A stretch of DNA of 64,000 nucleotides from Lautropia sp. (lineage in GTDB: Bacteria; Pseudomonadota; Gammaproteobacteria; Burkholderiales; Burkholderiaceae_E): assembly GCA_050249335.1 (NCBI GenBank), contig JBFWQR010000007.1, positions 20,943-84,942 on the forward strand, given 5' to 3'. Shown one piece after another: positions 1 through 64,000 of this stretch (within the stretch, counting starts at the first letter, position 1; each line of letters opens with the position of its first letter). A program made the position numbers and the translations under genes. A model generated the notes under the pieces. That model was given only the letters and a program-made list of their open reading frames with translations. It ran no database searches and was not told the DNA's origin.

Positions 1-942
1 GTCGCCGAGACGCGGGTCAAGCGCAACGAGCTGGCGACCGAGATCCTGGCGAGCGTGGTACTGCCGCAGATCCTGCTGATCGCCCTGGCGACGACGCTGG
101 TGTGGGTCGGCGTCACGCGCGGGCTGGCACCGCTCGCCGAGCTCCAGCGCGCGATCGCCGCGCGCTCGCACCTGGACCGCAGCCCGCTGGAAGAGCGCGG
201 CGTGCCGGGCGAGGTGCGCCCGCTGGTGACCTCCATCAATGCGCTGCTCGGACGTCTGGACAGCGTGCTGACGCTGCAGTCGCGCTTCATCGCCGATGCC
301 GCGCACCAGCTCAAGACGCCGGTGGCCGGCCTGCAGGCGCAGGTCGAGCTGCTGGCGCGGCAACCCGGGCACGCCGACCTGCGCGGCATCTCCGCGCGGC
401 TGCACATCGGCGTCGAACGCCTGTCGCGGCTGGTGTCGCAACTGCTCTCGCTGGCGCGCAACGAGCCCGACGCGGTGCGGTCGCTCGCATTCGCGCCGAT
501 CGACCTGAGCGCGATGGTGCTGGACATCGCGTCGCACTGGGTGCCGGTGGCGCTGAAACGCGATATCGACCTCGGCTTCGAGGGCAGCGACGGCGCGGTC
601 CTCGTCAACGGCGACGCCGCCAGGCTGCGCGAACTGTTCGACAACCTGCTCGACAACGCGGTGCGCTACAGCCGCGAAGGCGGCAAGGTCACGGTCCGCG
701 TCAGCCGCACGCCGGTGCCCACCGTGTCGGTCAGCGACGACGGGCCCAGCATCGCCGAAGCCGACCGCCAGCGCATCTTCGAGCGCTTTCACCGGTTGCT
801 GGGCTCGGGCGACGGCAGCGGTCTCGGCCTCGCGATCGCCCAGGAGATCGCCAGTCTGCACAACGCCACGATCGCGCTGCGCGACGACGATCACGACGGC
901 GTCGGCAACATCTTCAGCGTCAACTTCCCTCCCGCGGTCTGA
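1..942 (+). CDS. Sensor histidine kinase (TctE/QseC-like), 5' truncated by window edge
   Basis: H-box ADAAHQLKTP, N-box NLLDNAVRYS, G-boxes DDGPSI / GSGLGLAI; frame open from base 1. Confidence 0.9.
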   Translation, partial: VAETRVKRNELATEILASVVLPQILLIALATTLVWVGVTRGLAPLAELQRAIAARSHLDRSPLEERGVPGEVRPLVTSINALLGRLDSVLTLQSRFIADAAHQLKTPVAGLQAQVELLARQPGHADLRGISARLHIGVERLSRLVSQLLSLARNEPDAVRSLAFAPIDLSAMVLDIASHWVPVALKRDIDLGFEGSDGAVLVNGDAARLRELFDNLLDNAVRYSREGGKVTVRVSRTPVPTVSVSDDGPSIAEADRQRIFERFHRLLGSGDGSGLGLAIAQEIASLHNATIALRDDDHDGVGNIFSVNFPPAV

Positions 943-1134
943 AGGGGCTGCCGCGACGGAGTGCGCCGGCCCTCGGCGGACATCGGGCGACGCGACCTTG
1001 TAAGCTGAACGTAATCGACGCGTAAGTCGGCCGTCATCGGATCGACAGGGTGGGTTCATCCCCGTTCGCTACGCTCGATCTCGGACGCCATCCCGCACCG
1101 GGCTGGCAAAAGAGACGAGACAAAGGCAACGAGA

Positions 1135-1890
1135 ATGGACATGTCCAGCGTATCGATGGCGATGCTCGCCACCCCCGCCTTCTGGGTGGCGCTGCTGCAG
1201 ATCATCATGATCAACATCATGCTGAGCGGCGACAACGCCGTCGTGATCGCGCTGGCGAGCCGTTCGCTGCCGGCGCAGCAGCAGAAGAAGGCGATCATCT
1301 TCGGCAGCGTCGGCGCGATCGTGCTGCGCGTGGTGCTGACCTTCTTCGCCGTGCTGCTGCTGGAGCTGCCCTACCTGAAGCTGGTCGGCGGGGTCGCCCT
1401 GCTGTGGATCGCGGTGAGCATGCTGAACGAGAGCGACGAGGAAGGGAATCTGGACGCGCACTCCCATCTGTGGGCGGCGATCCGCGTCATCATCATCGCC
1501 GATTTCATCATGAGCCTGGACAACGTCATCGGCGTCGCCGCGGCGGCCAAGGGCAATATCGTGCTGCTGGTGCTGGGTCTGGCCATCAGCATCCCGCTGA
1601 TCATCTGGGGCAGCCAGATCATCCTCAAGCTGATGGAGCGCTTCCCGATCATCATCGTCGGAGGCGCCGCGCTGCTGGGCTGGGTCGCGGGCGAGATGCT
1701 GGTCAGCGACCAGGCGGTATCCGGCTGGATCGAGGCCAACGCCCACGCGCTGCACACCGTGGTGCCGGCACTGTGCGCGGTGCTGGTCGTCATCGTGGGC
1801 AAATGGCTGGCCGGGCGCTCGGCTGCCGCCTCCGGAACGGCAGCGCCCGGCGACAAGCAGGCCGAGCCGACACCCGCGAAAATCGGCTGA
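1135..1890 (+). CDS. TerC family (YjbE-like) membrane protein
   Basis: Motifs LSGDNAVVIALA and ADFIMSLDNVIGVAAAA; multiple hydrophobic segments. Confidence 0.9.
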   Translation: MDMSSVSMAMLATPAFWVALLQIIMINIMLSGDNAVVIALASRSLPAQQQKKAIIFGSVGAIVLRVVLTFFAVLLLELPYLKLVGGVALLWIAVSMLNESDEEGNLDAHSHLWAAIRVIIIADFIMSLDNVIGVAAAAKGNIVLLVLGLAISIPLIIWGSQIILKLMERFPIIIVGGAALLGWVAGEMLVSDQAVSGWIEANAHALHTVVPALCAVLVVIVGKWLAGRSAAASGTAAPGDKQAEPTPAKIG

Positions 1891-1899
1891 GGACGACGG

Positions 1900-2325
1900 A
1901 TGCCCAACATCCTCGCTCCGGTCAGGCCGGACCGCGACACCGACTGGGTGGCCGGCTTCCTGATCAAGCTGCATCAGCGCGAGCGCATCCGGGTGCACCT
2001 GCTGTCGGTACGGCCACCATTCAACGGCCATGTGCGGATGTTCTTCGACGACGCCGAGATCCGCGCCTTCCACCGGGAAGACGCGGAGAACGACTTCGCG
2101 CCGATCCGCCGCGCACTGGATGCGAACGGCGTGCCCTACAACACCCACGTCGTGGTCGGCTACCTCGCCGAAGAGATCGTCCGCTTCGCGCAGGAGCATC
2201 ACTGCCCGCAGATCGTCATGGGGCCGCCGAAGGGCAGCGCCCTGTCCGAACTGATCCTGGGCTCGCTGACCCGGCAGGTCGAGCACCTGATGCGACTGAC
2301 CGGCAGGACCTGCGAGGTGCTCTAG
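1900..2325 (+). CDS. Universal stress protein (USP)
   Basis: 141 aa; C-terminal G...AEEIVRFA...IVMG...LILGS USP signature. Confidence 0.8.
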   Translation: MPNILAPVRPDRDTDWVAGFLIKLHQRERIRVHLLSVRPPFNGHVRMFFDDAEIRAFHREDAENDFAPIRRALDANGVPYNTHVVVGYLAEEIVRFAQEHHCPQIVMGPPKGSALSELILGSLTRQVEHLMRLTGRTCEVL

Positions 2326-2450
2326 GGCGCTCTGGGAGTCTCCAGGGCGGCTCCCCCCAGAGCGGCTTCGGGGCAGCCCTCGGCAGCGCACGTCCCGGCG
2401 GCGCACAATGATGCTGCCGCGTCGCAAGGCGCCCTTCCGGAGACTGCACG

Positions 2451-2660
2451 ATGACCAGGAAATTCAAAATCGGAGACCATGTTCGCTGGAACTCCGAGGC
2501 CGGCCGGGTATCGGGGACGATCATCGCCATCCACACCACGGACTTCGACTACAAGGGCCACGTGCACCACGCGTCGGACGACGACCCGCAGTACGAGATC
2601 AAGAGCGATCGAACGGATCACATCGCGGCCCACAAGGGCAGCGCGCTCGACCACGCCTGA
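2451..2660 (+). CDS. DUF2945 (Tudor-like) small protein
   Basis: FKIGDHVRWNSEAG...YEIKSDRTDHIAAHKGSAL matches the family pattern as I recall it. Confidence 0.8.
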   Translation: MTRKFKIGDHVRWNSEAGRVSGTIIAIHTTDFDYKGHVHHASDDDPQYEIKSDRTDHIAAHKGSALDHA

Positions 2661-2690
2661 CGCGGCTGGGCTCGCGGTCGCGACCAGGTT

Positions 2691-2750
2691 TCCGGTCGCG
2701 GCCGGCCCGCCACGATCGCGGCCTGCCCTCTGCGGTCGCGGCCGGCCCTT
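2691..2750. repeat. Three degenerate 20-bp tandem repeats in a convergent intergenic gap
   Basis: tccggtcgcggccggcccgc / cacgatcgcggcctgccctc / tgcggtcgcggccggccctt, period 20. Confidence 0.75.
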
Positions 2751-4091
2751 TTATCGCGGCAGCACCTGATCCAGCGTCGTCGCCAGCAGATCGATCATCA
2801 GGTCGGTCTCGGCGCGCGCGATGTTGTACGGCGGCGAGACCAGCACGTGGTCGCCGTGGTAGCCGTCGACGGTGCCGGCCGACGGATAGCAGATCAGCCC
2901 GTTGGCGAACGCCTGGTCGCGAAAGCGCGCGGCGAGCTGCAGCGACGGATCGAACGGCGCCTTCGTCTCGCGGTCGCGGACCAGCTCGAACGCGGCGAAC
3001 AGGCCGCGGCCACGGATGTCGCCGACGTACGGATGCTCGGCGAACCGGCTGCGCAGCTGCGACAGCAGGTAGTCGCCCTCGCTCGCGCAGCGCTCGACCA
3101 GCCGGTCGCGCCGGAGGATCCGCTGGACCGCGAGCGCGGCGGCGCAGGCGGCCGTGTGGCCCGAGTAGGTGTGCACCGACGCCAGCGTGCCGAAGCGCTC
3201 GGCGATCGCCAGATAGATCGCCTCGGACAGGATCACCGCGCCGAGCGGCGCGTAGCCGCCGGCCAGGCCCTTGGCGGTGTACATCAGGTCCGGCTCGACG
3301 CCGTCGTACGCCAGCGCGCGCCAGCTGCCGCAGCGGCCGACGCCGCACATGACCTCGTCGGCGACCAGCAGCACGCCATAGCGGCTGCAGACCTCGCGAA
3401 CCTTCTGCGCATAGCCGGGCGGCGCCGGGACCGCGCCGCCGGTGGCGCCGACGACCGGCTCCATGAAGAATGCGGCGACCCGTTCCGGGCCGAGCCGCAG
3501 GATGGTCTGCTCGAGTTCCGCGGCCAGGTGGTCCGCGAGCGCCGCGACCGGCACGCCGGCCGGCGGCCGGTAGACATTGGCCGGCGAGACATGCTCGACC
3601 GGCAGCAGCGCCTGCTCGTACGGGCGCCGGCGCCCCGGGTGGCCGGACAGCGACAGCGCGCCGAAGGTGTAGCCGTGCCATGACTGACGCCGCGCGATGA
3701 AGCGCGTCCGGCCGGGCCGGCCGAGCGCGAGCTGATACTGCAGCGCCGCCTTCATCGCGGTATCCGCGGCCTCGGACCCGCTCGAGACGTAGGCGACCCG
3801 GCGCAGCGTGCCGCCGGCCTGCTCGGCAAGCTCGGTCGACAGCGCGTCGATCACCTCGCTCGAGAAGGTCGTCGTGTAGGCGAACTCGATCGCATCGTAC
3901 TGCGCCTTGATCGCCGCGATCACCTCGCGATGGCCATGGCCCAGGCAGAACAGCGCCGGGCCGCCGGAGCCGTCCAGATAGCGCTTGCCGGTTTCGTCGA
4001 CGACGAACGTGCCCTCGCCGCGGACCGCACGCGGCAGGCGCTGTCCCGGCAGGTGCTGATTGAGCCACAAGTGCGCGTCGCGCGGTTCCAT
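2751..4091 (-). CDS. Class III PLP-dependent aminotransferase
   Basis: RYLDGSGG, SGSEAA, SWHG, ADEVMCGVGRCG, PLP lysine in TAKGLAGGY; ATG 4091 preceded by GGGAGAGG. Confidence 0.92.
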   Translation of the reverse strand: MEPRDAHLWLNQHLPGQRLPRAVRGEGTFVVDETGKRYLDGSGGPALFCLGHGHREVIAAIKAQYDAIEFAYTTTFSSEVIDALSTELAEQAGGTLRRVAYVSSGSEAADTAMKAALQYQLALGRPGRTRFIARRQSWHGYTFGALSLSGHPGRRRPYEQALLPVEHVSPANVYRPPAGVPVAALADHLAAELEQTILRLGPERVAAFFMEPVVGATGGAVPAPPGYAQKVREVCSRYGVLLVADEVMCGVGRCGSWRALAYDGVEPDLMYTAKGLAGGYAPLGAVILSEAIYLAIAERFGTLASVHTYSGHTAACAAALAVQRILRRDRLVERCASEGDYLLSQLRSRFAEHPYVGDIRGRGLFAAFELVRDRETKAPFDPSLQLAARFRDQAFANGLICYPSAGTVDGYHGDHVLVSPPYNIARAETDLMIDLLATTLDQVLPR

Positions 4092-4110
4092 GATCTCGGC
4101 CTCTCCCGAT

Positions 4111-4653
4111 TCAATGCACACCCGGATCGACCCCGGCGTCGACCACGCGCTCGATGCCGACCAGATCCTTCAGGATCCCGACGACGATCTCGAGCACGAA
4201 CAGCGTCATGCCGACCGCGACCGACAGGAACGGCAGCGACAGCGGCGTCTCGAGCGGCGTCAGCGACACGATGCCCGAACGCGTGGTCGAGACGAACGCG
4301 CCCCAGCTGTGCTGGCACATCAGCGCGATCGCCCAGAGGCCGACGACCGAGACCGCGATCCGCAGCAGCCGGCGGACGCCCACGCCGAGGCGGTCGACCA
4401 GCATCTGCACCGAGACATGGCGGCCGGCGCGCAGCGTGTAGCCGACGCCGAGGTAGAAGGCCACGACCAGCAGATACTGCGCGTATTCGTCGACGAACAG
4501 GATCGGCCGGTTCAGCGCGTAGCGGGACACCGCGTTGACGGTGATCCCGAGCGCGATCAGCACGATCGCCGTGCAGGCGAGCGCCGCGGCGGCGGCCGAC
4601 AGCCAGCCGACGCCGCGGTCGAGCAGCAGGGTCCAGCGGGTCAGTCGCGGCAT
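4111..4653 (-). CDS. TRAP transporter small permease (DctQ-like)
   Basis: Four TM segments, SRYALNRP..VDEYA and GRHVSVQML motifs; alternative GTG start at 4668. Confidence 0.85.
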   Translation of the reverse strand: MPRLTRWTLLLDRGVGWLSAAAAALACTAIVLIALGITVNAVSRYALNRPILFVDEYAQYLLVVAFYLGVGYTLRAGRHVSVQMLVDRLGVGVRRLLRIAVSVVGLWAIALMCQHSWGAFVSTTRSGIVSLTPLETPLSLPFLSVAVGMTLFVLEIVVGILKDLVGIERVVDAGVDPGVH

Positions 4654-4676
4654 CGCGGGCTCCGTCACCGCCCGCG

Positions 4677-5699
4677 TCAACCCAGCCGCTGCAGCAGCTC
4701 GGCACTGCGCGCCGCCGGCTCGCCGCCGCCGTCGACGTAGTCCTTCAGCAGATGCGCCGTGCGCTTGCGCGCCTCGTCCCGGAAGCCGCCTTCCATCCGC
4801 GTGATGGTCGCGCCGTACTTGTTCTTCGCCTCGTCGAGGATCTTCTCGTTCAGCGCGCCGTGGTAGGCCAGCATCGGCTTGGTCGAGAACCACTCCTCGA
4901 ACAGCGCGGCGAGCTTCGGCCGGATATCCGCCGGCAGCGACTCCCAGCGCGCCTCGTCGACGAAGATCTCGTCGACGCCGAAGTACGGCTCGTACAGATC
5001 GGTGAACTTCAGCAGCTCCCAGAGCTTCTGCGCGTGCGCGCCGTTCAGCGAGGTCATCACCCCATCGATGGACTTGCGCTGCACCGCGACGTAGAGCTCG
5101 GAGTACGGCACCGTCGCCGGCGTGGCGCCCAGCGCCTGCGCGAGCGCCGCGGTGTTCTTGTCGTGCGCGCGGATCTTCAGGCCCTTCAGCGAATCGAAAT
5201 CCTTCAGCGGCACCGGCGTGTGGATCGCATTGCCCCAGCCGCCCGAATCGAGGAAGTACGCGAGCATCTTCGCCTTGTACTTCTGCGCGAAGTACGGGCG
5301 CACGATGTCCTCGTGCCAGCGCTCCATGAACGCCTGCTGCTTCTCGTACGGCACCGCGAACGGCACCAGCGGCAGGCCGAACCACGACTCGACCGACGTC
5401 ATGTAGGTCAGGCCGGTATGCGAGATCTCGGCCAGCTTGTCGGTGACGATCCGGATCCCGTCGCGATACTGGTACGGGTGCTGGCCGGCGACCAGCACGC
5501 GCAGCCGGAAGCGCCCTTCGGTCGCGGCCTCCGCCGCCTTGGCGAACTCGTTGAAGCGGTGGACCGTGATGTCCGACGGCGGGAACGGCGTGATCATCGT
5601 CCAGGTGATCCGCTGCTGGGCACGGACGACCGCCGGGCCGGAAATCGCCACCGCAGCGGCGCTGCCGAGCAGGGCACGGGTTGCTTGTCTACGTTTCAT
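4677..5699 (-). CDS. TRAP substrate-binding protein (DctP-like), Tat-type signal
   Basis: MKRRQATRALL signal; LKGLKIRAH with conserved Arg; ATPATVPYSELYVAVQRKSIDG. Confidence 0.9.
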   Translation of the reverse strand: MKRRQATRALLGSAAAVAISGPAVVRAQQRITWTMITPFPPSDITVHRFNEFAKAAEAATEGRFRLRVLVAGQHPYQYRDGIRIVTDKLAEISHTGLTYMTSVESWFGLPLVPFAVPYEKQQAFMERWHEDIVRPYFAQKYKAKMLAYFLDSGGWGNAIHTPVPLKDFDSLKGLKIRAHDKNTAALAQALGATPATVPYSELYVAVQRKSIDGVMTSLNGAHAQKLWELLKFTDLYEPYFGVDEIFVDEARWESLPADIRPKLAALFEEWFSTKPMLAYHGALNEKILDEAKNKYGATITRMEGGFRDEARKRTAHLLKDYVDGGGEPAARSAELLQRLG

Positions 5700-5729
5700 C
5701 GTCTTCCCCTCACAGGTTTCGTGGAGACA

Positions 5730-7046
5730 TCAGAACAGCTTCGCCGGCAGCCACAGCGCCAGCGTGGGAAAGTGGTACAGCAACGCGATCATCAGCAGCA
5801 GGATGAACCAGTACGGGATCGTCCCGATCACGACGTCCTTCAGCGGCCGGCCGCCGGAGACGCCCTGGATCACGAACAGGTTGAAGCCGACCGGCGGCGT
5901 CAGGTTCGCGAGCTCGACCAGCACGACCAGCACGACACCGAGCCAGACCGACGAGAAGCCGAGCGATGTCATCAGCGGATGAATGATCGGCAGCGTCAGG
6001 AACAGCATCGACGCCGGTTCCAGGAACATGCCGAGGAACAGATACATCACGACGATCAGCGCGAACAGCAGGCCCACCGGCAGATCGAGCGCGGTGACTG
6101 CGGCGGTCAGCTGCTGCGGCACGTCGAGCATCGACAGCGCCAGCGCGACGATCTGCGCGGTGACGATCAGCAGCACCAGGAAGCAGGTTGTCAGCAGCGC
6201 GTCCAGCGTCGATGCCTTGATCACCGCGAACGACAGCCTGCCGCCGGCCAGCCCGATCGCCGCCGCGAGGACGCAGCCGACCGCGGCGGCTTCGGTCGGC
6301 GTGGCGAGCCCCGAGTACATGCTGGCGATGATGCCGACGATCAGCAGCAATGCCGAGCCCATGCCGCGCAGCCCCTTGATCGCCTCGCCCAGCGAGAACG
6401 GCAACCGCGGACCTGCGGTGCCCGGCGCGACGACCGCGGCGACATAGATGTAGACCATGAACAGCAGCGCCAGCACGATGCCGGGGACGATGCCGGCGGC
6501 GAACAGCTGCCCGATCGATTCTCCGACGAAGACGCCGTAGGCGATGAACGTCACGCTCGGCGGGATCATGATGCCGAGGGTGCCGCCGGCGGCGAGCGAG
6601 CCCATCACCGAGCGCGACGGATAGCGGTGCTCGTCGATCTCGTACGGGATCGCGATCGACCCCAGCGACGCCGCGGTGGCCACGCTGGATCCGCACATCG
6701 CCGAGAACACCGCCGAGCTGAAGATGTTGGCGTGCAGCAGGCCGCCGGGAATCGAGCTGACCAGCGCCTTGCTGCCGTTGAAGATGCGCTCGGCCATGCC
6801 GATGTGCAGCACCAGATACCCCATCAGCACGAACAGCGGCAGCGAGATCAGCGAATAGTGATCGGCCAGCGCGTTGAACTGCAGCAGCCCGAGCATCGCC
6901 AGGCTGCTGCCGCTGCCGACCAGGACGATCATCGACACGATGCCGGTGACCGCCATCGCGATGCCGATCGGCATGCCGACGAAGATCAGCGTGAGCAGCA
7001 GCCCGAAGACCACCGCGGCGTTGCCCGCCAGGCCGAGGTCATCCAT
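5730..7046 (-). CDS. TRAP transporter large permease (DctM-like)
   Basis: GMPIGIAM, GGTLGIMIPPS, ATPTEAAAVG, LTPPVGFNLF motifs. Confidence 0.93.
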   Translation of the reverse strand: MDDLGLAGNAAVVFGLLLTLIFVGMPIGIAMAVTGIVSMIVLVGSGSSLAMLGLLQFNALADHYSLISLPLFVLMGYLVLHIGMAERIFNGSKALVSSIPGGLLHANIFSSAVFSAMCGSSVATAASLGSIAIPYEIDEHRYPSRSVMGSLAAGGTLGIMIPPSVTFIAYGVFVGESIGQLFAAGIVPGIVLALLFMVYIYVAAVVAPGTAGPRLPFSLGEAIKGLRGMGSALLLIVGIIASMYSGLATPTEAAAVGCVLAAAIGLAGGRLSFAVIKASTLDALLTTCFLVLLIVTAQIVALALSMLDVPQQLTAAVTALDLPVGLLFALIVVMYLFLGMFLEPASMLFLTLPIIHPLMTSLGFSSVWLGVVLVVLVELANLTPPVGFNLFVIQGVSGGRPLKDVVIGTIPYWFILLLMIALLYHFPTLALWLPAKLF

Positions 7047-7061
7047 TTTCGCCGCCCGCGG

Positions 7062-8561
7062 TCAGCGCGCGCCGGCGCGCCGGACGACCTGCCCGGCGCG
7101 TGCCGCCGTGCGCCGGCCCTGCTCGACCGCGGCCCGGCCATTGACGAACACATGGACCAGCCCGCTCGGCGTCGCCCGCATGTCCTGCAGCGTCGTGTTG
7201 TCGCGGATCGCCTGCGGATCGAACACGACCAGGTCCGCGAACCAGCCGTTGCGCAGCTCGCCGCGACGGTCGAGCCGCATCCGCCGCGCCGGCAGCGACG
7301 TCAGCCGCCGGATGCCTTCCGGCAGCGCCATCATGCCTTCCTCGCGTACGTAGTGGCCGAGAAAGCGCGCGGTCCAGCCGAAGCCGGTCGGCGCGAAGCG
7401 GATGTCCTTGGTCGGCCCGTCGTCGTTCAGCGTGATCGCGTCCGAGATCACCGCACAGTCCGGCTGCGACAGCAGCAGCCGGATGTCCCGGTCCGGCGAG
7501 ATCTTGCCGACCCAGGTCGCATCGACCATGTGCTCGCCCTCCTCCAGCAGGATGTCGAAGATCGCGTCGTGCGGATCGATGGCGCGGATCCGGCCGATCT
7601 CGGCGAAGTCGAGCCCGACCAGGTCCGGGTTGGCCTGCGACCGCGTCAGCACCAGCTCGGACCAGCGCTTCTGCCCGACCAGCTTCCACTGCGGCAGCGG
7701 ATTGACCTTCAGCCGCTCGCGCGTCGCCGGATCCGACAGGCGCCGGACCATCGCCGCCGGCCCGCCTTCGTAGGCCCACTTCGGCAGCACGGTGTAGAGG
7801 AAGGTCGGCCCCCACTCGTGCGGGATCACGTCGTAGCCGACGTCGATGCCGAGGCGGCGGGTCCAGTCGATCATCTCGAGGATGTGCTCGGATGCGTGCG
7901 GCGGCGCGCCGACCTTCGGCACCAGATGCGACAGCTGCAGCCGCGCTCCGGCGATCCGCGCCGTCGCGAGCGCCTCGCCGACACCCATCTCGTACTGCCA
8001 GTCGCGATTGCGCACGTGCGACGCGTAGACGGCGTCGAACTCGGCCGCGACTTCGGCAATTCCGACCAGCTCGCGCAGGTCGGAATGGAAGCCGGGGTTG
8101 TACTCGAGCCCGGAGCTGACGCCGATCGCGCCCTCGTCGAGCGCCTGGCGGATCGCGTCGGCCATGTGGCGGACCTCCTCCTCGCCGGCGACCCGTGGCG
8201 TGCTGCCGAGAATGTTGAGCCGCACCGTGTTGTGGCCGACGTAGGCCCCGACGTTCAGGCCGGGCTGGTTCTGCTGCAGCCGGTCGAGGTAATCGCCGAA
8301 GCCGGTCCACGAGAACGACTGGCCGGGCAGCCGGCCGACCATGAATTTCTCGAGCAGCTCCTGCTGCAGGCACGGCGCGCACGAGAAGCCGCAGTTGCCG
8401 ATGATCTCGGTCGTCACGCCCTGCATCAGCAGGCTGTAGCCGTCGGCGTCCGCCATCAGCGTCGCGTCCGAGTGCGTATGGATGTCGATGAAGCCCGGCG
8501 TGACCGCGAGGCCGGTGCAGTCGATGATCCGCTCGGCGTCGTCGCCGAGCGCGCCGACCGC
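7062..8561 (-). CDS. N-acyl-D-amino-acid deacylase (D-aminoacylase) lacking its N-terminal ~30 residues; C-terminal half of an in-frame fusion with PilQ
   Basis: PGFIDIHTHSD, GVTTEIIGNCGFS, ASHVRN, LSHL, ISDA, ADLVVFDP; begins abruptly at VGALGDDAERIIDCTG with no start codon or RBS of its own. Confidence 0.88.
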   Translation of the reverse strand, partial: AVGALGDDAERIIDCTGLAVTPGFIDIHTHSDATLMADADGYSLLMQGVTTEIIGNCGFSCAPCLQQELLEKFMVGRLPGQSFSWTGFGDYLDRLQQNQPGLNVGAYVGHNTVRLNILGSTPRVAGEEEVRHMADAIRQALDEGAIGVSSGLEYNPGFHSDLRELVGIAEVAAEFDAVYASHVRNRDWQYEMGVGEALATARIAGARLQLSHLVPKVGAPPHASEHILEMIDWTRRLGIDVGYDVIPHEWGPTFLYTVLPKWAYEGGPAAMVRRLSDPATRERLKVNPLPQWKLVGQKRWSELVLTRSQANPDLVGLDFAEIGRIRAIDPHDAIFDILLEEGEHMVDATWVGKISPDRDIRLLLSQPDCAVISDAITLNDDGPTKDIRFAPTGFGWTARFLGHYVREEGMMALPEGIRRLTSLPARRMRLDRRGELRNGWFADLVVFDPQAIRDNTTLQDMRATPSGLVHVFVNGRAAVEQGRRTAARAGQVVRRAGAR

Positions 8562-9749
8562 GTCGGCCTTCTGGTAGTTCAGCGTGAAGGTCTCGGTGCG
8601 CAGCTGCTCGATGTCGGCGATCTGCTGCTTGGCCTCGAGGTCGAGCTTCTCCTTGGTTGCCAGCTCCTCGCGCGGCGCGATCAGGATGACGTTGCCGTTC
8701 TTGCGCATGTCGAGGCCGCGCGACTGCAGGATGATGTCGAGCGCCTGATCCCACGGCACGTCCTTCAGCCGCAGCGTCAGGCTGCCGGCGACGGTATCGC
8801 TGGTGACGATGTTCAGGTTGGTGAAGTCGGCGATCACCTGCAGCAGCGCGCGGACGTCGACGTTCTGGAAGTTCAGCGACAGCCGCTCGCCGCGATAGCC
8901 CTGACGGGTACCCTGCGTCAGCTTGTTCGGGTCTTCCTTGATCTGCTTGACCTCGACGACGAACTGGGTGTCGCTCTGGTAGGCGTTGTGCTCCCAGAGG
9001 CCCTGCGGCTCGATCACCATCCGCGCATTGTCGCCCTGCTGGAACGCGCGCACCTGACGCACCGGCGTGCCGAAGTCGGCGACGTCGAGCCGGCGCTTCA
9101 GGTTCTCCGGCAGCCGGGCGCGCTGGAAGTCGACGACGATGGTCTGGCCCTGCTGCTTGATGTCGACGCCGGTCTGCGAATCGGACAGCTCGACGACGAT
9201 CCGGCCCTCGCCGTCCTTGCCGCGGCGGAAATCGATGTCGCGCAGCGCATGCGCCAGCGACGGATCGCCCTTGGCGAAGTTGTAGGCCGCCGGCAGCGCC
9301 GCGACCGGCGCCGCGGTCGCGGCCGGGACCGCCTGGTCGAGCGCGACGACGATCGTGTCGCCCTCGATCGTCGACTGGAACTGCAGCGGCCGCTTCAGGT
9401 TCAGCACGACGCGCGAGCGGCCGGTCCCCTGCACGACGTTGACGCTGTGGACATCGCCGTTGAGCAGCTCGATCAGGTTGCGGCCGAGCTTGCTGTCGGT
9501 ATCGCGGAAATCCATCGCGACCCGCGGCGGATTGTTGATCGTGAAGCTCGGCGGCGCGTCGGTCGGCGGCTTGGCCATCTGGATCCGCAGCACGGTCGCC
9601 GAGCCCTGCTGGGCACTGGTGATCGACTCGATCGAATTGCTCTGCGCCGCGGCCAGCAGAGGCAGCGCGCCGGCAATGCAGACCAGCAGCGCGGCACAGC
9701 GATTCAGGATGGGGCGCATGACGTCTCTCGTCTCGGGGCTTGTGTTCAT
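8562..9749 (-). pseudogene. pilQ: Type IV pilus secretin PilQ, N-terminal ~396 aa only (signal peptide, two AMIN domains, N0, start of N1); secretin domain absent
   Basis: ATGA overlap with pilP stop; FTINNPPRVAMDF, LSLNFQNVDVRALLQVIADFT, LRLKDVPWDQALD, TETFTLNYQKA then sequence switches to D-aminoacylase. Confidence 0.9.
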
Positions 9750-10291
9750 CGCTTGACGGCCGCTTCCTGGAGGGCGAGCGCGGTCTCGCGCTCGACCCAG
9801 TCGCCGGCGGCGTCCTGGACCAGTTCCTTCACGTTGATCTCGGTCTCCGAGATCTTCATGATCCGGCCGAAGTTCTGGCCGAGGTAGTTGCCGACGCGGA
9901 CCTGGAAGATCACCTTGTCGGCCTCGAGCAGCGCGACCGGCCCCGTGCTCGGCCGCGACAGGTGGCCGACCAGCCGGATCGCGTCGAGCGGGTACGCCTC
10001 GAGCGGCTCGCGCCGCCGGTTCATGTCCGGCGTCAGGCCACCCTTGTTGCGATCGGCGAGCCGCGCCAGCGCGACCTGCAGCTTGGCATTGGAGAACGGG
10101 TCGATATCGGCGCGCGGCTCGTAGCGGAACGGCGCGAACCGCTTCGGCTCGGGGATCCGGCCGGTCTGGCGCGGCGCGGTGGCCCGGGTCTCGTCCATCC
10201 AGGCCTGGAGCTCGGAGACGTCGCCCGAGCATCCGGCGACCGCCAGCAGAGCGGCCAGCACGCCAGCGAGATTGAGCATGCGGATCTTCAT
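9746..10291 (-). CDS. pilP: Type IV pilus lipoprotein PilP
   Basis: Lipobox LAVAGC; RRREPLEAYPLDAIRLVG; VGNYLGQNFGRI; position in pilMNOP. Confidence 0.92.
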   Translation of the reverse strand: MKIRMLNLAGVLAALLAVAGCSGDVSELQAWMDETRATAPRQTGRIPEPKRFAPFRYEPRADIDPFSNAKLQVALARLADRNKGGLTPDMNRRREPLEAYPLDAIRLVGHLSRPSTGPVALLEADKVIFQVRVGNYLGQNFGRIMKISETEINVKELVQDAAGDWVERETALALQEAAVKR

Positions 10292-10947
10292 CGAGTGGCA
10301 CCCGGCTTCTTGGCCACCGCCGCGCGTTGCGCGTCGATCTCTTCCTTGTCGAGATAGCGGAAGGTCTTGGCGGTCGCATCCATCTCGAGCTGATTGGTCT
10401 TCGGCTGCCGCACGATCGAGAGGTTGTTCAGCGTCACGATCCGCGGCAGGTTGGCGAGGTCGCTGCTGAACGAGCCGAGGTCGTGATAGTTGCCGACCAC
10501 CTTGACCGCGATCGGCAGCTCGGCGTAGTACTCCTTGATCTGCACCTGCCCCGGCTTGAACAGCTGCAGCTGCGCGCCGCGGCCGACGCCGGCCTGGTTG
10601 ATGTCGGTCAGCAGCGCGTCCATCTCGGCGCGGCTCGGCAGCTGCTTCTCGAGCACGCCGACATACTGCTCGACCAGGACTTTCTGCTTGCGCAGGTCGT
10701 CGAGATTGACCGCCTTGCCGACCTTCTGGGTGTACTCGGCGCGCAGCTGCTGCTCCTGCTGTTCGCCGGCGTCGAGCTCCTCGAGCAGGCCGCGCCAGTA
10801 GAGCAGCCAGCCGGCCAGCAGCAGCGCCACCAGAATGCCGAACAGCAGCAGTCCCTTCGGCAGACCCGGCCACAGGCCCGGGTGGCGCCCCTGCAGCCCC
10901 TCGAACTGACGCGAGACCGCGCCGAGATCGAACGACAGATTTTTCAT
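10288..10947 (-). CDS. pilO: Type IV pilus assembly protein PilO
   Basis: KQLPSRAEMDALLTDINQAG, YYAELPI, LPRIVTL. Confidence 0.93.
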   Translation of the reverse strand: MKNLSFDLGAVSRQFEGLQGRHPGLWPGLPKGLLLFGILVALLLAGWLLYWRGLLEELDAGEQQEQQLRAEYTQKVGKAVNLDDLRKQKVLVEQYVGVLEKQLPSRAEMDALLTDINQAGVGRGAQLQLFKPGQVQIKEYYAELPIAVKVVGNYHDLGSFSSDLANLPRIVTLNNLSIVRQPKTNQLEMDATAKTFRYLDKEEIDAQRAAVAKKPGATR

Positions 10948-11678
10948 CGCGCGCTCCCCTGGCCGGCGACCGCGGCGGCGGCGGCGGAGTAGACCAGCGC
11001 GGCGGTGCGGCTGTCGGCGCGCGGCGCGTCCGGCCCGGCCCGCTGCACATCCAGGTCGGCCCGCTTCGGCTGGCCCGGCTGCGCGCCGCCCTGCCCTTCG
11101 ACGTTCCGCCGCTTGATCAGCACGTTCATCTTGAACTCGTAGGCACGCCGCACTTCGCCGGCCTTGCTGGTCGGGATCGGCTCCTTGATCGCGACCTCCT
11201 TGATCTCGTCGAGCTGCGGCCGCTCCATCCAGTCGCTTCGGTCGCTGAGGTTGCGCAGCAGCTCGGCGACCCGCTCGTTCGACTGGGCGAAGCCGTTCAG
11301 CGAGACCCGCATGTCGACCTGGTTCAGCTTCTCGATGAACACGCCCTCGGGCATCAGCTTGACCAGTTCGTCGAACAGGTGCACCGGCACGGTCCGGTCG
11401 CTCTGCAGGTCCTCGACCGCTTTCTGGCGCGCCTTGAGCGCGGCGATCGCCTCCTCGAGCGTCTTGATCTCGGCGATCTCGACATCGAGTTTCTGGATCG
11501 CCGACTTGATGTACTGGTTGCGGCTCTCCTGGTACTCGATCCGCTGATTGATGACGAAACCGCCGGCGAACGCGAGCACGGCGCCCGCGATCGCGGTGAT
11601 CACCATGGTCGAGACGAATTCGCGCTTGCGGCGTTCCCGCCGCATCTCGCGATGCGGCAGCAGATTGATCCGGATCAC
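10944..11678 (-). CDS. pilN: Type IV pilus assembly protein PilN
   Basis: MIRINLLPHRE, GFAQSNERVAELLRNL. Confidence 0.93.
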   Translation of the reverse strand: MIRINLLPHREMRRERRKREFVSTMVITAIAGAVLAFAGGFVINQRIEYQESRNQYIKSAIQKLDVEIAEIKTLEEAIAALKARQKAVEDLQSDRTVPVHLFDELVKLMPEGVFIEKLNQVDMRVSLNGFAQSNERVAELLRNLSDRSDWMERPQLDEIKEVAIKEPIPTSKAGEVRRAYEFKMNVLIKRRNVEGQGGAQPGQPKRADLDVQRAGPDAPRADSRTAALVYSAAAAAVAGQGSAR

Positions 11679-12757
11679 GTGTCGAACCTCCGCATCGCCA
11701 GGCCGCAGCCGACCAGCAGTGCCGGGGCGTCAAGGCGCATCTGCCGCTCGCGCACGCCGGACGCGACCTCCATGCCCTGGAACGGGCTCAGCACCTCGGC
11801 CGGGACGCCGGAACGCTCGCCGACCGCTTCGGCGAGCCCCGGCGTGACCGCGCCGCCGCCGGCCAGGAAGATCCGATCGACGCGGGTGTACGGCGTCGAC
11901 GTGAAGAAGAACTGCAGCGAACGGCTGATGTCGATCGCGCCCTGCTCGACGAACGGCGTCAGCAGGTCCTTCTGATAGTTGTCGGGCAGGTCGCCGGACC
12001 GCTTCTTCAACTCCGCCTCTTCCGGCGTCAGGCCGTAGAGCCGGACGATGTCCTGGGTCAGCTGGTTGCCGCCGAACGCCTGTTCGCGTTCGAACACCGT
12101 CTGGCCGTTGAGCACGACGGTCAGACTGGTCGACATCTGCCCGATGTCGAACACCGCGATGATCAATCCCTCGCCGTGGTTCGGCAGATAGCTGACGACG
12201 TGGTCGATCACGCTGCGGGCGGCATACGGCTCGACGTCGATGACGGTCGGCTTGAGCCCGGCCATCTCGGCGACCACGACCCGATCGTCGACCTTCTCCT
12301 TGCGCGACGCGGCGAGCAGCACGTCGACATCGTCGGGCGAGGTCGCCGACGGCCCGAGGATTTGGAAATCGAGATTGACCTCCTCGATCGCGAACGGGAT
12401 GTACTGGCTGGCCTCGGACTCGACCTGCATTTCATAGTCGTCGTCGCGCATGCCGGCCGGCAGCATGATCCGTTTGGTGATCACCGACGACGAGGGCAGT
12501 GCCAGTGCGGCCGACTTGGTCTTGGTGCCGGCCTTGCGCAGCGCGCGCAGCAGTGCGTCGGCGACCTGCTCGGGCTTCTCGACGTTGCCGTCGACGATCG
12601 CGCCGCGCTCGATCGGCTCGATGGCGTAGCGTTCCAGCCTCATCGAGGACTGCCGGCCGGGCGCCAATTCGACCACCTTGACGCTCGAAGCACTAAAATC
12701 GACACCCAGCAACGCCGGTGAACCGCGCGAAAACAGCGAAGGTAGCTTTAGCGCCAC
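11675..12757 (-). CDS. pilM: Type IV pilus assembly protein PilM (actin-like)
   Basis: LLGVDFSASSVKVVEL, AVFDIG, AFGGNQLT, LAGGGA; GTG start. Confidence 0.95.
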   Translation of the reverse strand: MALKLPSLFSRGSPALLGVDFSASSVKVVELAPGRQSSMRLERYAIEPIERGAIVDGNVEKPEQVADALLRALRKAGTKTKSAALALPSSSVITKRIMLPAGMRDDDYEMQVESEASQYIPFAIEEVNLDFQILGPSATSPDDVDVLLAASRKEKVDDRVVVAEMAGLKPTVIDVEPYAARSVIDHVVSYLPNHGEGLIIAVFDIGQMSTSLTVVLNGQTVFEREQAFGGNQLTQDIVRLYGLTPEEAELKKRSGDLPDNYQKDLLTPFVEQGAIDISRSLQFFFTSTPYTRVDRIFLAGGGAVTPGLAEAVGERSGVPAEVLSPFQGMEVASGVRERQMRLDAPALLVGCGLAMRRFDT

Positions 12758-12790
12758 AGGTCACCTGAAGGTCGACGGAAAATTCTAGGA

Positions 12791-12824
12791 AAACCGCTTA
12801 AAAATCATCCACTTAAAGCGGTTT
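12791..12824. promoter_or_regulatory. Inverted repeat in the AT-rich pilM/mrcA divergent region
   Basis: AAACCGCTT (12791-12799) ... AAGCGGTTT (12816-12824). Confidence 0.45.
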
Positions 12825-13079
12825 CATACAAACCACTTTAGATGCTAGCAACATCGAGTCTTCACTGTAAAGACTTTTGACCGCTTGGGAACCGGATGCA
12901 ACAGCCGCCGATCGCCGGGCCCGCCCCACTGGTCGTTTCAGCCAGAAGAACAGCGGTTATCGGCGGTTGAGCGGCAGATCGCAGCGACCGACGGTTACCG
13001 GCTTGCAACGCCCCTTGTCGCCGGCACGTTATAGTGGTCGGCAGGCAGTCAGAACCAGCGTCGTCGGGACCAGCATCAG

Positions 13080-15494
13080 ATGAAGGCCGATTCGCCACCG
13101 CCGGGATACCGGCCGCAGCCCCGCGAGGCCGCCGAGCGCAGGCGCGCTGAACCGGCGAAGGCCGCGGCACCACGCTCGCCGGCTCCGCGCTCGCCGGCAC
13201 GGCGCGTCGCCCGGATCGTCGGCTGGCTGATCGGAGTGCCGGTCGCGCTGGCGCTGGCCGGCGCGCTGGCGGTCGGCCTGGCGATCGTGCTGTCGGCGGA
13301 CCGACTGCCGACGCTCGAGGTGCTGACCGACTATCGGCCCAAGGTGCCGATGCACGTCTATACCGCCGACGGCCTCCTGATCGGCGAATTCGGCGAAGAG
13401 CGGCGCAGCGTGGTGCGCTATGCCGATTTCCCGCAGCAGATGACGCACGCGATCCTGGCCGCCGAGGACGATCGCTTCTTCGAGCATTCGGGTGTCGACG
13501 TCGCGGGCATCGCCCGGGCCGCGATCGCCAACCTGCGCGCGGGCGGCCGGGCCCAGGGCGGCAGCACCATCACGATGCAGCTGGCGCGCAATTTCTTCCT
13601 GACGCGCGAGCGCAGCTATACCCGCAAGATCTACGAGATCCTGCTGACCTGGAAGATCGAGCAGACGCTGACCAAGGAGCAGATCCTCGAGATCTATGCC
13701 AACCAGATCTTCCTCGGCCAGCGGTCGTACGGCTTCGGCGCGGCCGCCGAGACCTACTTCGGCAAGCCGCTGAACCAGCTGACCGCGGCCCAGATGGCGA
13801 TGCTGGCGAGCCTGCCGAAAGCGCCGGCGCGCGACAACCCGATCGTCAATCCGAAGCGCGCCAAGGAGCGGCAGCTCTATGTGCTGGCGCGGATGCACCA
13901 GCTCGGCTACCTCGACAACGCCCAGTACGAAGCGGCCAAAGCCGAAGACCTGCGGGTGCTGCCGGAACGCCGGTCGCTGCCGCTGCGCGCCGAGTGGGTC
14001 GCCGAGATGGCCCGCCAGCTCGCCTACGACCTGTTCAAGGACGAAGCGTATACCGCCGGACTCAACGTCTACACGACGATCCAGTCGGCCGAGCAGCGCG
14101 CCGGCAACGCCGCCGTCCGCAAGGCGGTCATCGACTACGACCGCAAGCACGGCTACCGCGGGCCCGAGTCCTACATCGAGCTGGGCGGCGACGCCGCCGC
14201 CCGCGAAGAGCGGATCGACGATGCAGTCGCGCAGGCCGGCGATGTCGACGAATTCCTGTCGGCGGTGGTGCTGCGCGCCGACGCGAAGAGCGTCACGGTC
14301 AGCCGCGGCCGCGGCGCGACCTTCGACATCGGCGGCGACGGCCTCAAGTTCGTCGCGCGCTGGCTCAATCCGAAGAACACGCCGGACCGCCAGATCCGGC
14401 CCGGCGCGGTGGTCCGGATCACCGACGGCCCGCAGGGCTGGGAAATCGCGCAGACGCCGGAGGTCGAATCGGCATTCGTCGCGATCAACTCCGACGACGG
14501 CGCGGTCCGCGCGATGGTCGGCGGGTTCGACTACAACCGCAGCAAGTTCAACCGGGTCACGCAGTCGATCCGCCAGCCGGGCTCGTCGTTCAAGCCGTTC
14601 ATCTACTCGGCGGCGCTCGAGAAGGGCTTCATGGCCAGCACCATCGTCAACGACGCGCCGATCATCCTCGATCCGGCCTCGACCGGCGGCCAGCTCTGGG
14701 AGCCGAAGAACTACGACGGCAAGTACGAAGGCCCGATGCCGCTGCGCACCGCGCTGGCACGCTCGAAGAACATGGTCTCGATCCGGATCCTGCAGAGTAT
14801 CGGCGTCGACTATGCCCAGGACTACCTGACCCGCTTCGGCTTCGCGCCCGACCGCAATCCGGCGTACCTGACGATGGCGCTCGGCGCCGGCAACGTCACG
14901 CCGTGGCAGCTCGCCGGCGGCATCTCGGTGTTCGCCAACGGCGGCTTCCGGATCCAGCCCTACCTGATCGAACGGATCACCGACAGCAGCGGCAAGGTGA
15001 TCGCGTCGGCCCATCCGGCGCGCGCCGGCAACGAGGACGAGCGCGCGATCGATGCGCGCAACGCGTTCATCATGGACAGCCTGCTGCGCGACGTCGTCAA
15101 GCGCGGCACCGCGACCGAAGCGAACCGCCAGCTCAAGCGCAACGACCTGGCCGGCAAGACCGGCACCACCAACGATTCGCACGACGCCTGGTTCGCCGGC
15201 TATGCCGGCGGCATCGCCGCGGTCGCCTGGGTCGGCTACGACCAGCCGCGCTCGCTCGGCGAACGCGAGACCGGCGGCGGTCTGGCGCTGCCGGTCTGGA
15301 TCTCGTACATGAAGGAAGTGCTGCCGAAGCTCCCCGAGAAGCCGCGGCCGGTACCGCCCGGGGTGGTCCAGATCAACGGCGAGTACTACCTGAACGAGAC
15401 GACCCCCGGACAAGGCATCGGCTCGCTCGGCGTCACCGAGGACGGCCTGTCGACCGATCCGAAGCAGCAGAGCATCCGCGACCAGATCTTCTGA
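13080..15494 (+). CDS. mrcA: Penicillin-binding protein 1A
   Basis: EDDRFF, GGSTITMQLARN, RQPGSSFKP (SxxK), SKN, GKTGTTND; divergent from pilM as typical. Confidence 0.95.
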   Translation: MKADSPPPGYRPQPREAAERRRAEPAKAAAPRSPAPRSPARRVARIVGWLIGVPVALALAGALAVGLAIVLSADRLPTLEVLTDYRPKVPMHVYTADGLLIGEFGEERRSVVRYADFPQQMTHAILAAEDDRFFEHSGVDVAGIARAAIANLRAGGRAQGGSTITMQLARNFFLTRERSYTRKIYEILLTWKIEQTLTKEQILEIYANQIFLGQRSYGFGAAAETYFGKPLNQLTAAQMAMLASLPKAPARDNPIVNPKRAKERQLYVLARMHQLGYLDNAQYEAAKAEDLRVLPERRSLPLRAEWVAEMARQLAYDLFKDEAYTAGLNVYTTIQSAEQRAGNAAVRKAVIDYDRKHGYRGPESYIELGGDAAAREERIDDAVAQAGDVDEFLSAVVLRADAKSVTVSRGRGATFDIGGDGLKFVARWLNPKNTPDRQIRPGAVVRITDGPQGWEIAQTPEVESAFVAINSDDGAVRAMVGGFDYNRSKFNRVTQSIRQPGSSFKPFIYSAALEKGFMASTIVNDAPIILDPASTGGQLWEPKNYDGKYEGPMPLRTALARSKNMVSIRILQSIGVDYAQDYLTRFGFAPDRNPAYLTMALGAGNVTPWQLAGGISVFANGGFRIQPYLIERITDSSGKVIASAHPARAGNEDERAIDARNAFIMDSLLRDVVKRGTATEANRQLKRNDLAGKTGTTNDSHDAWFAGYAGGIAAVAWVGYDQPRSLGERETGGGLALPVWISYMKEVLPKLPEKPRPVPPGVVQINGEYYLNETTPGQGIGSLGVTEDGLSTDPKQQSIRDQIF

Positions 15495-15601
15495 GCGACC
15501 GGGGCCTGCCTCCCGTGGATCGACAGCGCCCCGGAACCGGGTGCCCGGTGGGGTATCTGGCCGGGGGTGTCCGGTCGAGGTGCCTGGCCGGGCCGCCGGA
15601 A

Positions 15602-15943
15602 TCAGAGCTCGACTGCGTCGAGCGCGATCGGCACGCCGGCCTGATCGCTCAGCCGTGCGCTCAGCGAGGCGATCAGGTCGCTGCTGCTGCGGGTATCGCA
15701 CCAGCGGCCGTCCGGCAACGGCTTGAAGTGATAGCCGCCCGATCGCGCCGCGACCCAGATCTCGCCGGCGGCTTCGTGGCTGTTGATCACGATCCTGGAG
15801 CCATCGTCGAATTCGACTTCGATGACGTTGTCGGTCCGCGCGACCTCGAGGTCGACGCCGGCGCGCTCGGCCGCGCGCTCGATGCCGGCTTCGAGTCGGT
15901 CGAGCGCGGTGGCGGCACGCTGCGCGAAGGGCTGACCGGTCAT
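15602..15943 (-). CDS. cyaY: Iron donor protein CyaY (frataxin)
   Basis: IVINSHEAAGEIWVAARSGGYHF. Confidence 0.9.
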   Translation of the reverse strand: MTGQPFAQRAATALDRLEAGIERAAERAGVDLEVARTDNVIEVEFDDGSRIVINSHEAAGEIWVAARSGGYHFKPLPDGRWCDTRSSSDLIASLSARLSDQAGVPIALDAVEL

Positions 15944-16057
15944 CGGAATAGGCTCCTGTCGGAGGCGCCGGACGACAACGTGCCCGGCGCCGTTGTACGA
16001 TCGGCCGTCCATCGCGCGCCCATTTCCATTCCGACAGACTCGTGGACTACCTGACCA

Positions 16058-16258
16058 ATGCCTCCGATTCTACCGATTGCCGTCGTCGCCGCCGCGCTGT
16101 CGGTCGCCGGCTGCGGCCAGAAAGGCCCGCTCTACCTGCCGAGCGGCGCCGCCGAACCGCCCGCTGCCGAGGAGCGCGCGCCCGCGTCGCTGCCGCCCGG
16201 TGCGCAATCCCCGGCCGACGAACTGCCGGGCCGCGACGCGAGCCGCCGCAGCCAATGA
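16058..16258 (+). CDS. Small lipoprotein LptM/YifL family
   Basis: Lipobox VAGC followed by GQKGPLYLP; directly upstream of lysA. Confidence 0.85.
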   Translation: MPPILPIAVVAAALSVAGCGQKGPLYLPSGAAEPPAAEERAPASLPPGAQSPADELPGRDASRRSQ

Positions 16259-16322
16259 CGCCGCAGTCAATGACGCCGCAGCCGATGACCATGCAGCCGA
16301 TTGCGCGGCAGCCGATGCTGCC
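16248..16322 (+). repeat. Five degenerate 15-bp tandem repeats between the lipoprotein gene and lysA
   Basis: gcagccaatgacgcc, gcagtcaatgacgcc, gcagccgatgaccat, gcagccgattgcgcg, gcagccgatgctgcc. Confidence 0.8.
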
Positions 16323-16334
16323 GCGGGCCGAACG

Positions 16335-17627
16335 ATGAGCAGCCACGACGCGGCCGCGATCGCCGGCCCCTGGCTGAGCCGCAACGCCGATGGCCGGCTG
16401 CTCGCCGACGGCCTCGACCTCGAGCAGCTGGCGCAGCGCTTCGGCACGCCGCTCTACCTCTATTCGCGCGCGCAGATCGAAGCGACCTGGGAACAGTTCC
16501 GGCTCGCGATCAAGGGACACCATGCCCGCGTCTGCTATGCATTGAAGGCCAACAGCAATCTCGCGATCGTCGAGCTGATGAAATCGCTCGGCTGCGGGTT
16601 CGACATCGTCTCGGGCGGTGAGCTCGAGCGCGTCGTCGCCGCCGGCGGCGATCCCGGCGACGTGCTGTTCTCCGGCGTCGGCAAGACGGTGGCCGAACTG
16701 ACGCGCGCGCTGGAGCTCGGCGTGCGCTGCTTCAACGTCGAATCGCTGGCCGAGCTCGATCGGCTCGACGAGATCGCCGGCCGCGTCGGCAAGCGCGCAC
16801 CGGTCTCGCTGCGGATCAACCCCGACGTCGACGCGGCAACCCATCCGTACATCTCGACCGGCCTCAAGGAGAACAAGTTCGGCATCGCCTACGGTGACGC
16901 GGCCGAGGCCTACCTCCGGGCGGCGGCGCTGCCGAATCTGGAAGTGGTCGGCATCGATTGCCACATCGGCTCGCAGATCGTCGAGGTCGCGCCGTTCCTC
17001 GCGGCGCTCGACCGGGTGCTGGCGCTGGTCGACCAGCTGGCCCGCGCCGGCATCACGCTGCGCCATCTCGACCTCGGCGGCGGCCTCGGCATCCGCTACG
17101 ACGACGAGCAGCCGCCGGCGCCGGCCGAGCTGATGCAGGCGCTGTTCGCCCGCATCGAGCAATGGAGCAGCGGCGAGCCGCCGGAGGTGCTGTTCGAGTT
17201 CGGCCGTGCGCTGGTCGGCAATGCCGGCGTGCTGCTGACGCGGGTCGAACTGCTGAAGCACAATGGCGACCGCCGGTTCGCCGTCGTCGATGCGGCGATG
17301 AACGATCTGCTGCGGCCGTCGCTCTATCAGGCCTACCACCGGATCGAACCGGTGCAGGTCCGCGACGGCGCCGGCGCCAGCTACGACATCGTCGGCCCGG
17401 TCTGCGAATCGGGGGACTGGCTCGGTCGCGACCGCAAGCTCGTGCTCGCGCCCGGCGACCTGCTGGCGGTCCTTTCGGCCGGCGCCTACGGCATGGCGAT
17501 GAGCTCGAACTACAACACCCGGCCGCGCGCCGCCGAAGTACTGATCGACCGTGGCACGCCGGTGCTGATTCGCGAACGCGAAACGGTCGCGGCGCTGTTC
17601 GCCGGCGAGCGGCGGCTGCCGGGTTGA
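16335..17627 (+). CDS. lysA: Diaminopimelate decarboxylase
   Basis: CYALKANSN, FDIVSGGEL, CHIGSQ, LDLGGGLG, GPVCESGD, SSNYNTRPR. Confidence 0.95.
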   Translation: MSSHDAAAIAGPWLSRNADGRLLADGLDLEQLAQRFGTPLYLYSRAQIEATWEQFRLAIKGHHARVCYALKANSNLAIVELMKSLGCGFDIVSGGELERVVAAGGDPGDVLFSGVGKTVAELTRALELGVRCFNVESLAELDRLDEIAGRVGKRAPVSLRINPDVDAATHPYISTGLKENKFGIAYGDAAEAYLRAAALPNLEVVGIDCHIGSQIVEVAPFLAALDRVLALVDQLARAGITLRHLDLGGGLGIRYDDEQPPAPAELMQALFARIEQWSSGEPPEVLFEFGRALVGNAGVLLTRVELLKHNGDRRFAVVDAAMNDLLRPSLYQAYHRIEPVQVRDGAGASYDIVGPVCESGDWLGRDRKLVLAPGDLLAVLSAGAYGMAMSSNYNTRPRAAEVLIDRGTPVLIRERETVAALFAGERRLPG

Positions 17628-17779
17628 CGACCGCGACGGGCCGTCGCGCGCTCGCGAAAACGCCAGCAGACCGCCCCCGGTTTGCCCAGCCTCCACGGTA
17701 GACCCGACTCGTCAGCGGCGGGTCCGGGGGCGCTCGGGCAGGCGCTGGTCTCGAACAGCGCCCGCTCGAATTTGTATCT

Positions 17780-17809
17780 TGTTGACACGGAGTGCAACAT
17801 GCCTATCAT
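17780..17809 (+). promoter_or_regulatory. Sigma70-like promoter with overlapping dyad upstream of peptide ABC operon
   Basis: TTGACA (17782-17787) N16 TATCAT (17804-17809); TGTTG-N10-CAACA dyad spanning the -35. Confidence 0.6.
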
Positions 17810-17920
17810 CGCCACGACCCGTCGCGCCGCTGCACGACTCATCGCGCCGCCAGAGCGCAGCGCATCTCCCGCGCGCTCGCAGCGCGCTCTGGCAGACCGA
17901 CCACCGTGAGGAACCCGCCC

Positions 17921-19501
17921 ATGTCGCCGAGCAATGCCATCTCCGTCTGTCGAGGCCTTTCCGCGCTGCTGCTCGGCGCATGTGGTCTGCTTCTCCCTGC
18001 CCAGGCATCGGCCCAGGCGCTGGCGGCGCAGCAGGTGGTGCGGTTCGGCCTGGGGGTCGACGACATCCGCACGGTCGACCCCCAGATCGCGACCAGCGTC
18101 GGCGAGTCGCCGATCATCGAGTTCGTCTACGAGAGCCTGGCGAGATTCCCCGAGGGCGTGATCGACCCTGCCCGGATCGAGCCGAGTCTGGCGGAGTCCT
18201 GGTCGATGACGCCCGACGGTCGCAGCTGGACCTTCAAGCTGCGCAAGGGCGTCAAGTGGCACGGCAACCACGGCGATTTCACCGCGGACGACGTGATCTA
18301 CTCGCTCGATCGCCTCAAGGATCCGAAGACCGCGTCGCCCTTCACCGCGAACCTCGGGCTGATCGAGAAAGCGGAGAAGATCGACGATCACACGGTGCGC
18401 CTGACCACGAAGCGCCCGGAAGCCAACCTGCCCGCGCTGCTGGTCGGCTCCAACCGCGCTTACGTGGTCTCGAAGGCGGCCGTGAGCGCCGGTGTGGATC
18501 TGCGCACCCAGCCGGTCGGCACCGGACCGTTCCAGGTCTCCGAGTATCGGCCGCGCGAGTCGTTCATCCTCGTGCGCAACGAGAACTACTGGCAGGGCAA
18601 GCCGATCATCGAACGGATCGTCGCGCAGTTCATGTCCAACGCCAGCACCCGGGAGCTGGCGCTGCGCAGCGGCGACGTCCATGCCATCGAGATCGCGGCA
18701 AGCCAGGACGTCATCGAACGGATGCGCCGCGCCAAGATGCACGTCGATCTGACCGTCCCGGCCAACGCGTTCATGCTGTACTTCAACCCGACCATCAAGC
18801 CGTTCGATGACATCCGGGTGCGACGCGCGCTTTCGCACGCGGTCGACCGCCGGGCCATGCTCAAGTTCATGGGCGACGAAGTCTCCATCGAAGAGACGAG
18901 CCCGCTGCCGATCGGCTACCTCGGGCATGCCAAGGACGTGCCGAGCTATCCGTACGACCCGGCCAAGGCCAAGTCGCTGCTCGCCGAAGCCGGCTTTCCG
19001 GAAGGCTTCAGCGCGACGCTGCCGGTCAGCAACAACAACATCTATCTGCCGCCGATGCAGATCATCCAGGAGCAGTGGCGCAAGCTCGGCGTGAACCTGA
19101 CGCTCAACGTGGTGGACCACCCGACCTATCACCGGCTGATCCGCCAGAACGTCAGCCCGGTGGTGATCTACGGGGCCTATCGCTACCCGATGGACGGCAT
19201 CCGCTACCTGGACGAGTTCTGGCTGTCCTCGTCGATCATCGGCACGCCGACCGCGGTCACCAACTTCTCCCACTATCGCGCCGTCGATTCGATGCTGGAA
19301 GCCGCGCGCACCGAGACCGATCTCGGCAAGCGCAACGGGTACTGGGAACAGGCTCAGCGGAAAATCATGGAGGATGCCATGGCCGTCCCGCTGTTCACCC
19401 GGACCTACGCGATGGCGCGCAGTCCCAAGCTGGACGTCGGTCACGCGCAGAAGAGCTACACGTTCTATACGTTGTCGAAGGACTCGCGCCTGCTGCGCTG
19501 A
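17921..19501 (+). CDS. Peptide/nickel ABC transporter substrate-binding protein (family 5)
   Basis: Signal peptide; PSLAESWSM..DGRSWTFKLRKGVKWH, FTADDVIYS, VGTGPF. Confidence 0.92.
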   Translation: MSPSNAISVCRGLSALLLGACGLLLPAQASAQALAAQQVVRFGLGVDDIRTVDPQIATSVGESPIIEFVYESLARFPEGVIDPARIEPSLAESWSMTPDGRSWTFKLRKGVKWHGNHGDFTADDVIYSLDRLKDPKTASPFTANLGLIEKAEKIDDHTVRLTTKRPEANLPALLVGSNRAYVVSKAAVSAGVDLRTQPVGTGPFQVSEYRPRESFILVRNENYWQGKPIIERIVAQFMSNASTRELALRSGDVHAIEIAASQDVIERMRRAKMHVDLTVPANAFMLYFNPTIKPFDDIRVRRALSHAVDRRAMLKFMGDEVSIEETSPLPIGYLGHAKDVPSYPYDPAKAKSLLAEAGFPEGFSATLPVSNNNIYLPPMQIIQEQWRKLGVNLTLNVVDHPTYHRLIRQNVSPVVIYGAYRYPMDGIRYLDEFWLSSSIIGTPTAVTNFSHYRAVDSMLEAARTETDLGKRNGYWEQAQRKIMEDAMAVPLFTRTYAMARSPKLDVGHAQKSYTFYTLSKDSRLLR

Positions 19502-19537
19502 CCGCGCCGCTCCCGGAACCGTTCGGATCGGCGCGCG

Positions 19538-20479
19538 ATGCTGGCCTACACCGCGAAGCGCCTGGCCGCGGCGGTCGTGATCATGTGGGCGGTCGCGACG
19601 CTGGTCTTCTTCGCGATGCGGCTGGTGCCCGCCGATCCCGCCGAGGTCGTGCTCGGCGAATACGCGACCCAGGAGGCGATGCAGGCGTTTCGCCGCAGCG
19701 CCGGCCTCGACCGGCCGCTCGCCGAGCAGTACCTGACGTTCATGGAGGGCCTGCTGCGCGGCGACCTGGGGCGCTCGCTGATCACCAACCAGCCGGTCGC
19801 CGACCAGATCGCGAAACTGTTCCCGTACACGCTCGAGCTCGCGCTCGCATCGCTGTTCGTCGGCGCCGCGATCGGCATCCCGCTCGGCGTGCTGACCGCC
19901 GCGCATCGCGACACCTGGATCGACTATCTCGGGCGCCTGTTCGCGCTCTCCGGCTTCTCGTTTCCGGCGTTCTACCTCGGCATCCTGCTGCTGCTGCTGT
20001 TCTCGCTGCAGCTCGAGTGGCTGCCGGTCGTGCACAGCTTCCAGACCGACGAATGGGGCGAGCGCCTGCAGAAGCTGATCCTGCCGGCCGGTAGCCTCGG
20101 CATCATCCAGGCTGCCTACATCACGCGCCTGACCCGATCGTCGATGCTGGAGCAGATGGGCGCCGACTATGTCCGGACCGCCCGGTCCAAAGGCCTGTCG
20201 GAGGCACGCGTGCAGTACAAGCACGTGCTGCGCAACGTGCTGATCCCGGTGGTCACGGCAATGGGTCTCTACACCGGCACGATCCTCGGCGGTGCCGTGC
20301 TGACCGAGACCGTCTTCAATCGCCCCGGCATCGGCAAGCTGCTGATCGGCGCGATCGCGCAGCGCGACTACAACCTGATCCAGTCGGGTCTGATGATCTT
20401 CGCGTTCGTCGTCGTGCTGATCAACCTGCTGGTCGACCTGAGCTATTCGCTGATCGATCCGCGCGTCAAGTATGAGTAG
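19538..20479 (+). CDS. Peptide ABC permease (DppB/OppB-like)
   Basis: RGDLGRS, EAA loop DYVRTARSKGL, ETVFNRPGIG. Confidence 0.93.
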   Translation: MLAYTAKRLAAAVVIMWAVATLVFFAMRLVPADPAEVVLGEYATQEAMQAFRRSAGLDRPLAEQYLTFMEGLLRGDLGRSLITNQPVADQIAKLFPYTLELALASLFVGAAIGIPLGVLTAAHRDTWIDYLGRLFALSGFSFPAFYLGILLLLLFSLQLEWLPVVHSFQTDEWGERLQKLILPAGSLGIIQAAYITRLTRSSMLEQMGADYVRTARSKGLSEARVQYKHVLRNVLIPVVTAMGLYTGTILGGAVLTETVFNRPGIGKLLIGAIAQRDYNLIQSGLMIFAFVVVLINLLVDLSYSLIDPRVKYE

Positions 20480-21380
20480 CTCGTCATTGTCGGCCGCCGT
20501 GCCTGCGGCCGGCACCTCGCTCTGGAGCACCGCGATCTGGCCGCGCATCCGGCGCGATCGCGGCGCGCTGCTCGCGCTCGGCTTCATCCTGCTGCTGGCG
20601 TCGATCGCGGTGTTCGCGCCGTGGATCGCACCGTTCGATCCGGTGGCCCAGGACATCGCCAATTCTTTCTCCGGCCCGAGCCGGGAGCACTGGTTCGGCA
20701 CCGACGAGTACGGCCGGGACGTGCTCAGCCGCATCATCCACGGCGCCCGGCCGGCGCTCTCGGTCGGGATCCTGTCCGTGCTGTTTGCGCTGGTGATCGG
20801 CATTCCGATCGGCATCGTCGCCGGCTTGCGGCTCGGCTGGTTCGACCGCGCCGTCGGCTGGGCGGTCGACATCATGCTCGCCTTCCCGTCGCTGCTGCTC
20901 GCGCTGCTGATCGTCACGCTGCTCGGCTCGAGCCTGCCGATGCTGATCCTGGCGATCGGCATCTCGAACGTGCCGCTGTTCATCCGCCTGGCACGCGGCT
21001 CGACGCTGGTGGTCCGCGGCCTGGAGTACGTCCAGATGGCCCGCGCCTTCGGCGCGTCGGAACTGCGGATCGTGATCCGGCACGTCCTGCCCAACATCGT
21101 CGGGCCGATCATCGTGATGAGCACCCTGAGCGTCGCGGGCGCGGTTCGCGAGGAGGCGAGCCTGAGCTTCCTGGGGCTCGGCGTGCGGCCGCCGCAGCCG
21201 AGCTGGGGCAACCTGATCCAGGACGGCATCAGCAACCTGTTCGACGCCCCCGGCCTGGCGGTCTTGCCCGGGCTGATCCTGACACTGGCGGTGCTGGCCT
21301 TCAACGTCGTCGGCGACGTGCTGCGCGACGTGCTCGACCCGAACGACATGACGCGCCGGAAGCCGGCGGGCAGGTCGTGA
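20472..21380 (+). CDS. Peptide ABC permease (DppC/OppC-like)
   Basis: HWFGTDEYGRDVLSR, EYVQMARAFGAS, LSFLGLGVRPPQPSWG. Confidence 0.93.
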   Translation: MSSSSLSAAVPAAGTSLWSTAIWPRIRRDRGALLALGFILLLASIAVFAPWIAPFDPVAQDIANSFSGPSREHWFGTDEYGRDVLSRIIHGARPALSVGILSVLFALVIGIPIGIVAGLRLGWFDRAVGWAVDIMLAFPSLLLALLIVTLLGSSLPMLILAIGISNVPLFIRLARGSTLVVRGLEYVQMARAFGASELRIVIRHVLPNIVGPIIVMSTLSVAGAVREEASLSFLGLGVRPPQPSWGNLIQDGISNLFDAPGLAVLPGLILTLAVLAFNVVGDVLRDVLDPNDMTRRKPAGRS

Positions 21381-22411
21381 GCCGCCAGATTGCCGGCGCC
21401 GCCGCTGCCGCCGGATCCGCCGGCAGCGGCGAGCCGCTGCTGAGCGTCGAAGGCGTCCGGCTGGGCTTCGATACACCGCAGGGCAGCCTCGTCGTCGTCG
21501 ACGAGGTGAGTTTCACGGTGGCCGCCGCCGAGACGCTCGCGATCGTCGGCGAATCGGGTTGCGGCAAGAGCGTGACAGCGATGTCGATCCTGCGGTTGAC
21601 GCCGGCACGATTCCTCGCCGGACGGGTGCAGTTCGATGGCCGCAACCTCGCAACGCTCGACCTCGGCGCCCTGCGCCGGGTCCGCGGCGGCGAGATCGGC
21701 TACATCTTCCAGGAGCCGATGACCTCGCTGAATCCGGTCTTCACGGTCGGCGATCAGATCGTCGAGCCGCTGATTCAGCATCGCGGCCTGACGCGGCGGC
21801 AGGCGCTGCGCGAAGCCGTCGAGCTGCTGGCGATGGTCAACATTCCGTCGCCGTCGGCACGCGTGCACGAATATCCGCACCAGCTCTCCGGCGGCATGCG
21901 GCAGCGCGTGATGATCGCGATCGCGATCTCGTGCCGGCCCCGGCTGCTGATCGCCGACGAGCCGACCACCGCGCTGGACGTCACCGTCCAGGCCCAGATC
22001 CTCGAGCTGCTGCGGCGGCTGCAGCGCGAGCTCGGCATGGGCATCATCCTGATCACCCACGACATGGGCGTCGTGTCCGAATTCTCGGACCGCGTCGTGG
22101 TCATGTATGCCGGACGGATCGCCGAGGTGAGCCGGACCTCCGACCTGTTCGAGGCACCCGGCCACCCGTACACGCAGGCGCTGCTCGACAGCATCCCGCC
22201 GATCGATCGCGAGGTCGAGCGGCTGCATGCACTGGCCGGCGTCGTGCCGTCACCCGACCGCATGCCGGCGGGCTGCCGCTTCTTCGACCGCTGCGCCCAT
22301 GCCGCACCGCCGTGTCGCGAAGCCCCGGCGCGGCCGCAGCAGCGTGCCGGCGGCCGCTCGACCGCCTGCGTCCGTGCCCTCGACGGATCGCTGCAGCGGG
22401 AAACGGCCTGA
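21377..22411 (+). CDS. Peptide ABC ATP-binding protein (DppD-like)
   Basis: [23 protein letters not shown]; GTG start overlapping previous stop. Confidence 0.92.
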
Positions 22412-22427
22412 TGACGGAGACCGCCGG

Positions 22428-23468
22428 ATGACCGAGCTGCAGCGCCGCACATCGGGCAGCGATGCCGACCGGCTGCCGCCGCTGATGGAGGCACGGGGCC
22501 TGGCGATGCACTTCCGGGGACCGCCGGCCGGCCTGTTGCGCCGCCGCCGGCCGGTCCGCTCGGTCGACGGCATCGATCTGCGGATCGCGTGCGGCAGCAC
22601 CGTGGGGCTGGTCGGCGAGAGCGGCTGCGGCAAGTCCACGACCGCCCGGCTGCTGATGCGATTGCTGCAGCCGACCGCCGGGCAGATCCTGCTCGACGGG
22701 CGCGACATCACCCGGCTCAGCCAGGCAAAGCTCCGGCCGCTGCGGCCGGCATTCCAGATGATCGCGCAGGATCCCTTCAGCTCGCTCAATCCGCGGATGC
22801 GGGTCAGCCGGATCATCGCCGAGCCGCTGGAGATCGCGGGGCTCGCGGCCGCCGAGCGGCGGCCGCGCATCCAGCAGGCGCTGGCGCGCGTCAGCCTGAC
22901 GGCGCAGCACGGCGAACGCTATCCGCACGAGTTCTCGGGCGGGCAGCGACAGCGGATCGCGATCGCCCGCGCGCTGGTGCTGCAGCCGCGGCTGCTGATC
23001 TGCGACGAGCCGGTCTCCGCGCTCGACGTGTCGGTGCAGGCCCAGATCATCAATCTGCTCCAGGACCTGCAGCGTGACGCCGGCCTGACCTATCTGTTCG
23101 TGAGCCACGATCTCGGCGTCGTCAAGCACATCGCCACCGAGGTCGCGGTGATGTACCTGGGCCGGATCGTCGAGCACGGGCCGAAGCGGGCGCTGTTCGC
23201 GCGGCCGCGGCACCCGTACACGCACGCCCTGCTGTCGGCGATCCCGCGCGTGGGCGCCCGTCGGAGCGAACGGATCGTGCTGCAGGGTGATCTGCCGAGC
23301 CCGATCGATCCGCCGGCGGGCTGCCGCTTCCATACCCGCTGTCCCCGGGCGCGCAGCGAATGCCGCGGCGAGGAGCCCGCGCTGCGTGTCGTCGACGCGG
23401 ACCCGGCCGATGCGAACCCGGCCGATGCCGACCCGGCGCACCGGGTCGCCTGTCACTTCCCGCTTTGA
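22428..23468 (+). CDS. Peptide ABC ATP-binding protein (DppF-like)
   Basis: [35 protein letters not shown]; DADPA repeats near C-terminus. Confidence 0.92.
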
Positions 23469-23485
23469 AACTTTGATGCAATCGG

Positions 23486-24991
23486 ATGGATCCGACCATG
23501 AGCAACCAGTCCCGGCGCGCTCGCGTGGCGCTCGCAGGCTTCCAACTCGAGTCCGTCAGCTTCCTGCCGCTCAGTTGCGAGCTGGCTGATTTCGAGCGGG
23601 CGGCGCTGCGCGGCGAGGCCATCCTGACCGCGCTGCGCGGCACCAACACCGCGCCTGGCGGCATCATCGAGGTCTGCGAGCGCGAAGGCCTGGAGATCTT
23701 CCCGGTGCTGCAGACCAGCTGCGGCGCGGCCGGCCCCGGCACCGACGAAGCGATCGCTACGCTGACCCGCGAGATCGTCGACGCGATCGCGGCGGAACGC
23801 GACCGGCTCGACGGCGTGCTGCTGTTCCTGCACGGCGCCTGCTGGTCGCCCGGCTACCTGGACCCGGAGCGCCATGTCATCGACGAGGTGCGCCGGGTGC
23901 TCGGTCCGGACAAGCCGCTGATGGTCGCGCTCGACTACCACGGCAATCTCGACGCCCGGACACTGGCCGGCGCCGACGGTGCATTCGGCTATCGCAAGTC
24001 ACCGCATACCGATGCCGGCGAGACCGGCCGGCGCACGGCCGACTGCATGGTGCGCACGTTGCGCGGAGAGATCAGGCCCCGCATCCATCTGAAGAAGCCC
24101 GGCGTCCTGGTACCGAGCATCTTCAGCGCAACCGACCTGAAGCCGCTATCCGACCTGATCGCGGAGGCGGCGAGGATGCAGGCGACCAGCCCGGCCTATG
24201 TAGACTTCACGATCATGGCGGGCTTCTCCTACACCGATGCGCCGAACACCGGATTCAGCGTGCTGGCCACCGCCGACCACGGCCACCCGGAGGTCGCGGC
24301 GCAGGTGCAGCAGCTGTCCGACCGGATTCACGGCCAGCGCCACGCGCTCTATCGTCCGTTGCCGGTCTACACGGTCGATCAGGCGCTGGACCGGGTGCGC
24401 GCGATACCGCCGGTGCCCGGCCGTCCGCTGATCCTGCTCGAGCACGCCGACCGGGTCAACGACTCCACCTATGTGCTGGCCGGCCTGCTCGAGCGCGGCC
24501 TGCGCCGGGCGACCGTGCCGCTGCTGTGGGATGCCGAGGCGGCGCGGATCGCCGCCCGGGCCGGCGCCGGACAGACGGTGCGGATGCGACTGGGCGCCCA
24601 CAGCTCGGACCGTGCCGGCCCGCGGCTGGATGTCGAAGCCACGGTGCTGGAGGTCGGCGAACGTCACTTCCTGAACACCGGCAGCTACATGCAGGGGCTG
24701 CGGGTCGATCTGGGCCTGACGGCGCTGGTCGAGATCGCCGGCATCCAGGTCAGCATCACCTCCGAGTCCCACACCGCGGTCAACGGCGATCCGTTCTATC
24801 TGTTCGGCCGGAAGCCCGAGGACTTCGAGATCATCGTGCTGCGCTCCAAGACCCATTTCCGTCATTTCTACGAGCCGATCGCCAGCGAGATCCTGATCGT
24901 CGACACGCCCGACCACGGCCCCGCGGACCTGACCACGCTGCCGTTCCGGCACCTCGACACCGGCGCGGCGTATCCGTTCACGGATTCCTGA
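23486..24991 (+). CDS. M81 family metallopeptidase (MlrC-like)
   Basis: LFLHGA, LDYHGN, YRKSPHTD, IVLRSKTHFR motifs typical of the MlrC family. Confidence 0.85.
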   Translation: MDPTMSNQSRRARVALAGFQLESVSFLPLSCELADFERAALRGEAILTALRGTNTAPGGIIEVCEREGLEIFPVLQTSCGAAGPGTDEAIATLTREIVDAIAAERDRLDGVLLFLHGACWSPGYLDPERHVIDEVRRVLGPDKPLMVALDYHGNLDARTLAGADGAFGYRKSPHTDAGETGRRTADCMVRTLRGEIRPRIHLKKPGVLVPSIFSATDLKPLSDLIAEAARMQATSPAYVDFTIMAGFSYTDAPNTGFSVLATADHGHPEVAAQVQQLSDRIHGQRHALYRPLPVYTVDQALDRVRAIPPVPGRPLILLEHADRVNDSTYVLAGLLERGLRRATVPLLWDAEAARIAARAGAGQTVRMRLGAHSSDRAGPRLDVEATVLEVGERHFLNTGSYMQGLRVDLGLTALVEIAGIQVSITSESHTAVNGDPFYLFGRKPEDFEIIVLRSKTHFRHFYEPIASEILIVDTPDHGPADLTTLPFRHLDTGAAYPFTDS

Positions 24992-25001
24992 AGGCCGGCC
25001 C

Positions 25002-26306
25002 GTGGATTCCACCCCCGATCTCGCGGCGGTGCTGCCGGAAGCGGCGGCACTCGGCGCGCGGCTGTTCGACGATCTGCTGGCCGCGACCCGGGACCCCGCC
25101 GGCGGCGTCACCCGCGCCTCCTACGGCGAAGGTGAACAGGCCGCCCACGCGATCGTGGCACGGCAGGCCCGCGCGATGGCGCTGGAGGTGAGCCAGGACG
25201 CCGCGCTCAATACCTACCTGACCTGGCCCGGCGCCGATCGATCGGCGCCGCGCCTGGTGATCGGATCGCATCTCGATTCGGTCCGCTGCGGCGGCAACTT
25301 CGACGGCGCCGCCGGCGTCGTCGCGGGCCTGTCGGCGGTGCGGCTGCTGCAGCAGTCGGGCTGGCGACCCCCTGCCGACGTGACGGTCATGGGCGTGCGC
25401 GCCGAGGAAAGCGCCTGGTTCCAGACTTCGTACATCGGCAGCCGCGCCGCCCTCGGCCGCCTCGGCACCGCGGCGCTGCAGGCCCGCCGGGTCGATACCG
25501 GCCGGACGCTGGCCGAACATCTGCGTGAATGCGGCGGCGAGCCCGACCGCCTGCACGGGCGACCGCCGCACCTGCATCCGGGCAATGTCTGCGCCTATCT
25601 CGAGGTCCATATCGAGCAGGCGCCCGCGCTCGTGCATGCCGGCCGGCCCCTGGCCGTCGGCGCCGGTATCCCGGGCAATTTCCGCCACCCGTGGGTGCGG
25701 ATCGTCGGCGAGACCGCGCATGTCGGCCTGGCGCGGCGCTATCGCAGCGATGCCCTGGTCGCGGCCTGCGCCCTGATCGCGGAGCTCGATGCGCTGTGGG
25801 CGCGCTGGGAGGCGGCCGGCCGCGCGATGGCCTTCACGGTGGGGCGGCTGCACACCGATGCCGGCAACGACGCGATGACCAAGGTCGCCGGCGAGGTCGG
25901 CTTGAGCCTCGACATGCGCGCCTGGGATCCAGCCGATCTCGACGAACTGGAGCACGAACTCTCGGTCATCGCCCGGGCCGTGTCGGAGCGCTACCGGGTC
26001 CGCTTCGAATGGGGCGAACGGACGACCGCGCCGGTCGCCCGCTGCGCGCCGGCGATTCAGGCCGAGCTGCGCGACTGCACCCGGCGGACCGGCGCGGCCG
26101 GCCCCGACCTGCCGAGCCCCGCCTCGCACGACGCCGCCGAGTTCGCCGCGGCCGGGATTCCGATGGGCCTGCTGCTGATCCGCAACGAACACGGCAGCCA
26201 CAACCCGGCGGAGAGCCTGGCACCATCCGATTTCCAGCACGCCGTGCAGGTACTGACCCTGTGGCTGATGCACACGCGCTGCTGGACCAACTGGAGTTCC
26301 CCGTGA
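25002..26306 (+). CDS. M20 family Zn hydrolase (N-carbamoyl-amino acid/allantoate amidohydrolase-like)
   Basis: GSHLDSV..GGNFDGAAG, RAEES, EVHIEQ, ASHDA. Confidence 0.9.
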   Translation: MDSTPDLAAVLPEAAALGARLFDDLLAATRDPAGGVTRASYGEGEQAAHAIVARQARAMALEVSQDAALNTYLTWPGADRSAPRLVIGSHLDSVRCGGNFDGAAGVVAGLSAVRLLQQSGWRPPADVTVMGVRAEESAWFQTSYIGSRAALGRLGTAALQARRVDTGRTLAEHLRECGGEPDRLHGRPPHLHPGNVCAYLEVHIEQAPALVHAGRPLAVGAGIPGNFRHPWVRIVGETAHVGLARRYRSDALVAACALIAELDALWARWEAAGRAMAFTVGRLHTDAGNDAMTKVAGEVGLSLDMRAWDPADLDELEHELSVIARAVSERYRVRFEWGERTTAPVARCAPAIQAELRDCTRRTGAAGPDLPSPASHDAAEFAAAGIPMGLLLIRNEHGSHNPAESLAPSDFQHAVQVLTLWLMHTRCWTNWSSP

Positions 26307-27643
26307 CCCACATCGTTCACCGCAGTCTCAAGAATCGCCCACCCGTCGCCCGCCGTGCCGAAGGCGTCTACATCTACGACGAAACCGGCAAGCAGTACCT
26401 GGACGCCTGCGGCGGTGCCGCGGTCTCCTGCCTCGGTCACGGGCATCCGGACGTCGTCGAGGCCATGACCAGCCAGCTCCGGACGCTCGCCTACGCCCAT
26501 ACCGGCTTCTTCACCTCCGACGTGGCGGAAGAGCTCGCCGACCAGCTGGTCGCGAATGCGCCGAGCGGCCTCGACCACGTCTATTTCGTCTCCGGAGGCT
26601 CCGAGGCGATGGAAGCCGCGCTCAAGCTCGCGCGGCAGTACTTCGTGGAGATCGGGCAGCCGCAACGCACCACGTTCATCGCGCGCCGCCAGAGCTACCA
26701 CGGCAACACGCTCGGTGCGCTGGCGGTGGGCGGCAACGAAGCGCGGCGCCGGCAGTTCGCGCCGCTGCTGATCGAGACCGGCCGGGTTTCCGCGTGCTTC
26801 GAGTATCGCGGTCGCGCGGACGGCGAATCCCAGGCGCAGTACACGCAGCGGCTGCTCCGGGAGCTGGAAGACAAGGTGCTCGAGATCGGGCCGGACAAGG
26901 TCATCGGCTTCTGCGCCGAGACGGTCGTCGGGGCGACGACCGGCGCCGTGCCGCCGACTCCGGGCTACCTGAAGGGCGTGCGCGAGATCTGCGATCGCTA
27001 CGGCATGCTCTACATCGCCGACGAAGTCATGTGCGGCATGGGGCGCACCGGCACGCTGCACGCCGTCGAGCAGGAAGACGTCGTGCCCGACCTGCTCGCG
27101 ATCGCCAAGGGGCTGGGCGGCGGCTACCAGCCGATCGGCGCGCTGCTGATCGCCGGCCGGATGGTCGACTCGTTGCGGCGCGGCAGCGGACTCTTCCAGC
27201 ACGGCCACACCTACCTCGGGCATCCGACCGCGTGCGCCGCGGCGCTGGCGGTCCAGAAGGTCATCCAGCGCGACCGGCTGCTGCCGCAGGTGCGCGCGCG
27301 CGGCGACTACCTGCGCAACGCGCTCGAACGCCGATTCGGCGAGCATCCCCATGTCGGCGACATCCGCGGCCGCGGCCTCTTCCTCGGCGTCGAGCTGGTG
27401 CAGGACCGCGCGAGCAAGAAGCCGTTCGAGCCCGGCCTGCAGCTGCACGCCCGCCTGAAGGCGCGCGCGATGGCCAATGGCCTGATGATCTACCCGATGG
27501 GCGGCACCATCGACGGCCAGGCCGGCGATCATTTCCTGATCGCGCCGCCGTTCATCGTCACGCCGGAGCAGCTCGACGAGGCCGTCGAGCGGCTGACGCG
27601 TTCGCTCGACGAGGCGCTGCAGTCGCTGCCGGCGCATGCCTGA
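26303..27643 (+). CDS. Class III PLP-dependent aminotransferase (paralog of 2751..4091)
   Basis: YLDACGG, SGGSEA, SYHGNT, ADEVMCGMGRTG, IAKGLGGGY; GTGA overlap. Confidence 0.93.
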   Translation: MTHIVHRSLKNRPPVARRAEGVYIYDETGKQYLDACGGAAVSCLGHGHPDVVEAMTSQLRTLAYAHTGFFTSDVAEELADQLVANAPSGLDHVYFVSGGSEAMEAALKLARQYFVEIGQPQRTTFIARRQSYHGNTLGALAVGGNEARRRQFAPLLIETGRVSACFEYRGRADGESQAQYTQRLLRELEDKVLEIGPDKVIGFCAETVVGATTGAVPPTPGYLKGVREICDRYGMLYIADEVMCGMGRTGTLHAVEQEDVVPDLLAIAKGLGGGYQPIGALLIAGRMVDSLRRGSGLFQHGHTYLGHPTACAAALAVQKVIQRDRLLPQVRARGDYLRNALERRFGEHPHVGDIRGRGLFLGVELVQDRASKKPFEPGLQLHARLKARAMANGLMIYPMGGTIDGQAGDHFLIAPPFIVTPEQLDEAVERLTRSLDEALQSLPAHA

Positions 27644-27682
27644 CCGGCGCCGGCGGCCGTACCGCCCGCTACCGGCAGGCGG

Positions 27683-28279
27683 TCAGCGCATCGCCGCGAC
27701 GCGGCGCTGGCGCAGCGCGAACCCGATCCGGACGCCGAGCAGGAGCAGCACGGCAGCCGCGAACCAGGCCGGCTCGGCCAGGTCGTTCTTGTCCGACTTC
27801 AGCCACCAGAAGTGCAGCACGCCGAGGGCGGCGATCGGATAGACCAGCTTGTGCAGCGTCGCCCAGCGCCGGCCGAGCCGCTTCATCATCCGGCTGGTCG
27901 AGGTCGCCGCCAACGGGATCAGCAGCAGGAACGCCGCGAAGCCGGCCGTGATGAACGGCCGCTTCACGATGTCCTTCAGGATCTCGTCGATCGCGAAGCC
28001 CTGATCGAACCAGGCATAGGTGACGAAGTGGGCGAACGCGTAGAAGAACGCATAGAGGCCCAGCATCCGGCGCAGCCGCGCCACCGCGGTCCAGCCGGCG
28101 AGCCGGCGCAGCGGCGTCACCGTCAGCGTCAGACAGAGGAACGTCAGCGCCCACCAGCCGGTCGAATGGGTGACGAACTCGACCGGATTGGCCCCGAGCC
28201 GGCCGTGATATCCGAGCACGAACAGCCGGACGAACGGCACCAGCGACAACAGGAAAACGACCGGCTTCAGCCAGCGCAT
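27683..28279 (-). CDS. msrQ: Methionine sulfoxide reductase heme subunit MsrQ
   Basis: LRRMLGLYAF, KRPFIT, LHKLVY; follows msrP. Confidence 0.92.
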   Translation of the reverse strand: MRWLKPVVFLLSLVPFVRLFVLGYHGRLGANPVEFVTHSTGWWALTFLCLTLTVTPLRRLAGWTAVARLRRMLGLYAFFYAFAHFVTYAWFDQGFAIDEILKDIVKRPFITAGFAAFLLLIPLAATSTSRMMKRLGRRWATLHKLVYPIAALGVLHFWWLKSDKNDLAEPAWFAAAVLLLLGVRIGFALRQRRVAAMR

Positions 28280-28310
28280 CGCGGCCCCCCGGCCCCGGCC
28301 GCAGCGGCGC

Positions 28311-29294
28311 TCAGAAGTATTTGCGCAGATCCATCCCGGCGTAGAGTCGCGCCACCTGCTCGCCGTAGCCGTTGAACGGCAGCGTCCTGCGCTTGCGCGC
28401 GAAGAAGCCGTCCTCGCCGATGCGCCGTTCGGTCGCCTGCGACCAGCGCGGATGATCGACGTCGGGGTTGACGTTCGAGTAGAAACCGTACTCGGTCGGG
28501 CCCGCGCGCACCCAGCTCGGCACCGGCTGCTTCTCGGTGAAGCGGATCCTGACGATCGACTTGCCCGACTTGAAGCCGTACTTCCACGGCACCACCATCC
28601 GCACCGGCGCGCCGTTCTGGGTCGGCAGCACGTTGCCGTACAGACCGAAGCCGAGCAGCGTCAGCGGATGCATTGCCTCGTCGAGCCGCAGCGCTTCGAC
28701 ATAGGGCCAGTCGAGCACGCCCGAACGCAGCCCGGGCATCTGCTTCGGGTCGCCGAGCGTGACGAACTCGACGAACTTGGCATTGCCGGTCGGCTGCACC
28801 TGGTCGATCAGCGCCGACAGCGAATAGCCGATCCACGGAATCACCATCGACCAGCCTTCGACGCAGCGCATCCGGTAGATCCGGTCTTCCATCGGCGCGA
28901 GCTTCAGCAGTTCGTCGATGTCGTAGGTCTTCGGTCTGGCGATCTCGCCTTCGACCGCGACGGTCCAGGGCCGCGTCGCCAGCGTGCCGGCATAGCGCGC
29001 CGGATCGTCCTTTTCGGTGCCGAATTCGTAGAAGTTGTTGTAGGAGGTGATGTCCTCGTAGCTGGTCGCCTTCTCCATCGTCGACAGCGGACTCATCGTC
29101 GCGGGCAGCTTGGCGAGCCGATCGCGCGCGGGCGGCTTCCGGCTCTGCGCACACAGCGCCGCCGGCAACCCGAGCCCGGCGCTGCCGGCGGCGAAGCCTG
29201 CCGCGGCGAGCAGCGACCGGCGGCGGCGGTAGACCCGCTGCGGCGTCACCTCCGAGGCGGCCGGCTCCGAGCCATCGCGAATCCTGATCAGCAT
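28311..29294 (-). CDS. msrP: Methionine sulfoxide reductase catalytic subunit MsrP
   Basis: Tat RR signal; [36 protein letters not shown]. Confidence 0.95.
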
Positions 29295-29419
29295 CGTCTC
29301 GACCCCCGCTTGCGATCCGCCATGACCGATGGTAGTCGATCGGAGGCAGCCGCTGGACCGGATTCAGCGGCGCTGCCGGGGGCGTGAGTCCGGCTTGGGA
29401 CGGCCGGCGCCGGACTGAA

Positions 29420-30169
29420 TCAGCGCAGCCCGGCGATGTAGTCCGAGACGGCCTTGATTTCGTGATCGGACAGCCGCGCGGCGATGGTTGCCATCGGCGC
29501 GTTGTTGCCGCGGGTGCCGGCGCGGAACGCGGTCAGCTGCGACTCGGTATAGTCGGAGTACTGGCCGCCGAGCCGCGGATACTGGATCGGCAGCCCGGAT
29601 CCGGTCGGCCCATGACAGGCGGCACAGGCCGGCACGCCTTTCTCCGCGATGCCGGCGCGATAGATCGTCCGGCCGAGGTCGACCAGATCCTTGTTGCGCG
29701 CGGCCGAAGGCTTGAGTTCCTTGGCGGCGTAGAACGCCGACAGGTTCAGCATGTCCTGGTCGGACAGCGGCGCGACGAACCCTGCCATCACTGCATTGAC
29801 CCGCGCCGCGGCCTTGGCGCCGGGCTGGGCCTTGAAGTCCTTCAGCTGCTTGTGCAGATAGCCGACGTGCTGCGCGGCCAGCTTCGGGTTCGCCGGCGCC
29901 GTGCTGTTGCCGTCGGCGCCATGACAGGCGGCACAGACCTCGGTCGCGATCTTTTCACCGGCAGCAGGATCGGGCTTGGCCGGCGCGGCTGGCGCCTGCG
30001 CCAACGCGAGCGACGACAGCAGCAGGGCCGGCACTCCGAACCACGCCCGGCACACACTGGCGCTCCCTGCGACGCCGACCCTTGCGATGCCCGCCTGCAT
30101 CCGCGCTTGGATGCCCGCCTGGATCCCCGCTCGGATCCCCGCTCGGATCTTCTTCGCGCCGTCGTTCAT
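29420..30169 (-). CDS. Di-heme cytochrome c4
   Basis: Two CAACH heme motifs, signal peptide; start uncertain because of N-terminal repeats (alternative ATG 30100). Confidence 0.88.
   Translation of the reverse strand: MNDGAKKIRAGIRAGIQAGIQARMQAGIARVGVAGSASVCRAWFGVPALLLSSLALAQAPAAPAKPDPAAGEKIATEVCAACHGADGNSTAPANPKLAAQHVGYLHKQLKDFKAQPGAKAAARVNAVMAGFVAPLSDQDMLNLSAFYAAKELKPSAARNKDLVDLGRTIYRAGIAEKGVPACAACHGPTGSGLPIQYPRLGGQYSDYTESQLTAFRAGTRGNNAPMATIAARLSDHEIKAVSDYIAGLR
30086..30145 (-). repeat. Five 12-bp tandem repeats at cytochrome c4 5' end (IRAG/IQAG)
   Basis: gatgcccgcctg, catccgcgcttg, gatgcccgcctg, gatccccgctcg, gatccccgctcg. Confidence 0.8.
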
Positions 30170-30268
30170 CGCGCCCCTGCCCCCGGAATTCCCTTGCACC
30201 TGATGCCCAGCCCCCGTCTCCCGGGGGCTTCCCCATCGACCCCGGAACGGGGCCTCAGCAAACCGATG

Positions 30269-32089
<1,821 letters not shown>

Positions 32090-32094
32090 CCGGC

Positions 32095-33330
32095 ATGGAC
32101 GGCGCGATCGACGCCGGCAGCATCGGCGAGGTCGCCGGTGTCGACGGCCTGTCGGGCATCGCCGATGCCGCGGCCGGCGGCACGCTCGGACCGCCGATCG
32201 AGTTCATCCGGGTCGAGCGCCAGGGCTGCGTCGCGGCGAGCGGTGAGCCCGACGCGCTGCCGGTCAACGGCTTCCTGTGGATCGATGTCCATGCCGGCAG
32301 CGGCCGCCAGTGGGCCGCGGTGGTCGCGCGGCTGACCGGCATCGAGATCTTCGAAGAGCACCTGCGCGACAGCGAGAACAGCACGCATCCGTCGTTCTAC
32401 GACTCGACCGCGCGCTACGAGATGATCGTGATGCGCGCGCTCGGCTCGAAGCCGCCGGCGCCGGCGGGACGGATCCGGATCGACACGCGCCCGGCCGTGT
32501 TCTTCGTGCTGCCGCGCTGCCTGGTGACGATCCGGCCTGCCGACAATCCGCTGGTGCCGGCCGTGCGCGAACGGCTGCTCGGCGCAGCGCGCTACAACCA
32601 GCGGATCCCGACGCAGCCAGAGGAGCTGCTGCTGCGGCTGCTGTCCGGCATGGTCGATCGCTATCTGGAGCTGCGGCAGCCATTGACCGCGCAGCTCGAG
32701 TCCTGGCAGCGCAATCTGCTGCATCCGCGGCGGCCGTTCAAGGACTGGTCGACGCTGCTCGAAGCCCGGATGCAGCTGCGCAAGCTGCAGCATCTGTGCG
32801 AAGAGCAGCTCGACGCGGTGCAGGAATGGCGCGACGAGCGCGTCGAGCATGACGAGCCCGGCGACACGCCGGCGCTGTCACCGATCAGCGACGCGCTTCA
32901 CGTCCGCGCCACCGACCTGGTCGAGCACATCCAGCGCGTGCTGAATCATGCCCGCAGCCTGGAATCGGGGGTGGAATCGGCCGTGCAGCTGCACTTCTCG
33001 GCGACCGCGTTCCGCACCGCCGAGATCATGCGGGTGCTGACGGTGCTGACGGCGATCTTCATGCCGCTGACCCTGATCACCGGCATCTTCGGCATGAACT
33101 TCGATGCGCTGCCGGGAATCCATTCGCCGCGCGGCTTCTGGATCACGATCGGCGCGATGGCGCTGCTGGCGCTGGTGATGCTGGGCTGGTTCCTGACCCA
33201 GAAGTACCTGGGCTCGCCCGAGCGGACGCTGCGCGGCCGCAGCCGCGCAGCCGACCCGGAGCCCGAAAGTCAGGAGGCGCTGCCCTCGGCGGCGGCCGGC
33301 TCGTCGGGCCGGTCCATCAGCTCGATGTAG
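32095..33330 (+). CDS. corA: CorA family Mg2+/Co2+ transporter
   Basis: [15 protein letters not shown] signature; 3' end overlaps rplQ by 61 bp. Confidence 0.88.
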
Positions 33331-33662
33331 GCCATCGGCGCATTGTCGCCCTGACGGAAGCCGAACTTCAGGATCCGCAGATAGCCGCCGTTGCGCTTGG
33401 CGTAGCGCGGGCCGAGCTCGTCGAACACCTTCACGACCATCTCGCGGTCGCGCAGCCGGTCGAACGCCAGCCGGCGATTGGCCAGCGACGGCTTCTTGCC
33501 GAGCGTGATGATCGGCTCGACCACCCGGCGCAGCTCCTTGGCTTTCGGCAGCGTCGTCTTGATCGCTTCGTGCCGCAGCAGCGCGTTGGTCATGTTGCGC
33601 AGCATCGCCAGGCGATGCGCGCTGGTGCGATTCAGTTTTCGGAGGCCGAGACGGTGACGCAT
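33270..33662 (-). CDS. rplQ: 50S ribosomal protein L17
   Basis: [17 protein letters not shown]. Confidence 0.97.
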
Positions 33663-33705
33663 GATTCGATCCTGATGTCGTGGTCGGGGCCAGGCCCCTC
33701 GCGGG

Positions 33706-34710
33706 CTAGTTGCGTTCCAGGCCGGCCGGCGGCCAGTTCTCCAGACGCATGCCGAGCGTGAGCCCGCGCGAGGCCAGCACTTCCTTGATTTCGTTCAGCG
33801 ACTTGCGGCCGAGGTTCGGCGTCTTCAGCAGCTCGTTCTCGGTCCGCTGGATCAGGTCGCCGATATAGTAGATGTTCTCGGCCTTCAGGCAGTTGGCCGA
33901 GCGCACCGTCAGCTCGAGGTCGTCGACCGGCCTCAGCAGGATCGGGTCGACCTGCGGGCTGCGCCCCATCGAGCCGAGCGTCACACCGCCGTGGCCGGCG
34001 ATCTCGAGCACCGGCTCGGCCCCTTCGAGCGCGGCGAACACCGACAGCTGCTCGACCAGGATCCGGGCTGATTGCCGCACCGCTTCCTCCGGCGCGATCA
34101 CGCCGTTGGTCTCGATGTCGATCAGCAGCTTGTCGAGGTCGGTCCGCTGCTCGACGCGGGCGCTCTCGACCGCATAGCTGACGCGCCGGACCGGCGAGAA
34201 CGACGCGTCGAGCACGACCCGGCCGATGGTCTTGGCGTCCGACATCGAGCGCAGCGTGCCCGGCACGTAGCCGCGGCCCTTCTCGACCTTGATCTGCATG
34301 TCGATCTTGCCGCCTTCGGTCAGCGACGCGATGACATGATCGCCGTTGATCACCTCGACGTCGTGCGGCACGTCGATGTCGGCCGCCGTGACCGGGCCGG
34401 CGGTGTCCTTGCGCAGCGTCAGGAACACTTCGTCGCGGTTGTGCAGCTTGAAGACGACGCCCTTCAGATTCAGCAGCAGATCGACGACGTCCTCGCGGAC
34501 GCCGTCCATCGTCGAATATTCATGGACGACGCCGGCGATCTGGACCTCGGTCGGCGCATAACCGACCATCGACGAGAGCAGTACGCGGCGCAGTGCGTTG
34601 CCGAGGGTATGGCCATAGCCCCGCTCGAACGGCTCCATCACCACGCGTGCATGCGACGGGCCCAGTTGTTCGACCTCGACGATGCGCGGTTTGAGCATAG
34701 CAGTCTGCAT
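33706..34710 (-). CDS. rpoA: RNA polymerase alpha subunit
   Basis: [32 protein letters not shown]. Confidence 0.98.
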
Positions 34711-34727
34711 ATTGGACTATCCCCTGA

Positions 34728-35351
34728 TTAACGCGAGTACAACTCGACGATGAGGCTTTCGTTGATGTCGGCCGCGATGTCGGAACGTTCCGGCAGCGCC
34801 TTCAGCACGCCCTCCATCTTGTTCTTGTCGACCGAAACCCACGAGGGGAACCCGTTCTGCTCGGCGAGGTTCAGCGCGTCCTGGATCCGCGCCTGCTTCC
34901 TGGCGGCTTCCTTGACCGCGACCACGTCGTTCGGCTTGACCGTCGCCGACGGCACGTTCAGCGTCGCGCCGTTGACCAGGATCGCCCGGTGCGACACCAG
35001 CTGGCGCGCCTCCGAGCGGGTCGACGCGATGCCCATCCGATAGACGATATTGTCGAGCCGCGATTCCAGCAGCTGCAGCAGGTGTTCTCCGGTATTGCCG
35101 CGCAGCCGCGACGCCTCGGCGAAATAGCGGCGGAACTGGCGCTCGAGGACGCCGTACATCCGCTTGACCTTCTGCTTCTCGCGCAGCTGCAGGCCGTAGT
35201 CGCTGGTGCGCTGGCCGCTGATCCGGCCGTGCTGGCCCGGCTTGGTGTCGGCCTTGCATTTCGAGTCGAGCGAACGCCGCGCGCTCTTCAGGAACAGGTC
35301 CGTTCCTTCGCGGCGGGACAGTTTCGCCTTGGGTCCGATATAACGTGCCAC
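34728..35351 (-). CDS. rpsD: 30S ribosomal protein S4
   Basis: [27 protein letters not shown]; GTG start. Confidence 0.98.
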
Positions 35352-35629
35352 TTGACGTTCCTTGGTTGCTACGCAGCTCCCGCTGCGGTTAGTCCGGGCT
35401 GCAGGGGCGGTGTCGGCTTCCGCATGCGCTCGAACAAGGTGGACTGGATTACGCCCCCGTTGGTGCCTTCGGCGGGAGCCCTCGGCCGGAGTCCGAGGGC
35501 CCTTCGCCGGCGAGAACGGCCCGCAGGGACTGTGCTCGTCCGGCTCCGCCCCCCGCTGGGGGCGTCACCAGCGGGCCGGCAAAGCCGGATCCGCGATGAC
35601 TGCTGGCTCGGGGTTCCGACAGGCTGACC
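35352..35629 (-). other. 278-nt rpsK-rpsD spacer with several GC-rich hairpins (candidate cis-regulatory RNA)
   Basis: Stems GCCCTCGG/CCGAGGGC (35478-35500), CCCGCTGG/CCAGCGGG (35552-35575), CCGGC/GCCGG (35576-35588), CGCAGC/GCTGCG (35372-35387). Confidence 0.45.
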
Positions 35630-36043
35630 TCAAATTCTCCGTTTCTTGGGCGGGCGGCAGCCGTTGTGCGGCAGCGGCGTGACGTCCGAGATCGACAGGA
35701 TCTTGATGCCGAGCGCGTTCAGCGCGCGGACCGACGAATCGCGGCCCGGTCCGGGCCCCTTGATCCGCACGTCCAGATTCTTGATGCCGCACTCGACCGC
35801 GACCCGGCCGGCCGCTTCGGCAGCGACCTGCGCCGCGAACGGCGTCGACTTGCGCGAGCCCTTGAAGCCGGCACCGCCGGAGGTCGCCCACGACAACGCG
35901 TTGCCCTGGCGATCGGTGATCGTGATGATCGTGTTGTTGAACGACGCGTGCACATGCGCGATGCCGTCCGACACGTTCTTCTTGATCTTCTTGCGGGTCC
36001 GCTGCGCGGCGGCGACCTGCTGGGCATTCGGATTCTTGGCCAT
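35630..36043 (-). CDS. rpsK: 30S ribosomal protein S11
   Basis: [30 protein letters not shown]. Confidence 0.98.
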
Positions 36044-36089
36044 TCTCTAGCGCTCCTGGTTCACTCGCGCGATCACTTCTTCAACGCAA

Positions 36090-36455
36090 TCATTTCTTCA
36101 ACGCGACGCCGGCCTTGCTCGGGCCCTTGCGGGTGCGCGCATTGGTGCGGGTCCGCTGGCCGCGGACCGGCAGGCCGCGGCGATGCCGCAGACCGCGGTA
36201 GCAGCCGAGGTCCATCAGCCGCTTGATCGACATCGAGATCTCGCGGCGCAGGTCGCCCTCGGTCACGAATCGGCCGATCTGGTCGCGGATCCGCTCGAGC
36301 TCGGCGTCGTTGAGGTCCTTGACCTTCTTCGAGTACGCCACGCCGACCGCGTCGCAGATCGCGCGCGCCCGGGCGCGGCCGATTCCGTAGATCGCCGTCA
36401 GGCCGATCTCGGTGTGCTGCCGATCGGGGACGTTGACCCCTGCAATACGTGCCAT
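36090..36455 (-). CDS. rpsM: 30S ribosomal protein S13
   Basis: [24 protein letters not shown]. Confidence 0.98.
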
Positions 36456-36494
36456 TTGCTTGTCCTGTCGCTATCTGTATTGGCAGCCGGCGGA

Positions 36495-36608
36495 TCAACC
36501 CTGCCGCTGCTTGTGCCGCGGATCCACGCAGATGACCCGCACCACACCGTTGCGCTTGATGACCTTGCAGTACCGGCACATCTTCTTGACACTGGCCATG
36601 ACTTTCAT
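36495..36608 (-). CDS. rpmJ: 50S ribosomal protein L36 (Zn-ribbon form); missed by ORF track
   Basis: Translated by hand: [37 protein letters not shown]. Confidence 0.96.
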
Positions 36609-36639
36609 GATTCGTCCTCGCTCGCGACTGCTCTATTCG

Positions 36640-36858
36640 TTACTTCGCCCGGAACACGATACGCGCCCGTGACAGGTCGTACGGCGTCAGCTCGACCGTG
36701 ACCTTGTCGCCCGGCAGGATCCGGATGTAGTGCATCCGCATCTTTCCGGAAATGTGGCCGAGCACCACGTGACCGTTCTCCAGCTTGACCCGGAACGTGG
36801 CGTTGGGAAGGTTCTCCAACACCTCGCCCTGCATCTGGATGACATCTTCCTTGGACAT
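36640..36858 (-). CDS. infA: Translation initiation factor IF-1
   Basis: [29 protein letters not shown]. Confidence 0.98.
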
Positions 36859-36898
36859 TGCGCTCCTGACGCGTTGCCTGGTGGCTATCCGGTCCGCC

Positions 36899-38233
36899 TC
36901 AGCGGCCCGGCGAGCCCAGCCCCTTGAAGTTCGTCTTCTTCAGCAGGCTCTCGTACTGGTTCGACATCATGTAGGCCTGCACCTGGGTCATGAAGTCCAT
37001 CGTGACGACGACGATGATCAACAGCGAGGTGCCGCCGAAGTAGAACGGCACGTTCCATTCGAGCACCAGGAACTCCGGCAGCAGGCACACCGCGGTAATG
37101 TAGATGGCGCCGGCCAGCGTCAGCCGCATCAGGATCTTGTCGATGTACTTCGCCGTCTGATCGCCCGGCCGGATCCCCGGCAGCATCGCCCCGCTCTTCT
37201 TCAGGTTCTCGGCGGTCTCGCGGCTGTTGAACACCAGCGCCGTGTAGAAGAAGCAGAAGAACACGATCGCCAGCGCGTACAGCAGGATATAGACCGGCTG
37301 GCCCGGCGACAGCGTCGCCGCCAGGTCGCGCATCCAGCGCACCGCCGTGTTCGCGGCCTCGCCCGACGTGAACCACTGCGTCAGCGTGGCCGGGAACAGG
37401 ATGATCGACGACGCGAAGATCGGCGGGATCACGCCCGACATGTTCAGCTTCAGCGGCAGATGCGAGCTCTGACCCTGGTAGATCCGGTTGCCGACCTGGC
37501 GTTTGGCATAGTTGACCGTGATCTTGCGCTGGCCGCGCTCGACGAACACGACGAACGCGGTCACCAGGATCACCAGCGCGATGATGATCAGCGCGACGAT
37601 CGGGTTGATCGAGCCGTTGCTGACCAGCTCGCTCATCCCGGCGATCGCCCCCGGCAAGCCGGCGGTGATACCGGCGAAGATGATGATCGAAATGCCATTT
37701 CCCAAGCCCCGCTCGGTGATCTGCTCGCCGAGCCACATCAGGAACATCGTGCCGGTCACCAGCGACACGACCGTGACGAAGCGGAACATCATGCCCGGAT
37801 CGACCACCAGGTTCGCCTGCGATTCCAGCGCGATCGAGATCGACAGCGCCTGGAACGTGGCGAGCGCCAGCGTGAACCAGCGGGTGTACTTGGTGATGAT
37901 CCGCCGGCCCGACTCGCCTTCCTTCTTGATCGCCTCGAGCTGCGGCACCACGACGGTCAGCAGCTGCATGATGATCGACGCCGAGATGTACGGCATGATC
38001 CCGAGCGCGAACACGGAGAAGCGCGACAGCGCGCCGCCGGAGAACAGGTTGAACAGGCCGAGCACCCCCCCCTGCTGGCTGCGGAACAGATCCGCCAGCG
38101 CGTCCGGATCGATGCCCGGCACCGGGATGTGGGCACCGATCCGGTAGACGACGAGCGCGAGCAGCAGGAAGACCAGCCGGCGCTTCAGATCGCCGTACTT
38201 GCCCCCGCCTGCCACTGCCGAATTGGTCGCCAT
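36899..38233 (-). CDS. secY: Preprotein translocase SecY
   Basis: [36 protein letters not shown]. Confidence 0.98.
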
Positions 38234-38277
38234 CGCTTGCGTCAATCCTTGTCGGTCCGTTCGTCGGTCACCGCCAC

Positions 38278-38739
38278 TCAGGCAGCCGGAGCCGCTTCGG
38301 CCGGCTCGACCGCGACGCTGCCACCGGCGGCTTCGATCGCGGCCCGCGCGCCCTTGGTGGCACCGATGCCCTTCAGGTCGACCTTGCGCGACAGGCTGCC
38401 GGACAGGATCACCTTGGCCGACAGCGCGAGCTGCGGCACGACGCCGGCCCGCTTCAGCGACAGCAGATCGACGTCGCCGCCCTCGAGACGCTCGAGATCC
38501 GACAGCCGAACCTCGGCGACCCGGCCGGCTTGCAGCGACTTGAAGCCGCGCTTCGGCAGGCGGCGCTGCAGCGGCATCTGACCGCCTTCGAAGCCGACCT
38601 TGTGGAAGCCGCCCGAACGCGATTTCTGCCCTTTGTGGCCGCGGCCGCCGGTCTTGCCGAGGCCCGAGCCGATGCCGCGGCCAACCCGCTTCCTGGCGTG
38701 CCGGGCGCCATCGGCCGGCTTCAGTTCGTTCAGTTTCAT
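38278..38739 (-). CDS. rplO: 50S ribosomal protein L15
   Basis: [29 protein letters not shown]. Confidence 0.97.
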
Positions 38740-38924
38740 CACAGCACCTTCACCAGGTAGGCCACCTTCGTGATCATGCCGCGCACCGCCGGCGTATCCT
38801 CGAGCTCGCGGACCTGATTGATCCGCTTGAGCCCGAGGCCGAGCACGGTGTCGCGATGCCCGCCGGCCGTCCGGCTCGGGCTCTTGACCAGTTGTACCTT
38901 CAGCGTCTTCTTGGTTTCACTCAT
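38739..38924 (-). CDS. rpmD: 50S ribosomal protein L30
   Basis: [18 protein letters not shown]. Confidence 0.96.
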
Positions 38925-38973
38925 CGCACTCTCCCGCCGCGGCGCCCGGCGTCACGCGGCGCCGTGGCAGCCA

Positions 38974-39501
38974 CTACCCGAGAATTTCCTCGACGGTCTT
39001 GCCGCGCTTGGCCGCGATCTCGGCCGGCGTCGACAGGTTGCGGAACGCATCGAGCGTCGCGCGGACCATGTTGTACGGATTGCTCGAGCCGTGGCTCTTG
39101 GCGACGACGTTGGTGACGCCCATCACCTCGAACACCGCGCGCATCGGACCGCCGGCGATCACACCGGTACCGTCCTGGGCCGGCGAGATGAACACACGCG
39201 ACGCGCCGTGCTGGCCGTGAACGACGTGCGGCAGCGTGCCGTTGCGCAGCGGCACCTTGAACAGCTTGCGGCGCGCTTCGTCCATCGCCTTCTGCACCGA
39301 CACCGGCACCTCGCGGGCCTTGCCCTTGCCCATGCCGATCCGGCCGTCGCCGTCGCCGACCACCGCGAGCGCCGCGAAACCGAGGATCCGGCCGCCCTTG
39401 ACGACCTTGGTCACCCGGTTGATGCCGATCATCTTTTCCTTCAGACCGTCATCGCGCTCTTCGGTCGCGCGCTGCGGACCGCGTGCCTGAACCTTTGCCA
39501 T
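38974..39501 (-). CDS. rpsE: 30S ribosomal protein S5
   Basis: [19 protein letters not shown]. Confidence 0.98.
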
Positions 39502-39514
39502 CTTCTTTCCGTCC

Positions 39515-39886
39515 TCAGAACTTCAGACCGGCTTCGCGCGCGGCCTCGGCCAGCGCGCGGACCCGCCCGTGATAACGATAGCCGGAGCGATCGAACGCGA
39601 CCGACTCGATCCCGGCCGCCAGCGCCTTCTGCGCGACCCGCTGGCCGACCAGCGTCGCTGCCGCGACGTTGCCGCCGACGCCGGTCTTGCCGGCAAGCGC
39701 GGTCTTGACCTCGGCTTCCACTGTCGACGCCGACGCCACCACCTTCTGGCCGTCGGCCGAGAAGACGCTCGCGTAGATGTGCGAATTGCTGCGGAACACC
39801 GACAGCCGGCCGACGCGCATTTCGTCGATCTTGCGCCGGGTCTGGCGCGAACGCCGCAGCCGCGAAACTTTCTTGTCCGTTGACAT
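39515..39886 (-). CDS. rplR: 50S ribosomal protein L18
   Basis: [24 protein letters not shown]. Confidence 0.97.
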
Positions 39887-39906
39887 GATGATCAGACCTC
39901 GGCGGC

Positions 39907-40440
39907 TTATTTCTTCTTGGTCTCTTTGAGCGTCACTTTCTCGTCCGCATACCGGACGCCCTTGCCCTTGTACGGCTCGGGCGGACGATAGGCGCGGATC
40001 TCGGCGGCGACCTGCCCGACCTTCTGCTTGTCGGCGCCCTTGATCACGATCTCGGTCTGGGTCGGCGTTTCCGCCTTGACGCCGTCCGGCAGCTTGTGGA
40101 CGACCGGATGCGAGAACCCGAGCGACAGGTTCAGCGAGGTGCCCTGCGCCTGGGCGCGGAAACCGACGCCGACCAGCGTCAGCTTGCGCTCGAAGCCCTT
40201 GGTGACGCCGGTGACCATGTTGGCGACCAGCGCGCGCAGCGTGCCGGACATCGCATTGGCCGCGGCCGACTCGTCCGCCGGCTTGACCATCAGCTGGTCG
40301 CCTTCGACCGCGATCCCGGCCCCCGGCGTCAGCGCCTGCGTCAGCGTGCCGAGCGGCCCCTTGACGGTGATCGTGTCGGCGGCGATCCTGACCTCCGCGC
40401 CCTTCGGCACGGCGATCGGCATTTTTCCGATGCGGGACAT
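39907..40440 (-). CDS. rplF: 50S ribosomal protein L6
   Basis: [18 protein letters not shown]. Confidence 0.98.
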
Positions 40441-40453
40441 CGTTTCCTCCCGG

Positions 40454-40849
40454 TCAGGCGACGTAGCCGAGCACTTCGCCGCCGACGCCGGCCTGGCGCG
40501 CCTTGCGGTCGGTCATCACGCCCTTCGACGTGGTGACGATCGCGACGCCGAGACCGTTCATCACCTGCGGCAGATGCGCCTTCGGCTTGTAGATCCGCAG
40601 ACCCGGACGCGAGACGCGCTCGAGCCGCTCGATGACCGGCCGGCCGGCGTAGTACTTCAGCGACAGGTGCAGCTGCGACTTGCCGTCGGCCTCGCGGACA
40701 TCGAAGCCGTCGATGTAGCCTTCGTCCTTCAGCACGCCGGCGATCGCCACCTTGAGCTTCGACGACGGCATCACCACGGATTCCTTCTCGACGCGCTGGG
40801 CGTTGCGGATCCGCGTGAACATGTCGGCGATCGGATCGCTCATGCTCAT
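40454..40849 (-). CDS. rpsH: 30S ribosomal protein S8
   Basis: [28 protein letters not shown]. Confidence 0.98.
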
Positions 40850-40914
40850 GATTGCACGCTCCCGCGCAGAAGGATCTGATTCGATTCGAATGTCATCACT
40901 TCGCTCACTCCGCC

Positions 40915-41220
40915 TTACCAGCTCGCCTTGGTCAGGCCGGGGATCTCGCCGCGCATCGCGAACTCGCGCAGCTTGTTGCGCGCCAGCCCGAACTTGCTGA
41001 ACACGCCGCGCGGCCGACCGGTCAGCGCGCAGCGGTTGCGATGGCGCGTCGGGCTCGACGCGCGCGGCAGCTTCTGGATCGCCAGCCGCGCCTCGTAGCG
41101 CTCTTCGTCGGACTTCGACTGGTCGTCGATGACGGCCTGCAGCGCCGCGCGCTTGGCCGCGTATTTCTTGACCAGTCCGGCGCGCTTCTTCTCGCGCTCG
41201 ATCATCGATGCTTTCGCCAT
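40915..41220 (-). CDS. rpsN: 30S ribosomal protein S14 (long, Zn-independent type)
   Basis: 101 aa; [12 protein letters not shown] with a single Cys. Confidence 0.97.
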
Positions 41221-41230
41221 GGCTTCTTCC

Positions 41231-41821
41231 TCAGTTCCGGAACGGAAACCGGAAGGCCGCCAGCAGCGCCTTGGCTTCCTCGTCGTTCTTCGCGGTCGTC
41301 GTGATGCTGATGTTCAGCCCGCGGATCGCGTCGATCTTGTCGTACTCGATCTCGGGGAACATGATCTGCTCCTTGACCCCGAGGTTGTAGTTGCCGCGAC
41401 CGTCGAAGGCGCGGCCCGAGACGCCGCGGAAGTCGCGCACGCGCGGCAGCGCGACCGTCACCAGCCGGTCGAGGAACTCATACATCCGGACGCCGCGCAG
41501 CGTGACCATCGCTCCGATCGGATAGCCTTCGCGGATCTTGAAGCCCGCGATCGCCTTGCGCGACTTGGTCACCACCGGCTTCTGCCCGGCGATCTTGGTC
41601 AGGTCGCCGACCGCGTTGTCCATGATCTTCTTGTCGGCCACCGCCTCGCCGACGCCCATGTTCAGCGTGATCTTGCTGATCCGCGGAACCTGCATCACCG
41701 ACTTGTAGCCGAACTTCTTCATCAGCTCGGGGACGAGCTTCTCGCGATAGATCTGCTGCAGCCGCACGGTCGACGGTTCCGCCGCCTGTTCCGCTGCCGC
41801 TGCCTTCTGGGATTTCGCCAT
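41231..41821 (-). CDS. rplE: 50S ribosomal protein L5, with Ala-rich N-terminal extension
   Basis: [23 protein letters not shown]. Confidence 0.97.
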
Positions 41822-41851
41822 TGCGGATTCGCCTTTCTACTCTCGCGCGGG

Positions 41852-42172
41852 TCAGGCCTTGACCTGTTCACCGTTCGACTTGAACACGCGGACCTTCTTG
41901 CCGTCGTCCTGCACCTTGAAACCGATCCGGTCACCCTTGCCGGTGGCGGGGTTGAACAGCATCAGGTTCGACTGGTCGATCGGCATCGTCTTCTCGACGA
42001 TGCCGCCGGTCACGCCCTTCATCGGGTTCGGCTTGGCATGCTTCTTCACGACATTGATGCCGTCGACCAGCAGATGGCGGTCGTCGACCCGCTTCGAAAC
42101 CGTGCCGCGCTTGCCCTTGTCCCGGCCGGCGATGACGATCACTTCGTCGCCCTTGACGATCTTCTGCGACAT
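41852..42172 (-). CDS. rplX: 50S ribosomal protein L24
   Basis: [16 protein letters not shown] (KOW). Confidence 0.97.
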
Positions 42173-42221
42173 TCCTGGCTCTCCCGCTGTCCTGCTGTTC
42201 CCTGACTGCTATCCGCCGGCC

Positions 42222-42590
42222 CTACAGCACTTCCGGCGCGAGCGACACGATCTTCATGAAGCGCTCGGTCCGCAGCTCGCGGGTGACCGGGCCGAAGATC
42301 CGGGTGCCGATCGGCTCGTACTTGGCGTTCAGCAGCACCGCCGCGTTGGCGTCGAAGCGGATCAGCGAACCGTCCGGCCGGCGCACGCCCTTGGCGGTGC
42401 GGACCACGACGGCGTTATAGATCTCGCCCTTCTTGACGCGGCCGCGCGGCTGCGCCTCCTTGACCGACACCTTGATGATGTCGCCGATGCCGGCGTAGCG
42501 GCGCTTGCTGCCGCCCAGCACCTTGATACACATGACCGCGCGCGCGCCGGTGTTGTCGGCGACGCCGAGCGTCGATTGCATCTGAATCAT
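42222..42590 (-). CDS. rplN: 50S ribosomal protein L14
   Basis: [24 protein letters not shown]. Confidence 0.98.
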
Positions 42591-42803
42591 TGCCGTGCCT
42601 TGTGAACTGTTCCCAACTTCTCCCGCCGGGTGCCGCCTGCGCCGCCGGTCGGCTGGCTGACGCTGTAGCACCTGAAGCGGGTCAGTATTGGTCCCGTGGT
42701 GTCGGGTCTGACCCCGGCCGAGCCGGACTGCCCATTTGCCATTGCGCCATCCAGTGGCACCAGGCAAGCACTAGGCAACCGCGAAAAGGCCGAAGAACCG
42801 TAG

Positions 42804-42832
42804 AGTATAGAAGGAATCTGGGCAGTGCGCAA
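42804..42832 (-). promoter_or_regulatory. Putative sigma70 promoter of the spc operon
   Basis: Minus strand TTGCGC (42832-42827) N17 TATACT (42809-42804). Confidence 0.6.
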
Positions 42833-42971
42833 ACTGTGCGAGGCAGCGCGTTAGAGCCGGACAGTCATGTCGGATGCCATGGTTAGCGGGTTCCTGCTGG
42901 CCGGTCACTACCGTCATCGCGGGTCAGGATCTGGTAGAGCGTTCACATGGCACGTGGGCGACGGCCCCCGC

Positions 42972-43835
42972 CTAGACCGCCCGCCGGTGCCGCTCGATGC
43001 AGGTATCGAGCACGGTCTCGCCCGGCTGCGCCCACCAGGCATCCGAGAAGATCTCGACCTCGCTGAAGCCGGCGAAGCCGGCAGCCTCGATCCAGCCGCG
43101 GATCTTCCGGATCTCGATGACGCCGTCGCCCATCATGCCGCGATCGTTCAGCAGGTCGCGGGTCGGCGTCAGCCAGTCGCAGACGTGGAACGCCAGCAGC
43201 CGCTCGCGGCCGGCCCGGGCGATCTGCGCCTGCAGCTTCGGATCCCACCAGACATGGTAGACGTCGACCGCGACGCCGAGCGCGCCGGTCCGGCCCGGGT
43301 CGAGCTCGTCGCACAGGTCGAGCGCCTGCTCGAGCGTGTTGACGCAGGCACGCTCGGCCGCCTGCATCGGATGCAACGGCTCGATCGCGAGCGGCAAACC
43401 GACCGAACGGGCATGGTCCAGCGACGCGGCGATGCCGTCGCGGACCTCGCCGCGCACCCGCTGCAGGTCCTTGTGCCGCGGCTTGCCTTCGAGAGCGCCC
43501 GGCAGCGAGCCGACCACCAGCACCAGGCAGGCGGCGCCGAGCTGCCGCGCCTCGTCGATGGCGCGGCGATTGTCGTCGAGCGCCGCGGCGAGCCCGGCGG
43601 CGTCCGGCGCCGGGAAGAAGCCGCCGCGGCAGTAGCCCGAGAGCCCGATGCCGGCTTCGCGCAGCAGCCGCTCGATCCGGTCGATGCCGACCGCCGCGAC
43701 CTGGTCGCGCCACGGGCTGATCGCGCGGATGCCGCGCGCCGCGCATTCGCCGATGATCCGGTCGAGCGACCACTGCCGGCGCACCGTCGCGGTATTGATC
43801 GACAACCACTCGTGGCTGGCGGAGAAGTCGCGCAT
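42972..43835 (-). CDS. Sugar phosphate isomerase/epimerase (xylose-isomerase-like TIM barrel)
   Basis: LAIEPLHP, DVYHVWWD, FHVCDW, RGMMGDG, EVEIFS. Confidence 0.85.
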   Translation of the reverse strand: MRDFSASHEWLSINTATVRRQWSLDRIIGECAARGIRAISPWRDQVAAVGIDRIERLLREAGIGLSGYCRGGFFPAPDAAGLAAALDDNRRAIDEARQLGAACLVLVVGSLPGALEGKPRHKDLQRVRGEVRDGIAASLDHARSVGLPLAIEPLHPMQAAERACVNTLEQALDLCDELDPGRTGALGVAVDVYHVWWDPKLQAQIARAGRERLLAFHVCDWLTPTRDLLNDRGMMGDGVIEIRKIRGWIEAAGFAGFSEVEIFSDAWWAQPGETVLDTCIERHRRAV

Positions 43836-43898
43836 CGAAGCTCCGTATCGTTGATCGGGACTGCCGCGCGGCCCCCTTTCCGTGCTCCGGACGGCCTC

Positions 43899-45086
43899 CT
43901 AGCCGTCGATACCGTACAGCGCCAGCAGCGTCTTCATCCGCGCCGCCGCGAGTTCCGGCTGTTCGAGCAGGTCGGCCGTGTCGGCAAGCCGGAACAGCTC
44001 GGCCAGATGCGGCAGCGAGCGCGCGCTCTGCTGGCCGCCGACCATCGTGAAATGCGACTGGTGGCCGTTCAGCCAGGCCATGAACACGACGCCGGTCTTG
44101 TAGAACCGGGTCGGCGCCCGGAAGATGTGGCGCGACAGCGGCACGGTCGGCCCGAGGATCGCATGGAAGCGCTCGGCGTTGCCGGCCGCGAGCTCGCCGA
44201 GCGCCGCGCTCGCTGCCGGCGCGATCGCGTCGAAGATGCCGAGCAGCGCATCGCTCTTGCCGTGGTTGGGCTGGGTGCCGTGGCCGTCGCCGGCGATCAG
44301 CTCGGCGTAGTTGAAATCGTCGCCGGTGTACATCCGGACGCCGGCCGGCAGCAGCCGGCGCATCCGGATCTCCTTGTCCTTGTCGAGCAGCGAGATCTTG
44401 ATGCCGTCGACCTTGTCCGGATGCGCGCGGATCACGCCGAGCGCGGTCTCCATCGCCTGGTCGAGGTCGGCGCTGCCCCAGTAGCCGGCCAGCGCCGGAT
44501 CGAACATGTCGCCGAGCCAGTGCAGGATCACCGGCTGCCTGGCCTGCGACAGGATCCGGTCGTAGACGCACTCGTAGTCGGCCGGCGAGCGGGCCACCGC
44601 CGCCAGCGCCCGGCTCGCCATCACGATCAGCTGGCCACCCAGCGCCTCGATCGCCGCCATCTGGGTCTCGTAGCCGCGGATCACGTCGTCGATGCCCCGC
44701 ACCTCGGCGAGCACCAGATGATCGGTGCCGCAGCCCGACGCGACCCGCGCGCCCGGTACGGTCTTCGCTTCGGCGAGGCAGCGCCGGATCAGCTCCAGCG
44801 AGGTCGGCCAGTCCAGACCCATGCCGCGCTGCGCCGTATCCATCGCCTCGGCGACGCCGAGGCCGAGGCGCCAGAGCCGGTGCCGATAGCGCATCGTCGC
44901 GTCCCAGTCGATCGCGCACTCGAGCCACGGATCGATCGCGGCGCGCGGATCGGCGACGACATGCGCCGCCGAATAGGCGATCCGGTCGAACCGGACGCCG
45001 GCCGGCGGCGTCGCGGGCGGGCGGCCGCGCAGCGTGTAGGCGCTCAGTCCGCCGGCGGCGTCGGGGAGTCGAATCGTCGTGGTCAT
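43899..45086 (-). CDS. DUF993 / DHDPS-like family protein
   Basis: AYSAAHVVADP, GVAEAMDTAQRGMG, LHWLGDMFDP, GIKISLLD, YTGDDFNY. Confidence 0.85.
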   Translation of the reverse strand: MTTTIRLPDAAGGLSAYTLRGRPPATPPAGVRFDRIAYSAAHVVADPRAAIDPWLECAIDWDATMRYRHRLWRLGLGVAEAMDTAQRGMGLDWPTSLELIRRCLAEAKTVPGARVASGCGTDHLVLAEVRGIDDVIRGYETQMAAIEALGGQLIVMASRALAAVARSPADYECVYDRILSQARQPVILHWLGDMFDPALAGYWGSADLDQAMETALGVIRAHPDKVDGIKISLLDKDKEIRMRRLLPAGVRMYTGDDFNYAELIAGDGHGTQPNHGKSDALLGIFDAIAPAASAALGELAAGNAERFHAILGPTVPLSRHIFRAPTRFYKTGVVFMAWLNGHQSHFTMVGGQQSARSLPHLAELFRLADTADLLEQPELAAARMKTLLALYGIDG

Positions 45087-45120
45087 GGCCGTATCCTCGC
45101 CGTCAGCAATCCTCTGATTG

Positions 45121-46284
45121 TCAGATCTCCAGCGGCGGTACGTCGACCCAGCGCCGCTCCTTCCAGCTCGCCAGCGCGGCCTCGACCAGCTGGACCCCCT
45201 TGGCGCCTTCCGGCAGCGTCCACTGGTACGGGGCGTCCTCGGCGACGTGCCGGATGAAGCGCTCCCACTGGATCTTGAAGCCGTTATCGTAGACCTCGGA
45301 ATCCGGCACCTCGAGCCACTGGTCGAAGAAGTTCATCGTCTGCTTGACGTCGGGGTTCCAGACCGGCCGCGGCGTGTTGACCCGCGACTGGGCGCGGCAG
45401 TCGGTCAGCCCGGCGACCGCCGAGCCGTGGGTGCCGTCGACATGGAAGGTCACCAGGTCGTCGCGCCGCACCCGCGTCACCCACGACATGTTGAGCTGGG
45501 CGATCACCGGCTCGCCGTTGTGGCCGACCAGCTCGGCGGTCGCGTAGGCGGCGTCGTCGGCGGTCGCCTTGTAGGCGTTGCCGGCTTCGTCCCAGCGGGT
45601 CGGGATATGGGTGGTGCCGAGGCACGAGATCGATTTGACCTTGCCGAACAGATTGTCCAGCACATAGCGCCAGTGGCACATCATGTCGAGGATCATGCCG
45701 CCGCCGTCCTCGGACCGATAGTTCCACGACGGCCGCTGGATCGGTTGCAGGTCGCCTTCGAACACCCAGTAGCCGAACTCGAGCCGGACCGACAGCATCC
45801 GGCCGAAAAAGCCGGAGCGGCGCAGCATGTCGAGCTTGCGCAGGCCGGGCAGGAACAGCTTGTCCTGCACCGCCCCGTGCTTGAGACCGGACTTCTGCGC
45901 GACCCGCGCGATCTCGACCGCCTCGTTCAGATTGGTCGCGATCGGCTTCTCGCAGTAGACGTGCTTGCCGGCGGCGAGCGCCTGCGCCAGCAGCTTCGGC
46001 CGCATCTGCGTCGTGCCGGCATCGAAGAAGACGGTGTCCTCCTTGCCGGCCAGCGCCGCGTCGAGATTGGTGCCCCAGCGCGGGATGTCGTGGGCCCGTG
46101 CCAGCGCCTCGATCTTCTCGGCGTTGCGGCCGATCAGGATCGGGTCGGGCAGCACCCGGTCGCCGTTGGACAGCTGGACGCCGCCCTGCTTGCGGATCGC
46201 GACGATCGAGCGGATCAGATGCTGGTTCATCCCCATCCGGCCGGTGACGCCGTGCATGATGAGGCCGAGCTTGCGGGTGGCCAT
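45121..46284 (-). CDS. Gfo/Idh/MocA family oxidoreductase
   Basis: MHGVTGRMG, GKHVYCEKP, EFGYWVFEG. Confidence 0.9.
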   Translation of the reverse strand: MATRKLGLIMHGVTGRMGMNQHLIRSIVAIRKQGGVQLSNGDRVLPDPILIGRNAEKIEALARAHDIPRWGTNLDAALAGKEDTVFFDAGTTQMRPKLLAQALAAGKHVYCEKPIATNLNEAVEIARVAQKSGLKHGAVQDKLFLPGLRKLDMLRRSGFFGRMLSVRLEFGYWVFEGDLQPIQRPSWNYRSEDGGGMILDMMCHWRYVLDNLFGKVKSISCLGTTHIPTRWDEAGNAYKATADDAAYATAELVGHNGEPVIAQLNMSWVTRVRRDDLVTFHVDGTHGSAVAGLTDCRAQSRVNTPRPVWNPDVKQTMNFFDQWLEVPDSEVYDNGFKIQWERFIRHVAEDAPYQWTLPEGAKGVQLVEAALASWKERRWVDVPPLEI

Positions 46285-46312
46285 GGGCAGGTCCTCTTGA
46301 GTGCCTGGTTGG

Positions 46313-46330
46313 TAACTATCTAGATAGTTA
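46313..46330. promoter_or_regulatory. Perfect 18-bp palindrome, likely repressor operator of the DUF993 trio
   Basis: TAACTATCTAGATAGTTA, 29 nt upstream of the oxidoreductase ATG, AT-rich in a GC-rich context. Confidence 0.7.
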
Positions 46331-46505
46331 ATAATCGGATTAGACGAGCTTTCGCCCGGACCGTCAAGCAGCCGGCGAGCCGACGCTGATCACGGAACAT
46401 CTCCCCGATGAACGAGCGGTTTCATGCCGAAGGCGTTCAGGTTGCTCGATTGCGCGTGGCGACAGTATGCGCGGTCCGGCGGCAGTTCGGGAGCCGCCGC
46501 CGCGA

Positions 46506-47423
46506 TCAGCCGAGACCGTCCGCCGACGCGAAGATCCGGTACTTGCGGATCAGTTCGCGGATCAGCGCGACGAACGTGCTCATCCGGAGCCCCGCCTCGC
46601 TCTGCTGATAGCAGATCGAGACGCGGTGCGACGGCAGCTCCGGCGTCACCGCGAGCTGGCGGACCAGCCGGGCCGCGACCTCCTGCTCCATCACGCGGAC
46701 CGGCACGATCGCGATCACCGAACCATGCTGGACCGCGACCTTGGTGACCGCGACGTTGTTGCAGACGCTGACGCGCGGCGGGACGACGCCGGAATCGGCG
46801 AACCAGCGATTGACCGTCGTGAACAGCCGCGAGGTCGCCGACGGGATCATCAGATGGAACCGGGCGAGGTCCGCCGGGGTCGCCGGATCGGCATCGGAGT
46901 GGGCGGACCCCGAGGCGAACCAGCCGAGGCGGCTCGACCCGACCGGTTCGCGGATCACGTGCGCCTCGACGGTCGGCTCCGAGACGATCGCGAGGTCGAG
47001 TTCGCGCTCGTTGAGCAGCCGGGACAGCGCACCGGAATCGCCGACCAGCACCGAGGCGGTGATCCGCGGATAGTGCGTCTGCAGCCGGTCGAGCAGGTCG
47101 GCGAGGCCGTTCAGCGCGAAGTTCTCGCTGAGGCCGATCCGCAGCTGCCCGCGCATCTCGTCGCCGGCGCGAAAGCGTTCCTGCAGCGTGGTCGCCGCCG
47201 CGAGTACCCGGTCGGCATGCTCGATCAGTGCATGGCCGTCCGCGGTCAGGCTGATCCGGGGGCCGCGGCGCAGGAACAGCCGTGTTCCGAGCGCCGCCTC
47301 GAGTTCCCGGACGCGCTGCGAAACGCTCGGCTGGCTCAGGTTCAGCAGCGCCGCGGCGCCCTGGAAGCTGCCGGTCGCGACGATCGACCGGAAGGCCTTC
47401 AGCTGGTTCAGTGTCGCAGTCAT
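46506..47423 (-). CDS. LysR family transcriptional regulator
   Basis: HTH SFQGAAALLNLSQPSVSQRVRELEAALGTRLF; divergent from ligK-like gene. Confidence 0.93.
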   Translation of the reverse strand: MTATLNQLKAFRSIVATGSFQGAAALLNLSQPSVSQRVRELEAALGTRLFLRRGPRISLTADGHALIEHADRVLAAATTLQERFRAGDEMRGQLRIGLSENFALNGLADLLDRLQTHYPRITASVLVGDSGALSRLLNERELDLAIVSEPTVEAHVIREPVGSSRLGWFASGSAHSDADPATPADLARFHLMIPSATSRLFTTVNRWFADSGVVPPRVSVCNNVAVTKVAVQHGSVIAIVPVRVMEQEVAARLVRQLAVTPELPSHRVSICYQQSEAGLRMSTFVALIRELIRKYRIFASADGLG

Positions 47424-47482
47424 CGCGCGCTCGGCAGGGCGGTCGGCGGCTCGAGTATAGGAATTTCCTTGGCTAGAACGCC

Positions 47483-47500
47483 ATAAAAACCCGTTTTTAT
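47483..47500. promoter_or_regulatory. Dyad in LysR/ligK divergent promoter
   Basis: ATAAAAAC-CC-GTTTTTAT; second dyad AGGAA-T-TTCCT near 47458-47468. Confidence 0.5.
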
Positions 47501-47566
47501 TTTCCTCGCGGCCGCCCTAAGCTGCGGCGTCATCGAGTGATGGCCACCCACGGCGAGGAGACGCGG

Positions 47567-48214
47567 ATGCAGGTCGAAGTGACCGACGATCGGATCGAGG
47601 CCCTGAAGCGGTTCGGCACCGCGACGATCCACGAGGCCCAGGGACAGAAAGGCGCCGTCGACGGCGCGATCCGGCCGCTCGATCCGGGCATGCGACTCGG
47701 CGGCCCGGCGCTGACGGTCCAGTGCCGCCCCGGCGACAACCTGGCACTGCACTACGCGCTGACCAAGGCGACGCCGGGACAGGTCATGGTCGTCGACGCC
47801 GAGGGCTTCACCGAAGCCGGGCCGTGGGGCGACGTGATGACCGGCGCGGCGCAGCTGGCCGGCCTGCGCGGTCTCGCGATCGACGGCTCGGTGCGCGACT
47901 CGGCAACGATCGTCGCGATGGGCTTCCCGGTGTTCTCGCGCGGCATCTCGATCAAGGGCACCAACAAGTGCCAGCCCGGGCGGGTCGGCATCCCGATCGT
48001 CTTCGGCGGCGTCGTCGTGCGGCCGGGTGACATCGTGATCGGCGACCGTGACGGGCTGGTCGTCGTCCTCGCCGAGGAGGTCGACCGGGTCATCGGGCTG
48101 TGCCAGCAACGCGAGGACAAGGAGGTCGAGTTCCGCAAGGCGCTGGCGAGCGGCAAGACCTCGATCGAATTGCTGGGCCTGCAGGGCCTGCTCGACCGGT
48201 TCGACATGAAATGA
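47567..48214 (+). CDS. ligK: 4-carboxy-4-hydroxy-2-oxoadipate aldolase (LigK/RraA-like family)
   Basis: GTATIHEAQG, PGDNL, WGDVM, IDGSVRDS; RBS GAGGAG 6 nt before ATG. Confidence 0.8.
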   Translation: MQVEVTDDRIEALKRFGTATIHEAQGQKGAVDGAIRPLDPGMRLGGPALTVQCRPGDNLALHYALTKATPGQVMVVDAEGFTEAGPWGDVMTGAAQLAGLRGLAIDGSVRDSATIVAMGFPVFSRGISIKGTNKCQPGRVGIPIVFGGVVVRPGDIVIGDRDGLVVVLAEEVDRVIGLCQQREDKEVEFRKALASGKTSIELLGLQGLLDRFDMK

Positions 48215-48236
48215 ACGACGCAGGAGGAGACCAGAC

Positions 48237-49232
48237 ATGAATTCCATGACCACGACATCGGCGCTGCGTGCATCGGCGCTCGCGCTCGCCGCCGTGACGA
48301 TCGTGGCGGCGGCTGCGGCCGACGCCGCCGCGGCCGAGCCGTTCCCGTGCAAGACGATCCGGCTGATCGCGCCGAACCCGCCGGGCGGCGCGACCGACGT
48401 GCTGTCGCGGATGCTGGCCGCGCCGCTCGGGCGCCGGCTCGACGTGCCGGTCGCGGTCGAGAACAAGGGCGGCGCATCGACCAATATCGGCAACGAGTAC
48501 GTCGTGCGCGCGGCGCCCGACGGCTGCACCCTGCTGCTCGGCAACATCTCGATGGCGCTGAACAAGTCGCTGTTCCACCTGAACTTCGAGATCGAGAAGG
48601 ACCTGCGCGCGGTGATCCAGGTCGCGTCGGTGCCGCTGGTGCTGTTCGTGCACCCGAGCGTCAAGGTGACCTCGGTCAAGGAGTTCATCGCGCTGGCCGC
48701 CGCATCGCCCGGCAAGGTCACGTTCTCCAGCGCCGGCAACGGCACGCCGACGCACCTGATCGCCGAGATGATCAACCAGAACGCCGGCGTCAAGATCGTC
48801 CACGTGCCGTACCGCGGCGCCGGTCCGGCGACGATGGACGTGATCGCCGGTCAGATCACCAGCAGCACCGACTCGCTGATCCCGGTGGTGCCGCATATCC
48901 GCAGCCAGACCGTCCGGGCGCTCGCGGTCACCGGGCCGGCCCGCTCGCCGGCGCTGCCGGAAGTGCCGACGTTCCGCGAACAGGGCGTGGACTACGTCGA
49001 CCTGTCGTTGTGGTACGGTGTGATGGCACCGGCCAGAACGCCGGACGCGATCGTCAAGCGGCTCAACGAGGAGCTCTCGGCGGTGCTGTCGAGCCCGGAG
49101 GTCCGCGAGAAGCTGGTCAGTCTCGGATCGAGCGACACCGACCGGTCGCCGGACGCGTTCCAGCACCTGGTCGCCAGCGAGACCGCGCGGCTCGGCGACC
49201 TGATCCGCGCGACCGGCGTCAAGGTCGAGTGA
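48237..49232 (+). CDS. Bug/TctC tripartite tricarboxylate transporter substrate-binding protein
   Basis: PPGGATDV, VENKGGA, VPYRGAG, LPEVPTFRE. Confidence 0.92.
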   Translation: MNSMTTTSALRASALALAAVTIVAAAAADAAAAEPFPCKTIRLIAPNPPGGATDVLSRMLAAPLGRRLDVPVAVENKGGASTNIGNEYVVRAAPDGCTLLLGNISMALNKSLFHLNFEIEKDLRAVIQVASVPLVLFVHPSVKVTSVKEFIALAAASPGKVTFSSAGNGTPTHLIAEMINQNAGVKIVHVPYRGAGPATMDVIAGQITSSTDSLIPVVPHIRSQTVRALAVTGPARSPALPEVPTFREQGVDYVDLSLWYGVMAPARTPDAIVKRLNEELSAVLSSPEVREKLVSLGSSDTDRSPDAFQHLVASETARLGDLIRATGVKVE

Positions 49233-50278
49233 TGATCATCGATTGCCACGGCCACTACACGACGGCGCCGCGCAGTCTCGAGGCGTACCGGGAGGCGCAG
49301 GCCGATGCGTTTCCCGACACCGGCCGGCTGGCATCGCTGGCGATCCCGCGCTTCGGCGACGACCAGATCCGCAGCACCATCGAGAATGGCCAGCTGCGTG
49401 TGCAGAACAGCCGCGGCATCGACGTGACGATCTTCTCGCCGCGCGCGGCCGGCATGTCGCACCATATCGCCGACTTCGCCGCCGGCGAGAAGTGGTCGCG
49501 ACTGTGCAACGACCTGATCGCGCGGATCTGCGGCTTCTATCCGGACCGCTTCGTCGGCGTCTGCCAGCTGCCGCAGTCGCCCGGCGTCCCGCCTGCGACC
49601 TGCGTCCCGGAACTGGTCCGCTGCGTCGAGGAGCTCGGCTTCATCGGCTGCAACCTGAACCCGGACCCGTCGGGCGGCTACTGGAAGGACCCGCCGCTGA
49701 CCGATCGCTGGTGGTATCCGCTGTACGAGAAGGTGGTCGAGCTCGACGTGCCGGCGATGATCCACGTCAGCGCCTCGTGCAACCCGAACTTCCACACCTC
49801 CGGCGCGCACTACCTGAACGGCGACACGTCGGCATTCATGCAGCTGCTGCTGTCGGACCTGTTCCGCGACTTCCCGACGCTGAAGCTCATCATCCCGCAC
49901 GGCGGCGGCGCGGTGCCGTACCACTGGGGGCGTTTCCGCGGCATCGCGCAGGATCTGAAACGGCCGCCGCTGCCGGAACTGCTGCTCGACAACGTCTTCT
50001 TCGATACCTGCGTCTACCACCAGCCCGGCATCGACCTGCTGACCCGCGTGATCCCGGTCAAGAACGTGCTGTTCGCGTCCGAGACGATCGGCGCGGTCCA
50101 GGGCATCGACCCGGAGACCGGCCATCACTTCGACGATACCCGCCGGTACATCGACGGCGTCTCCTCGCTGACCGCGGCCGAAAGGCAGCAGATCTTCGCC
50201 GGCAATGCGCGGCGGGTCTACGGGCGGCTCGATGCGCATCTGGCGAAGCATCGGATCGGCTGGCAGGCAGGAGGTTAA
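49232..50278 (+). CDS. ligJ: 4-oxalomesaconate hydratase (LigJ-like amidohydrolase)
   Basis: MIIDCHGHYTTAP, HGGGAVPYHWGR, FFDTCVYHQPGIDLL, LFASE.IGAV.GIDP. Confidence 0.85.
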   Translation: MIIDCHGHYTTAPRSLEAYREAQADAFPDTGRLASLAIPRFGDDQIRSTIENGQLRVQNSRGIDVTIFSPRAAGMSHHIADFAAGEKWSRLCNDLIARICGFYPDRFVGVCQLPQSPGVPPATCVPELVRCVEELGFIGCNLNPDPSGGYWKDPPLTDRWWYPLYEKVVELDVPAMIHVSASCNPNFHTSGAHYLNGDTSAFMQLLLSDLFRDFPTLKLIIPHGGGAVPYHWGRFRGIAQDLKRPPLPELLLDNVFFDTCVYHQPGIDLLTRVIPVKNVLFASETIGAVQGIDPETGHHFDDTRRYIDGVSSLTAAERQQIFAGNARRVYGRLDAHLAKHRIGWQAGG

Positions 50279-50285
50279 CTTCAGT

Positions 50286-50301
50286 GTCTCACGCGTGAGA
50301 C
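50286..50301. other. Perfect 16-bp palindrome between convergent operons
   Basis: GTCTCACGCGTGAGAC. Confidence 0.6.
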
Positions 50302-50315
50302 CATTCCATCCAGGT

Positions 50316-51287
50316 TCAGATGTCGAGCACGAGCTCGTCGCTGTTCGACCGCGAGCAGCAGACCGTGATCTGGTTGTTGGCAGCCCGCTCCTCGTCGGTG
50401 AGATACGAGTCGCGATGGTCGGGGAGCCCCTGCAGGACGCCGGTGACGCACGTTCCGCAAATGCCTTGTTCGCAGGAGAGCTGCACCAGGACGCCCTGGA
50501 CGGCGAGCGCGTCGGCGATGCTCTGGTCGGGGCCGACGACGACCGTCTTGCCGCTGCGGGCCGCGCGCACGGTGAACGGCCGCCCGGTCGCGATCACGTG
50601 CGCCGTGAAGTACTCCTTGTGTTGCGCCGTCGCGGGCCAGCCCGCGGCCGACGCGCTCGCCAGCACGTGTTCGATGAACCCGGCAGGTCCGCACACATGG
50701 AGCTCGTCGCCCGGCCGATACTCGCGCAGCAGCCGCGCCGCATCGAAGCGCTGCGCGGGCGGCCCGTCGTCGAAGTGGAAGCACAGCGCAGCCGAAAACT
50801 CGCGCTGCAGCTCGTCGCGGAATGCGGCCCGCTCCTCGGACCGGGCGCAGTAGTGCAACGCATAGTCCGCACCTGCCGTCTTCAACCCGTAGGCCATCGA
50901 CACGAGCGGCGTCACGCCGATGCCGCCGGCCAGCAGCAGCACGCGGCCGCCCGACCGGTGCAGCGGAAACGCGTTCCTCGGCGCGGACGTCACCAGGCGA
51001 TCGCCCTCGCGGAGGGCGTGCATCGCGACCGAACCGCCGCGGGAGCCCGGCTCCTCGAGGATGCCGAGGCGGTAGCGGTCGCCGCGTGCCGGATCGCCGG
51101 ACAGGGAGTACGAGCGTGCGATCCCGCCCGGCAGCGTCACGACGAGGTGTGCTCCCGGACTCCACGGCGGCAAGGCGCCGCCATCGTCCCGGCGCAAGGT
51201 CAGCGAGACGACGTCGCGCGCCTCGACCTTTCTTTCCACGACACGCAGCAGCAGCCCGTCATCGCGATCGCTCGCGAGCAGGCTCAC
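50316..51287 (-). CDS. PDR/VanB family flavin/[2Fe-2S] reductase
   Basis: RSYSL, AGGIGVTP, HVCGP, CEQGICGTC...CCS. Confidence 0.92.
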   Translation of the reverse strand: MSLLASDRDDGLLLRVVERKVEARDVVSLTLRRDDGGALPPWSPGAHLVVTLPGGIARSYSLSGDPARGDRYRLGILEEPGSRGGSVAMHALREGDRLVTSAPRNAFPLHRSGGRVLLLAGGIGVTPLVSMAYGLKTAGADYALHYCARSEERAAFRDELQREFSAALCFHFDDGPPAQRFDAARLLREYRPGDELHVCGPAGFIEHVLASASAAGWPATAQHKEYFTAHVIATGRPFTVRAARSGKTVVVGPDQSIADALAVQGVLVQLSCEQGICGTCVTGVLQGLPDHRDSYLTDEERAANNQITVCCSRSNSDELVLDI

Positions 51288-51724
51288 CCCTGCCGCATCC
51301 CGCTGTCGCGCTCGGCGGAAGCGATCGCTTCCACCTCGATGAGGAAGTCTTCCTTGACCAGGCGATCGACCATCAGCAGCGTGTTGGGCGGAAACCGGTG
51401 GCCGCCGAACAGCTGCGGAAACAGCTCCGCGCGCACGCGCATGAACCGCTCGATGTCCTGCGAGTGCACGAGATACGTCGTGAACTTGATGACGTGGTTG
51501 AAGCCCAGCTCGAGCCCGCCGAGGATGCCGCCCAGGTTGGAGAACACCTGCCGCATCTGTGCCTCGAAGTCGTGGCGGCCGACGACGTTGCCGTCCTTGC
51601 CCACGGAAAGCTGGCCGGCGATGTACGCCGTGCGCCCGTTGGCGGGCACGAGCGTGACGTTGGAGTAGAGGCCCTGCGCGGGGCCGGCGCCGGGAGGATT
51701 GGTGTATTCGATGTGGCTGTTCAT
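51284..51724 (-). CDS. RidA/YjgF family protein
   Basis: AYIAGQLS, FPPNTLLMVDRL..EDFLIEVEAIA. Confidence 0.88.
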   Translation of the reverse strand: MNSHIEYTNPPGAGPAQGLYSNVTLVPANGRTAYIAGQLSVGKDGNVVGRHDFEAQMRQVFSNLGGILGGLELGFNHVIKFTTYLVHSQDIERFMRVRAELFPQLFGGHRFPPNTLLMVDRLVKEDFLIEVEAIASAERDSGMRQG

Positions 51725-51747
51725 GGAGGTGGTTGGTGGCGAGCGTC

Positions 51748-52668
51748 TCAGGCTCGCTGATGGTGAAACTCGATCTGGAAGCCGTCCGGGTCCTCGACGC
51801 AGAGTTCGCCGTCGTTCATCCAGGCTCGATGGCCGAGCCCGGCGATCCGCGTCGCGACGTCCGGCAGGTCGTGCGGCTCGGCCAGCGCGAACCGGAAGCT
51901 GCGGAGCCCGACGGGTTCGCCGTCGGCGGCTTCGGACAGCGTGATGTCCGTGCGGCCGATGGCGCCGGCCAGGCGCACGTCACGGTGACCACCGACGTTT
52001 CGCTCGCCGACCCGGTCGAGGCCCGCGACCGATGTGAAGAACTCGGCCATCTCGTCGAACCGGCGTGTGGCAAAGCGCGTCCCGGTGAGATGGCTGGGAT
52101 GCAGCGGCGCGCGCTCCACGCGGCGCACGCGAAAGCCGTCGTTGTAGTTGTGCGCGTCGCTCGGCGGCTGCGCCAGCGGGTCCCACTCGCCGGTGACTTC
52201 GTCTTCGTTGGCGAGGTTGTAGATACGTTCCCAGTCGCGCATCTGGTCGGCATAGAACTCGTGGCCGTTGCCGTCCGGGTCGTTCAGGTAGACGCTGTGC
52301 GAGATCATGTGGTCGACCGTGCGACCGAGCGGATAGTTCGACGCTCCGGCGCGCCGCAGCGCCTCGACCAGCCGGGCTTCGGTGGCCATCTCCCAGCCGA
52401 GATGATTCAGCCCGACCTGGAGGCCGCGGGTCTTCGGGATCTGCAGCATGCCGTCGCGGCCGTAGCGATCCTTGCCGCGCGAGATCTCGACGATGCCGAC
52501 GTCGTGATGCGTGTTGCCGTTGGAGTGGAAGGCGATCAGGATCGCGCGCTCGCGGCGGACCAGCTCGATGCCGCACACGGACTCGTAGAAGTCGACCGAC
52601 TTCTCGAGGTCCGACACCCAGAGGTTGACGTGGCCCAGTCGACGGGGCCGGAAACTCACGTTGGTCAC
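51748..52668 (-). CDS. Two-domain VOC family protein (extradiol dioxygenase/glyoxalase-like)
   Basis: LGHVNLWV, LNHLGWE, SVYLNDPDGNGHEFY, C-terminal DPDGFQIEF; GTG start. Confidence 0.8.
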   Translation of the reverse strand: MTNVSFRPRRLGHVNLWVSDLEKSVDFYESVCGIELVRRERAILIAFHSNGNTHHDVGIVEISRGKDRYGRDGMLQIPKTRGLQVGLNHLGWEMATEARLVEALRRAGASNYPLGRTVDHMISHSVYLNDPDGNGHEFYADQMRDWERIYNLANEDEVTGEWDPLAQPPSDAHNYNDGFRVRRVERAPLHPSHLTGTRFATRRFDEMAEFFTSVAGLDRVGERNVGGHRDVRLAGAIGRTDITLSEAADGEPVGLRSFRFALAEPHDLPDVATRIAGLGHRAWMNDGELCVEDPDGFQIEFHHQRA

Positions 52669-53381
52669 TTGATGCTTCCCAGGAGATTTTCGGCGGCGGC
52701 CTTGCTGCGCAATCCCTTGAGCAGCCGCCGGGCGGTGCTCTCGACGTGCTGCCGACTCAGCTCCGCCAGGCCGGCGGCGTCGCCCGCGCGCAGCGCCTCG
52801 AGCATCTCGCGATGCTCGCGCGCGGCGGCTTCGGCGTTGCCGGTCAGGTCGATCTCCACGCTGACGTAGGGTTCGACGGTGCTGCGCAGCGTGCCCGCGA
52901 TGCGGCTCAGGCGCTTGCGGCGCGTGCATTCGATGATGCGCAAGTGGAACTCGTAGTTGAGCAGCGTCCAGCGGCTGCGGTAGTCGGGCGCCTTGGGGTC
53001 GAGCTGCTCCATCACGACCACCAGCTTCTCCACTTCGACGACGTCGGCGGGCGTGCGCGAGAGCGCGGCGATGCGGCCGGCGTGCTCCTCAATCAGCATT
53101 CGCAGGTCGAAGACCTCGACGATCTCGGCCTGGTCCAGCGCGGTGACGGCGTAGCCGCGGCGCGGCCGCGACTCGATCAGTCCGTCGGCTTCGAGCTGGC
53201 TCAGGGCCTCGCGCAGAGGAACCCGGCTGACGTTGAAGCTGCGCGCGAGTTCTTCCTGCCGCAGCACCTGGCCTGCCTGCAATGTGCCGACGAGAATGCT
53301 CCCGCGCAACCGCTCGTACAGCATGCGCGGCAGCGTCGGCGTCGACGGCGATGGTTCAAATTCCGTGGATACCGTATCCAA
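52665..53381 (-). CDS. GntR family (FCD) regulator
   Basis: EELARSFNVSRVPLREAL wHTH; FCD NYEFH and EHREML; TTG start uncertain. Confidence 0.92.
   Translation of the reverse strand: MDTVSTEFEPSPSTPTLPRMLYERLRGSILVGTLQAGQVLRQEELARSFNVSRVPLREALSQLEADGLIESRPRRGYAVTALDQAEIVEVFDLRMLIEEHAGRIAALSRTPADVVEVEKLVVVMEQLDPKAPDYRSRWTLLNYEFHLRIIECTRRKRLSRIAGTLRSTVEPYVSVEIDLTGNAEAAAREHREMLEALRAGDAAGLAELSRQHVESTARRLLKGLRSKAAAENLLGSIK
53366..53380. promoter_or_regulatory. Inverted repeat overlapping the GntR start
   Basis: TGGATAC-C-GTATCCA. Confidence 0.55.
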
Positions 53382-53405
53382 TCTCCTGCCTCTTCCTTTC
53401 TTGTC

Positions 53406-54221
53406 CTAGCCGACGCCCGGCCCGTGCTTGACCATGAACCCGATGCTGACGCTGAGGAACTCGTCCTTGACCTGGAACAGCGGCAGATGCCCCGCATTGT
53501 CGAAGATGACAAGCTCGGAGTTCGGGATGCGTTCGTGCATCAGGCGCGATGCGGCGGGCTGCGTCGTGCGATCGGCCGAGCCCACGGTGATCAGGGTCGG
53601 CGCCGTGATTAGGTGCAGCCGGTCGCGCGCCTCGTGCGCCTGCGCCGCGGCGTTCTGGCCGGACAGACCCGGTTCGGTCCCCGGATAGGGATTGGCCAGC
53701 TCGCGGCGCTTGAACTCCTCGACGCGCTCGGGATGTTCATTGACGAACTCGGGCGAGAAGAAGCCGATGATGCGCGTCGTGAGGTCGAGTTCGCGGTCGC
53801 CGGAAACCATGATGCGCCGGCGCATCGCGATCCAGTTCTGCTGGTACTCGGTGCGTCCGCCCGCGAACGACGAGTGCAGCGACAGCGTCAGCAGCCGGTC
53901 CGAAAACCCGACGCCGAGCTCGACGCCGACGGCGCCGCCGAGCGACCAGCCAGCGAAGTGCGCGCGCTCGATGCCGGCGTGATCCATCAACGCTACCATG
54001 TCGGCCGCGAGGTCGCGGATGCCGAAACCAGGCAACGCGGCTTCGCTGCGGCCGCAACCGCGCATGTCGGGCACCAGCACGCGGAAGTGGCGGCGGTACA
54101 CGTCGACGCACTCCTGCCAGCTGCCGCCGTGCGTGCCGAAGCCATGCAGCAGGATCAGCGGCGGGCCGGCGCCCGTCTCTTCGAAGTGAAGCCGAAGTCC
54201 CGAGGAGGTGTAGTTAGACAT
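53406..54221 (-). CDS. Alpha/beta fold hydrolase (PcaD/RutD-like)
   Basis: LLHGFG, GWSLGG nucleophile elbow, GSADR, AGHLP. Confidence 0.88.
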   Translation of the reverse strand: MSNYTSSGLRLHFEETGAGPPLILLHGFGTHGGSWQECVDVYRRHFRVLVPDMRGCGRSEAALPGFGIRDLAADMVALMDHAGIERAHFAGWSLGGAVGVELGVGFSDRLLTLSLHSSFAGGRTEYQQNWIAMRRRIMVSGDRELDLTTRIIGFFSPEFVNEHPERVEEFKRRELANPYPGTEPGLSGQNAAAQAHEARDRLHLITAPTLITVGSADRTTQPAASRLMHERIPNSELVIFDNAGHLPLFQVKDEFLSVSIGFMVKHGPGVG

Positions 54222-54229
54222 GATGGTTT

Positions 54230-55114
54230 CTAGCCCGTCCGTCCGCGCGCGCCGAGCAGTCCCGCCGGGCGCAACAGCAGCACGATCACGATCACGACAA
54301 AGGGAATGAGCGTCGCCGCCAGCGTCCCGACGACGTAGGATCCAAAGCTCTCGATCAGCCCGAGCATCAGCGCACCGACGAACGCCCCCGGCATGCTGCC
54401 CAGTCCGCCGAGGATAATGATCACGAACGCGCGGATCGAATACTCGAGGCCCATGTCCGGGTACACCGCGTACATCGTGGCCAGCATCATGCCGGCCGCG
54501 GCGGCCATCGTGGCGCCGATGCCGAACGCCACCGCGTGGACGTGGCGCGCGCGAACGCCGCACGCCGCGGCGAGATCCTTGCTCTGCGCGGTGGCGCGAA
54601 TGGCCATGCCGATGTCGGTGCGATGCAGCAGCGCGAACATGCCGGCCGTGATCGCGACCGCGGTGGCGAACGCCGCGGTCCTGGAGCGCGAGACGAGCAG
54701 CTCGCCGACCATCCACGAGCCCTGCAGCAGCGGCACGGCCTTGTAGTCGGCACTCCACAGCACCCGGGCGAGCGCGGCCAGCGACAGCGACAGGCCGTAG
54801 GTCAGGATCAGCGAGCTGTCCTCGATCGGCATCCGGCTGCCGTCGAGGCGCCGCACGACGAAGTACTGGAACAGATAGCCGCAACCGAAGAACACCGGGC
54901 CCAGCAGCAATAGGGCGAACACGGGGTTGAGCCCCGCGAGCTGCCAGACCCAGAACGCCGCGAACGCGCCCATCATCAGCACCTCGCCGTGCGCCATGTT
55001 GAGCACGCGGATGACGCCGAAGATGACGTTCAGTCCCAGCGCCAGCAGCGCGTAGACGCCTGCCAGCAGCAGCCCGTTGACGGTGAGCTGGCCGATGAGA
55101 CTGAACTGGTCCAC
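54230..55114 (-). CDS. Branched-chain amino acid-type ABC permease (LivH-like)
   Basis: LGLNVIFGV..VLNMAHGE, GMAIRA, GGLGSMPGA. Confidence 0.9.
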   Translation of the reverse strand: MDQFSLIGQLTVNGLLLAGVYALLALGLNVIFGVIRVLNMAHGEVLMMGAFAAFWVWQLAGLNPVFALLLLGPVFFGCGYLFQYFVVRRLDGSRMPIEDSSLILTYGLSLSLAALARVLWSADYKAVPLLQGSWMVGELLVSRSRTAAFATAVAITAGMFALLHRTDIGMAIRATAQSKDLAAACGVRARHVHAVAFGIGATMAAAAGMMLATMYAVYPDMGLEYSIRAFVIIILGGLGSMPGAFVGALMLGLIESFGSYVVGTLAATLIPFVVIVIVLLLRPAGLLGARGRTG

Positions 55115-55133
55115 CTCGATCTCTCTCGCGCGA

Positions 55134-56333
55134 TCAGGAGCGCTTGTCCCACGGCGGAAGCGTGGTCACCATCTGCGCGGTGGCGATGCTGGACGGCGTG
55201 ACGATCTGCCGCTTGCCGCCCTGCCACTGCACGGTGCCCAGCGTCTGGCCGATCTGCCGTCCGGTCGCGGCGTCCACCTTGAACCGCCCGGGCAGCAGCG
55301 TCTCCATGTCGAGCTTGAGGAAGGCCTCCCGAATCTTCTCGTTGTCCATCGCGCCGGCAGACTTGACCGCCGCCTCCAGGAGCTGGCCGCCGACCCAGCC
55401 GAAGCCGGACTGCACGTCGGGTTCGTCCTTGTACGCCGCGCGCCACTTGGCCGTGAATTCCTTGCTCACCGCCTTCTGGTCGACCGGCTCCCAGAGGTAG
55501 TCGGACATCACGCCCTCGGCGTCGCCCTTCAGCGCGGTGTGGAAGTCGTCCTTCAGCGGTCCGGGGCTGAGCGCGAGCGCCTTGGGCAGCACGCGCGCCT
55601 CCTTCATGTTGCGCACGATCAGCATCGAGTCCGGCAGCTGCGCGCCGCCGACAATGAGATCCGGCTTCGCAGTGCGCAGCTTGAGCATCAGGCTGGACAG
55701 GTCGGTCGCGTCGATGGGGAACTCTTCCTTGAGCACGACTTCGCGGTTGTACTTCTTCGCGAGCGCTTCGCAGGCGCCGCCCACGCTCTTGGCATACAGG
55801 TCGGACGAATGCACGATCGCCACGCGCTGGTAGCCCGCGCGGCTGGCCACGTCGTCCAGCAGCGGCTCGAAGATGCCGGCGATCGGCGGAAAGAGCTGGA
55901 AGATGTACTTGTACCCGCGCGTGAAGATCGAATCGCTCGCCGCGGAGGGCAGCAGCATCGGGATCTTGTATTTCTCGGTCACTGCCGACGCGGCGAAGCT
56001 CGCCGCGCTGCCGTAGGGGCCGAGCACCATGTCGACCTTGTCTTCGGTGATGAGCTTCTCGTAGAGACGCGCGCTGGTGCCGGCGTCGCTGCGATCGTCG
56101 AAGATCAGGAACTCGACGCGGCGGCCGAGCAGGCCGCCGCGAGTGTTGACTTCGCGCGCCCACAACTCGTAGCCGCGCTTGACCTTGTCGCCCGACGCCG
56201 ACAGCGTGCCGGTCAGCGAGAGCGAGGCGCCGATGCGCAGCGGGCGCTGCTGGGCGAAGACGCTGCCGCCGACCGCGGCGGCAACGGCGCCCATGGCGGA
56301 ACCGATCAGGGTGCGACGTTTCAGGATGTCCAT
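55134..56333 (-). CDS. Branched-chain amino acid-type ABC substrate-binding protein
   Basis: RR signal; IGASLSLTG, NTRGGLLGRRVE, LGPYGS. Confidence 0.9.
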   Translation of the reverse strand: MDILKRRTLIGSAMGAVAAAVGGSVFAQQRPLRIGASLSLTGTLSASGDKVKRGYELWAREVNTRGGLLGRRVEFLIFDDRSDAGTSARLYEKLITEDKVDMVLGPYGSAASFAASAVTEKYKIPMLLPSAASDSIFTRGYKYIFQLFPPIAGIFEPLLDDVASRAGYQRVAIVHSSDLYAKSVGGACEALAKKYNREVVLKEEFPIDATDLSSLMLKLRTAKPDLIVGGAQLPDSMLIVRNMKEARVLPKALALSPGPLKDDFHTALKGDAEGVMSDYLWEPVDQKAVSKEFTAKWRAAYKDEPDVQSGFGWVGGQLLEAAVKSAGAMDNEKIREAFLKLDMETLLPGRFKVDAATGRQIGQTLGTVQWQGGKRQIVTPSSIATAQMVTTLPPWDKRS

Positions 56334-56345
56334 GGAATCACTCCG

Positions 56346-57452
56346 TCACAGGTTGAACAGGCGGGTGGTGTTGCCGCCCACGACTAGCTGCTGGGCGGCG
56401 GGCGGCAGCGCCTGCAGCATCTCGGCGAGCCGGCTCTGCGTTTCGATGCCGATCGAGCGCACATGCGGGAAGTCGGAGCCCCACAGCACCTGCGAGTAGC
56501 CGATCTCCTTGAACGCGACCTCGGCGCGCGGGTCGTCGATCATTCCGTGGAAGATCCGCGTGCGCAGGTAGTCGCTCGCCTTGTGATCGAGCGGCGGCAT
56601 CTTGATGTAGTCGCCGAAGTCATCCTGGACCTGGTCGAGCCGGTACATGAAGTGCGGCAGCCACGACAGTTCGTACTCGCCGCACAGCACCTTGAGCGTC
56701 GGAAAGCGGTCGAGGATCCCGCCGAAGATGAAGTCGTTGCCCAGCGTGCTCTGGATTTCGTTCCAAACCTTGAGCATCGCGCGCGGCGCCTGCTTGTACT
56801 GCTCCTCGTCGTGGAAGTACACCAGCGGATCGATCTCCTGGCCCGTGATGATGTGGAGGATCACCGGCTGGTCGAGCTCCTGGCAGACGGCCCAGAATCT
56901 GTCGTAGCTGCGGTCGACGTACGGCCGGGCCGACGGCGGCGGCGTGACGTTGACGAGGCATCCGCGCAACCCGCGGTTGGCGGTCCGGCGCAGCTCGGCG
57001 ACGGCCCAGTCGATGTCGTGCACTGGAATCACGCTCGTGCCGATCAGCCGCTTGGGATCAGCCGAACAGAACTCGGCGATCCAGTCGTTGTAGACCCGGC
57101 ACGCGGCCTGCGCGATCTCGGCGTCTTCGACCGTGATGATCTGCGCGCAGATGCTGGGATAGATCACCTCGCCGGCGAGCCCCGCGCGCTTCTGGAATTC
57201 GAGGCGGACGTGCGGATCGAATCCGGACTTGACCAGCAGGTCCTCTTCCGGCGTGCGCTGGTCCGGCGGCGTGTCGCTGACGCCGTACTTGCTGACGTGC
57301 TGGCCGCTGAAGAAGAACTTGCCCTTGCGGCCGCGGTGCTCGGTCAGGGGCCGTGGCGTGCGGTCACCGTACTTCGAGCCCATTGCATCCCACCACAGGT
57401 TCACCGGCTCCCGCACATGTGAGTCGCCGGAGATCACGCGTTCGAACTGCAT
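56346..57452 (-). CDS. Amidohydrolase_2 family protein (decarboxylase/hydratase-like)
   Basis: ISGDSHVRE, VILHI, FPTLK, LWGSDFPH. Confidence 0.85.
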   Translation of the reverse strand: MQFERVISGDSHVREPVNLWWDAMGSKYGDRTPRPLTEHRGRKGKFFFSGQHVSKYGVSDTPPDQRTPEEDLLVKSGFDPHVRLEFQKRAGLAGEVIYPSICAQIITVEDAEIAQAACRVYNDWIAEFCSADPKRLIGTSVIPVHDIDWAVAELRRTANRGLRGCLVNVTPPPSARPYVDRSYDRFWAVCQELDQPVILHIITGQEIDPLVYFHDEEQYKQAPRAMLKVWNEIQSTLGNDFIFGGILDRFPTLKVLCGEYELSWLPHFMYRLDQVQDDFGDYIKMPPLDHKASDYLRTRIFHGMIDDPRAEVAFKEIGYSQVLWGSDFPHVRSIGIETQSRLAEMLQALPPAAQQLVVGGNTTRLFNL

Positions 57453-57462
57453 GCACTTATCC

Positions 57463-58194
57463 TCACGAAGCGGCCGCGGGAACGGCCTGATTGCCGAAGT
57501 AGAGCGATAGGATGTCGCTGCCCTGCGCGAAGGCAGAGGCCGGCTCGTCGCGTACGATGCGACCCATCCGCAGGAAGCACACACGCCGCGCCGCGCGCAG
57601 CGCGAACCGGATGTTCTGTTCGACCAGGATCAGCGTGACGCCGCGCTCGTTGAGCGTTGCGAGCTGGCCCGCGAAGAACGCCAGCGTCTTCGGGTCGAGC
57701 CCGATCGATGGCTCGTCGAGCAGCAGCGCGCGCGGTTCGAGCATCATGGCGCGCGCGAGGCCCACCATCTTCTGCTGCCCGCCGGACAGCGAGTTGGCCG
57801 GCTTGCGGCGGTACGACGCGACGTCCGGATACCGTTCGTACGTGCGCTCCAGCACCTCGCGCCGGCGGCGGCGATCAGGCTCGACGTAAACGCCCATCAG
57901 CAGGTTCTCTTCCACGGTCATCGCCGGAAAGACGAGGTCCGACTGCGGCAGCAGCGCGAGGCCGCGGCGCGCCCGCTCCGCGGCCGGCAGCGTGGTGACG
58001 TCGGCACCGCCGAAGTGGATCTGCCCTTCGCGCGCGCGCAGCAGGCCGGCCATGGTCTTCAGCAGCACGCTCTTGCCCGCGCCGTTCGGCCCGAGCACGG
58101 CAACGACTTCGCCTTGCCGGACCGCGAGGTCGAGCCCGTGCAGCACGTCGAGCTTGCCGTAGCCGGAGCGAACCCCCTGCAGCGTGAACAGCAT
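57463..58194 (-). CDS. ABC ATP-binding protein (LivF-like)
   Basis: GPNGAGKS, LSGGQQKM, LLDEPSIGL. Confidence 0.92.
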   Translation of the reverse strand: MLFTLQGVRSGYGKLDVLHGLDLAVRQGEVVAVLGPNGAGKSVLLKTMAGLLRAREGQIHFGGADVTTLPAAERARRGLALLPQSDLVFPAMTVEENLLMGVYVEPDRRRRREVLERTYERYPDVASYRRKPANSLSGGQQKMVGLARAMMLEPRALLLDEPSIGLDPKTLAFFAGQLATLNERGVTLILVEQNIRFALRAARRVCFLRMGRIVRDEPASAFAQGSDILSLYFGNQAVPAAAS

Positions 58195-58910
58195 CACGCC
58201 TCTCCGAGATACGAGCTGATCACAGCGGGGTCGCGCCGGACCTCGTCGGGGCTGCCGTCGGCGATCAACCTGCCGCGATCGAGCACGAGGATGCGCGGGC
58301 AGAGCGCCATGACCGTCGCGAGGTCGTGCTCCACCAGCACGATGCCGATGCCCTCCTCCGCCAGGTGCGTGACGTGCCGCTGCAGGTCTTCGCAGATCTG
58401 CGGCGCCAAGCCGGCGAACGGCTCGTCGAGCAGGATGAAGCGCGGCCGGCTCATCATCACGCGCGCGAGTTCGACCAGCCGTTGCTGGCCGAACGACAGC
58501 GCATCGGCGGTGCGTGCCGCGAGCTGTCCGATGTTGAGCCGCTTCAGCAGCGTCGTGGCCTCGTCGACCGACGGTACGTCGTCGCTCGTCGCGCCGCGGC
58601 CGATCAGGACGTTCTCGACCACGGTCAGGCTCTTGAACAGCCGGGTCGTCTGGAACGTGCGCGCGATGCCGGCGCGCACGATCTCGTGCGGCCGGCGATT
58701 CGTGAGCCGCAGGGTGCCGAGCGCGACTTCTCCCGCGTCGGCCCGCACGATGCCGGTGAGCACGTTGAACAGCGTGGACTTGCCCGATCCGTTGGGGCCG
58801 ACCAGCCCCGTGATGCAGCCGGGTTCGCACCGCAGCGAGCACCCGTCCAGCACGACGAGGCCGCCAAATTTCTTGCTCAGCCCATCGGCGCGCAGGCTCG
58901 CCGCGCTCAC
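58194..58910 (-). CDS. ABC ATP-binding protein (LivG-like)
   Basis: GPNGSGKS, LSFGQQR, LLDEPFAGL; GTG start. Confidence 0.92.
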   Translation of the reverse strand: MSAASLRADGLSKKFGGLVVLDGCSLRCEPGCITGLVGPNGSGKSTLFNVLTGIVRADAGEVALGTLRLTNRRPHEIVRAGIARTFQTTRLFKSLTVVENVLIGRGATSDDVPSVDEATTLLKRLNIGQLAARTADALSFGQQRLVELARVMMSRPRFILLDEPFAGLAPQICEDLQRHVTHLAEEGIGIVLVEHDLATVMALCPRILVLDRGRLIADGSPDEVRRDPAVISSYLGEA

Positions 58911-59902
58911 GCCGCAGCCTCCTTGTTCGCATCCCGGCGCCGCTTGAACCAGCCCAGCAGTCCGTCGGGCGCGAACAGCACGAGCGCCATCAGCAGCAGA
59001 CCGAATACGAGCTGGTGCAGCGTCGGAAAGTGCGCCCACAGCAACTCGGACAACCCGAACACCAGCACCGCGCCGATCACGGGGCCGAACACCGTTCCCG
59101 CGCCGCCCAGCAGCACCATCACGATCATGCTCACGTTGATGCGCAACGAGAACGCTTCGTCGGGGTTGATGTAGCTGAGGTACCACGCGTAGACGCCGCC
59201 GCAGAAGCCGGGCAGCACCGCGCTCAGCACGAACGCCTTGAGCTTCTCGGCCTGCGTGTCGATGCCCACGGCTTCGGCCGCGAGCTCGTCGTCGCGGATC
59301 GCCTTGAGCTTGCGGCCGAAGTTGCTGCGGTCGATGGCCCAGACGCCGCAGACGGACACGATCGCGGCCAGCGCGAGCGCGAAGTACACCGGCACCAGCG
59401 ACTGCGACGACGGCAGCGACAATCCCTTCCCGCCGCCGGTCCACTCGTCAGCCACGTGCACCGCGATGCGCAGCACCTGGCTGAACGCCAGCGTGAGGAT
59501 CACGAACGCCGGGCCCTTGATCCGCAGCGACGGAAAGCCAACCACGAGCGCGCCCAGCGCCGCCCCGGCCGCGCCAAGGCAGGTCGCGGCGATCCAGTGC
59601 AGGCCCGCGCCGGTGATCAGCAGCGACGAGCAGTATGCGCCGATGCCGAAGTACGCGACATGGCCGAATGTGAAGTAGCCGGTGTAGCCACCGATGAGGT
59701 TCCAGCTGCTGGCGAGCGCGATGTACATGAAGCCCAGCAGCAGGACGGACAACTGGTACGGCGACGCGATCAGCGGCGCGGCCGCGATCAGCGCGCACAC
59801 GGCCAGCATCACGATGACGAGGCGGCGCGACACCCGCCGGTCCTGACTGGAAGCCGGGTCGGACACGAGCGGCAGCACCGCTGCGCCGACCCGGCGACTC
59901 AT
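58907..59902 (-). CDS. Branched-chain amino acid-type ABC permease (LivM-like)
   Basis: GYTGYFTFGHVAYFGIGAY, GRKLKAIRDDE, GGAGTVFGP. Confidence 0.9.
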   Translation of the reverse strand: MSRRVGAAVLPLVSDPASSQDRRVSRRLVIVMLAVCALIAAAPLIASPYQLSVLLLGFMYIALASSWNLIGGYTGYFTFGHVAYFGIGAYCSSLLITGAGLHWIAATCLGAAGAALGALVVGFPSLRIKGPAFVILTLAFSQVLRIAVHVADEWTGGGKGLSLPSSQSLVPVYFALALAAIVSVCGVWAIDRSNFGRKLKAIRDDELAAEAVGIDTQAEKLKAFVLSAVLPGFCGGVYAWYLSYINPDEAFSLRINVSMIVMVLLGGAGTVFGPVIGAVLVFGLSELLWAHFPTLHQLVFGLLLMALVLFAPDGLLGWFKRRRDANKEAAA

Positions 59903-60528
59903 CTGCCGTCGCGCCACTGAAGACACGAAGATACGCCGGGAACGACGCGGGCAGGCAGGCGGCGCGCCGGGTTCATGTACCCGACCTCGACGACCGCGAC
60001 GACCCGGCCCTCACCGGGGTCGACGCCGACGAGCCGATGAACCTCCGGCGACTCCGGCAGATCGCCGGTGGTGATCAGCGACGACAGCCCGTTGCTGGCG
60101 AGCGAGAGCAGCAGGTTCTCGATCGCCGCGGCGCAGGCGAACTCCTCTTCCTTCGGCTTCACCTTCGGGTTGGAGGTCTGCGGCAGGCACGCCGCGACGA
60201 TCATGACCGGCGCTTCGGTCCCGCGCGCGCGCGCCTGGCGCGTATCGCGCCCGAGCCGGCCGCCGGCCGCCTCGTACGCATCGGCCAGGGACTCGAGACC
60301 GTCTCCGGCAAACGCGAACAACCGCAGCGGCTGCGATCGGTGGTGATTCGGCGCCTGCAACGCATGCCGAACCGCGTCTTCGACGAGGTGCCGGGGCACG
60401 GGTTTGTCCAGGTACGAGTACACGGACCGGCGCGACGAAACGACCGCCTCCAACGCTTGCGCGAGATCGAAATTCGCGACCGGTGCGGCGGCTGATTCCC
60501 CGCCGCCGTGAGCGTCCTGAGACATCAA
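59899..60528 (-). CDS. Nitroreductase family protein
   Basis: SRRSV, ALQAPNH..SQP, IENLLL....GL. Confidence 0.82.
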   Translation of the reverse strand: MMSQDAHGGGESAAAPVANFDLAQALEAVVSSRRSVYSYLDKPVPRHLVEDAVRHALQAPNHHRSQPLRLFAFAGDGLESLADAYEAAGGRLGRDTRQARARGTEAPVMIVAACLPQTSNPKVKPKEEEFACAAAIENLLLSLASNGLSSLITTGDLPESPEVHRLVGVDPGEGRVVAVVEVGYMNPARRLPARVVPGVSSCLQWRDGR

Positions 60529-60538
60529 ACCCCTTTCG

Positions 60539-60689
60539 ATTATGTATACATTCTACGAATATTTGACCGAATCATTCACATGCGCAACCGCGATCTTGGA
60601 GGTTTCAGGAGTGTATTTCGCGACTCTATCTGCGTCAATTATGTATTCAATAACTCACCAACTCTCCTATAAATGATTTTTGAATACAC
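60539..60689. promoter_or_regulatory. AT-rich control region with repeated GTATNCA boxes (GntR-type operators)
   Basis: ATGTATACAT palindrome 60542-60551; ATTATGTATTCAA 60638-60650; TGAATACA 60681-60688. Confidence 0.6.
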
Positions 60690-60784
60690 TTATGGCGAGC
60701 AAGGAAATGGTTCGCGATAGCGTGCGGGCCAATCGACGCACGAGCCGCAAGGGCGCCCCGATGGACGGCACCACTGATGTTCAG

Positions 60785-61158
60785 ATCGGCATAGGGGCCG
60801 GCCCTCGCGGGCCGGGCCCCTTAGCGGCTGTTACGCCGCCAGCGTCGGCTGTTCGCGGCCACGGCCCCGGGCGTCCATTCGCCGTGCCTCGAGCACGGCC
60901 TCATGCGCATCGCGGCCCGGTCGGAAGCCGTGGCTGTGCTCCGAGAACGTCGGGTCGATGATGAGCTCCTGCAGCAAGGCCTGCTGGATCAGCCGATCCA
61001 CCACCGTCAGGATCCCCAGTTCGCGCTGCCCACCGTCGGGCTTCGGTATCCGGACCCGCCGCACCGGCTCGGGCCGGTAGCTGCCGTTCGGTTCTCACTT
61101 GCCGTGATCAGCTTGTGGGGAGACTCACACCCCAGGAGTGCGCCCGTGCCGGGCGCAC
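60785..61158 (-). mobile_element. Internally deleted class IIC group II intron (374 nt)
   Basis: 5' end GTGCGCCCGGCACGGGCGCA...GTGTGAGTCTCCCCACAAGCTGATCAC; RT fragment; domain VI-like AGGGG-CCCGGCCC-GCGA-GGGCCGG-CCCCTATGCCGAT 3' end; placed directly after an intrinsic terminator. Confidence 0.85.
60879..61088 (-). pseudogene. Group II intron reverse transcriptase fragment (RT1-2 region, ~70 codons)
   Basis: GSYRPEPVRRVRIPKPDGGQRELGILTVVDRLIQQALLQ..DPTFSEHSHGFRPGRDAHEAV; GIPT changed to GILT; no YADD region. Confidence 0.9.
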
Positions 61159-61184
61159 AAAGAAAACCCGGCGATCGCCGGGTT
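61159..61184 (-). terminator. Intrinsic terminator of the S10 operon
   Basis: AACCCGGCGATCGCCGGGTT hairpin followed by TTCTTT on the minus strand, ~120 nt after rpsQ. Confidence 0.85.
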
Positions 61185-61305
61185 GCTGGATCAGCGACGT
61201 CGGGCCGGTAGGCCGCATCGTCGCTTGTTGTCGTCGAGCGTCTTGTATCCGGCGTTGCCGCCGGGAGCGCTGTCGCTGTCGGTAGAGGCCGGTTGCCCGT
61301 CCGGT

Positions 61306-61605
61306 TCAGACGGACTTGTTCGCCACCAGCAGGCGCGAGACATACCACGCCTTGGTCTTGGACACCGGACGCCCTTCCTGGATCTCCACCAGATCCCCCT
61401 CGTTGTACCGTGCTTCCGTGTGCGCATGGTACTTCTTGCTGCGCGTCACGTACTTGCCGTAGACCGGATGCTTGACCTTGTGCTCGACCAGCACGGTCAC
61501 GGTCTTCTGCATCTTGTTGCTGGTGACCCGGCCGGACAAAGTCCGGGTATTGGTCTTGGGTTTGGTGCTCGACTCGGCCGTCGCCGCTGCCGTCTGCTCG
61601 GTCAT
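61306..61605 (-). CDS. rpsQ: 30S ribosomal protein S17
   Basis: [21 protein letters not shown]. Confidence 0.97.
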
Positions 61606-61796
61606 TTGCTTGCCGCCTTCTCGGTCATCACGGTCTGCACCCGCGCGATGTCACGCTTCAGCCGCTTGAGCTGGGCCGTGTTGCTGTTCTGCTGGGTCGC
61701 GATCTGCATCCGCAGCGCGAAATGCGCGCGCTGCAACTCGCCGAGCTCCTTCTCGAGCCCGGCCGCGTCCTTGGTCCTCAATTCGTTCGCTTTCAT
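61602..61796 (-). CDS. rpmC: 50S ribosomal protein L29
   Basis: [16 protein letters not shown]. Confidence 0.96.
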
Positions 61797-61800
61797 GCTG

Positions 61801-62217
61801 TCATGCACCGATATGGCGGCTGACGAAGATCGTCGACAGCGGCAGCTTGGCCGCGGCCAGCGCGAACGCCTCGCGCGCCAGCGACTCGTCGACACCGTCC
61901 ATCTCGTAGAGCACCTTGCCCGGCTGGATCTCGGCGACGTAATACTCGGGGTTGCCCTTGCCGTTGCCCATCCGGACCTCGGCCGGCTTCTGCGAGATCG
62001 GCTTGTCCGGAAAGATCCGGATCCAGATCCGGCCGCCGCGCTTGATATGACGCGTCATCGCGCGCCGAGCCGCCTCGATCTGGCGCGCGGTCAGACGGCC
62101 GCGAGCGGTCGCCTTCAGGCCGAACTCGCCGAACGAAACGCTGGCACCCCGCGTCGCGAGGCCCTTGTTGCGGCCCTTCTGTTCCTTGCGGTATTTCCGC
62201 CGGGATGGTTGCAGCAT
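61801..62217 (-). CDS. rplP: 50S ribosomal protein L16
   Basis: [18 protein letters not shown]. Confidence 0.98.
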
Positions 62218-62274
62218 GACTGTCTACCTTGAATTTCGCTGTCGCCGCCGGTCGACTGCCGGCCGTCTCGCTAT

Positions 62275-63174
62275 CTAGTTCGCACCCTTGTCGCCGCCGG
62301 CATCGGCCTCGGACGTACCGGAGACCTTGCGCACGCGCTTGACGGTCGACTTGGGCGCGGCATCGGCCGGCGCCGCAGCCGCCGGAGCCGCAGCCTCGGC
62401 GCCTTCCGGCCGGCGACGCGGACCGCCGCGGCCGCCCGGCCCGCCGCCGCCCGGCCGCCCCGGGCCGCCCGGCCGCCGTGACCGGCGATCATCGCGTTCC
62501 GGCGCCGGCGCCGCATCCTTCTCGGTCGCCGCCGGCGCATCGGTCCGGCCGAGCGTGTCGCCCTTGTAGACCCAGACCTTGACGCCGATGATGCCGTAGG
62601 TGGTCCGCGCTTCCGAGGTGCCGTACTCGACGTCGGCGCGCAGCGTGTGCAGCGGTACCCGGCCTTCGCGATACCACTCGGTCCGCGCGATCTCGGCGCC
62701 GTTCAGCCGGCCGGCGCTCATGATCTTGACGCCGAGCGCGCCGAGCCGCATCGCGTTCTGCATCGCGCGCTTCATCGCGCGGCGGAACATGATCCGCTTC
62801 TCCAGCTGCTGGGTGATCGAGTCGGCGATCAGCTGCGCGTCGGTCTCGGGTTTCCTGATCTCCTCGATGTTGACGTGCACGGGCACGCCGAGCATCCGAT
62901 GGAGCTCGCCCTTGAGCCGTTCGATATCCTCGCCCTTCTTGCCGATCACGACGCCCGGCCGCGCCGAGAAGATCGTGATCCGCGCATTCTTCGCCGGCCG
63001 CTCGATCAGCACCCGGCCGACCGACGCGTTCTTCAGACGCTTCTTCAGGAACTCGCGGACCTTCAGGTCCTCGTTGAGCATCCCGGAGAAGTCCTTGTTG
63101 CCGGCGTACCAGCGCGACGCCCAGTTGCGGCTGACGGCGAGCCGGAAACCGGTCGGATGAATTTTCTGTCCCAT
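62275..63174 (-). CDS. rpsC: 30S ribosomal protein S3 with long low-complexity C-tail
   Basis: [31 protein letters not shown]. Confidence 0.98.
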
Positions 63175-63214
63175 GCTTGGATCGATCCTTTCAGCTTCGT
63201 CCGTTCTGGCCCGC

Positions 63215-63559
63215 TCAGGCGCGGGCGCTCTTGGTACCGACGATCAGCGTGATGTGACACGTCTGCTTCTCGATCCGGACGCCGCGACCCTTGGCGCGCG
63301 CGCCGAAGCGGCGCAGCGACGCGCCCTCGTCGACATGGATCCGGTTGACCCGCAGCTCGTCGACGTCGGCGCCTTCGTTGTGCTCGGCGTTGGCGATCGC
63401 CGACTCGAGCACCTTCTTGATGATCTTGGCGGCCTTCTTCGGCGAGAACGTCAGGATGTTCAGCGCAGCCTCGACCGGCTTGCCCCGCACCTGGTCGGCA
63501 ACCAGCCGGCCCTTCTGGGCCGAGATCCGGACGCCGCGCAGCACTGCTTGAGTTTCCAT
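63215..63559 (-). CDS. rplV: 50S ribosomal protein L22
   Basis: [20 protein letters not shown]. Confidence 0.97.
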
Positions 63560-63581
63560 CGTCTTTCCCCGCGGGCCGCGC

Positions 63582-63857
63582 TCAGCGCCTGGCCTTTCTG
63601 TCGGCAGCGTGACCCTTGAACGTGCGCGTCAGCGCGAACTCGCCGAGCTTGTGCCCGACCATGTTCTCGTTGATGAACACCGGGACATGCTGCTTGCCGT
63701 TGTGCACGGCGATGGTCAGGCCGATGAACTCGGGCAGCACCGTCGAACGCCGCGACCAGGTCTTGATCGGACGCTTGTCCTTGCCGGCCGAAGCGGACTC
63801 CACCTTGGCGAGCAGGTGGTAGTCGACGAACGGGCCCTTCTTGACTGAACGTGCCAT
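63582..63857 (-). CDS. rpsS: 30S ribosomal protein S19
   Basis: [19 protein letters not shown]. Confidence 0.98.
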
Positions 63858-63872
63858 GATTGCGTGATCCGG

Positions 63873-64000
63873 TTATTTCTTCTTGCGCCGCTGCACGATC
63901 ATCGTGCTGGTGCGCTTGTTGCGACGCGTGCGATAGCCCTTGGTCGGCTTGCCCCACGGGTTGACCGGCACCCGGCCTTCGCCGGTCTTGCCCTCGCCGC
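63873..64000 (-). CDS. rplB: 50S ribosomal protein L2, C-terminal fragment (window edge)
   Basis: [29 protein letters not shown]. Confidence 0.95.

Follow-up and report, generated by a model that had tools for sequence, protein, structure and literature searches.

An apparent in-frame fusion of pilQ to a D-aminoacylase gene in a Lautropia draft genome is very probably a chimeric contig

A 64,000-nt stretch of a draft genome of Lautropia sp. (NCBI GenBank assembly GCA_050249335.1), hereafter the window, contains one long reading frame that begins as the pilus secretin PilQ and ends as a D-aminoacylase. This raises the question of whether the two genes have really been fused or whether the contig joins two loci that are separate in the cell. 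The window corresponds to positions 20943-84942 of contig JBFWQR010000007.1 (C7), and the draft (G000) comprises 309 contigs and 7.66 Mb and is 98% complete.

The frame lies on the minus strand at 7062-9749 and its translation is unbroken over 895 aa. A preliminary description made from the window had reported an uninterrupted PilQ N-terminus plus D-aminoacylase, and translation, Pfam and the NCBIfam model TIGR02515 (PilQ) all bore this out. The order of parts is a signal peptide, two AMIN domains and the STN/N0 domain of PilQ, followed by a D-aminoacylase without its first 33 residues (about 30 had been estimated; the exact number came from comparison with an intact 531-aa protein, see below). 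Pfam detected the two AMIN domains (1e-41), STN at residues 313-359 and a GspD-like N0, and from residue 407 Amidohydro_3 and Amidohydro_1. The protein switches after ...NYQKADA to VGALGDDAERIIDCTG, which can also be written as ...NYQKADAVGAL followed by GDDAERIIDCTG (window 8548-8558). All of the D-aminoacylase ligand motifs named in the preliminary description were present, i.e. HTH (HxH), GNCG, SHVR, SHL and SD. The reported ATGA overlap with the stop codon of pilP is also real (9749-9746); gene callers nonetheless choose the ATG at 9719 (MRPILNR...) and so obtain the 885-aa protein P0123.

The PilQ part is far from complete. TIGR02515 matched the fused frame at model positions 1-113 of 428 only, with 156.5 bits against a cut-off of 284.35, and a Pfam search of the frame found neither PF03958 (Secretin_N) nor PF00263 (secretin). 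A PilQ secretin in the sense of TIGR02515 has the N1 and C-terminal secretin domains and a score above the cut-off; the fused frame has none of these and, unlike known PilQ, contains the first 390 residues only. The coordinates of the two gene parts and of the genes on either side are listed in Table 1. The pilMNOP genes at 9746-12757 on the minus strand are the usual upstream portion of a pilMNOPQ operon. The genes at 2751-7046, on the same strand, are the true downstream neighbours of the acylase gene.

Table 1. Features around the join in the window. L035 and L036 are the pil and acylase loci of the sister assembly; window position = 19720 - L035 position and = 9204 - L036 position.
Feature	Position in window	Strand	Remarks
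3' part of D-aminoacylase (N-acyl-D-amino-acid deacylase) gene	7062-8558	-	Residues 34-531 of 531; true 5' end on C133
Join point, 11-nt word GTCGGCGCGCT (gene strand; VGAL)	8548-8558		Three-way base comparisons C7/C84/C133 and C7/L035/L036
5' part of pilQ	8548-9719	-	Residues 1-390 of 738; alternative upstream ATG at 9749; 3' part on C84
pilM	11675-12757	-	ORF and Pfam on 100%-identical sister locus L035
pilN	10944-11678	-	ORF and Pfam on sister locus L035
pilO	10288-10947	-	ORF and Pfam on sister locus L035
pilP	9746-10291	-	ORF and Pfam on sister locus L035
dctM	5730-7046	-	ORF and Pfam on 100%-identical sister locus L036
dctP	4677-5699	-	ORF and Pfam on sister locus L036
dctQ	4111-4653	-	ORF and Pfam on sister locus L036
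Class-III aminotransferase	2751-4091	-	ORF and Pfam on sister locus L036

The missing halves of both genes were found on other contigs of the same draft. When the whole genome was searched with TIGR02515, model positions 84-428 were matched (349 bits, above the cut-off) at the extreme end of contig C84. This end translates as KLDLEAKQQIADIEQLRTETFTLNYQKADAVGAL-LSDEKQRVLSKRGS... and continues through the secretin domain, so that it carries the N1 and secretin parts of pilQ. Downstream of it, C84 has a lipoprotein-like ORF (the Big_1 gene) and then the shikimate kinase gene aroK. The preliminary description had remarked that neither a secretin domain nor aroK/aroB follows the fusion in the window; the secretin domain and aroK are thus located on C84. 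BLASTN showed that the last 103 nt of this contig (31494-31596) equal window 8548-8650 with one mismatch. Similarly, positions 1-221 of contig C133 equal window 8338-8558 with four mismatches, and beyond this overlap C133 runs into the true N-terminus of the acylase (...FDLILRNGTVYDGTGVPGSVCDVGVRDDRIADVGAL-GDDAERIIDCTG...), with a LacI-type regulator gene upstream of it. Compared base by base, C7 tracks C133 up to 8558 and tracks C84 from 8548. Both true continuations are therefore present elsewhere in the assembly and overlap C7 across the join. Such a distribution, with 3' pilQ-aroKB and the 5' acylase on other contigs, is what the preliminary description had said would make the fusion an assembly artefact, and we found pilQ 3'-Big_1-aroK on C84 and the acylase 5' end on C133.

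The two overlaps meet in the 11-nt word GTCGGCGCGCT, which is common to the wild-type pilQ and the wild-type acylase gene; VGAL occurs in both proteins. This word has 171 occurrences in the genome, and further imperfect homology surrounds it at the join (GCCGAC[GCG]GTCGGCGCGCT). A microhomology of 11 nt is also what real illegitimate recombination would leave, which counts against an artefact.

We then counted the junctions. In an exact-word search of the assembly, three junctions occurred once each, namely that of the fusion and those of wild-type pilQ and of the wild-type acylase gene; the reciprocal junction was absent. Sampled 31-mers from the two arms of C7, which span 28 and 54 kb, were all single-copy. 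As the arms are single-copy and each junction occurs once, one haploid genome cannot hold all three junctions. Either the cell lacks at least one of them, therefore, or the cells sequenced were a mixed population. A large duplication, in which the fusion could coexist with both wild-type genes, was rejected because the arms are single-copy over these distances.

A second assembly of the same strain, NCBI GCA_050186415.1, has both genes intact. Its protein P0012 (738 aa) equals the PilQ part of the fusion up to ...VGA(L) and thereafter continues like C84, and its protein P0002 (531 aa) is identical to the acylase part of the fusion at 498 of 498 residues and has the N-terminus of C133. The two genes lie on different contigs. 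On JBFWYM010000007.1 (63,317 nt) the order is pilM-N-O-P-Q(738)-Big_1-aroK-aroB-Y1_Tnp, and on JBFWYM010000074.1 (30,265 nt) it is LacI-like-acylase(531)-dctM-dctP-dctQ-aminotransferase. The DNA of these loci was 100.000% identical to C7 over 11,172 nt of the right arm and 11,497 nt of the left arm; past the junction, one locus goes on as C84 (99.97%) and the other as C133. Both wild-type junctions are thus contiguous in this independent assembly, and the join is absent from the two sister contigs examined. Because the missing halves lie at the ends of C84 and C133 and both genes are intact in a second assembly of the same strain, we conclude that the PilQ-D-aminoacylase fusion is very probably an assembly artefact of the chimeric contig C7 and not a gene fusion. 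Judged from the two assemblies, the organism has an ordinary PilQ secretin of 738 aa and an ordinary D-aminoacylase of 531 aa, which is cytoplasmic. The preliminary description had considered a chimeric join or a large deletion the most parsimonious explanation, and the overlaps with C84 and C133 together with the intact sister genes agree with this.

Relatives gave the same picture. The PilQ-acylase fusion was found in none of the 30 relatives searched. In these genomes the PilQ match always ended near residue 417, within frames of 710-840 aa. In the relative G003, pilQ and the acylase orthologue (77% identity) lie on the same strand of one contig, and the orthologue has its own 534-aa frame 292 kb from pilQ. 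G003 is colinear from the right arm of C7 straight into C84, and downstream of its acylase orthologue lies the TRAP block that is also found in the left arm. Synteny with G003 is thus broken at the join and restored by the alternative neighbours, as far as the pilQ side is concerned; the C133 side is not conserved there.

A fixed and functional fusion, in which an exported, peptidoglycan-tethered D-amino-acid deacylase has replaced PilQ, is effectively excluded. The open frame, the intact signal peptide and AMIN domains, and the retained metal-ligand motifs would fit such a protein. However, both this assembly and the sister assembly contain wild-type junctions, which contradict it. The acylase part has also lost 33 N-terminal residues which, in the full-length acylase P0002, align to the solved D-aminoacylase 1M7J; the alignment of the intact protein starts at residue 2. 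In addition, the architecture was absent from the 30 relatives. In a protein search with residues 300-520 of the fusion, none of the 120 best among 8000 homologues combined AMIN/STN with Amidohydro domains. Each of these 120 was either a PilQ (AMIN, STN, Secretin_N and Secretin; ~690-790 aa) or an acylase (Amidohydro_3; ~527-576 aa). PilQ homologues with named sources indicated Lautropia-like Burkholderiales. On these domain searches, a natural AMIN/STN plus amidohydrolase architecture does not appear to occur in the independent genomes covered. The exported, peptidoglycan-tethered deacylase that had been envisaged in case the fusion was real thus found no counterpart in the 30 relatives or among the 120 best of 8000 homologues.

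Searches for the junction itself added little. The fusion protein P0123 is recorded solely from an 84,991-nt contig, which is C7. The junction 46-mer CCAGAAGGCCGACGCGGTCGGCGCGCTCGGCGACGACGCCGAGCGG was not found in genome_contigs or metagenome_contigs, in scans that may exclude the window's own record. The wild-type pilQ junction, run as a control, was also unmatched in metagenome_contigs, so that the negative result for the fusion is uninformative there. We therefore regard the negatives for the 46-mer in these public collections as weak.

A real rearrangement in part of the sequenced population was also considered. A microhomology-mediated deletion or translocation would have placed acylase codon ~34 directly after pilQ codon ~390 in some cells; the assembler would have taken that path, and the wild-type molecules would have left the ends of C84 and C133. 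We consider both the rearrangement and this account of the contigs improbable, although several observations speak for them. The 11-nt microhomology and the further imperfect homology at the junction are as in illegitimate recombination. The same-strand, single-contig arrangement of the two genes in G003 means that a simple deletion would give the observed orientation, and a graph with k=127 normally requires real sequence spanning a junction. However, the same data contain the wild-type junctions, and the sister assembly of the identical strain is wild type only at both loci. The contigs that are syntenic to the intervening interval of G003 (C84, C61, C251, C117, C27, C52, C32 and others) were all assembled normally in the present draft. 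Furthermore, there is no reciprocal junction, and the end of the left arm falls on a k-mer graph boundary, as described below. If such a rearrangement were true, it would represent a loss-of-function mutant and not an evolved gene. In those cells the periplasm-targeted, peptidoglycan-binding N-terminus of PilQ would sit on a truncated D-aminoacylase, the TRAP operon would be placed under the pil promoter, and type IV pili would be abolished.

The mismatches between C7 and the two contig tips were inspected as well. The four mismatches of C133 are non-conservative changes within its first 94 nt. The G003 orthologue sides with C7 at all four sites, and the sister assembly sides with C7 at these four and at the single mismatch of C84. 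Since the variants are confined to the tips and disagree with the sister assembly, they are errors of the contig tips and not marks of a second haplotype. A second strain or haplotype bearing the wild type was therefore rejected: its variants would be found only in contig tips and are contradicted by the sister assembly, those of C133 also by G003.

The geometry of the contig ends gave some indication of how the join arose. Error-rich tips occur throughout this assembly. Among the 618 contig ends, 295 overlap the end of another contig, by a median of 194 nt and at a median identity of ~99%. In 85 of 133 imperfect contig-end overlaps, an exact run of 126 nt gives way to variants, a hallmark of a de Bruijn graph assembly with k~127. 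The overlap of C7 with C133 is built in the same way, with an exact run of 127 nt (8432-8558) that ends at the junction. The left arm of C7 thus ends where a graph unitig would end. A join of pre-existing ends leads one to expect such a position, whereas recombination or independent chimeric reads would have hit it only by an unlikely coincidence. On the side of pilQ there is no clean 126/127 boundary, as C84 and C7 agree over 35 nt, differ at one and agree again over 67 nt. K-mer geometry was therefore rejected as an account of that side of the join, and this counts against an artefact.

We propose that the left arm of C7 (to 8558) derives from the LacI-like - D-aminoacylase - dctMPQ - aminotransferase locus, with C133 as its true neighbour, and the right arm (from 8548) from the pilMNOPQ - Big_1 - aroK - aroB locus, with C84 as its true neighbour. 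The arms would have been joined during assembly at the 11-nt word present in both genes. By chance the join keeps both strand and frame and so gives an 885/895-aa ORF that is probably encoded by no cell. The assembler presumably made the join, either by short-overlap gap closing or local assembly, or by following a few chimeric reads. We take the gap closer and scaffolder of SPAdes to accept overlaps of ~10 nt and the local assembler of MEGAHIT to start at k=11. A step of either type could join at an 11-mer that is present 171 times. A plain graph join at k=127 needs more than an 11-nt overlap, so that an extra step or chimeric reads have to be assumed; this counts against an artefact.

Chimeric reads constitute a variant of the artefact. 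Template-switch chimeras arise at short homologies; if some formed at this microhomology in an amplification step or in library PCR, the assembler might have followed them. We assign to this variant a minor, still appreciable, share of the probability of an artefact. The error-rich contig tips suggest modest depth or quality, so that a few chimeric reads could win locally. This variant leaves unexplained, however, the distance of exactly one k-mer between the junction and the point where the tip of C133 diverges.

In several respects C7 resembles the chimeric contigs of short-read de Bruijn-graph drafts and MAGs. Unrelated loci meet at a short word that they share, their true continuations both form the ends of other contigs, and the synteny seen in relatives and in an independent assembly is lost exactly at the join. 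It differs in that the 11-nt overlap is far below the assembly k (~127), and in that strand and frame agree across the join by chance (~1 in 6), so that the join mimics a multidomain gene. The C7 join was the only place in the assembly where two contig ends cross on one interior point. It thus does not reflect a recurrent habit of the assembler, which likewise counts against an artefact. End-to-interior overlaps of C86 (~17064-17333) and C57 (38736-38837) were considered as similar joins and rejected, as they are short repeats and not crossings.

The value of this case lies mainly in quality control. P0123, the 885-aa "PilQ/amidohydrolase" that the deposited contig yields, is already in public protein collections, where it could seed false claims of a domain architecture or of a "novel exported deacylase", and it would wrongly imply an organism without a pilus secretin. 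The convergence of two contig ends on one interior point of a third contig offers a screen for mis-joins that needs no reads.

The two true loci resemble known systems. P0012 has the two AMIN domains, N0/STN, Secretin_N and Secretin of PilQ (TIGR02515; 6VE2 and 9X0W from Pseudomonas aeruginosa, 4AV2 from Neisseria). Its matches to solved structures were 9X0W (E 2.4e-148) and 6VE2 (E 6e-146), both annotated as fimbrial assembly protein PilQ. As is known for PilQ, the true gene lies in pilMNOPQ with aroK-aroB downstream; it differs from the known setting by a 380-aa gene with a Big_1 domain between pilQ and aroK. The acylase is a metallohydrolase of the D-aminoacylase family, and its closest solved structure was the D-aminoacylase 1M7J (E 4.5e-67). 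The true acylase gene keeps HxH, GNCG, SHVR, SHL and SD as in the D-aminoacylases 1M7J and 1RJP (Alcaligenes faecalis) and the N-acyl-D-glutamate deacylase 3GIP, and its product is ~35-50 residues longer than the solved enzymes. It sits in an operon with a TRAP transporter (dctMPQ), a class-III aminotransferase and a LacI-type regulator. This gene content suggests that the operon may serve to break down an N-acylated (D-)amino acid or a similar compound.

Contig ends in the draft assembly (G000, GCA_050249335.1) were found to be frequently redundant. Across the assembly, about half of them share a stretch of roughly 100-300 nt with a neighbouring contig. Identity within these overlaps is 96-100% (median ~99%), and they usually consist of 126 nt of exact match and then a variant tail. 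At both loci checked against the sister assembly of the same strain, GCA_050186415.1, the alleles in the variant tail were errors. Therefore, many breaks between contigs could be closed by trimming the tips.

Two further interior points at which a pair of contig ends lands, in C86 and C57, were considered as chimeric crossings like the pilQ-acylase join. Both were rejected, as they behave as short repeats, the second copy of each being split over contig ends.

The assembly comprises 7.66 Mb, more than any congener sampled (2.7-6.9 Mb), and its estimated contamination is 2.6%. Bin contamination or merged strains would be worth checking.

The usual adjacency of pilQ and aroK is broken here by a gene whose product has a bacterial Ig-like (Big_1) domain and a lipoprotein-like N-terminus. 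In its interior, C84 differs from the sister assembly by only two mismatches. Both fall within the Y1 transposase gene, which suggests that this element is multi-copy and was collapsed in assembly.

Two candidate starts of pilQ lie within 9719-9749 of the window, and gene callers chose the one at 9719 in both assemblies.

Features discussed (C, contigs of G000; L035, pil-aro locus of the sister assembly, contig JBFWYM010000007.1)
Feature	Position	Remark
Example tip	C133:1-94	
Example tip	C84:31529	
C252/C278 ends land	C86:17064-17333	Short repeat, ~270 nt
C108/C258 ends land	C57:38736-38837	Short repeat, 102 nt
Big_1 protein, 380 aa	L035:12275-13417 (= C84)	Between pilQ and aroK
Y1 transposase gene, IS200/IS605-type	L035:15252-15941 (= C84 ~26,800-27,500)	Directly 3' of aroB
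pilQ start candidate 1	Window, ATG at 9749	Overlaps pilP stop (ATGA)
pilQ start candidate 2	Window, ATG at 9719	MRPILNR..., directly before signal peptide

Follow-up and report, generated by a model that had tools for sequence, protein, structure and literature searches.

The window analyzed in this study is a 64,000-nucleotide stretch of DNA from Lautropia sp. (GCA_050249335.1, JBFWQR010000007.1:20943-84942). ORF calls and domain searches identified eight tightly packed genes on the plus strand at 17921–27643, with intergenic gaps of −8 to +36 nt, and located lysA upstream and msrQ converging from downstream. A sequence-only reading had described the same arrangement, a substrate-binding protein, two permeases, two ATPases, an M81 protein, an M20 protein and an aminotransferase in one direction between lysA and msrQ, and all of these were confirmed at their positions. 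The features of the locus are as follows.

Ends at 17627: lysA (TIGR01048, 526 bits)
17628–27682, no strand: segment apparently inserted between lysA and msrQ, as judged from lysA/msrQ-msrP adjacency in relatives
17782–17809, plus strand: sigma-70-type promoter TTGACA-N16-TATCAT (11/12 match to consensus)
17793–17807, minus strand: candidate RpiR-type operator GATAGGCA-TGTTGCA over the promoter spacer and −10 box (tentative)
17921–19501, plus strand: periplasmic substrate-binding protein of the SBP_bac_5 family, cluster C, with signal peptide (Pfam, 294 bits)
19538–20479, plus strand: ABC permease, DppB/OppB type (BPD_transp_1 and BPD_transp_1_N)
20472–21380, plus strand: ABC permease, DppC/OppC type (BPD_transp_1 and OppC_N)
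21377–22411, plus strand: ABC ATPase, DppD/OppD type (ABC_tran and oligo_HPY); its GTG start at 21377 overlaps the stop codon of the preceding permease
22428–23468, plus strand: ABC ATPase, DppF/OppF type (ABC_tran and oligo_HPY; NF008453 404.9 against a cut-off of 408)
23498 (or 23486)–24991, plus strand: cytoplasmic M81 (MlrC-like) zinc hydrolase (DUF1485, PF07364, 250.6 bits against a cut-off of 22.8; MlrC_C, PF07171, 125.7 against 27.2)
25002–26306, plus strand: M20 amidase of the hydantoinase/carbamoylase family (TIGR01879, 221 against a cut-off of 204)
26303–27643, plus strand: class III (omega-type) aminotransferase (PF00202, 315 bits; NF005685 765.7 against a cut-off of 485)
From 27683, convergent with the operon: msrQ (Ferric_reduct) and msrP (Oxidored_molyb)

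The single strong promoter proposed from the sequence was recovered, the near-consensus site ahead of the genes being the only sigma-70-like site within 17300–28400. A riboswitch or leader RNA was rejected, as neither the 110-nt leader nor the operon matched any Rfam family at E up to 1 over 17400–28400. The candidate operator was first spotted as a shared 8-mer. With a PWM derived from sites in other genomes, it gave the top score in the window (16.4 versus 12.0 for the runner-up) and ranked 26th genome-wide, while the genome-wide best match was located in an intergenic region of another contig, C2, which carries the sole close RpiR ortholog of this genome. TGCAACA ranked first in an unbiased 7-mer count, a count equaled by Markov shuffles 24% of the time. 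We regard the RpiR operator motif as tentative, its candidate site being favored by the PWM ranks alone. The RpiR regulator is absent from the operon, and the C2 ortholog, which adjoins DctPQM-HyuAB, probably acts in trans as the repressor. RpiR regulators associated with the M81 genes carry the SIS domain, whose typical ligands are sugar derivatives.

The transporter is of the Dpp/Opp (PepT) type, consisting of an SBP_bac_5 receptor, two BPD_transp_1 permeases and two ATPases with ABC_tran and oligo_HPY domains, and both the binding protein and the ABC importer are intact. The binding protein was under every NCBIfam equivalog cut-off, with 178.9 versus 1005 for DppA (NF043070), 155.8 versus 594 for GsiB and 163.5 versus 393 for NikA, and likewise under that for OppA. 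Its closest solved relative was MoaA, the receptor of the opine mannopinic acid (363 bits, 38–40% identity); at 38% identity, the ligand specificity of MoaA would not be transferable. The earlier label of a peptide ABC operon holds for the Dpp-type architecture but is too narrow for the substrate, since the binding protein is nearest to an opine receptor and five transporter classes accompany the enzymes elsewhere. MoaABCD, the mannopinic-acid importer of octopine-type Ti plasmids, is also a Dpp-type ABC system, but the partners of MoaA in the Ti region are different, namely an oxidoreductase, AgaFG (a lactamase of the HyuAB type) and a regulator of the DeoR family, and include no M81, M20 or aminotransferase. 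Homology to the Ti-plasmid aga/moa region beyond the binding protein was rejected, as the C2 HyuAB proteins are merely 30–36% identical to AgaF and AgaG.

To our knowledge, MlrC, which cleaves a linear peptide bond of a long linear peptide, is the sole characterized member of the large M81 family of peptidases. Literature searches found neither a characterized M81 enzyme other than MlrC nor a description of the M81/M20/aminotransferase combination. The operon protein belongs to the same two-domain DUF1485 and MlrC_C family as MlrC (MEROPS M81; PDB 7YLQ) and the uncharacterized M81 protein 3IUU, with the four zinc ligands shared. Its E18, D146, H148 and H170, which are invariant in 26 orthologs, align with the MlrC zinc ligands E39, D167, H169 and H191, whereas the general base and a substrate residue of MlrC, E70 and N41, align with T49 of a conserved GTNT motif and with V20, respectively, in a low-confidence part of the alignment (PMC9982164). 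The match to MlrC was weak (98.9 bits, E 3e-27), and the MlrC model NF041767 gave 97.7 bits against a cut-off of 999. The genomic context also differs from that of MlrC, being a carbamoylase, an omega-transaminase and, among related loci, RpiR, and not mlrA, mlrB or mlrD. Eight M81 paralogs were found in the Lautropia genome.

The M20 motifs GSHLDSV, FDGAAGV, AEES, HIEQ, LDMR, AHVG and GSHNP align with 3N5F, so that the residues for metal binding, the two catalytic Glu, the Gln and His that bind the ureido group and the Arg that binds the carboxylate are all kept (residue roles after PMC10952681). The specific M20 equivalogs (allantoate amidohydrolase, ErtE and AllC) were all under cut-off, the best being NF009527 with 388.5 versus 461, and ErtE giving 232.7 versus 520. 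An N-carbamoyl group is the predicted and not a proven target of this enzyme, since M20 enzymes of the hydantoinase/carbamoylase family also hydrolyze allantoate, ureidoglycolate and some N-acyl amino acids. The aminotransferase falls in the NF005685 (PRK07483) group, its nearest solved relatives are pyruvate-dependent omega-transaminases, and a preference for beta/omega amines is predicted indirectly, from these relatives and from the BKACE and CMD-like genes that neighbor it in other loci. All three enzymes retain their catalytic residues.

Linkage was counted for the neighborhoods of an M81 clade of 61 loci, 42 of them with full flanks. In a quick IQ-TREE search with SH-aLRT support alone, the M81 of the window was grouped inside the clade carrying these neighbors. 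RpiR was found near M81 in 26 loci, the orthologous aminotransferase in 27, a CN-hydrolase in 13 and M20 in 7, and at least one of the four was present in 33 of the 42 full-flank loci. The CN-hydrolase and M20 never occurred together in one locus of the clade, and the CN-hydrolases of these loci are similar to enzymes of the carbamoylase, N-carbamoylputrescine amidase and beta-ureidopropionase types. Ureido hydrolysis is the activity common to the unrelated M20 and CN-hydrolase families (EC 3.5.1.6, 3.5.1.77 and 3.5.1.87), and the replacement of M20 by a carbamoylase-branch CN-hydrolase, never with both present, argues for a ureido-hydrolysis step. Elsewhere, BKACE and a CMD-like decarboxylase, both for the handling of beta-keto acids, often come after the aminotransferase, and CoA-transferase genes also adjoin it; together with the omega-transaminase relatives, these neighbors point to a beta/omega amine. 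Near M81, an Asp/Glu/hydantoin racemase was detected in 3 loci and the ATP-dependent HyuAB in 3 loci. The transporter varies among Dpp-ABC, TTT, TRAP, TAXI-TRAP and MFS types, and this change of class, together with the MoaA-like binding protein, suggests a substrate that is probably small and anionic, and not an ordinary peptide. Linkage of M81, M20 and aminotransferase extends across Proteobacteria, with the complete set also in other arrangements, and the conserved linkage on which the sequence-only reading depended was thus observed in the 61-locus clade. Literature searches found no characterized orthologous operon, and no substrate shown for any member of this clade.

It speaks against a route common to the whole clade that a carbamoylase-type gene is located near M81 in only about a third of the clade loci, and the aminotransferase in about half. 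On the symbiosis plasmid of Paraburkholderia phymatum, Bphy_7644–7651 have the same annotated order of a binding protein, two permeases, two ATPases and M81, followed by a class III aminotransferase, and all listed genes were decreased in nodules of a nifA mutant, indicating co-expression of a similarly built cluster in nodules (PMC8305402). This cluster is not a close ortholog, as no Paraburkholderia plasmid match was obtained at E below 1e-80.

The suggestion that the operon is an insertion agrees with the gene order of relatives. lysA lies directly beside msrQ-msrP in 10 of 29 lysA loci of relatives, including the four closest, with convergent orientation in the closest relatives, and a search of 40 relatives gave no M81 ortholog with an identity over 31%. 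An interrupted conserved arrangement and a cargo missing from relatives, both marks of a genomic island, are therefore present, while mobility genes, flanking repeats and deviant composition are not: no integrase or transposase was among the ORFs called, no meaningful direct or inverted repeats were found at the segment ends, and GC3 was 0.88–0.95 for the operon genes versus 0.85–0.94 for flanking genes. Scars of a mobile element were accordingly rejected. An assembly artifact was rejected as well, since the genes on the two sides of the segment are neighbors by synteny in relatives, and a mis-join would not give such flanks.

Taking these observations together, we consider it fairly probable that the operon was acquired horizontally by a Lautropia-like lineage of Burkholderiales and that it imports and breaks down a small, anionic, non-standard amide/ureido compound. 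The sequence-only reading had proposed import and dismantling of an unusual compound with a non-alpha amine, and this proposal gains support from the linkage, from the alternation of M20 and CN-hydrolase and from the beta-keto acid enzymes in the neighborhood. The compound would be captured by the MoaA-like binding protein and imported by the ABC system. In the cytoplasm, the M81 zinc hydrolase would cleave an amide bond and the M20 enzyme would strip the N-carbamoyl (ureido) group from the acid, releasing CO2 and NH3, in either order. The omega-type aminotransferase would then transfer the beta/omega amino group thus released onto an acceptor oxo acid, and the resulting oxo acid would enter central metabolism. 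Expression would be controlled by the RpiR-type repressor from C2, bound over the promoter. Degradation of ectoine employs the DoeA hydrolase, the DoeB deacetylase and the DoeD class III transaminase after TRAP or ABC uptake. The likeness is one of analogy only, in that a peptidase-clan hydrolase, a deacylase, a class III transaminase and interchangeable transporters are combined, but the families differ (M24 and AstE versus M81 and M20/CN-hydrolase).

General peptide scavenging, in which a di/oligopeptide importer would supply broad-specificity peptidases and the aminotransferase would salvage nitrogen, is unlikely. The full Dpp/Opp architecture, the peptidase clans of M81 and M20 and the eight M81 paralogs, which suggest a general role, would fit such a function, but TRAP, TTT, TAXI and MFS carriers, which take no ordinary peptides, also accompany the enzymes, the binding protein is far under the DppA, OppA and GsiB cut-offs and nearest to an opine receptor, the M20 enzyme belongs to a carbamoylase/allantoate branch that alternates with CN-hydrolase, and a dedicated RpiR regulator travels with the enzymes.

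In classic hyu clusters, a permease, a racemase and a hydantoinase are combined with a carbamoylase of the L type (M20) or the D type (CN-hydrolase), and the lower pathway of reductive pyrimidine degradation employs a carbamoylase or beta-ureidopropionase followed by a beta-alanine:pyruvate-type transaminase. The M81 neighborhoods likewise combine either carbamoylase type with a class III transaminase, and occasionally include racemase and HyuAB genes; HyuAB also lies beside the candidate regulator on C2. This likeness, and the lack of a canonical hydantoinase, would be explained if the operon served for use of a cyclic ureide (hydantoin or dihydropyrimidine carboxylate) and M81 opened the ring in the hydantoinase role, ahead of the carbamoylase and transaminase. 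We consider this quite unlikely, as the only characterized M81 enzyme cuts a linear peptide bond, and the presence of both HyuAB and M81 in some loci speaks against their redundancy. The locus also differs from both pathways in that an amidohydrolase-superfamily dihydropyrimidinase or hydantoinase is absent, M81 takes the upstream position and the transporters suggest that the substrate is anionic.

It is highly improbable that the operon serves to catabolize a conjugate of a sugar and an amino acid, of the opine or Amadori kind. The MoaA likeness, the SIS domain of the associated regulators, the HyuAB-type lactamases of the moa/aga region and the related clusters on rhizobial symbiosis plasmids (PMC8305402) are consistent with it, but the conserved set of genes lacks an oxidoreductase, a kinase and a deglycase, the three enzymes do not accompany moaA on Ti plasmids, and the identity of C2 HyuAB to AgaF/AgaG is low. 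Degradation of microcystin or nodularin fragments via a true MlrC, as family membership and the label 'microcystin degradation protein MlrC' given to homologs by several sources would imply, has a negligible probability, and true MlrC identity was rejected given the score far below the NF041767 cut-off, the weak MlrC match, the substitutions aligned to E70 and N41 (PMC9982164) and the absence of mlrA, mlrB and mlrD from the operon.

For the Lautropia genome, the uptake and breakdown operon represents a clean case of a catabolic operon set between two conserved neighbors without mobility scars. For the family, one well-supported M81 clade has fixed partners (RpiR, an omega-transaminase and a carbamoylase from one or the other of two unrelated families) and transporters that are interchangeable. 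This narrows the substrate search to ureido or beta-amino compounds that are small and anionic. With low probability, the clade may represent an undescribed catabolic pathway, in which M81 would catalyze the committed first reaction of a carboxylated ureide or a beta-amino-acid pseudo-peptide, possibly by opening a ring, followed by the carbamoylase and the beta/omega-transaminase, under an RpiR repressor recognizing an operator of the GAAACA-NN-TGTTGCA type. If true, this would be the first M81 function outside microcystin breakdown, and a ring-opening M81 would be a third, non-homologous kind of hydantoinase or dihydropyrimidinase. Carriers of these genes include culturable bacteria, and once the substrate is solved, hundreds of genes labeled 'microcystin degradation protein', which are almost certainly doing something else, would gain an annotation.

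The operon between lysA and msrQ was analyzed by ORF and domain searches. As claimed by the sequence-only reading, eight co-directional genes with the expected domains were identified, all on the + strand, and neighboring genes overlap or are separated by no more than 36 nt.

Genes of the operon, located by domain search and start-codon inspection (window positions)
17921-19501, + strand, binding protein
19538-20479, + strand, permease 1
20472-21380, + strand, permease 2
21377-22411, + strand, ATPase 1
22428-23468, + strand, ATPase 2
23498-24991, + strand, M81 (MlrC-like zinc hydrolase)
25002-26306, + strand, M20 (hydantoinase/carbamoylase-family amidase)
26303-27643, + strand, class III aminotransferase

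Promoter scanning detected TTGACA-N16-TATCAT at 17782-17809 as the only sigma-70-like site within 11 kb, and the operon is flanked by lysA upstream and the convergent msrQ-msrP downstream, in agreement with the single strong promoter and the neighbors proposed earlier. Rfam search of the operon leader gave no match. A signal-peptide-like N-terminus was found on the binding protein and none on the M81 protein.

M81 orthologs with 45-67% identity are widespread in Alcaligenaceae, Comamonadaceae, Halomonadaceae, Rhizobiales, and Acetobacteraceae. ORFs around 77 M81-ortholog loci were clustered, and the cluster representatives were annotated. In a quick tree, the window's M81 protein grouped with 61 loci in a supported clade of 62 rows, for which genes within 8 kb of M81 were counted. 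Linkage among the three enzymes, on which the sequence-only reading leaned, was conserved: an orthologous aminotransferase (58-71% identity) was located near M81 in 27 of the 61 loci, a CN-hydrolase in 13, and an orthologous M20 (50-62% identity) in 7, the latter two never together. An RpiR regulator (HTH_6 + SIS) was near M81 in 26, and at least one of these four genes was present in 33 of the 42 clade loci with full flanks. The loci nearest to the operon carry the same genes, rearranged. At locus L092, the aminotransferase and RpiR genes are divergent from those for binding protein, permeases, ATPases, and M81 (62-76% identity), and at L093, ATPase and M81 face M20 and aminotransferase. M81 beside M20-Bug-RpiR was likewise observed among the public loci. 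Culturable carriers of the module include Polaromonas jejuensis NBRC 106434, Variovorax humicola KACC 18501, Candidimonas nitroreducens, Halomonas species, and Bordetella petrii.

In a distant M81 clade (~42% identity), the partners are instead AstE/AspA-type and FGase-type deacylases. Its loci L075-L084, from Kiloniellaceae and other alphaproteobacterial MAGs, combine a LysR regulator with an AstE/AspA-type deacylase and an FGase-family amidohydrolase, alongside a Dpp-type ABC transporter in divergent orientation; this fixed set suggests the degradation of N-acylated dipeptide-like compounds. M81 lies within the ABC operon, at the junction of the second permease and first ATPase genes, in L036, L037, L039, L060, L067, and L131 (alphaproteobacteria and one Burkholderiaceae MAG). 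Tandem M81 paralogs were observed in L045, L047, L055, L061, and L070, with gamma-glutamyltranspeptidase, an amidase-signature enzyme, and a PfkB kinase as neighbors.

The import-and-dismantle route proposed earlier for an unusual compound with a non-alpha amine was retained as the best reading, given the conserved enzyme linkage, the carbamoylase-family M20, and the omega-type aminotransferase. In this general scheme, which we hold to be reasonably probable, the substrate would be imported, M81 would cut an amide bond, M20 would decarbamoylate, and the aminotransferase would transaminate a beta/omega amine. M20 scored above the cut-off of the hydantoinase/carbamoylase-family model, and in alignment its metal, catalytic, ureido-binding, and carboxylate-binding residues, with roles as described for M20-type enzymes (PMC10952681), were all kept. 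The CN-hydrolases replacing M20 resemble carbamoylase, N-carbamoylputrescine amidase, and beta-ureidopropionase-type enzymes. Ureido hydrolysis is the chemistry common to the unrelated M20 and CN-hydrolase families. The aminotransferase was grouped with pyruvate-dependent omega-transaminases, and its neighbors in other loci, including BKACE (3 loci), CMD-like decarboxylases (6 loci), and CoA-transferases, fit a beta-keto acid as the predicted product.

The transporter adjoining M81 varies among Dpp-ABC (25 loci), TTT receptor (12), TRAP (5), TAXI-TRAP (4), and MFS (4). As TRAP, TTT, and TAXI systems carry carboxylates, this variation indicates that the operon substrate is most likely a small anion rather than generic peptides. 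General peptide scavenging, the foremost rival, is considered unlikely; the binding protein scored far under the cut-offs of the curated DppA, OppA, GsiB, and NikA models. Next comes a cyclic-ureide route with the ring opened by M81, also doubtful, for which hydantoin-related genes near M81 were found as Asp/Glu/hydantoin racemase in 3 loci and ATP-dependent HyuAB in 3 loci. The nearest solved relative of the binding protein is the mannopinic-acid (opine) receptor MoaA (363 bits vs 187 for the runner-up; 38% identity), and a substrate of opine or Amadori type is judged quite improbable. True degradation of microcystin fragments is hardly credible: all four zinc ligands of the microcystinase MlrC are present in the alignment, the general base and pocket residues are not conserved, and the protein scored under the MlrC model cut-off, so that M81 of the operon was rejected as a true MlrC.

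To our knowledge, only one function is known in the M81 family. The genome carrying the window encodes eight M81 paralogs, an unusual expansion, about 26-32% identical to M81 of the operon (for instance, at contig positions C40:30391-31845, C192:634-2121, and C9:38514-39965).

No regulator gene is located within the operon. Only one close ortholog of the module's RpiR (49-55% identity) was found in this genome, on contig C2. At C2:16043-24789 (L129:8043-16789), this RpiR gene and an operon encoding a class II aldolase-like protein, DctP, DctQ, DctM, and HyuA-HyuB (ATP-dependent hydantoinase/oxoprolinase) are transcribed in opposite directions away from a 200-bp intergenic region, which contains three copies of TGTTGC(A/C), one inside the spacer of a TTGACA-N16-TATACT promoter. 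In other genomes, a motif resembling GAAACA-NN-TGTTGCA is found repeatedly in the stretches separating RpiR from module genes. With an operator matrix built from sites of other genomes only, the top score genome-wide was in the C2 intergenic region, together with two more matches there; the top score of the 64-kb window was at the operon promoter, over the spacer and -10 box, ranking 26th in the genome. Raw k-mer enrichment of the motif was not significant by itself. The C2 locus and the operon may share a regulon, and we give about an even chance to repression of the operon in trans by the C2 RpiR through this candidate operator.

By its lysA homologs, the organism falls among Lautropia-like Burkholderiaceae MAGs. 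The probable insertion suggested for this neighborhood is borne out by synteny. Among lysA loci of 29 relatives, msrQ-msrP is convergent on lysA at 15-200 bp in 10, including the four closest (lysA 71-75% identical), the other side usually being cyaY; of 40 relatives searched, 0 had an M81 protein sharing over 31% identity with that of the operon. The parsimonious explanation is thus that this lineage gained the operon. The two flanks are each other's usual neighbors, an argument against an assembly mis-join at this place. Since neither flanking repeats nor mobility genes were found at the operon edges, and its GC3 equals that of flanking genes, the transfer either dates far back or involved a compositionally similar donor. 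A perfect palindrome with 8-bp arms, CGCGACGG-G-CCGTCGCG, at window positions 17632-17648, lies 5 nt past the lysA stop codon without a T-run, and may represent a remnant terminator or protein-binding site at the left insert edge.

A search of the available literature library for a characterised ortholog of the operon or module found none. The only related report concerns P. phymatum, where genes for a binding protein, permeases, and ATPases cluster with those for M81 and an aminotransferase and are NifA-dependent in nodules by transcriptomics (PMC8305402); this cluster has a like gene set but is not a close ortholog. The operon is an uncharacterised version of a familiar type of catabolic gene cluster, not a categorically new system, and is a good target for identifying the substrate of M81.

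Follow-up and report, generated by a model that had tools for sequence, protein, structure and literature searches.

PtmU3, from platensimycin/platencin biosynthesis, and DitZ, from abietane diterpenoid catabolism, are amidohydrolase-related dinuclear oxygenases (AROs) of the high-potential diiron class (PMC13154177, PMC10811679). The N-terminal D-x-H motif is specific to AROs (PMC13154177), their C-terminal motif has been published as D-x-P-H-x-[D/E], and H-type AROs are generally without adjacent ferredoxins. AibH1H2-AibG-AibF is the 2-aminoisobutyrate monooxygenase of Rhodococcus wratislaviensis (PMC7782822, PMC10401708); in this ARO system, the AibH2 ligands are D25, H27, H211, E265, D337 and H340, and AibF is a 322-aa FMN/2Fe-2S reductase (PMC7782822). 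The AibH papers also report that the acidic residue ending the C-terminal motif is conserved in binuclear members only and that AibH2 D342A is affected. For ring opening, the closest described enzymes are the two-domain VOC extradiol dioxygenases XylE/C23O, BphC and HPCD, and at the pathway level the kpi (4-hydroxypyridine) genes of Arthrobacter sp. IN13, the pyd genes of Rhizobium TAL1145 and the Rut system for pyrimidines can be compared.

We analysed a 64-kb stretch of DNA, hereafter the window, whose minus strand carries 12 ORFs between 50316 and 60528 (Table 1). An earlier note had read these genes as one tightly packed, same-strand, GntR-linked catabolic operon, and this reading is supported: all the coordinates were reproduced, the gaps between consecutive genes range from -28 to +24 nt (from NTR to PDR: -28, -4, -1, 10, 12, 19, 8, 24, -4, 23 and -4 nt), and every family label was recovered with Pfam, the PDR being confirmed against the phthalate dioxygenase reductase 2PIA. 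The true start of NTR is likely the ATG at 60525, slightly inside the ORF, and that of LivM the ATG at 59902, so that start and NTR stop would share an ATGA. The gntR gene lies inside the operon and its stop overlaps the VOC start. The sequence is present only in DNA runs of a landfill metagenome.

Table 1. Features of the operon and of its upstream region, in window coordinates.
Feature	Coordinates	Strand	Evidence
Promoter and operator region	60529-60700	-	sigma-70-like box, inverted TTGAATACA pair, palindrome
Nitroreductase (NTR), YdjA-like flavoprotein family	59899-60528	-	PF00881 E 3.6e-20
LivM-type permease	58907-59926	-	PF02653 E 5.5e-44
LivG-type ABC ATPase	58194-58910	-	PF00005 + PF12399
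LivF-type ABC ATPase	57463-58194	-	PF00005
Amidohydro_2 / PtmU3-like, candidate dinuclear oxygenase	56346-57452	-	PF04909; PDB phmmer, Foldseek
SBP, periplasmic LivJ/HAAT-type substrate-binding protein	55134-56333	-	PF13458 E 5.6e-54
LivH-type permease	54230-55114	-	PF02653 E 5e-37
Alpha/beta-fold serine hydrolase	53406-54221	-	PF00561 E 1.9e-28
GntR/FCD (FadR-subfamily) regulator	52665-53381	-	PF00392 + PF07729
Two-domain VOC extradiol dioxygenase (candidate)	51748-52668	-	profile, fold and motif evidence
Rid (YjgF/RidA) family protein	51284-51724	-	PF01042 E 1.1e-18
PDR-type FMN/NADH/[2Fe-2S] reductase	50316-51287	-	2PIA E 2.3e-61, full length

The core genes were found together in other organisms, as LivM-LivG-LivF-'amidohydrolase'-SBP-LivH plus alpha/beta hydrolase-GntR-VOC-Rid, and finding this gene order again on unrelated contigs rules out that the genes lie side by side by accident. 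One orthologous operon (L024) is 71-86% identical, and the Liv-ARO-SBP-Liv cassette adjoins a VOC gene in L030, L031, L032, a JGI contig of P0028 and the paralogue C66. Other sister loci keep the alpha/beta hydrolase-GntR-VOC-Rid core and carry, in place of the Liv and ARO cassette, either an NMT1-type ABC transporter with an FAD monooxygenase (L025, L027, L028 and C52) or a Rieske oxygenase (L026, L029 and C147). Because these oxygenases substitute for it, the ARO-like protein appears to occupy an "upper hydroxylase" slot. None of the operon proteins reaches a curated-family cut-off, so that no known pathway claims the cluster, and neither a close characterised homologue nor a curated model assigns it to one.

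The gene in this slot, embedded among the importer genes, had been taken for an ACMSD-type amidohydrolase. Its product, however, has D-x-H instead of H-x-H (D10-S11-H12, 57417-57425), and a PDB phmmer search gave PtmU3 at 1.3e-41 and DitZ at 2.3e-17, versus about 1e-13 to 1e-15 for other decarboxylases and about 1e-6 for ACMSD. With the AF2 model (pLDDT 94), Foldseek ranked PtmU3 first (TM 0.82), then DitZ, MAP2389c and SfbO, AibH1H2 following closely among decarboxylases. The six metal ligands D10, H12, H200, E259, D327 and H330, counterparts of the AibH2 set, are all conserved. The protein shares with PtmU3 and DitZ the PF04909 TIM barrel, the N-terminal D-S-H, the D-x-P-H loop, the strand-5 His, the bridging Glu and, as is typical of H-AROs, the lack of an adjacent Rieske ferredoxin; gamma1 Ser is shared with PtmU3, and together with gamma2 Tyr and gamma4 Val it agrees with the published description of a "diiron H-ARO". 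By these secondary-sphere rules the protein is of the H type (diiron) and not Mn/Fe as in Aib. Identity with PtmU3 and DitZ is only about 29%, and the genomic settings differ, an ABC importer and ring cleavage here versus CoA-ester/diterpenoid chemistry. The main departure is the end of the C-terminal motif (D327-F-P-H-V-R332, 56457-56474), an Arg in 117 of 120 homologues where PtmU3 has the metal-binding Glu313 and other AROs an Asp; E337, five residues further on, sits at the position of a PtmU3 Arg, which looks like a swap. As this Arg replaces the acidic residue of binuclear members, the site could be mononuclear or perform other chemistry. We nevertheless consider the protein most likely a two-metal oxygenase, an ARO-like D-x-P-H-x-R variant. 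Since it is PtmU3-like and not ACMSD-type, the pathway is not short of a hydroxylating oxygenase, contrary to the earlier description of a gene set with no known oxygenase: this protein and the Fe-S reductase probably constitute one. Further out among ARO-like relatives, at about 48% identity, two of four sampled loci have no VOC gene.

The PDR contains an RxYS (RSYS) motif and a C-x4-C-x2-C-x29-C motif, and no Rieske oxygenase is encoded on the 85-kb contig. With AibF as precedent (roughly 322 aa, versus 323 aa for the PDR), it may plausibly supply the ARO-like protein with electrons. The operon also has in common with Aib a dedicated transporter within a catabolic operon, but lacks an AibH1-like partner subunit and a Rieske ferredoxin (AibG), and its downstream chemistry would be ring cleavage, unlike that of Aib. 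A reductase gene adjoining the ARO-like gene is absent from most orthologous loci (L024, L030, L031 and L032); among ARO-type loci the PDR is found only in the window copy, and elsewhere in one Rieske locus. NTR, whose best PDB matches are 7tmf, 2i7h and YdjA, is present in three of the seven ARO-type loci and in no FAD-type or Rieske-type locus. Both had been considered pathway parts, but with such distributions they are not conserved and are variable accessories.

The proposal that the VOC protein cleaves a ring proved credible. Its AF2 model (pLDDT 95.6) matches the extradiol dioxygenases XylE, LapB, BphC and HPCD (TM about 0.65, Foldseek E 5e-15), and H13, H55, H89, H120, Y127 and E137, all in the N-terminal domain, are invariant or nearly so. 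H13, H89 and E137 are the candidate metal ligands and H54/H55 and Y127 the catalytic-type residues, and residues 118-137 (52258-52317) form the extradiol signature. The two-domain fold, candidate His/His/Glu triad, catalytic His and Tyr and Y-x2-D-P-x-G-x3-E signature are shared with XylE/C23O, BphC and HPCD, whereas identity is 11-18% and about 30 residues are inserted between H55 and H89. Profile positions 82-140 align with the catalytic domain of C23O (213-274) and positions 192-310 with the N-domain of HPCD and XylE. Judged by this alignment and by the model, the protein is a candidate extradiol dioxygenase in which the canonical order is reversed, the catalytic domain being N-terminal and the degenerate one C-terminal. 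The family is scarce: among 401 genomes from the order, 2 have a member, and a set of 5.8 billion proteins contains about 520 homologues.

The alpha/beta hydrolase has the nucleophile elbow GWSLG, scores under the cut-offs of the PcaD, RutD and BphD models, and is closest in the PDB to esterases and 3-oxoadipate enol-lactonase, making it a candidate hydrolase for the ring-fission product. The SBP carries a Tat-like signal (KRRTLIG) and matches only generic Leu/Ile/Val- or aromatic-acid-type binders in the PDB. The Rid protein is tightly coupled to the VOC and 57-80% identical in L024 and L026-L030. It scores 47 against TIGR00004 (cut-off 106) and has Asn114 (51383-51385) where the essential Arg105, kept by both archetypal RidA and the aminomuconate deaminase AmnE (PMC4433059, PMC6742747), sits in alignments. 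Because this Arg is essential for imine hydrolysis, the argument from RidA-type enamine deamination is weakened and with it the case for a nitrogen-bearing substrate; the odds that the compound carries nitrogen are roughly even. The analogy drawn with Rut fails too: Rid, alpha/beta hydrolase and nitroreductase superfamilies do occur together in both (RutC, RutD, RutE), but the operon proteins score far under the equivalog cut-offs (RutD 93 vs 238.5, RutC 25 vs 169), RutA, RutB, RutF and RutG are missing, and orthologous loci do not consistently retain NTR.

Upstream of NTR we observed a sigma-70-like TTGACG-17-TACACT (60638-60610), two copies of the 9-mer TTGAATACA in inverted orientation (60642-60650, minus; 60680-60688, plus) and, directly before the RBS, the palindrome ATGTATACAT (about 60542-60551). 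The two promoter sites are the only exact TTGAATACA matches in the 64-kb window, and L027, L028, L029 and L030 have one exact match each, in the promoter region adjoining the GntR/VOC genes. Such recurrence points to TTGAATACA as a conserved candidate operator marking promoters. GntR orthologues (56-84% identity) adjoin the VOC in L024 and L026-L030, and the operon is self-regulated via its internally encoded GntR.

The most serious competitor, though we find it unlikely, is that the Amidohydro_2 protein is non-redox, a decarboxylase of ACMSD, LigW, gamma-resorcylate or PicC type, or a hydratase/hydrolase, which would make the substrate of the VOC from a diol imported in carboxylated or masked form, with the conserved Arg332 binding the carboxylate and PDR and NTR unrelated or accessory. 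Many PF04909 members, some among the matches, are such decarboxylases, the Arg stands in place of the residue defining the ARO motif, and a PDB entry title (Foldseek rank 41) records ACMSD arginines as essential for catalysis; most orthologous loci, moreover, have no reductase next to the gene, although H-type AROs in general have no adjacent ferredoxin. Against this reading, the N-terminal D-x-H is ARO-specific (PMC13154177), the second-metal ligand H330 and the bridge E259 are invariant, similarity to PtmU3 exceeds that to any decarboxylase by about 25 orders of magnitude, and in sister loci the slot of this gene is filled by an FAD or a Rieske hydroxylase.

The other two alternatives concern the substrate. 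A third, non-homologous route for 4-hydroxypyridine/3,4-dihydroxypyridine (3-hydroxy-4-pyridone, mimosine-derived) seems improbable; a hydroxylase would produce the pyridine-diol, the VOC would replace PydA/KpiC, the alpha/beta hydrolase would deformylate like KpiB, Rid would act on formiminopyruvate, and an FAA-family acylpyruvate hydrolase would come last. The logic of hydroxylase, ring-opening dioxygenase and alpha/beta hydrolase, the FadR/GntR-type regulator and dedicated uptake are indeed common to kpi and pyd, and the four families of Arthrobacter IN13 kpi (FAD monooxygenase, Abhydrolase_1, FAA-hydrolase and FadR-type regulator) surround VOC homologues in L025, L027, L028 and C66, a likeness to KpiA, KpiB and KpiD judged at the level of protein family. 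The FAA hydrolases of sister loci resemble beta-diketone (acylpyruvate-type) hydrolases, the legume-associated Paraburkholderia piptadeniae and Mesorhizobium have homologues, and C147 pairs the VOC with a 2-oxoquinoline-monooxygenase-type Rieske protein. The dioxygenases, however, belong to different families (VOC here, LigB-type PydA, Amidohydro_1 KpiC), the window operon lacks FAD monooxygenase and FAA hydrolase (FAH is absent from contig C7) and adds a Rid without the Arg, and meta-cleavage of an aminocatechol-type compound or of an ordinary catechol would account for the enzymes just as well. Very improbable, finally, is the reductive nitroaromatic/aminophenol route, the main analogy of the earlier note, where NTR would yield a hydroxylamine that rearranges to an aminophenol for cleavage by the VOC, followed by ACMSD-type decarboxylation and RidA deamination. 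A nitroreductase-family gene leading the operon, the Rid-family and Amidohydro_2 genes and the landfill origin of the organism speak for it; NTR is nonetheless missing in 4 of 7 ARO-type loci and in all FAD-type and Rieske-type loci, the operon has no hydroxylaminobenzene mutase, the Amidohydro_2 protein is not ACMSD-like, and Rid has lost the Arg of AmnE and RidA. The known dioxygenases acting on aminophenol and 3-hydroxyanthranilate are of LigB type or cupins, which also counts against this route.

The best explanation, to which we give a little over even odds (about 0.55), is that the operon regulates itself and serves to break down a small aromatic or heteroaromatic compound taken up by the cell, combining an ARO-like hydroxylase and VOC ring opening. 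The Tat-exported LivJ-type SBP and the LivHMGF ABC importer would take up the substrate, and the PtmU3-like protein, an oxygenase that would activate O2 at a dinuclear, probably diiron, site with electrons from the PDR in this genome, would convert it to a vicinal dihydroxy (or amino-hydroxy) ring. The VOC, in which the catalytic domain precedes a vestigial one, would open this ring, and the fission product would pass to the alpha/beta hydrolase and to the Rid protein that lacks the Arg. NTR would be an optional helper, reducing either flavin or quinone on behalf of the oxygenase or else a reactive product, and GntR/FCD would repress the promoter at TTGAATACA-type sites until effector binding. 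Of this, the gene families, operon structure, conserved cassettes, ligand and motif patterns, fold relationships and recurring operator motif were observed; the catalytic roles, redox pairing and substrate class we infer. We regard the cluster as a meta-cleavage catabolic operon of an uncharacterised kind.

The operon consists of twelve minus-strand ORFs that fill its interval with intergenic gaps of -28 to +24 nt, in a window of about 68% G+C. Pfam recovered every family label that the earlier note had given to these ORFs, namely a nitroreductase, LivM, LivG, LivF, an Amidohydro_2 protein, a Peripla_BP_6 substrate-binding protein (SBP), LivH, an Abhydrolase_1 protein, a GntR+FCD regulator, a Glyoxalase/VOC protein, a Ribonuc_L-PSP (Rid) protein and an FNR-like plus Fer2 reductase (PDR), so that the operon as observed is confirmed. 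NCBIfam gave no match above cut-off among the operon enzymes or among the FAD monooxygenase, Rieske and FAA-hydrolase proteins of sister loci, which share an alpha/beta hydrolase (ABhyd)-GntR-VOC-Rid core and carry another importer/hydroxylase cassette. Searches of the PDB with the SBP and the alpha/beta hydrolase returned generic relatives only, without a clue to the substrate, and our literature search found no paper describing the cluster. Three DNA runs of landfill metagenomes contain its sequence with a near-full word share, suggesting a landfill origin; the runs that contain it are DNA only, from landfill and freshwater metagenomes. Taken together, this is a real, conserved and uncharacterised catabolic operon, a variant of the meta-cleavage theme, which as judged from its protein sequences appears to be built on an atypical amidohydrolase-related dinuclear oxygenase (ARO)-like protein, a domain-permuted extradiol dioxygenase and a Rid protein lacking the catalytic arginine.

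An accessory block of about 18-18.4 kb, inserted between rpsQ (S17) and rplN (L14), has the operon as its last part; rplN is followed by L24 and L5. The S10 and spc ribosomal-protein operons are normally contiguous, and the block splits them. A rho-independent terminator follows rpsQ. An 87-codon fragment (RVT_1, E 3.6e-6, slightly short of the Pfam cut-off; motif IPKPDGGQRELGILTVVDRLIQQA...GFRPGR), similar to the N-terminal region of reverse transcriptases of the group II intron or retron type, is probably the scar left by a mobile element at the block's edge. The same block holds, in a row, genes for a xylose-isomerase-like TIM barrel (AP_endonuc_2), a DUF993 protein and a GFO/IDH/MocA oxidoreductase, which look like a sugar or inositol-type catabolic trio. 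Convergent with the operon, and 37 nt from its end, a LysR gene is divergent from genes for a ligK-like CHA aldolase, a TctC receptor and LigJ. CHA aldolase and 4-oxalomesaconate hydratase catalyse the final two reactions of the protocatechuate 4,5-cleavage / gallate pathway, and a functional link with the operon is possible; we rejected these genes as operon parts and treat them as neighbours because the orthologous locus L024 does not contain them. A terminator scan at the 3' end of the operon found none.

Features of the window (upper rows), other contigs of the same genome (C) and related loci on other contigs (L)
Feature	Position	Content or remark
Accessory block	42800-61200	
rplN	about 42222-42590	
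Catabolic trio	42972-46389 (-)	
LysR to LigJ	46506-50278	
ligK-like CHA aldolase	47537-48214	passes NF006731 cut-off
TctC receptor	48237-49232	
LigJ	49232-50278	true 4-oxalomesaconate hydratase, 1e-151 to PDB 2GWG
Operon	50316-60528 (-)	
ARO-like gene	56346-57452 (-)	
Promoter-like TTGACG-17-TACACT	60638-60610	
TTGAATACA inverted pair	60642-60650 and 60680-60688	
Reverse-transcriptase fragment	60831-61094 (-)	
Terminator after rpsQ	61184-61165	
rpsQ	61306-61605	
C66	101-10963	nitroreductase-LivM-LivG-LivF-ARO (75%)-SBP (70%)-LivH-VOC (54%); convergent with LysR | FAA-hydrolase-Rid (Arg-type)-dienelactone-type hydrolase, the latter set under the LysR regulator
C52	29730-37756	Rid-ABhyd-FAD monooxygenase-TauD-NMT1 ABC-VOC-GntR
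C147	6027-11072	Rieske (2-oxoquinoline-monooxygenase type)-VOC-ABhyd-PDR-Rieske
C35, third ARO-like paralogue	26854-27933	
L024		orthologous operon, 71-86% identity
JGI contig of P0028		GntR | LivMGF-ARO-SBP-LivH-ABhyd-VOC-Rid-nitroreductase
L030		one ABhyd-GntR-VOC-Rid core flanked by Liv-ARO cassette and NMT1-ABC + FAD-monooxygenase cassette
L025, L027, L028		FAD monooxygenase, plus FAA hydrolase
L026 (Paraburkholderia piptadeniae), L029 (Pigmentiphaga)		Rieske alpha/beta oxygenases
Integrase or transposase, L030	13592-15525	
Integrase or transposase, L025	2635-4189	
Integrase or transposase, L026	20776-20951	
Integrase or transposase, L028	3651-4664	

The Amidohydro_2 protein has the PF04909 (beta/alpha)8 fold (E 6e-31), and among PDB sequences its best match is PtmU3 (1.3e-41), followed by DitZ (2.3e-17). 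Foldseek with its AF2 model (pLDDT 94) likewise placed PtmU3 first (TM 0.82), then DitZ, MAP2389c and SfbO, with AibH1H2 also listed. PtmU3, DitZ, AibH2 and SfbO are the founding AROs, a family defined by an N-terminal D-x-H on strand 1 and a C-terminal D-x-P-H-x-[D/E] (Liu/Rittle definition; PMC13154177). The N-terminal motif is present as D10-S11-H12, D-S-H being found in 116 of 120 homologues, and the C-terminal motif departs from the definition, reading D327-F-P-H-V-R332 (DFPHVR), where D, P and H are invariant and the last residue is Arg in 117 of the 120. In the alignment of homologues D10, H12, H200, E259, D327 and H330 show little or no variation; these six positions match PtmU3 in a pairwise alignment, a correspondence at the sequence level only, and correspond to the primary metal ligands of AibH2, D25, H27, H211, E265, D337 and H340 in the numbering of the AibH and ARO papers. 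The secondary sphere (gamma1 Ser, gamma2 Tyr98, gamma4 Val331) fits the published rule for the high-potential diiron type, or H-ARO. An acidic last motif residue is a functionally important hallmark of binuclear members according to the AibH papers, and since this residue is Arg here, we class the protein as ARO-like and stop short of calling it a proven member. Contig C49 of the same genome encodes a canonical ARO with DYPHND, and contig C35 a third ARO-like paralogue, which has the motif DYPHGR and 42% identity; its neighbours are a TctC receptor and a fragment of an alpha/beta hydrolase, and the vicinity contains no VOC gene.

We favor the view that the ARO-like protein is an O2-activating oxygenase, with a probability of about 0.6. 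A non-redox decarboxylase or hydrolase is an improbable alternative: decarboxylases in the PDB do match the protein (LigW and gamma-resorcylate decarboxylase at 1e-13 to 1e-15, ACMSD at about 1e-6), but even the LigW and gamma-resorcylate scores of 1e-13 to 1e-14 compare with 1e-41 for PtmU3, NCBIfam gave no match, and the protein carries D-x-H instead of the H-x-H or E-x-H of the mononuclear ACMSD / LigW / gamma-resorcylate sites. The oxygenase reading also bears on the PDR, which matches phthalate dioxygenase reductase 2PIA with E 2.3e-61 over residues 8-323 and carries the flavin motif RxYS (RSYS at 58) and a plant-type C-x4-C-x2-C-x29-C cluster from residue 272, as expected of class IA FMN/[2Fe-2S] phthalate dioxygenase reductases. 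With 323 residues it is of the same type as AibF, the 322-aa FMN/[2Fe-2S] reductase of the AibH1H2 system (PMC7782822). There is no Rieske oxygenase on the 85-kb contig, which leaves the ARO-like protein as the only evident partner for the PDR inside the operon. A reductase gene lies in the same transcription unit in the window operon and in none of the related loci L024, L030, L031 and L032; H-AROs are often without adjacent ferredoxins (ARO literature), and the ARO literature examined identifies no physiological electron donor for the high-potential PtmU3/DitZ proteins.

A further argument comes from the genes around the VOC core. The ARO-like protein was found in none of 400 class genomes scored, its own excepted, and two real relatives were all that a pattern scan across 185,579 species yielded, so the comparative evidence comes from metagenomic contigs. 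The earlier note had let its proposal depend on the genes occurring together in other genomes, and the core genes are indeed found together in other contigs; as one set, the operon holds for its core only, with the nitroreductase (three of seven ARO loci) and the PDR being variable. The genome itself contains four paralogous VOC modules, in which the upstream oxygenase is ARO-like twice, an FAD monooxygenase with TauD once, and a Rieske enzyme with a PDR once. In loci L031 and L032, but not in L033 and L034, more distant ARO-like proteins (48% identity) belong to Liv cassettes that adjoin the gene of a two-domain VOC protein. The interchange of ARO, FAD and Rieske enzymes in one position argues that the ARO-like protein is an upper-pathway hydroxylase. 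Phage-type integrases or IS110/rve transposases beside several of the related VOC modules suggest that the module travels on mobile elements.

A database of 5.8 billion proteins yielded about 520 homologues of the VOC protein at E 1e-10 or better, none of them characterised, and within the order the protein occurs in only 2 of 401 genomes. Its fold is of the two-domain paired beta-alpha-beta-beta-beta type (AF2 pLDDT 95.6), and Foldseek matched the model with probability 1.0 to XylE/catechol 2,3-dioxygenase (C23O), LapB, BphC and homoprotocatechuate dioxygenase (HPCD), with E 5e-15, TM about 0.65 and 11-18% identity to extradiol dioxygenases. Among 59 aligned sequences the invariant residues fall almost entirely in the N-terminal domain (H13, N15, E40, H55, D56, E93, H120, Y127, D130, P131, G133 and E137), where H54 and H89 are nearly invariant, and the C-terminal domain has almost no invariant residues. 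The putative 2-His-1-carboxylate triad is H13, H89 and E137, with H55 and Y127 as predicted catalytic His/Tyr, and residues 118-137 (VDHMISHSVYLNDPDGNGHE) match the extradiol signature, PROSITE PS00082. The profile search of the PDB pairs positions 82-140 with the catalytic C-terminal domain of C23O (213-274), and positions 192-310 with the N-domain of HPCD and XylE, which is non-catalytic. The catalytic domain is thus not C-terminal as in two-domain type I extradiol enzymes, and because the halves align in this way, the VOC protein is predicted to be an extradiol dioxygenase with its domain order reversed. A hydroquinone dioxygenase of the PcpA/LinE/MnpC type was dropped as a candidate, being absent from the PDB sequence matches and from the 50 best Foldseek matches. 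The best profile match to the catalytic half of the family is PDB 9u42_A, a single-domain 'Glyoxalase' of 182 residues that aligns over profile positions 87-176 (E 1.2e-9) and may be the closest solved relative of this domain.

The proposal of a nitrogenous substrate had drawn mainly on the Rid protein, and this argument is undermined by the loss of the arginine used in imine hydrolysis. Arg105 of RidA (Arg117 of AmnE) is essential for this reaction and is retained in RidA, Rid1-3 and the 2-aminomuconate deaminase AmnE, while Arg-less Rid subfamilies have no known function (PMC4433059, PMC6742747). In the operon protein the residue aligned with the essential Arg of PH0854 and of UK114 is Asn114; seven loci share the conserved PPNTLL stretch, including the Rid proteins adjoining the VOC protein in L024 and L026-L030, and a TIGR00004 score of 47.4 (cut-off 106.25) sets the protein apart from archetypal RidA. 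Arg-type Rid proteins are present in the two sister loci C66 and L025, and the Rieske proteins encoded in L026 and L029 are similar to dioxygenases of benzoate and anthranilate. We give a nitrogen-bearing substrate roughly even odds.

The operon was also compared with known routes. For the Rut pathway, RutD scored 93.2 against a cut-off of 238.5 and RutC 24.7 against 169.1, and NCBIfam equivalogs returned no RutE match and no RutA, RutB or RutF genes. The nitrobenzoate/aminophenol routes find no mutase, LigB-type or cupin dioxygenase, ACMSD-type motif or Arg-type deaminase here. The operon shares its overall enzyme logic with 4-hydroxypyridine (kpi) and mimosine (pyd) degradation, a resemblance and not a membership. 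In these 3,4-dihydroxypyridine pathways the ring-opening dioxygenase is LigB-type (PydA) or Amidohydro_1 (KpiC) (PMC7356986, PMC3637104), that of the window is a PF00903 VOC protein, and a PydA-like identity was rejected for this reason, the pathway logic alone being retained.

The regulator has the architecture of the FadR subfamily, with an N-terminal GntR wHTH (PF00392, E 2.4e-18) and a C-terminal FCD domain (PF07729, E 2.3e-23). A promoter-like element lies upstream of the operon, with a palindrome, ATGTATACAT, ahead of the RBS. Exact TTGAATACA sites occur only twice in the window, as an inverted pair, and L027, L028, L029 and L030 each contain a single exact site per 16-21 kb locus, in the promoter region adjoining ABhyd, GntR or VOC; the LysR-controlled loci have none. 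These sites fit a candidate operator for a FadR-type GntR protein.

AROs have been recognised only between 2019 and 2026, and very few have known substrates. Hundreds of metagenomic sequences make up the D-x-P-H-x-R clade, which is for the most part linked to Liv-type importers, and the published census based on D-x-P-H-x-[D/E] misses this whole clade, which retains all six ligands. That it represents a functionally new branch of dinuclear amidohydrolase-fold oxygenases, acting with the permuted dioxygenase and the Arg-less Rid protein in an undescribed landfill/soil pathway for (N-)aromatics, is a tentative and rather doubtful proposal. If it is true, the clade could be, for example, an aromatic/heteroaromatic hydroxylase or an oxidase that needs no reductase, with Arg in place of the second-sphere carboxylate, and the PDR and nitroreductase would be the first candidates for the physiological reductase of an H-type ARO. 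The operon offers a tractable ARO-like enzyme together with two candidate reductases, and ligands could be fished for with its cognate binding protein and its regulator; the ring-cleavage enzyme downstream constrains the form of the product of the ARO-like enzyme. The VOC protein, which annotation pipelines name only 'VOC family protein', indicates that the opposite domain order can exist in two-domain extradiol dioxygenases. Finally, one GntR-VOC-Rid core combined with interchangeable 'importer plus hydroxylase' cassettes, four versions of which occur in a single genome, clearly illustrates the way in which catabolic breadth is built up in polluted habitats.

Follow-up and report, generated by a model that had tools for sequence, protein, structure and literature searches.

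The 374 nt that directly follow the terminator of the S10 operon are very probably a dead, non-functional relic of a class C (IIC) group II intron, with both exact termini kept and the interior lost in three gaps. The relic is located on the minus strand of the window (the whole stretch of 64,000 nt that was analysed), and is composed of four patches that in local alignments are colinear with nine full-length introns and with 80 more loci from the genome collection. In coordinates of the window, the relic, its retained segments and the deletion junctions between them are:

60785..61158, minus strand: whole relic, 374 nt of a class C (IIC) group II intron with internal deletions, from four colinear matches to full-length family members
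61095..61158, minus strand: segment A, intron nt 1–65, i.e., GTGCG and the first domain I hairpins, 80–87% identical to many 5′ ends (E 1e-9 to 1e-15)
61092..61094, minus strand: deletion junction 1, about 630 nt gone, from an A–B distance of 620–680 nt in every full-length copy
60863..61091, minus strand (start at about 61091): segment B, about 70–76 RT codons (approximately residues 98–170 of the 458-aa IEP; RT motifs 1–2), from RVT_1, the GsI-IIC RT and tblastn
60863..60879, minus strand: deletion junction 2, about 750 nt gone, placed within about 17 nt by alignments to family copies and tblastn
60824..60862, minus strand: segment C, 39 nt of DNA coding for the ORF C-terminus (VAANSRRW..NS), 86% identical over 35 nt to L033 1862–1896 (E 6e-7)
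60821..60824, minus strand: deletion junction 3, about 125 nt gone, from alignments to full-length copies
60785..60821, minus strand: segment D, the distal domain VI hairpin (GCGA loop) and the 3′ strand with a bulged A at 60792 and the terminus CCCCTATGCCGAT, 81–84% identical to family 3′ ends

Segment A begins with the GUGYG boundary of class C introns (GTGCG at 61158), followed by a homologous domain I 5′ region, and the copies that match it all begin directly behind terminators. In a DNA search, related genomes were each seen to contain many copies of the first approximately 64 nt of the relic and of a few T-tract bases before them, with 81–87% identity and E values down to 1e-13/1e-15, and the RT piece is always found 620–680 nt downstream of the matching 5′ end (72–73% identity). 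At the opposite end, the hairpin reads GGGGCCCGGCCC-GCGA-GGGCCGGCCCC, and the 13-mer terminus CCCCTATGCCGAT at 60797–60785 is identical to that of the family; it is the sole such site in the window, where the chance expectation is 0.09 with one mismatch allowed. Class C domain VI in general has a bulged branch-point A at 7–8 nt from the 3′ end; that of the relic is at position −8, within the family terminus, with the helix incomplete. The family alignment of domain VI shows covariation between GGCA/UGCC and GGGA/UCCC; in the relic, the basal 5′ strand GGCA is absent, and the full domain VI helix cannot form. 

Segment B shares 73–78% DNA identity and 70–81% protein identity (tblastn) with the family; its frame is open, the N- and C-terminal parts are both gone, and there is no native start. 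Its defects are a proline-to-leucine replacement in the GIPTV motif and the in-frame loss of two codons (6 nt). The open frame of 77 codons at 61064–60831 on the minus strand matches the N-terminal part of Pfam RVT_1 with an E value of 2.6e-6 and a score just below the cut-off (27.7 vs 29.6 bits). Segment C is out of frame relative to segment B, and the same patch is matched in at least 10 other family loci. The initial annotation had described about 65 nt resembling a IIC domain I start, about 70 codons of degenerate RT and a domain VI-like hairpin. The first two descriptions agree with the alignments of the first 64 nt and with the RVT_1 and GsI-IIC RT matches; for the hairpin, the GCGA loop, the A at −8 and the family terminus are confirmed, and what is found falls short of a complete domain VI in that the GGCA strand is lost.

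Comparison with the full-length copies defines what each gap has taken. Gap 1 runs from the remainder of domain I, with the exon-binding sites (EBS1), through domains II–III into domain IV, of which the 5′ part is missing along with the initial 97 or so RT codons. Gap 2 removed RT motifs 3–7 and most of the X/thumb region. In gap 3, the ORF lost its end, domain V was lost completely, and domain VI lost its basal 5′ strand. The three junctions are clean, with 0–17 nt that have no assignment. Internal deletions had been proposed before, as at least two; the number is three large ones, in addition to the 6-nt in-frame loss in the RT patch. The RNA fold of the 374-nt relic is not significant (z −1.67).

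The full-length relatives, from related Burkholderiales genomes, are 1835–1880 nt long and open with GTGCGCCC(A/G)GCA(T/C)GGGCGCAC. The nine full-length copies have an invariant domain V, GAACCGCCCGGTGCGGACCCGCAYGCCGGGTGGT, followed by domain VI that closes in CCCCTAT(G/C)CCGAT, and the IEP of the G006 reference copy has 458 aa and is without an endonuclease domain. The domain V triad of the family is CGC, which is a IIC trait, AGC being the triad in domain V of other classes. The family is widespread in Burkholderiales and other Proteobacteria, and decayed copies are present among its members: L034 (G019:C2:83050–86050) has an internal deletion of about 240 nt and lacks the 3′ end, and of L067 and L068, the copy from G050 has an internal deletion of about 120 nt and that from G078 is cut at intron nt 958 or thereabouts.

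With respect to intron class, a PDB search with the IEP of a full-length relative gives a match over the whole length to the GsI-IIC RT (E 1e-126), then to other IIC RTs (7uim, 5hhl and 5hhj; 1e-75 to 1e-93), compared with 2e-42 for a IIB RT and 2e-35 for LtrA (IIA). The 66-residue RT fragment of the relic likewise has the GsI-IIC RT as best PDB match (residues 55–120, E 1.5e-24), followed by other IIC RTs, E.r. and R.i. among them, at 1e-18, and by IIA and IIB RTs at 1e-9 to 1e-11. The class ranking is the same for the fragment and the full-length relative, IIC being ahead of IIA and IIB, and on this ranking of sequence matches the IEP fragment of the relic would belong to the class C RT clade. 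An alternative origin from a non-intron RT (retron, DGR, Abi or CRISPR-associated), combined with a fortuitous likeness to intron ends, could be argued from the roughly 70 RT codons that are left and from an RVT_1 score of 27.7 bits where the cut-off is 29.6 bits. We consider this origin close to negligible: the four leading PDB matches are group IIC RTs with E values of 1e-18 to 1e-24, IIA and IIB RTs come after these, and retron and DGR RTs are nowhere near, with the next match at E 0.004. Moreover, noncoding intron sequence borders the fragment on both sides, with the 5′ end and the 3′ end each placed and oriented as in an intron.

An Rfam search over 58000–64000 at E ≤ 10 found no group II family. 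The full-length relatives score 96–111 bits with group-II-D1D4-3 and 40–49 bits with D1D4-1, and in intact relatives the Rfam matches cover intron nt 82–374 or thereabouts and no other part, which is within the first deletion of the relic; RF00029 (Intron_gpII, domains V–VI) gave no match at E ≤ 1 on the intact family introns L033, L034 and L035. Because the retained parts fall outside the region that Rfam detects in the family, the null result for the relic is not evidence against an intron. A lack of match to group II intron RNA models had been named in the initial annotation as an outcome that would speak against its proposal, and this is formally what was obtained, yet it is undiagnostic since the models miss the retained parts. 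Relics of this kind are overlooked by the Rfam group II models, which leave the first 65 nt and domains V–VI of this family uncovered.

A second line of evidence is provided by the insertion site, for which the relevant features are:

61306..61605, minus strand: rpsQ (ribosomal protein S17), last gene of the S10 operon, Pfam Ribosomal_S17 (E 5.8e-28)
61159..61184, minus strand: intrinsic terminator of the S10 operon, 8-bp stem with GATC loop, plus the T-tract TTTTCTTT, from a terminator scan

Orthologues of rpsQ are present in 23 of the 25 relatives. On the minus strand, a spacer of 121 nt separates rpsQ from the terminator, the stem of which (AACCCGGCGATCGCCGGGTT, 61184–61165) is followed by TTCTTT; the T-tract reads TTTTCTTT when the closing TT of the stem is counted. 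Between stem and relic the T-tract is accordingly 6–8 nt long, and GTGCG opens at 61158 with no gap. A second reading of the sequence together with the terminator scan returned the terminator, TTCTTT, GTGCG and both ends of the element at the positions given initially. The relic is thus in sense orientation immediately downstream of an intrinsic terminator hairpin, and insertion behind intrinsic terminators is a hallmark of class C introns (PMC4424553; PMC7306698).

The same preference is evident in the family as a whole. Where a hairpin that is stable, and five or more T within the last 10 nt, are required directly upstream, 89% of 85 distinct family insertion sites qualify, compared with 2.4% of control positions, and the site of the relic (−18.5 kcal/mol, 7 T) fits this pattern. 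In same-genus relatives without the intron, similar stems (ACCCGGC..GCCGGGT) with a T-run are found behind rpsQ, and the region downstream of rpsQ, which had been put forward for comparison, has the same kind of terminator in an unoccupied state in the relatives. The S10 terminator is the target site of the intron and was kept intact through the insertion. Taken with the shared termini and the IIC-closest RT, the terminators at the family sites and the empty sites uphold the original proposal of a mini class IIC intron with both termini kept, right after the S10 terminator.

The element had also been called probably dead, and the losses described above bear this out: domain V, most of domain I and the RT are absent. 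A pattern search allowing up to 3 mismatches found domain V neither in the window nor in the whole genome, and a domain V–VI covariance model built from eight relatives gave no match above noise in the window; the model requires domain V, and the 3′ end of the relic itself is therefore also missed by it. The stretch GAACAGCCG, with an AGC triad, had been regarded as what is left of domain V. This candidate was rejected, since it aligns to ORF DNA and the triad of the family is CGC; it belongs to the patch of 35–39 nt that codes for the C-terminus of the ORF (VAANSRRWW). What splicing requires is missing from the relic, i.e., a domain V with its triad, a complete domain I with EBS1/EBS3 and its tertiary contacts, and domains II–III, and for autonomy, in place of an intact RT/maturase ORF of about 420–460 aa, there are some 70–76 codons and a C-terminal patch that is out of frame. 

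Nor does the genome appear to contain a source of the lost parts. In the assembly (7.66 Mb, 309 contigs, 98% complete), a DNA search found neither a second copy of the relic nor a parent, and no other group II RT is present, the relic being the sole match both to its own RT fragment and to a full-length IIC RT. Copies with the junctions of the relic were found in none of 40 relatives, 172 family genomes and 80 further loci; in the last two sets, no match crossed even one of the three junctions. The search of the genome for identical short copies or a full-length parent, as recommended in the initial annotation, thus came out empty, and the suggestion that the element might be a non-autonomous derivative if copies recur loses its basis. 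Because the core (most of domain I with EBS1, domains II–III, and domain V with its triad) is gone, and no supplier is present in the genome, we infer that splicing, mobility and the capacity to code for an RT have all been lost.

Two other accounts of the short form are to be weighed against these data. One is a non-autonomous mini-intron with a dispensable interior that depends on a full-length IIC intron for splicing or mobilisation in trans. This would explain why both termini are exact and why the 5′ hairpins and the distal domain VI, bulged A included, have survived three deletions. Group II catalysis requires domain V, EBS1 and domain I in cis as parts of the RNA, and of these the relic retains no more than a small part of domain I; the basal helix of domain VI is unable to form. 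The element is present as a single copy in a genome without helper intron or RT, and its junctions recur in 0 of 172 family genomes and 0 of 80 loci. The multiple copies with shared internal junctions that would mark a MITE-like element are not seen, and mobilisation in trans is highly improbable. 

The other account is an assembly artefact, in which a full-length or multicopy intron has been collapsed to a chimeric short form. The family often terminates contigs in relatives, and the genome is a 309-contig draft, so that an error of this type is conceivable. Against this, the assembly contains nothing else of the family, be it a copy, a fragment, a domain V or an RT, which means that there are no repeats to collapse. 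The contig continues for kilobases on both sides, and three separate deletions in order are atypical of assembler error. We judge an artefact to be very remote, and a genuine, internally deleted relic remains the preferred reading.

A very probable course of events can be outlined for the origin of this relic. An autonomous IIC intron of about 1.85 kb would have retrotransposed, in sense orientation, into the single-stranded terminator motif behind rpsQ. The S10 terminator would have stayed intact, and the intron would have been placed where transcription is rare. Three internal deletions (about 630, 750 and 125 nt) would have arisen either later or by faulty cDNA synthesis at insertion, and the end state would be passive spacer DNA between the intact S10 terminator and the promoter of an accessory operon. 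Compared with functional relatives, the RT patch has a dN/dS of 0.13–0.28. Because the differences are mostly synonymous, most of the RT divergence appears to predate inactivation, at a time when the lineage was still functional, and the parent lineage would be one that is unsampled. The open RT frame and the low dN/dS indicate little neutral decay, which fits a recent origin, or one in which the element was born deleted, and does not fit a long decay.

Birth in the deleted form, with all three gaps made in a single event by template jumps of the RT during cDNA synthesis, would lead to the same dead product. Template switching is readily performed by group II RTs, and the clean junctions with 0–17 nt unplaced, the exactness of both termini and the little-decayed RT patch with its open frame and a dN/dS of 0.13–0.28 can all be read in favour of such an event. 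Other family copies, however, have single internal deletions or truncations typical of ordinary decay, and the 2-codon loss and the proline-to-leucine replacement in an invariant motif imply that some change took place after inactivation. A one-event origin is the less probable course, albeit one that deserves consideration. That both exact termini survived three deletions could hint at either selection or a single-step origin. In either case, what is left is an unremarkable remnant of a mobile element of well-known type.

Relative to known systems, the relic is most similar to the terminator-inserting IIC introns. Examples are GsI-IIC from Geobacillus stearothermophilus, O.i.I1 from Oceanobacillus iheyensis and B.h.I1 (Robart et al. 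2007, as cited in PMC7306698 and PMC4424553), and the relic, like them, is in sense orientation a few nt past the hairpin and T-tract of a terminator. Further features in common with these introns are the GTGCG 5′ end, the family 5′ hairpins, an RT closest to IIC and the bulged domain VI A at position −8 and, for the full-length relatives of the relic, a length of about 1.85 kb, an En-less IEP of 458 aa and a CGC-triad domain V. Unlike working IIC introns, the relic keeps 374 of about 1850 nt, and is without domain V, domains II–III, EBS1 and a functional RT. The ORF-less group II introns of bacteria and organelles are also short and without a functional IEP, but they retain the whole ribozyme (domains I–VI) and splice, whereas the core of the relic is lost. 

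Truncated copies offer a further comparison. Bacterial group II intron copies are mostly truncated or inactive, and a genome with fragments usually contains no full-length counterpart of them (PMC4424553, PMC3522654). In analogy to the truncated copies in the surveys by Dai and Zimmerly (PMC4424553) and by Leclercq and Cordaux 2012 (PMC3522654), the relic is an inactive fragment in a genome from which the full-length counterpart is absent. Catalogued group II fragments are mostly cut at one end, in contrast to the relic, in which both exact termini are kept and the interior is lost in three gaps. It provides a fully mapped example of the fate of a IIC intron, with retained termini, three gaps and no parent in the genome.

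The surroundings of the relic differ from the usual arrangement between the S10 and spc operons. In most relatives, the rpsQ–rplN distance is 270–610 nt, with a terminator after rpsQ and a CCTTCTATACTCT promoter before rplN. In the window, the S10 terminator and the spc promoter are separated by approximately 18.3 kb (42815–61158) that contain accessory genes, those for a nitroreductase and a Liv-type ABC transporter among them. The features that delimit this block, and the one next to the relic, are:

42225..42590, minus strand: rplN, first gene of the spc operon, at the far edge of the ~18.3-kb block
42802–42814: conserved spc/rplN promoter motif CCTTCTATACTCT, at the far edge of the block, with rplN
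60540..60720, minus strand: AT-rich patch, probable promoter/operator of the downstream nitroreductase–ABC operon, outside the intron, with 39–50% GC in a region of 68–70% GC

The relic occupies the rpsQ-proximal edge of the block, and so marks the boundary of the 18 kb insert, as had been recognised from the start. Further intron fragments are absent from the window, including the far edge of the 18-kb block, and an origin of the block by recombination between two intron copies is unsupported for this reason. In three same-genus relatives (G001, G002 and G007; loci L040, L042 and L038), different genes lie directly behind the same terminator, which makes the S10–spc spacer a recurrent landing place. 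The relic dates at least one mobile-element insertion to this spacer, which repeatedly holds accessory genes in the genus. 

The AT-rich patch contains a sigma-70-like site, TTGACG-17-TACACT, at 60638–60610 on the minus strand, and the motif ATTATGTATWCA occurs three times within 60536–60688, as direct copies at 60536–60550 and 60635–60649 and as an inverted copy at 60677–60688. It is probably the operator/promoter of the downstream nitroreductase–ABC operon, as predicted from these elements. A role for which the relic would have been retained, either as a structured spacer or insulator before the accessory promoter, or in that its insertion marked or helped to create the S10–spc hot spot, appears very unlikely, and passive spacer DNA is the description that we prefer.

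In annotation, this locus is best described as a remnant of a group IIC intron. Two ORFs overlap the relic: one of 93 codons on the plus strand (60680–60961), which is a GC-rich antisense frame, and that of 77 codons on the minus strand (60831–61064), which is the RT remnant; neither of them should be listed as a gene.

Some observations concern the full-length relatives themselves. At L033 (G006:C1:1012200–1015200), a full-length intron is located behind the terminator of a tRNA gene (L033 72–145), and an equal-scoring tRNA gene is found at 2215–2288, about 160 nt beyond the 3′ end of the intron. G006 has at least six near-identical copies of the intron, for which reason the family is considered active in this genome. 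Matches to the family are often located at contig ends in relatives, which indicates that it troubles assemblers. Introns can also occur in tandem, as seen at approximately 390–435 of L090, where GTGCG opens 1 nt past the 3′ end of another copy (..CCCCTATGCCGATG|GTGCG), and where the domain VI hairpin may have acted as a terminator-like target.
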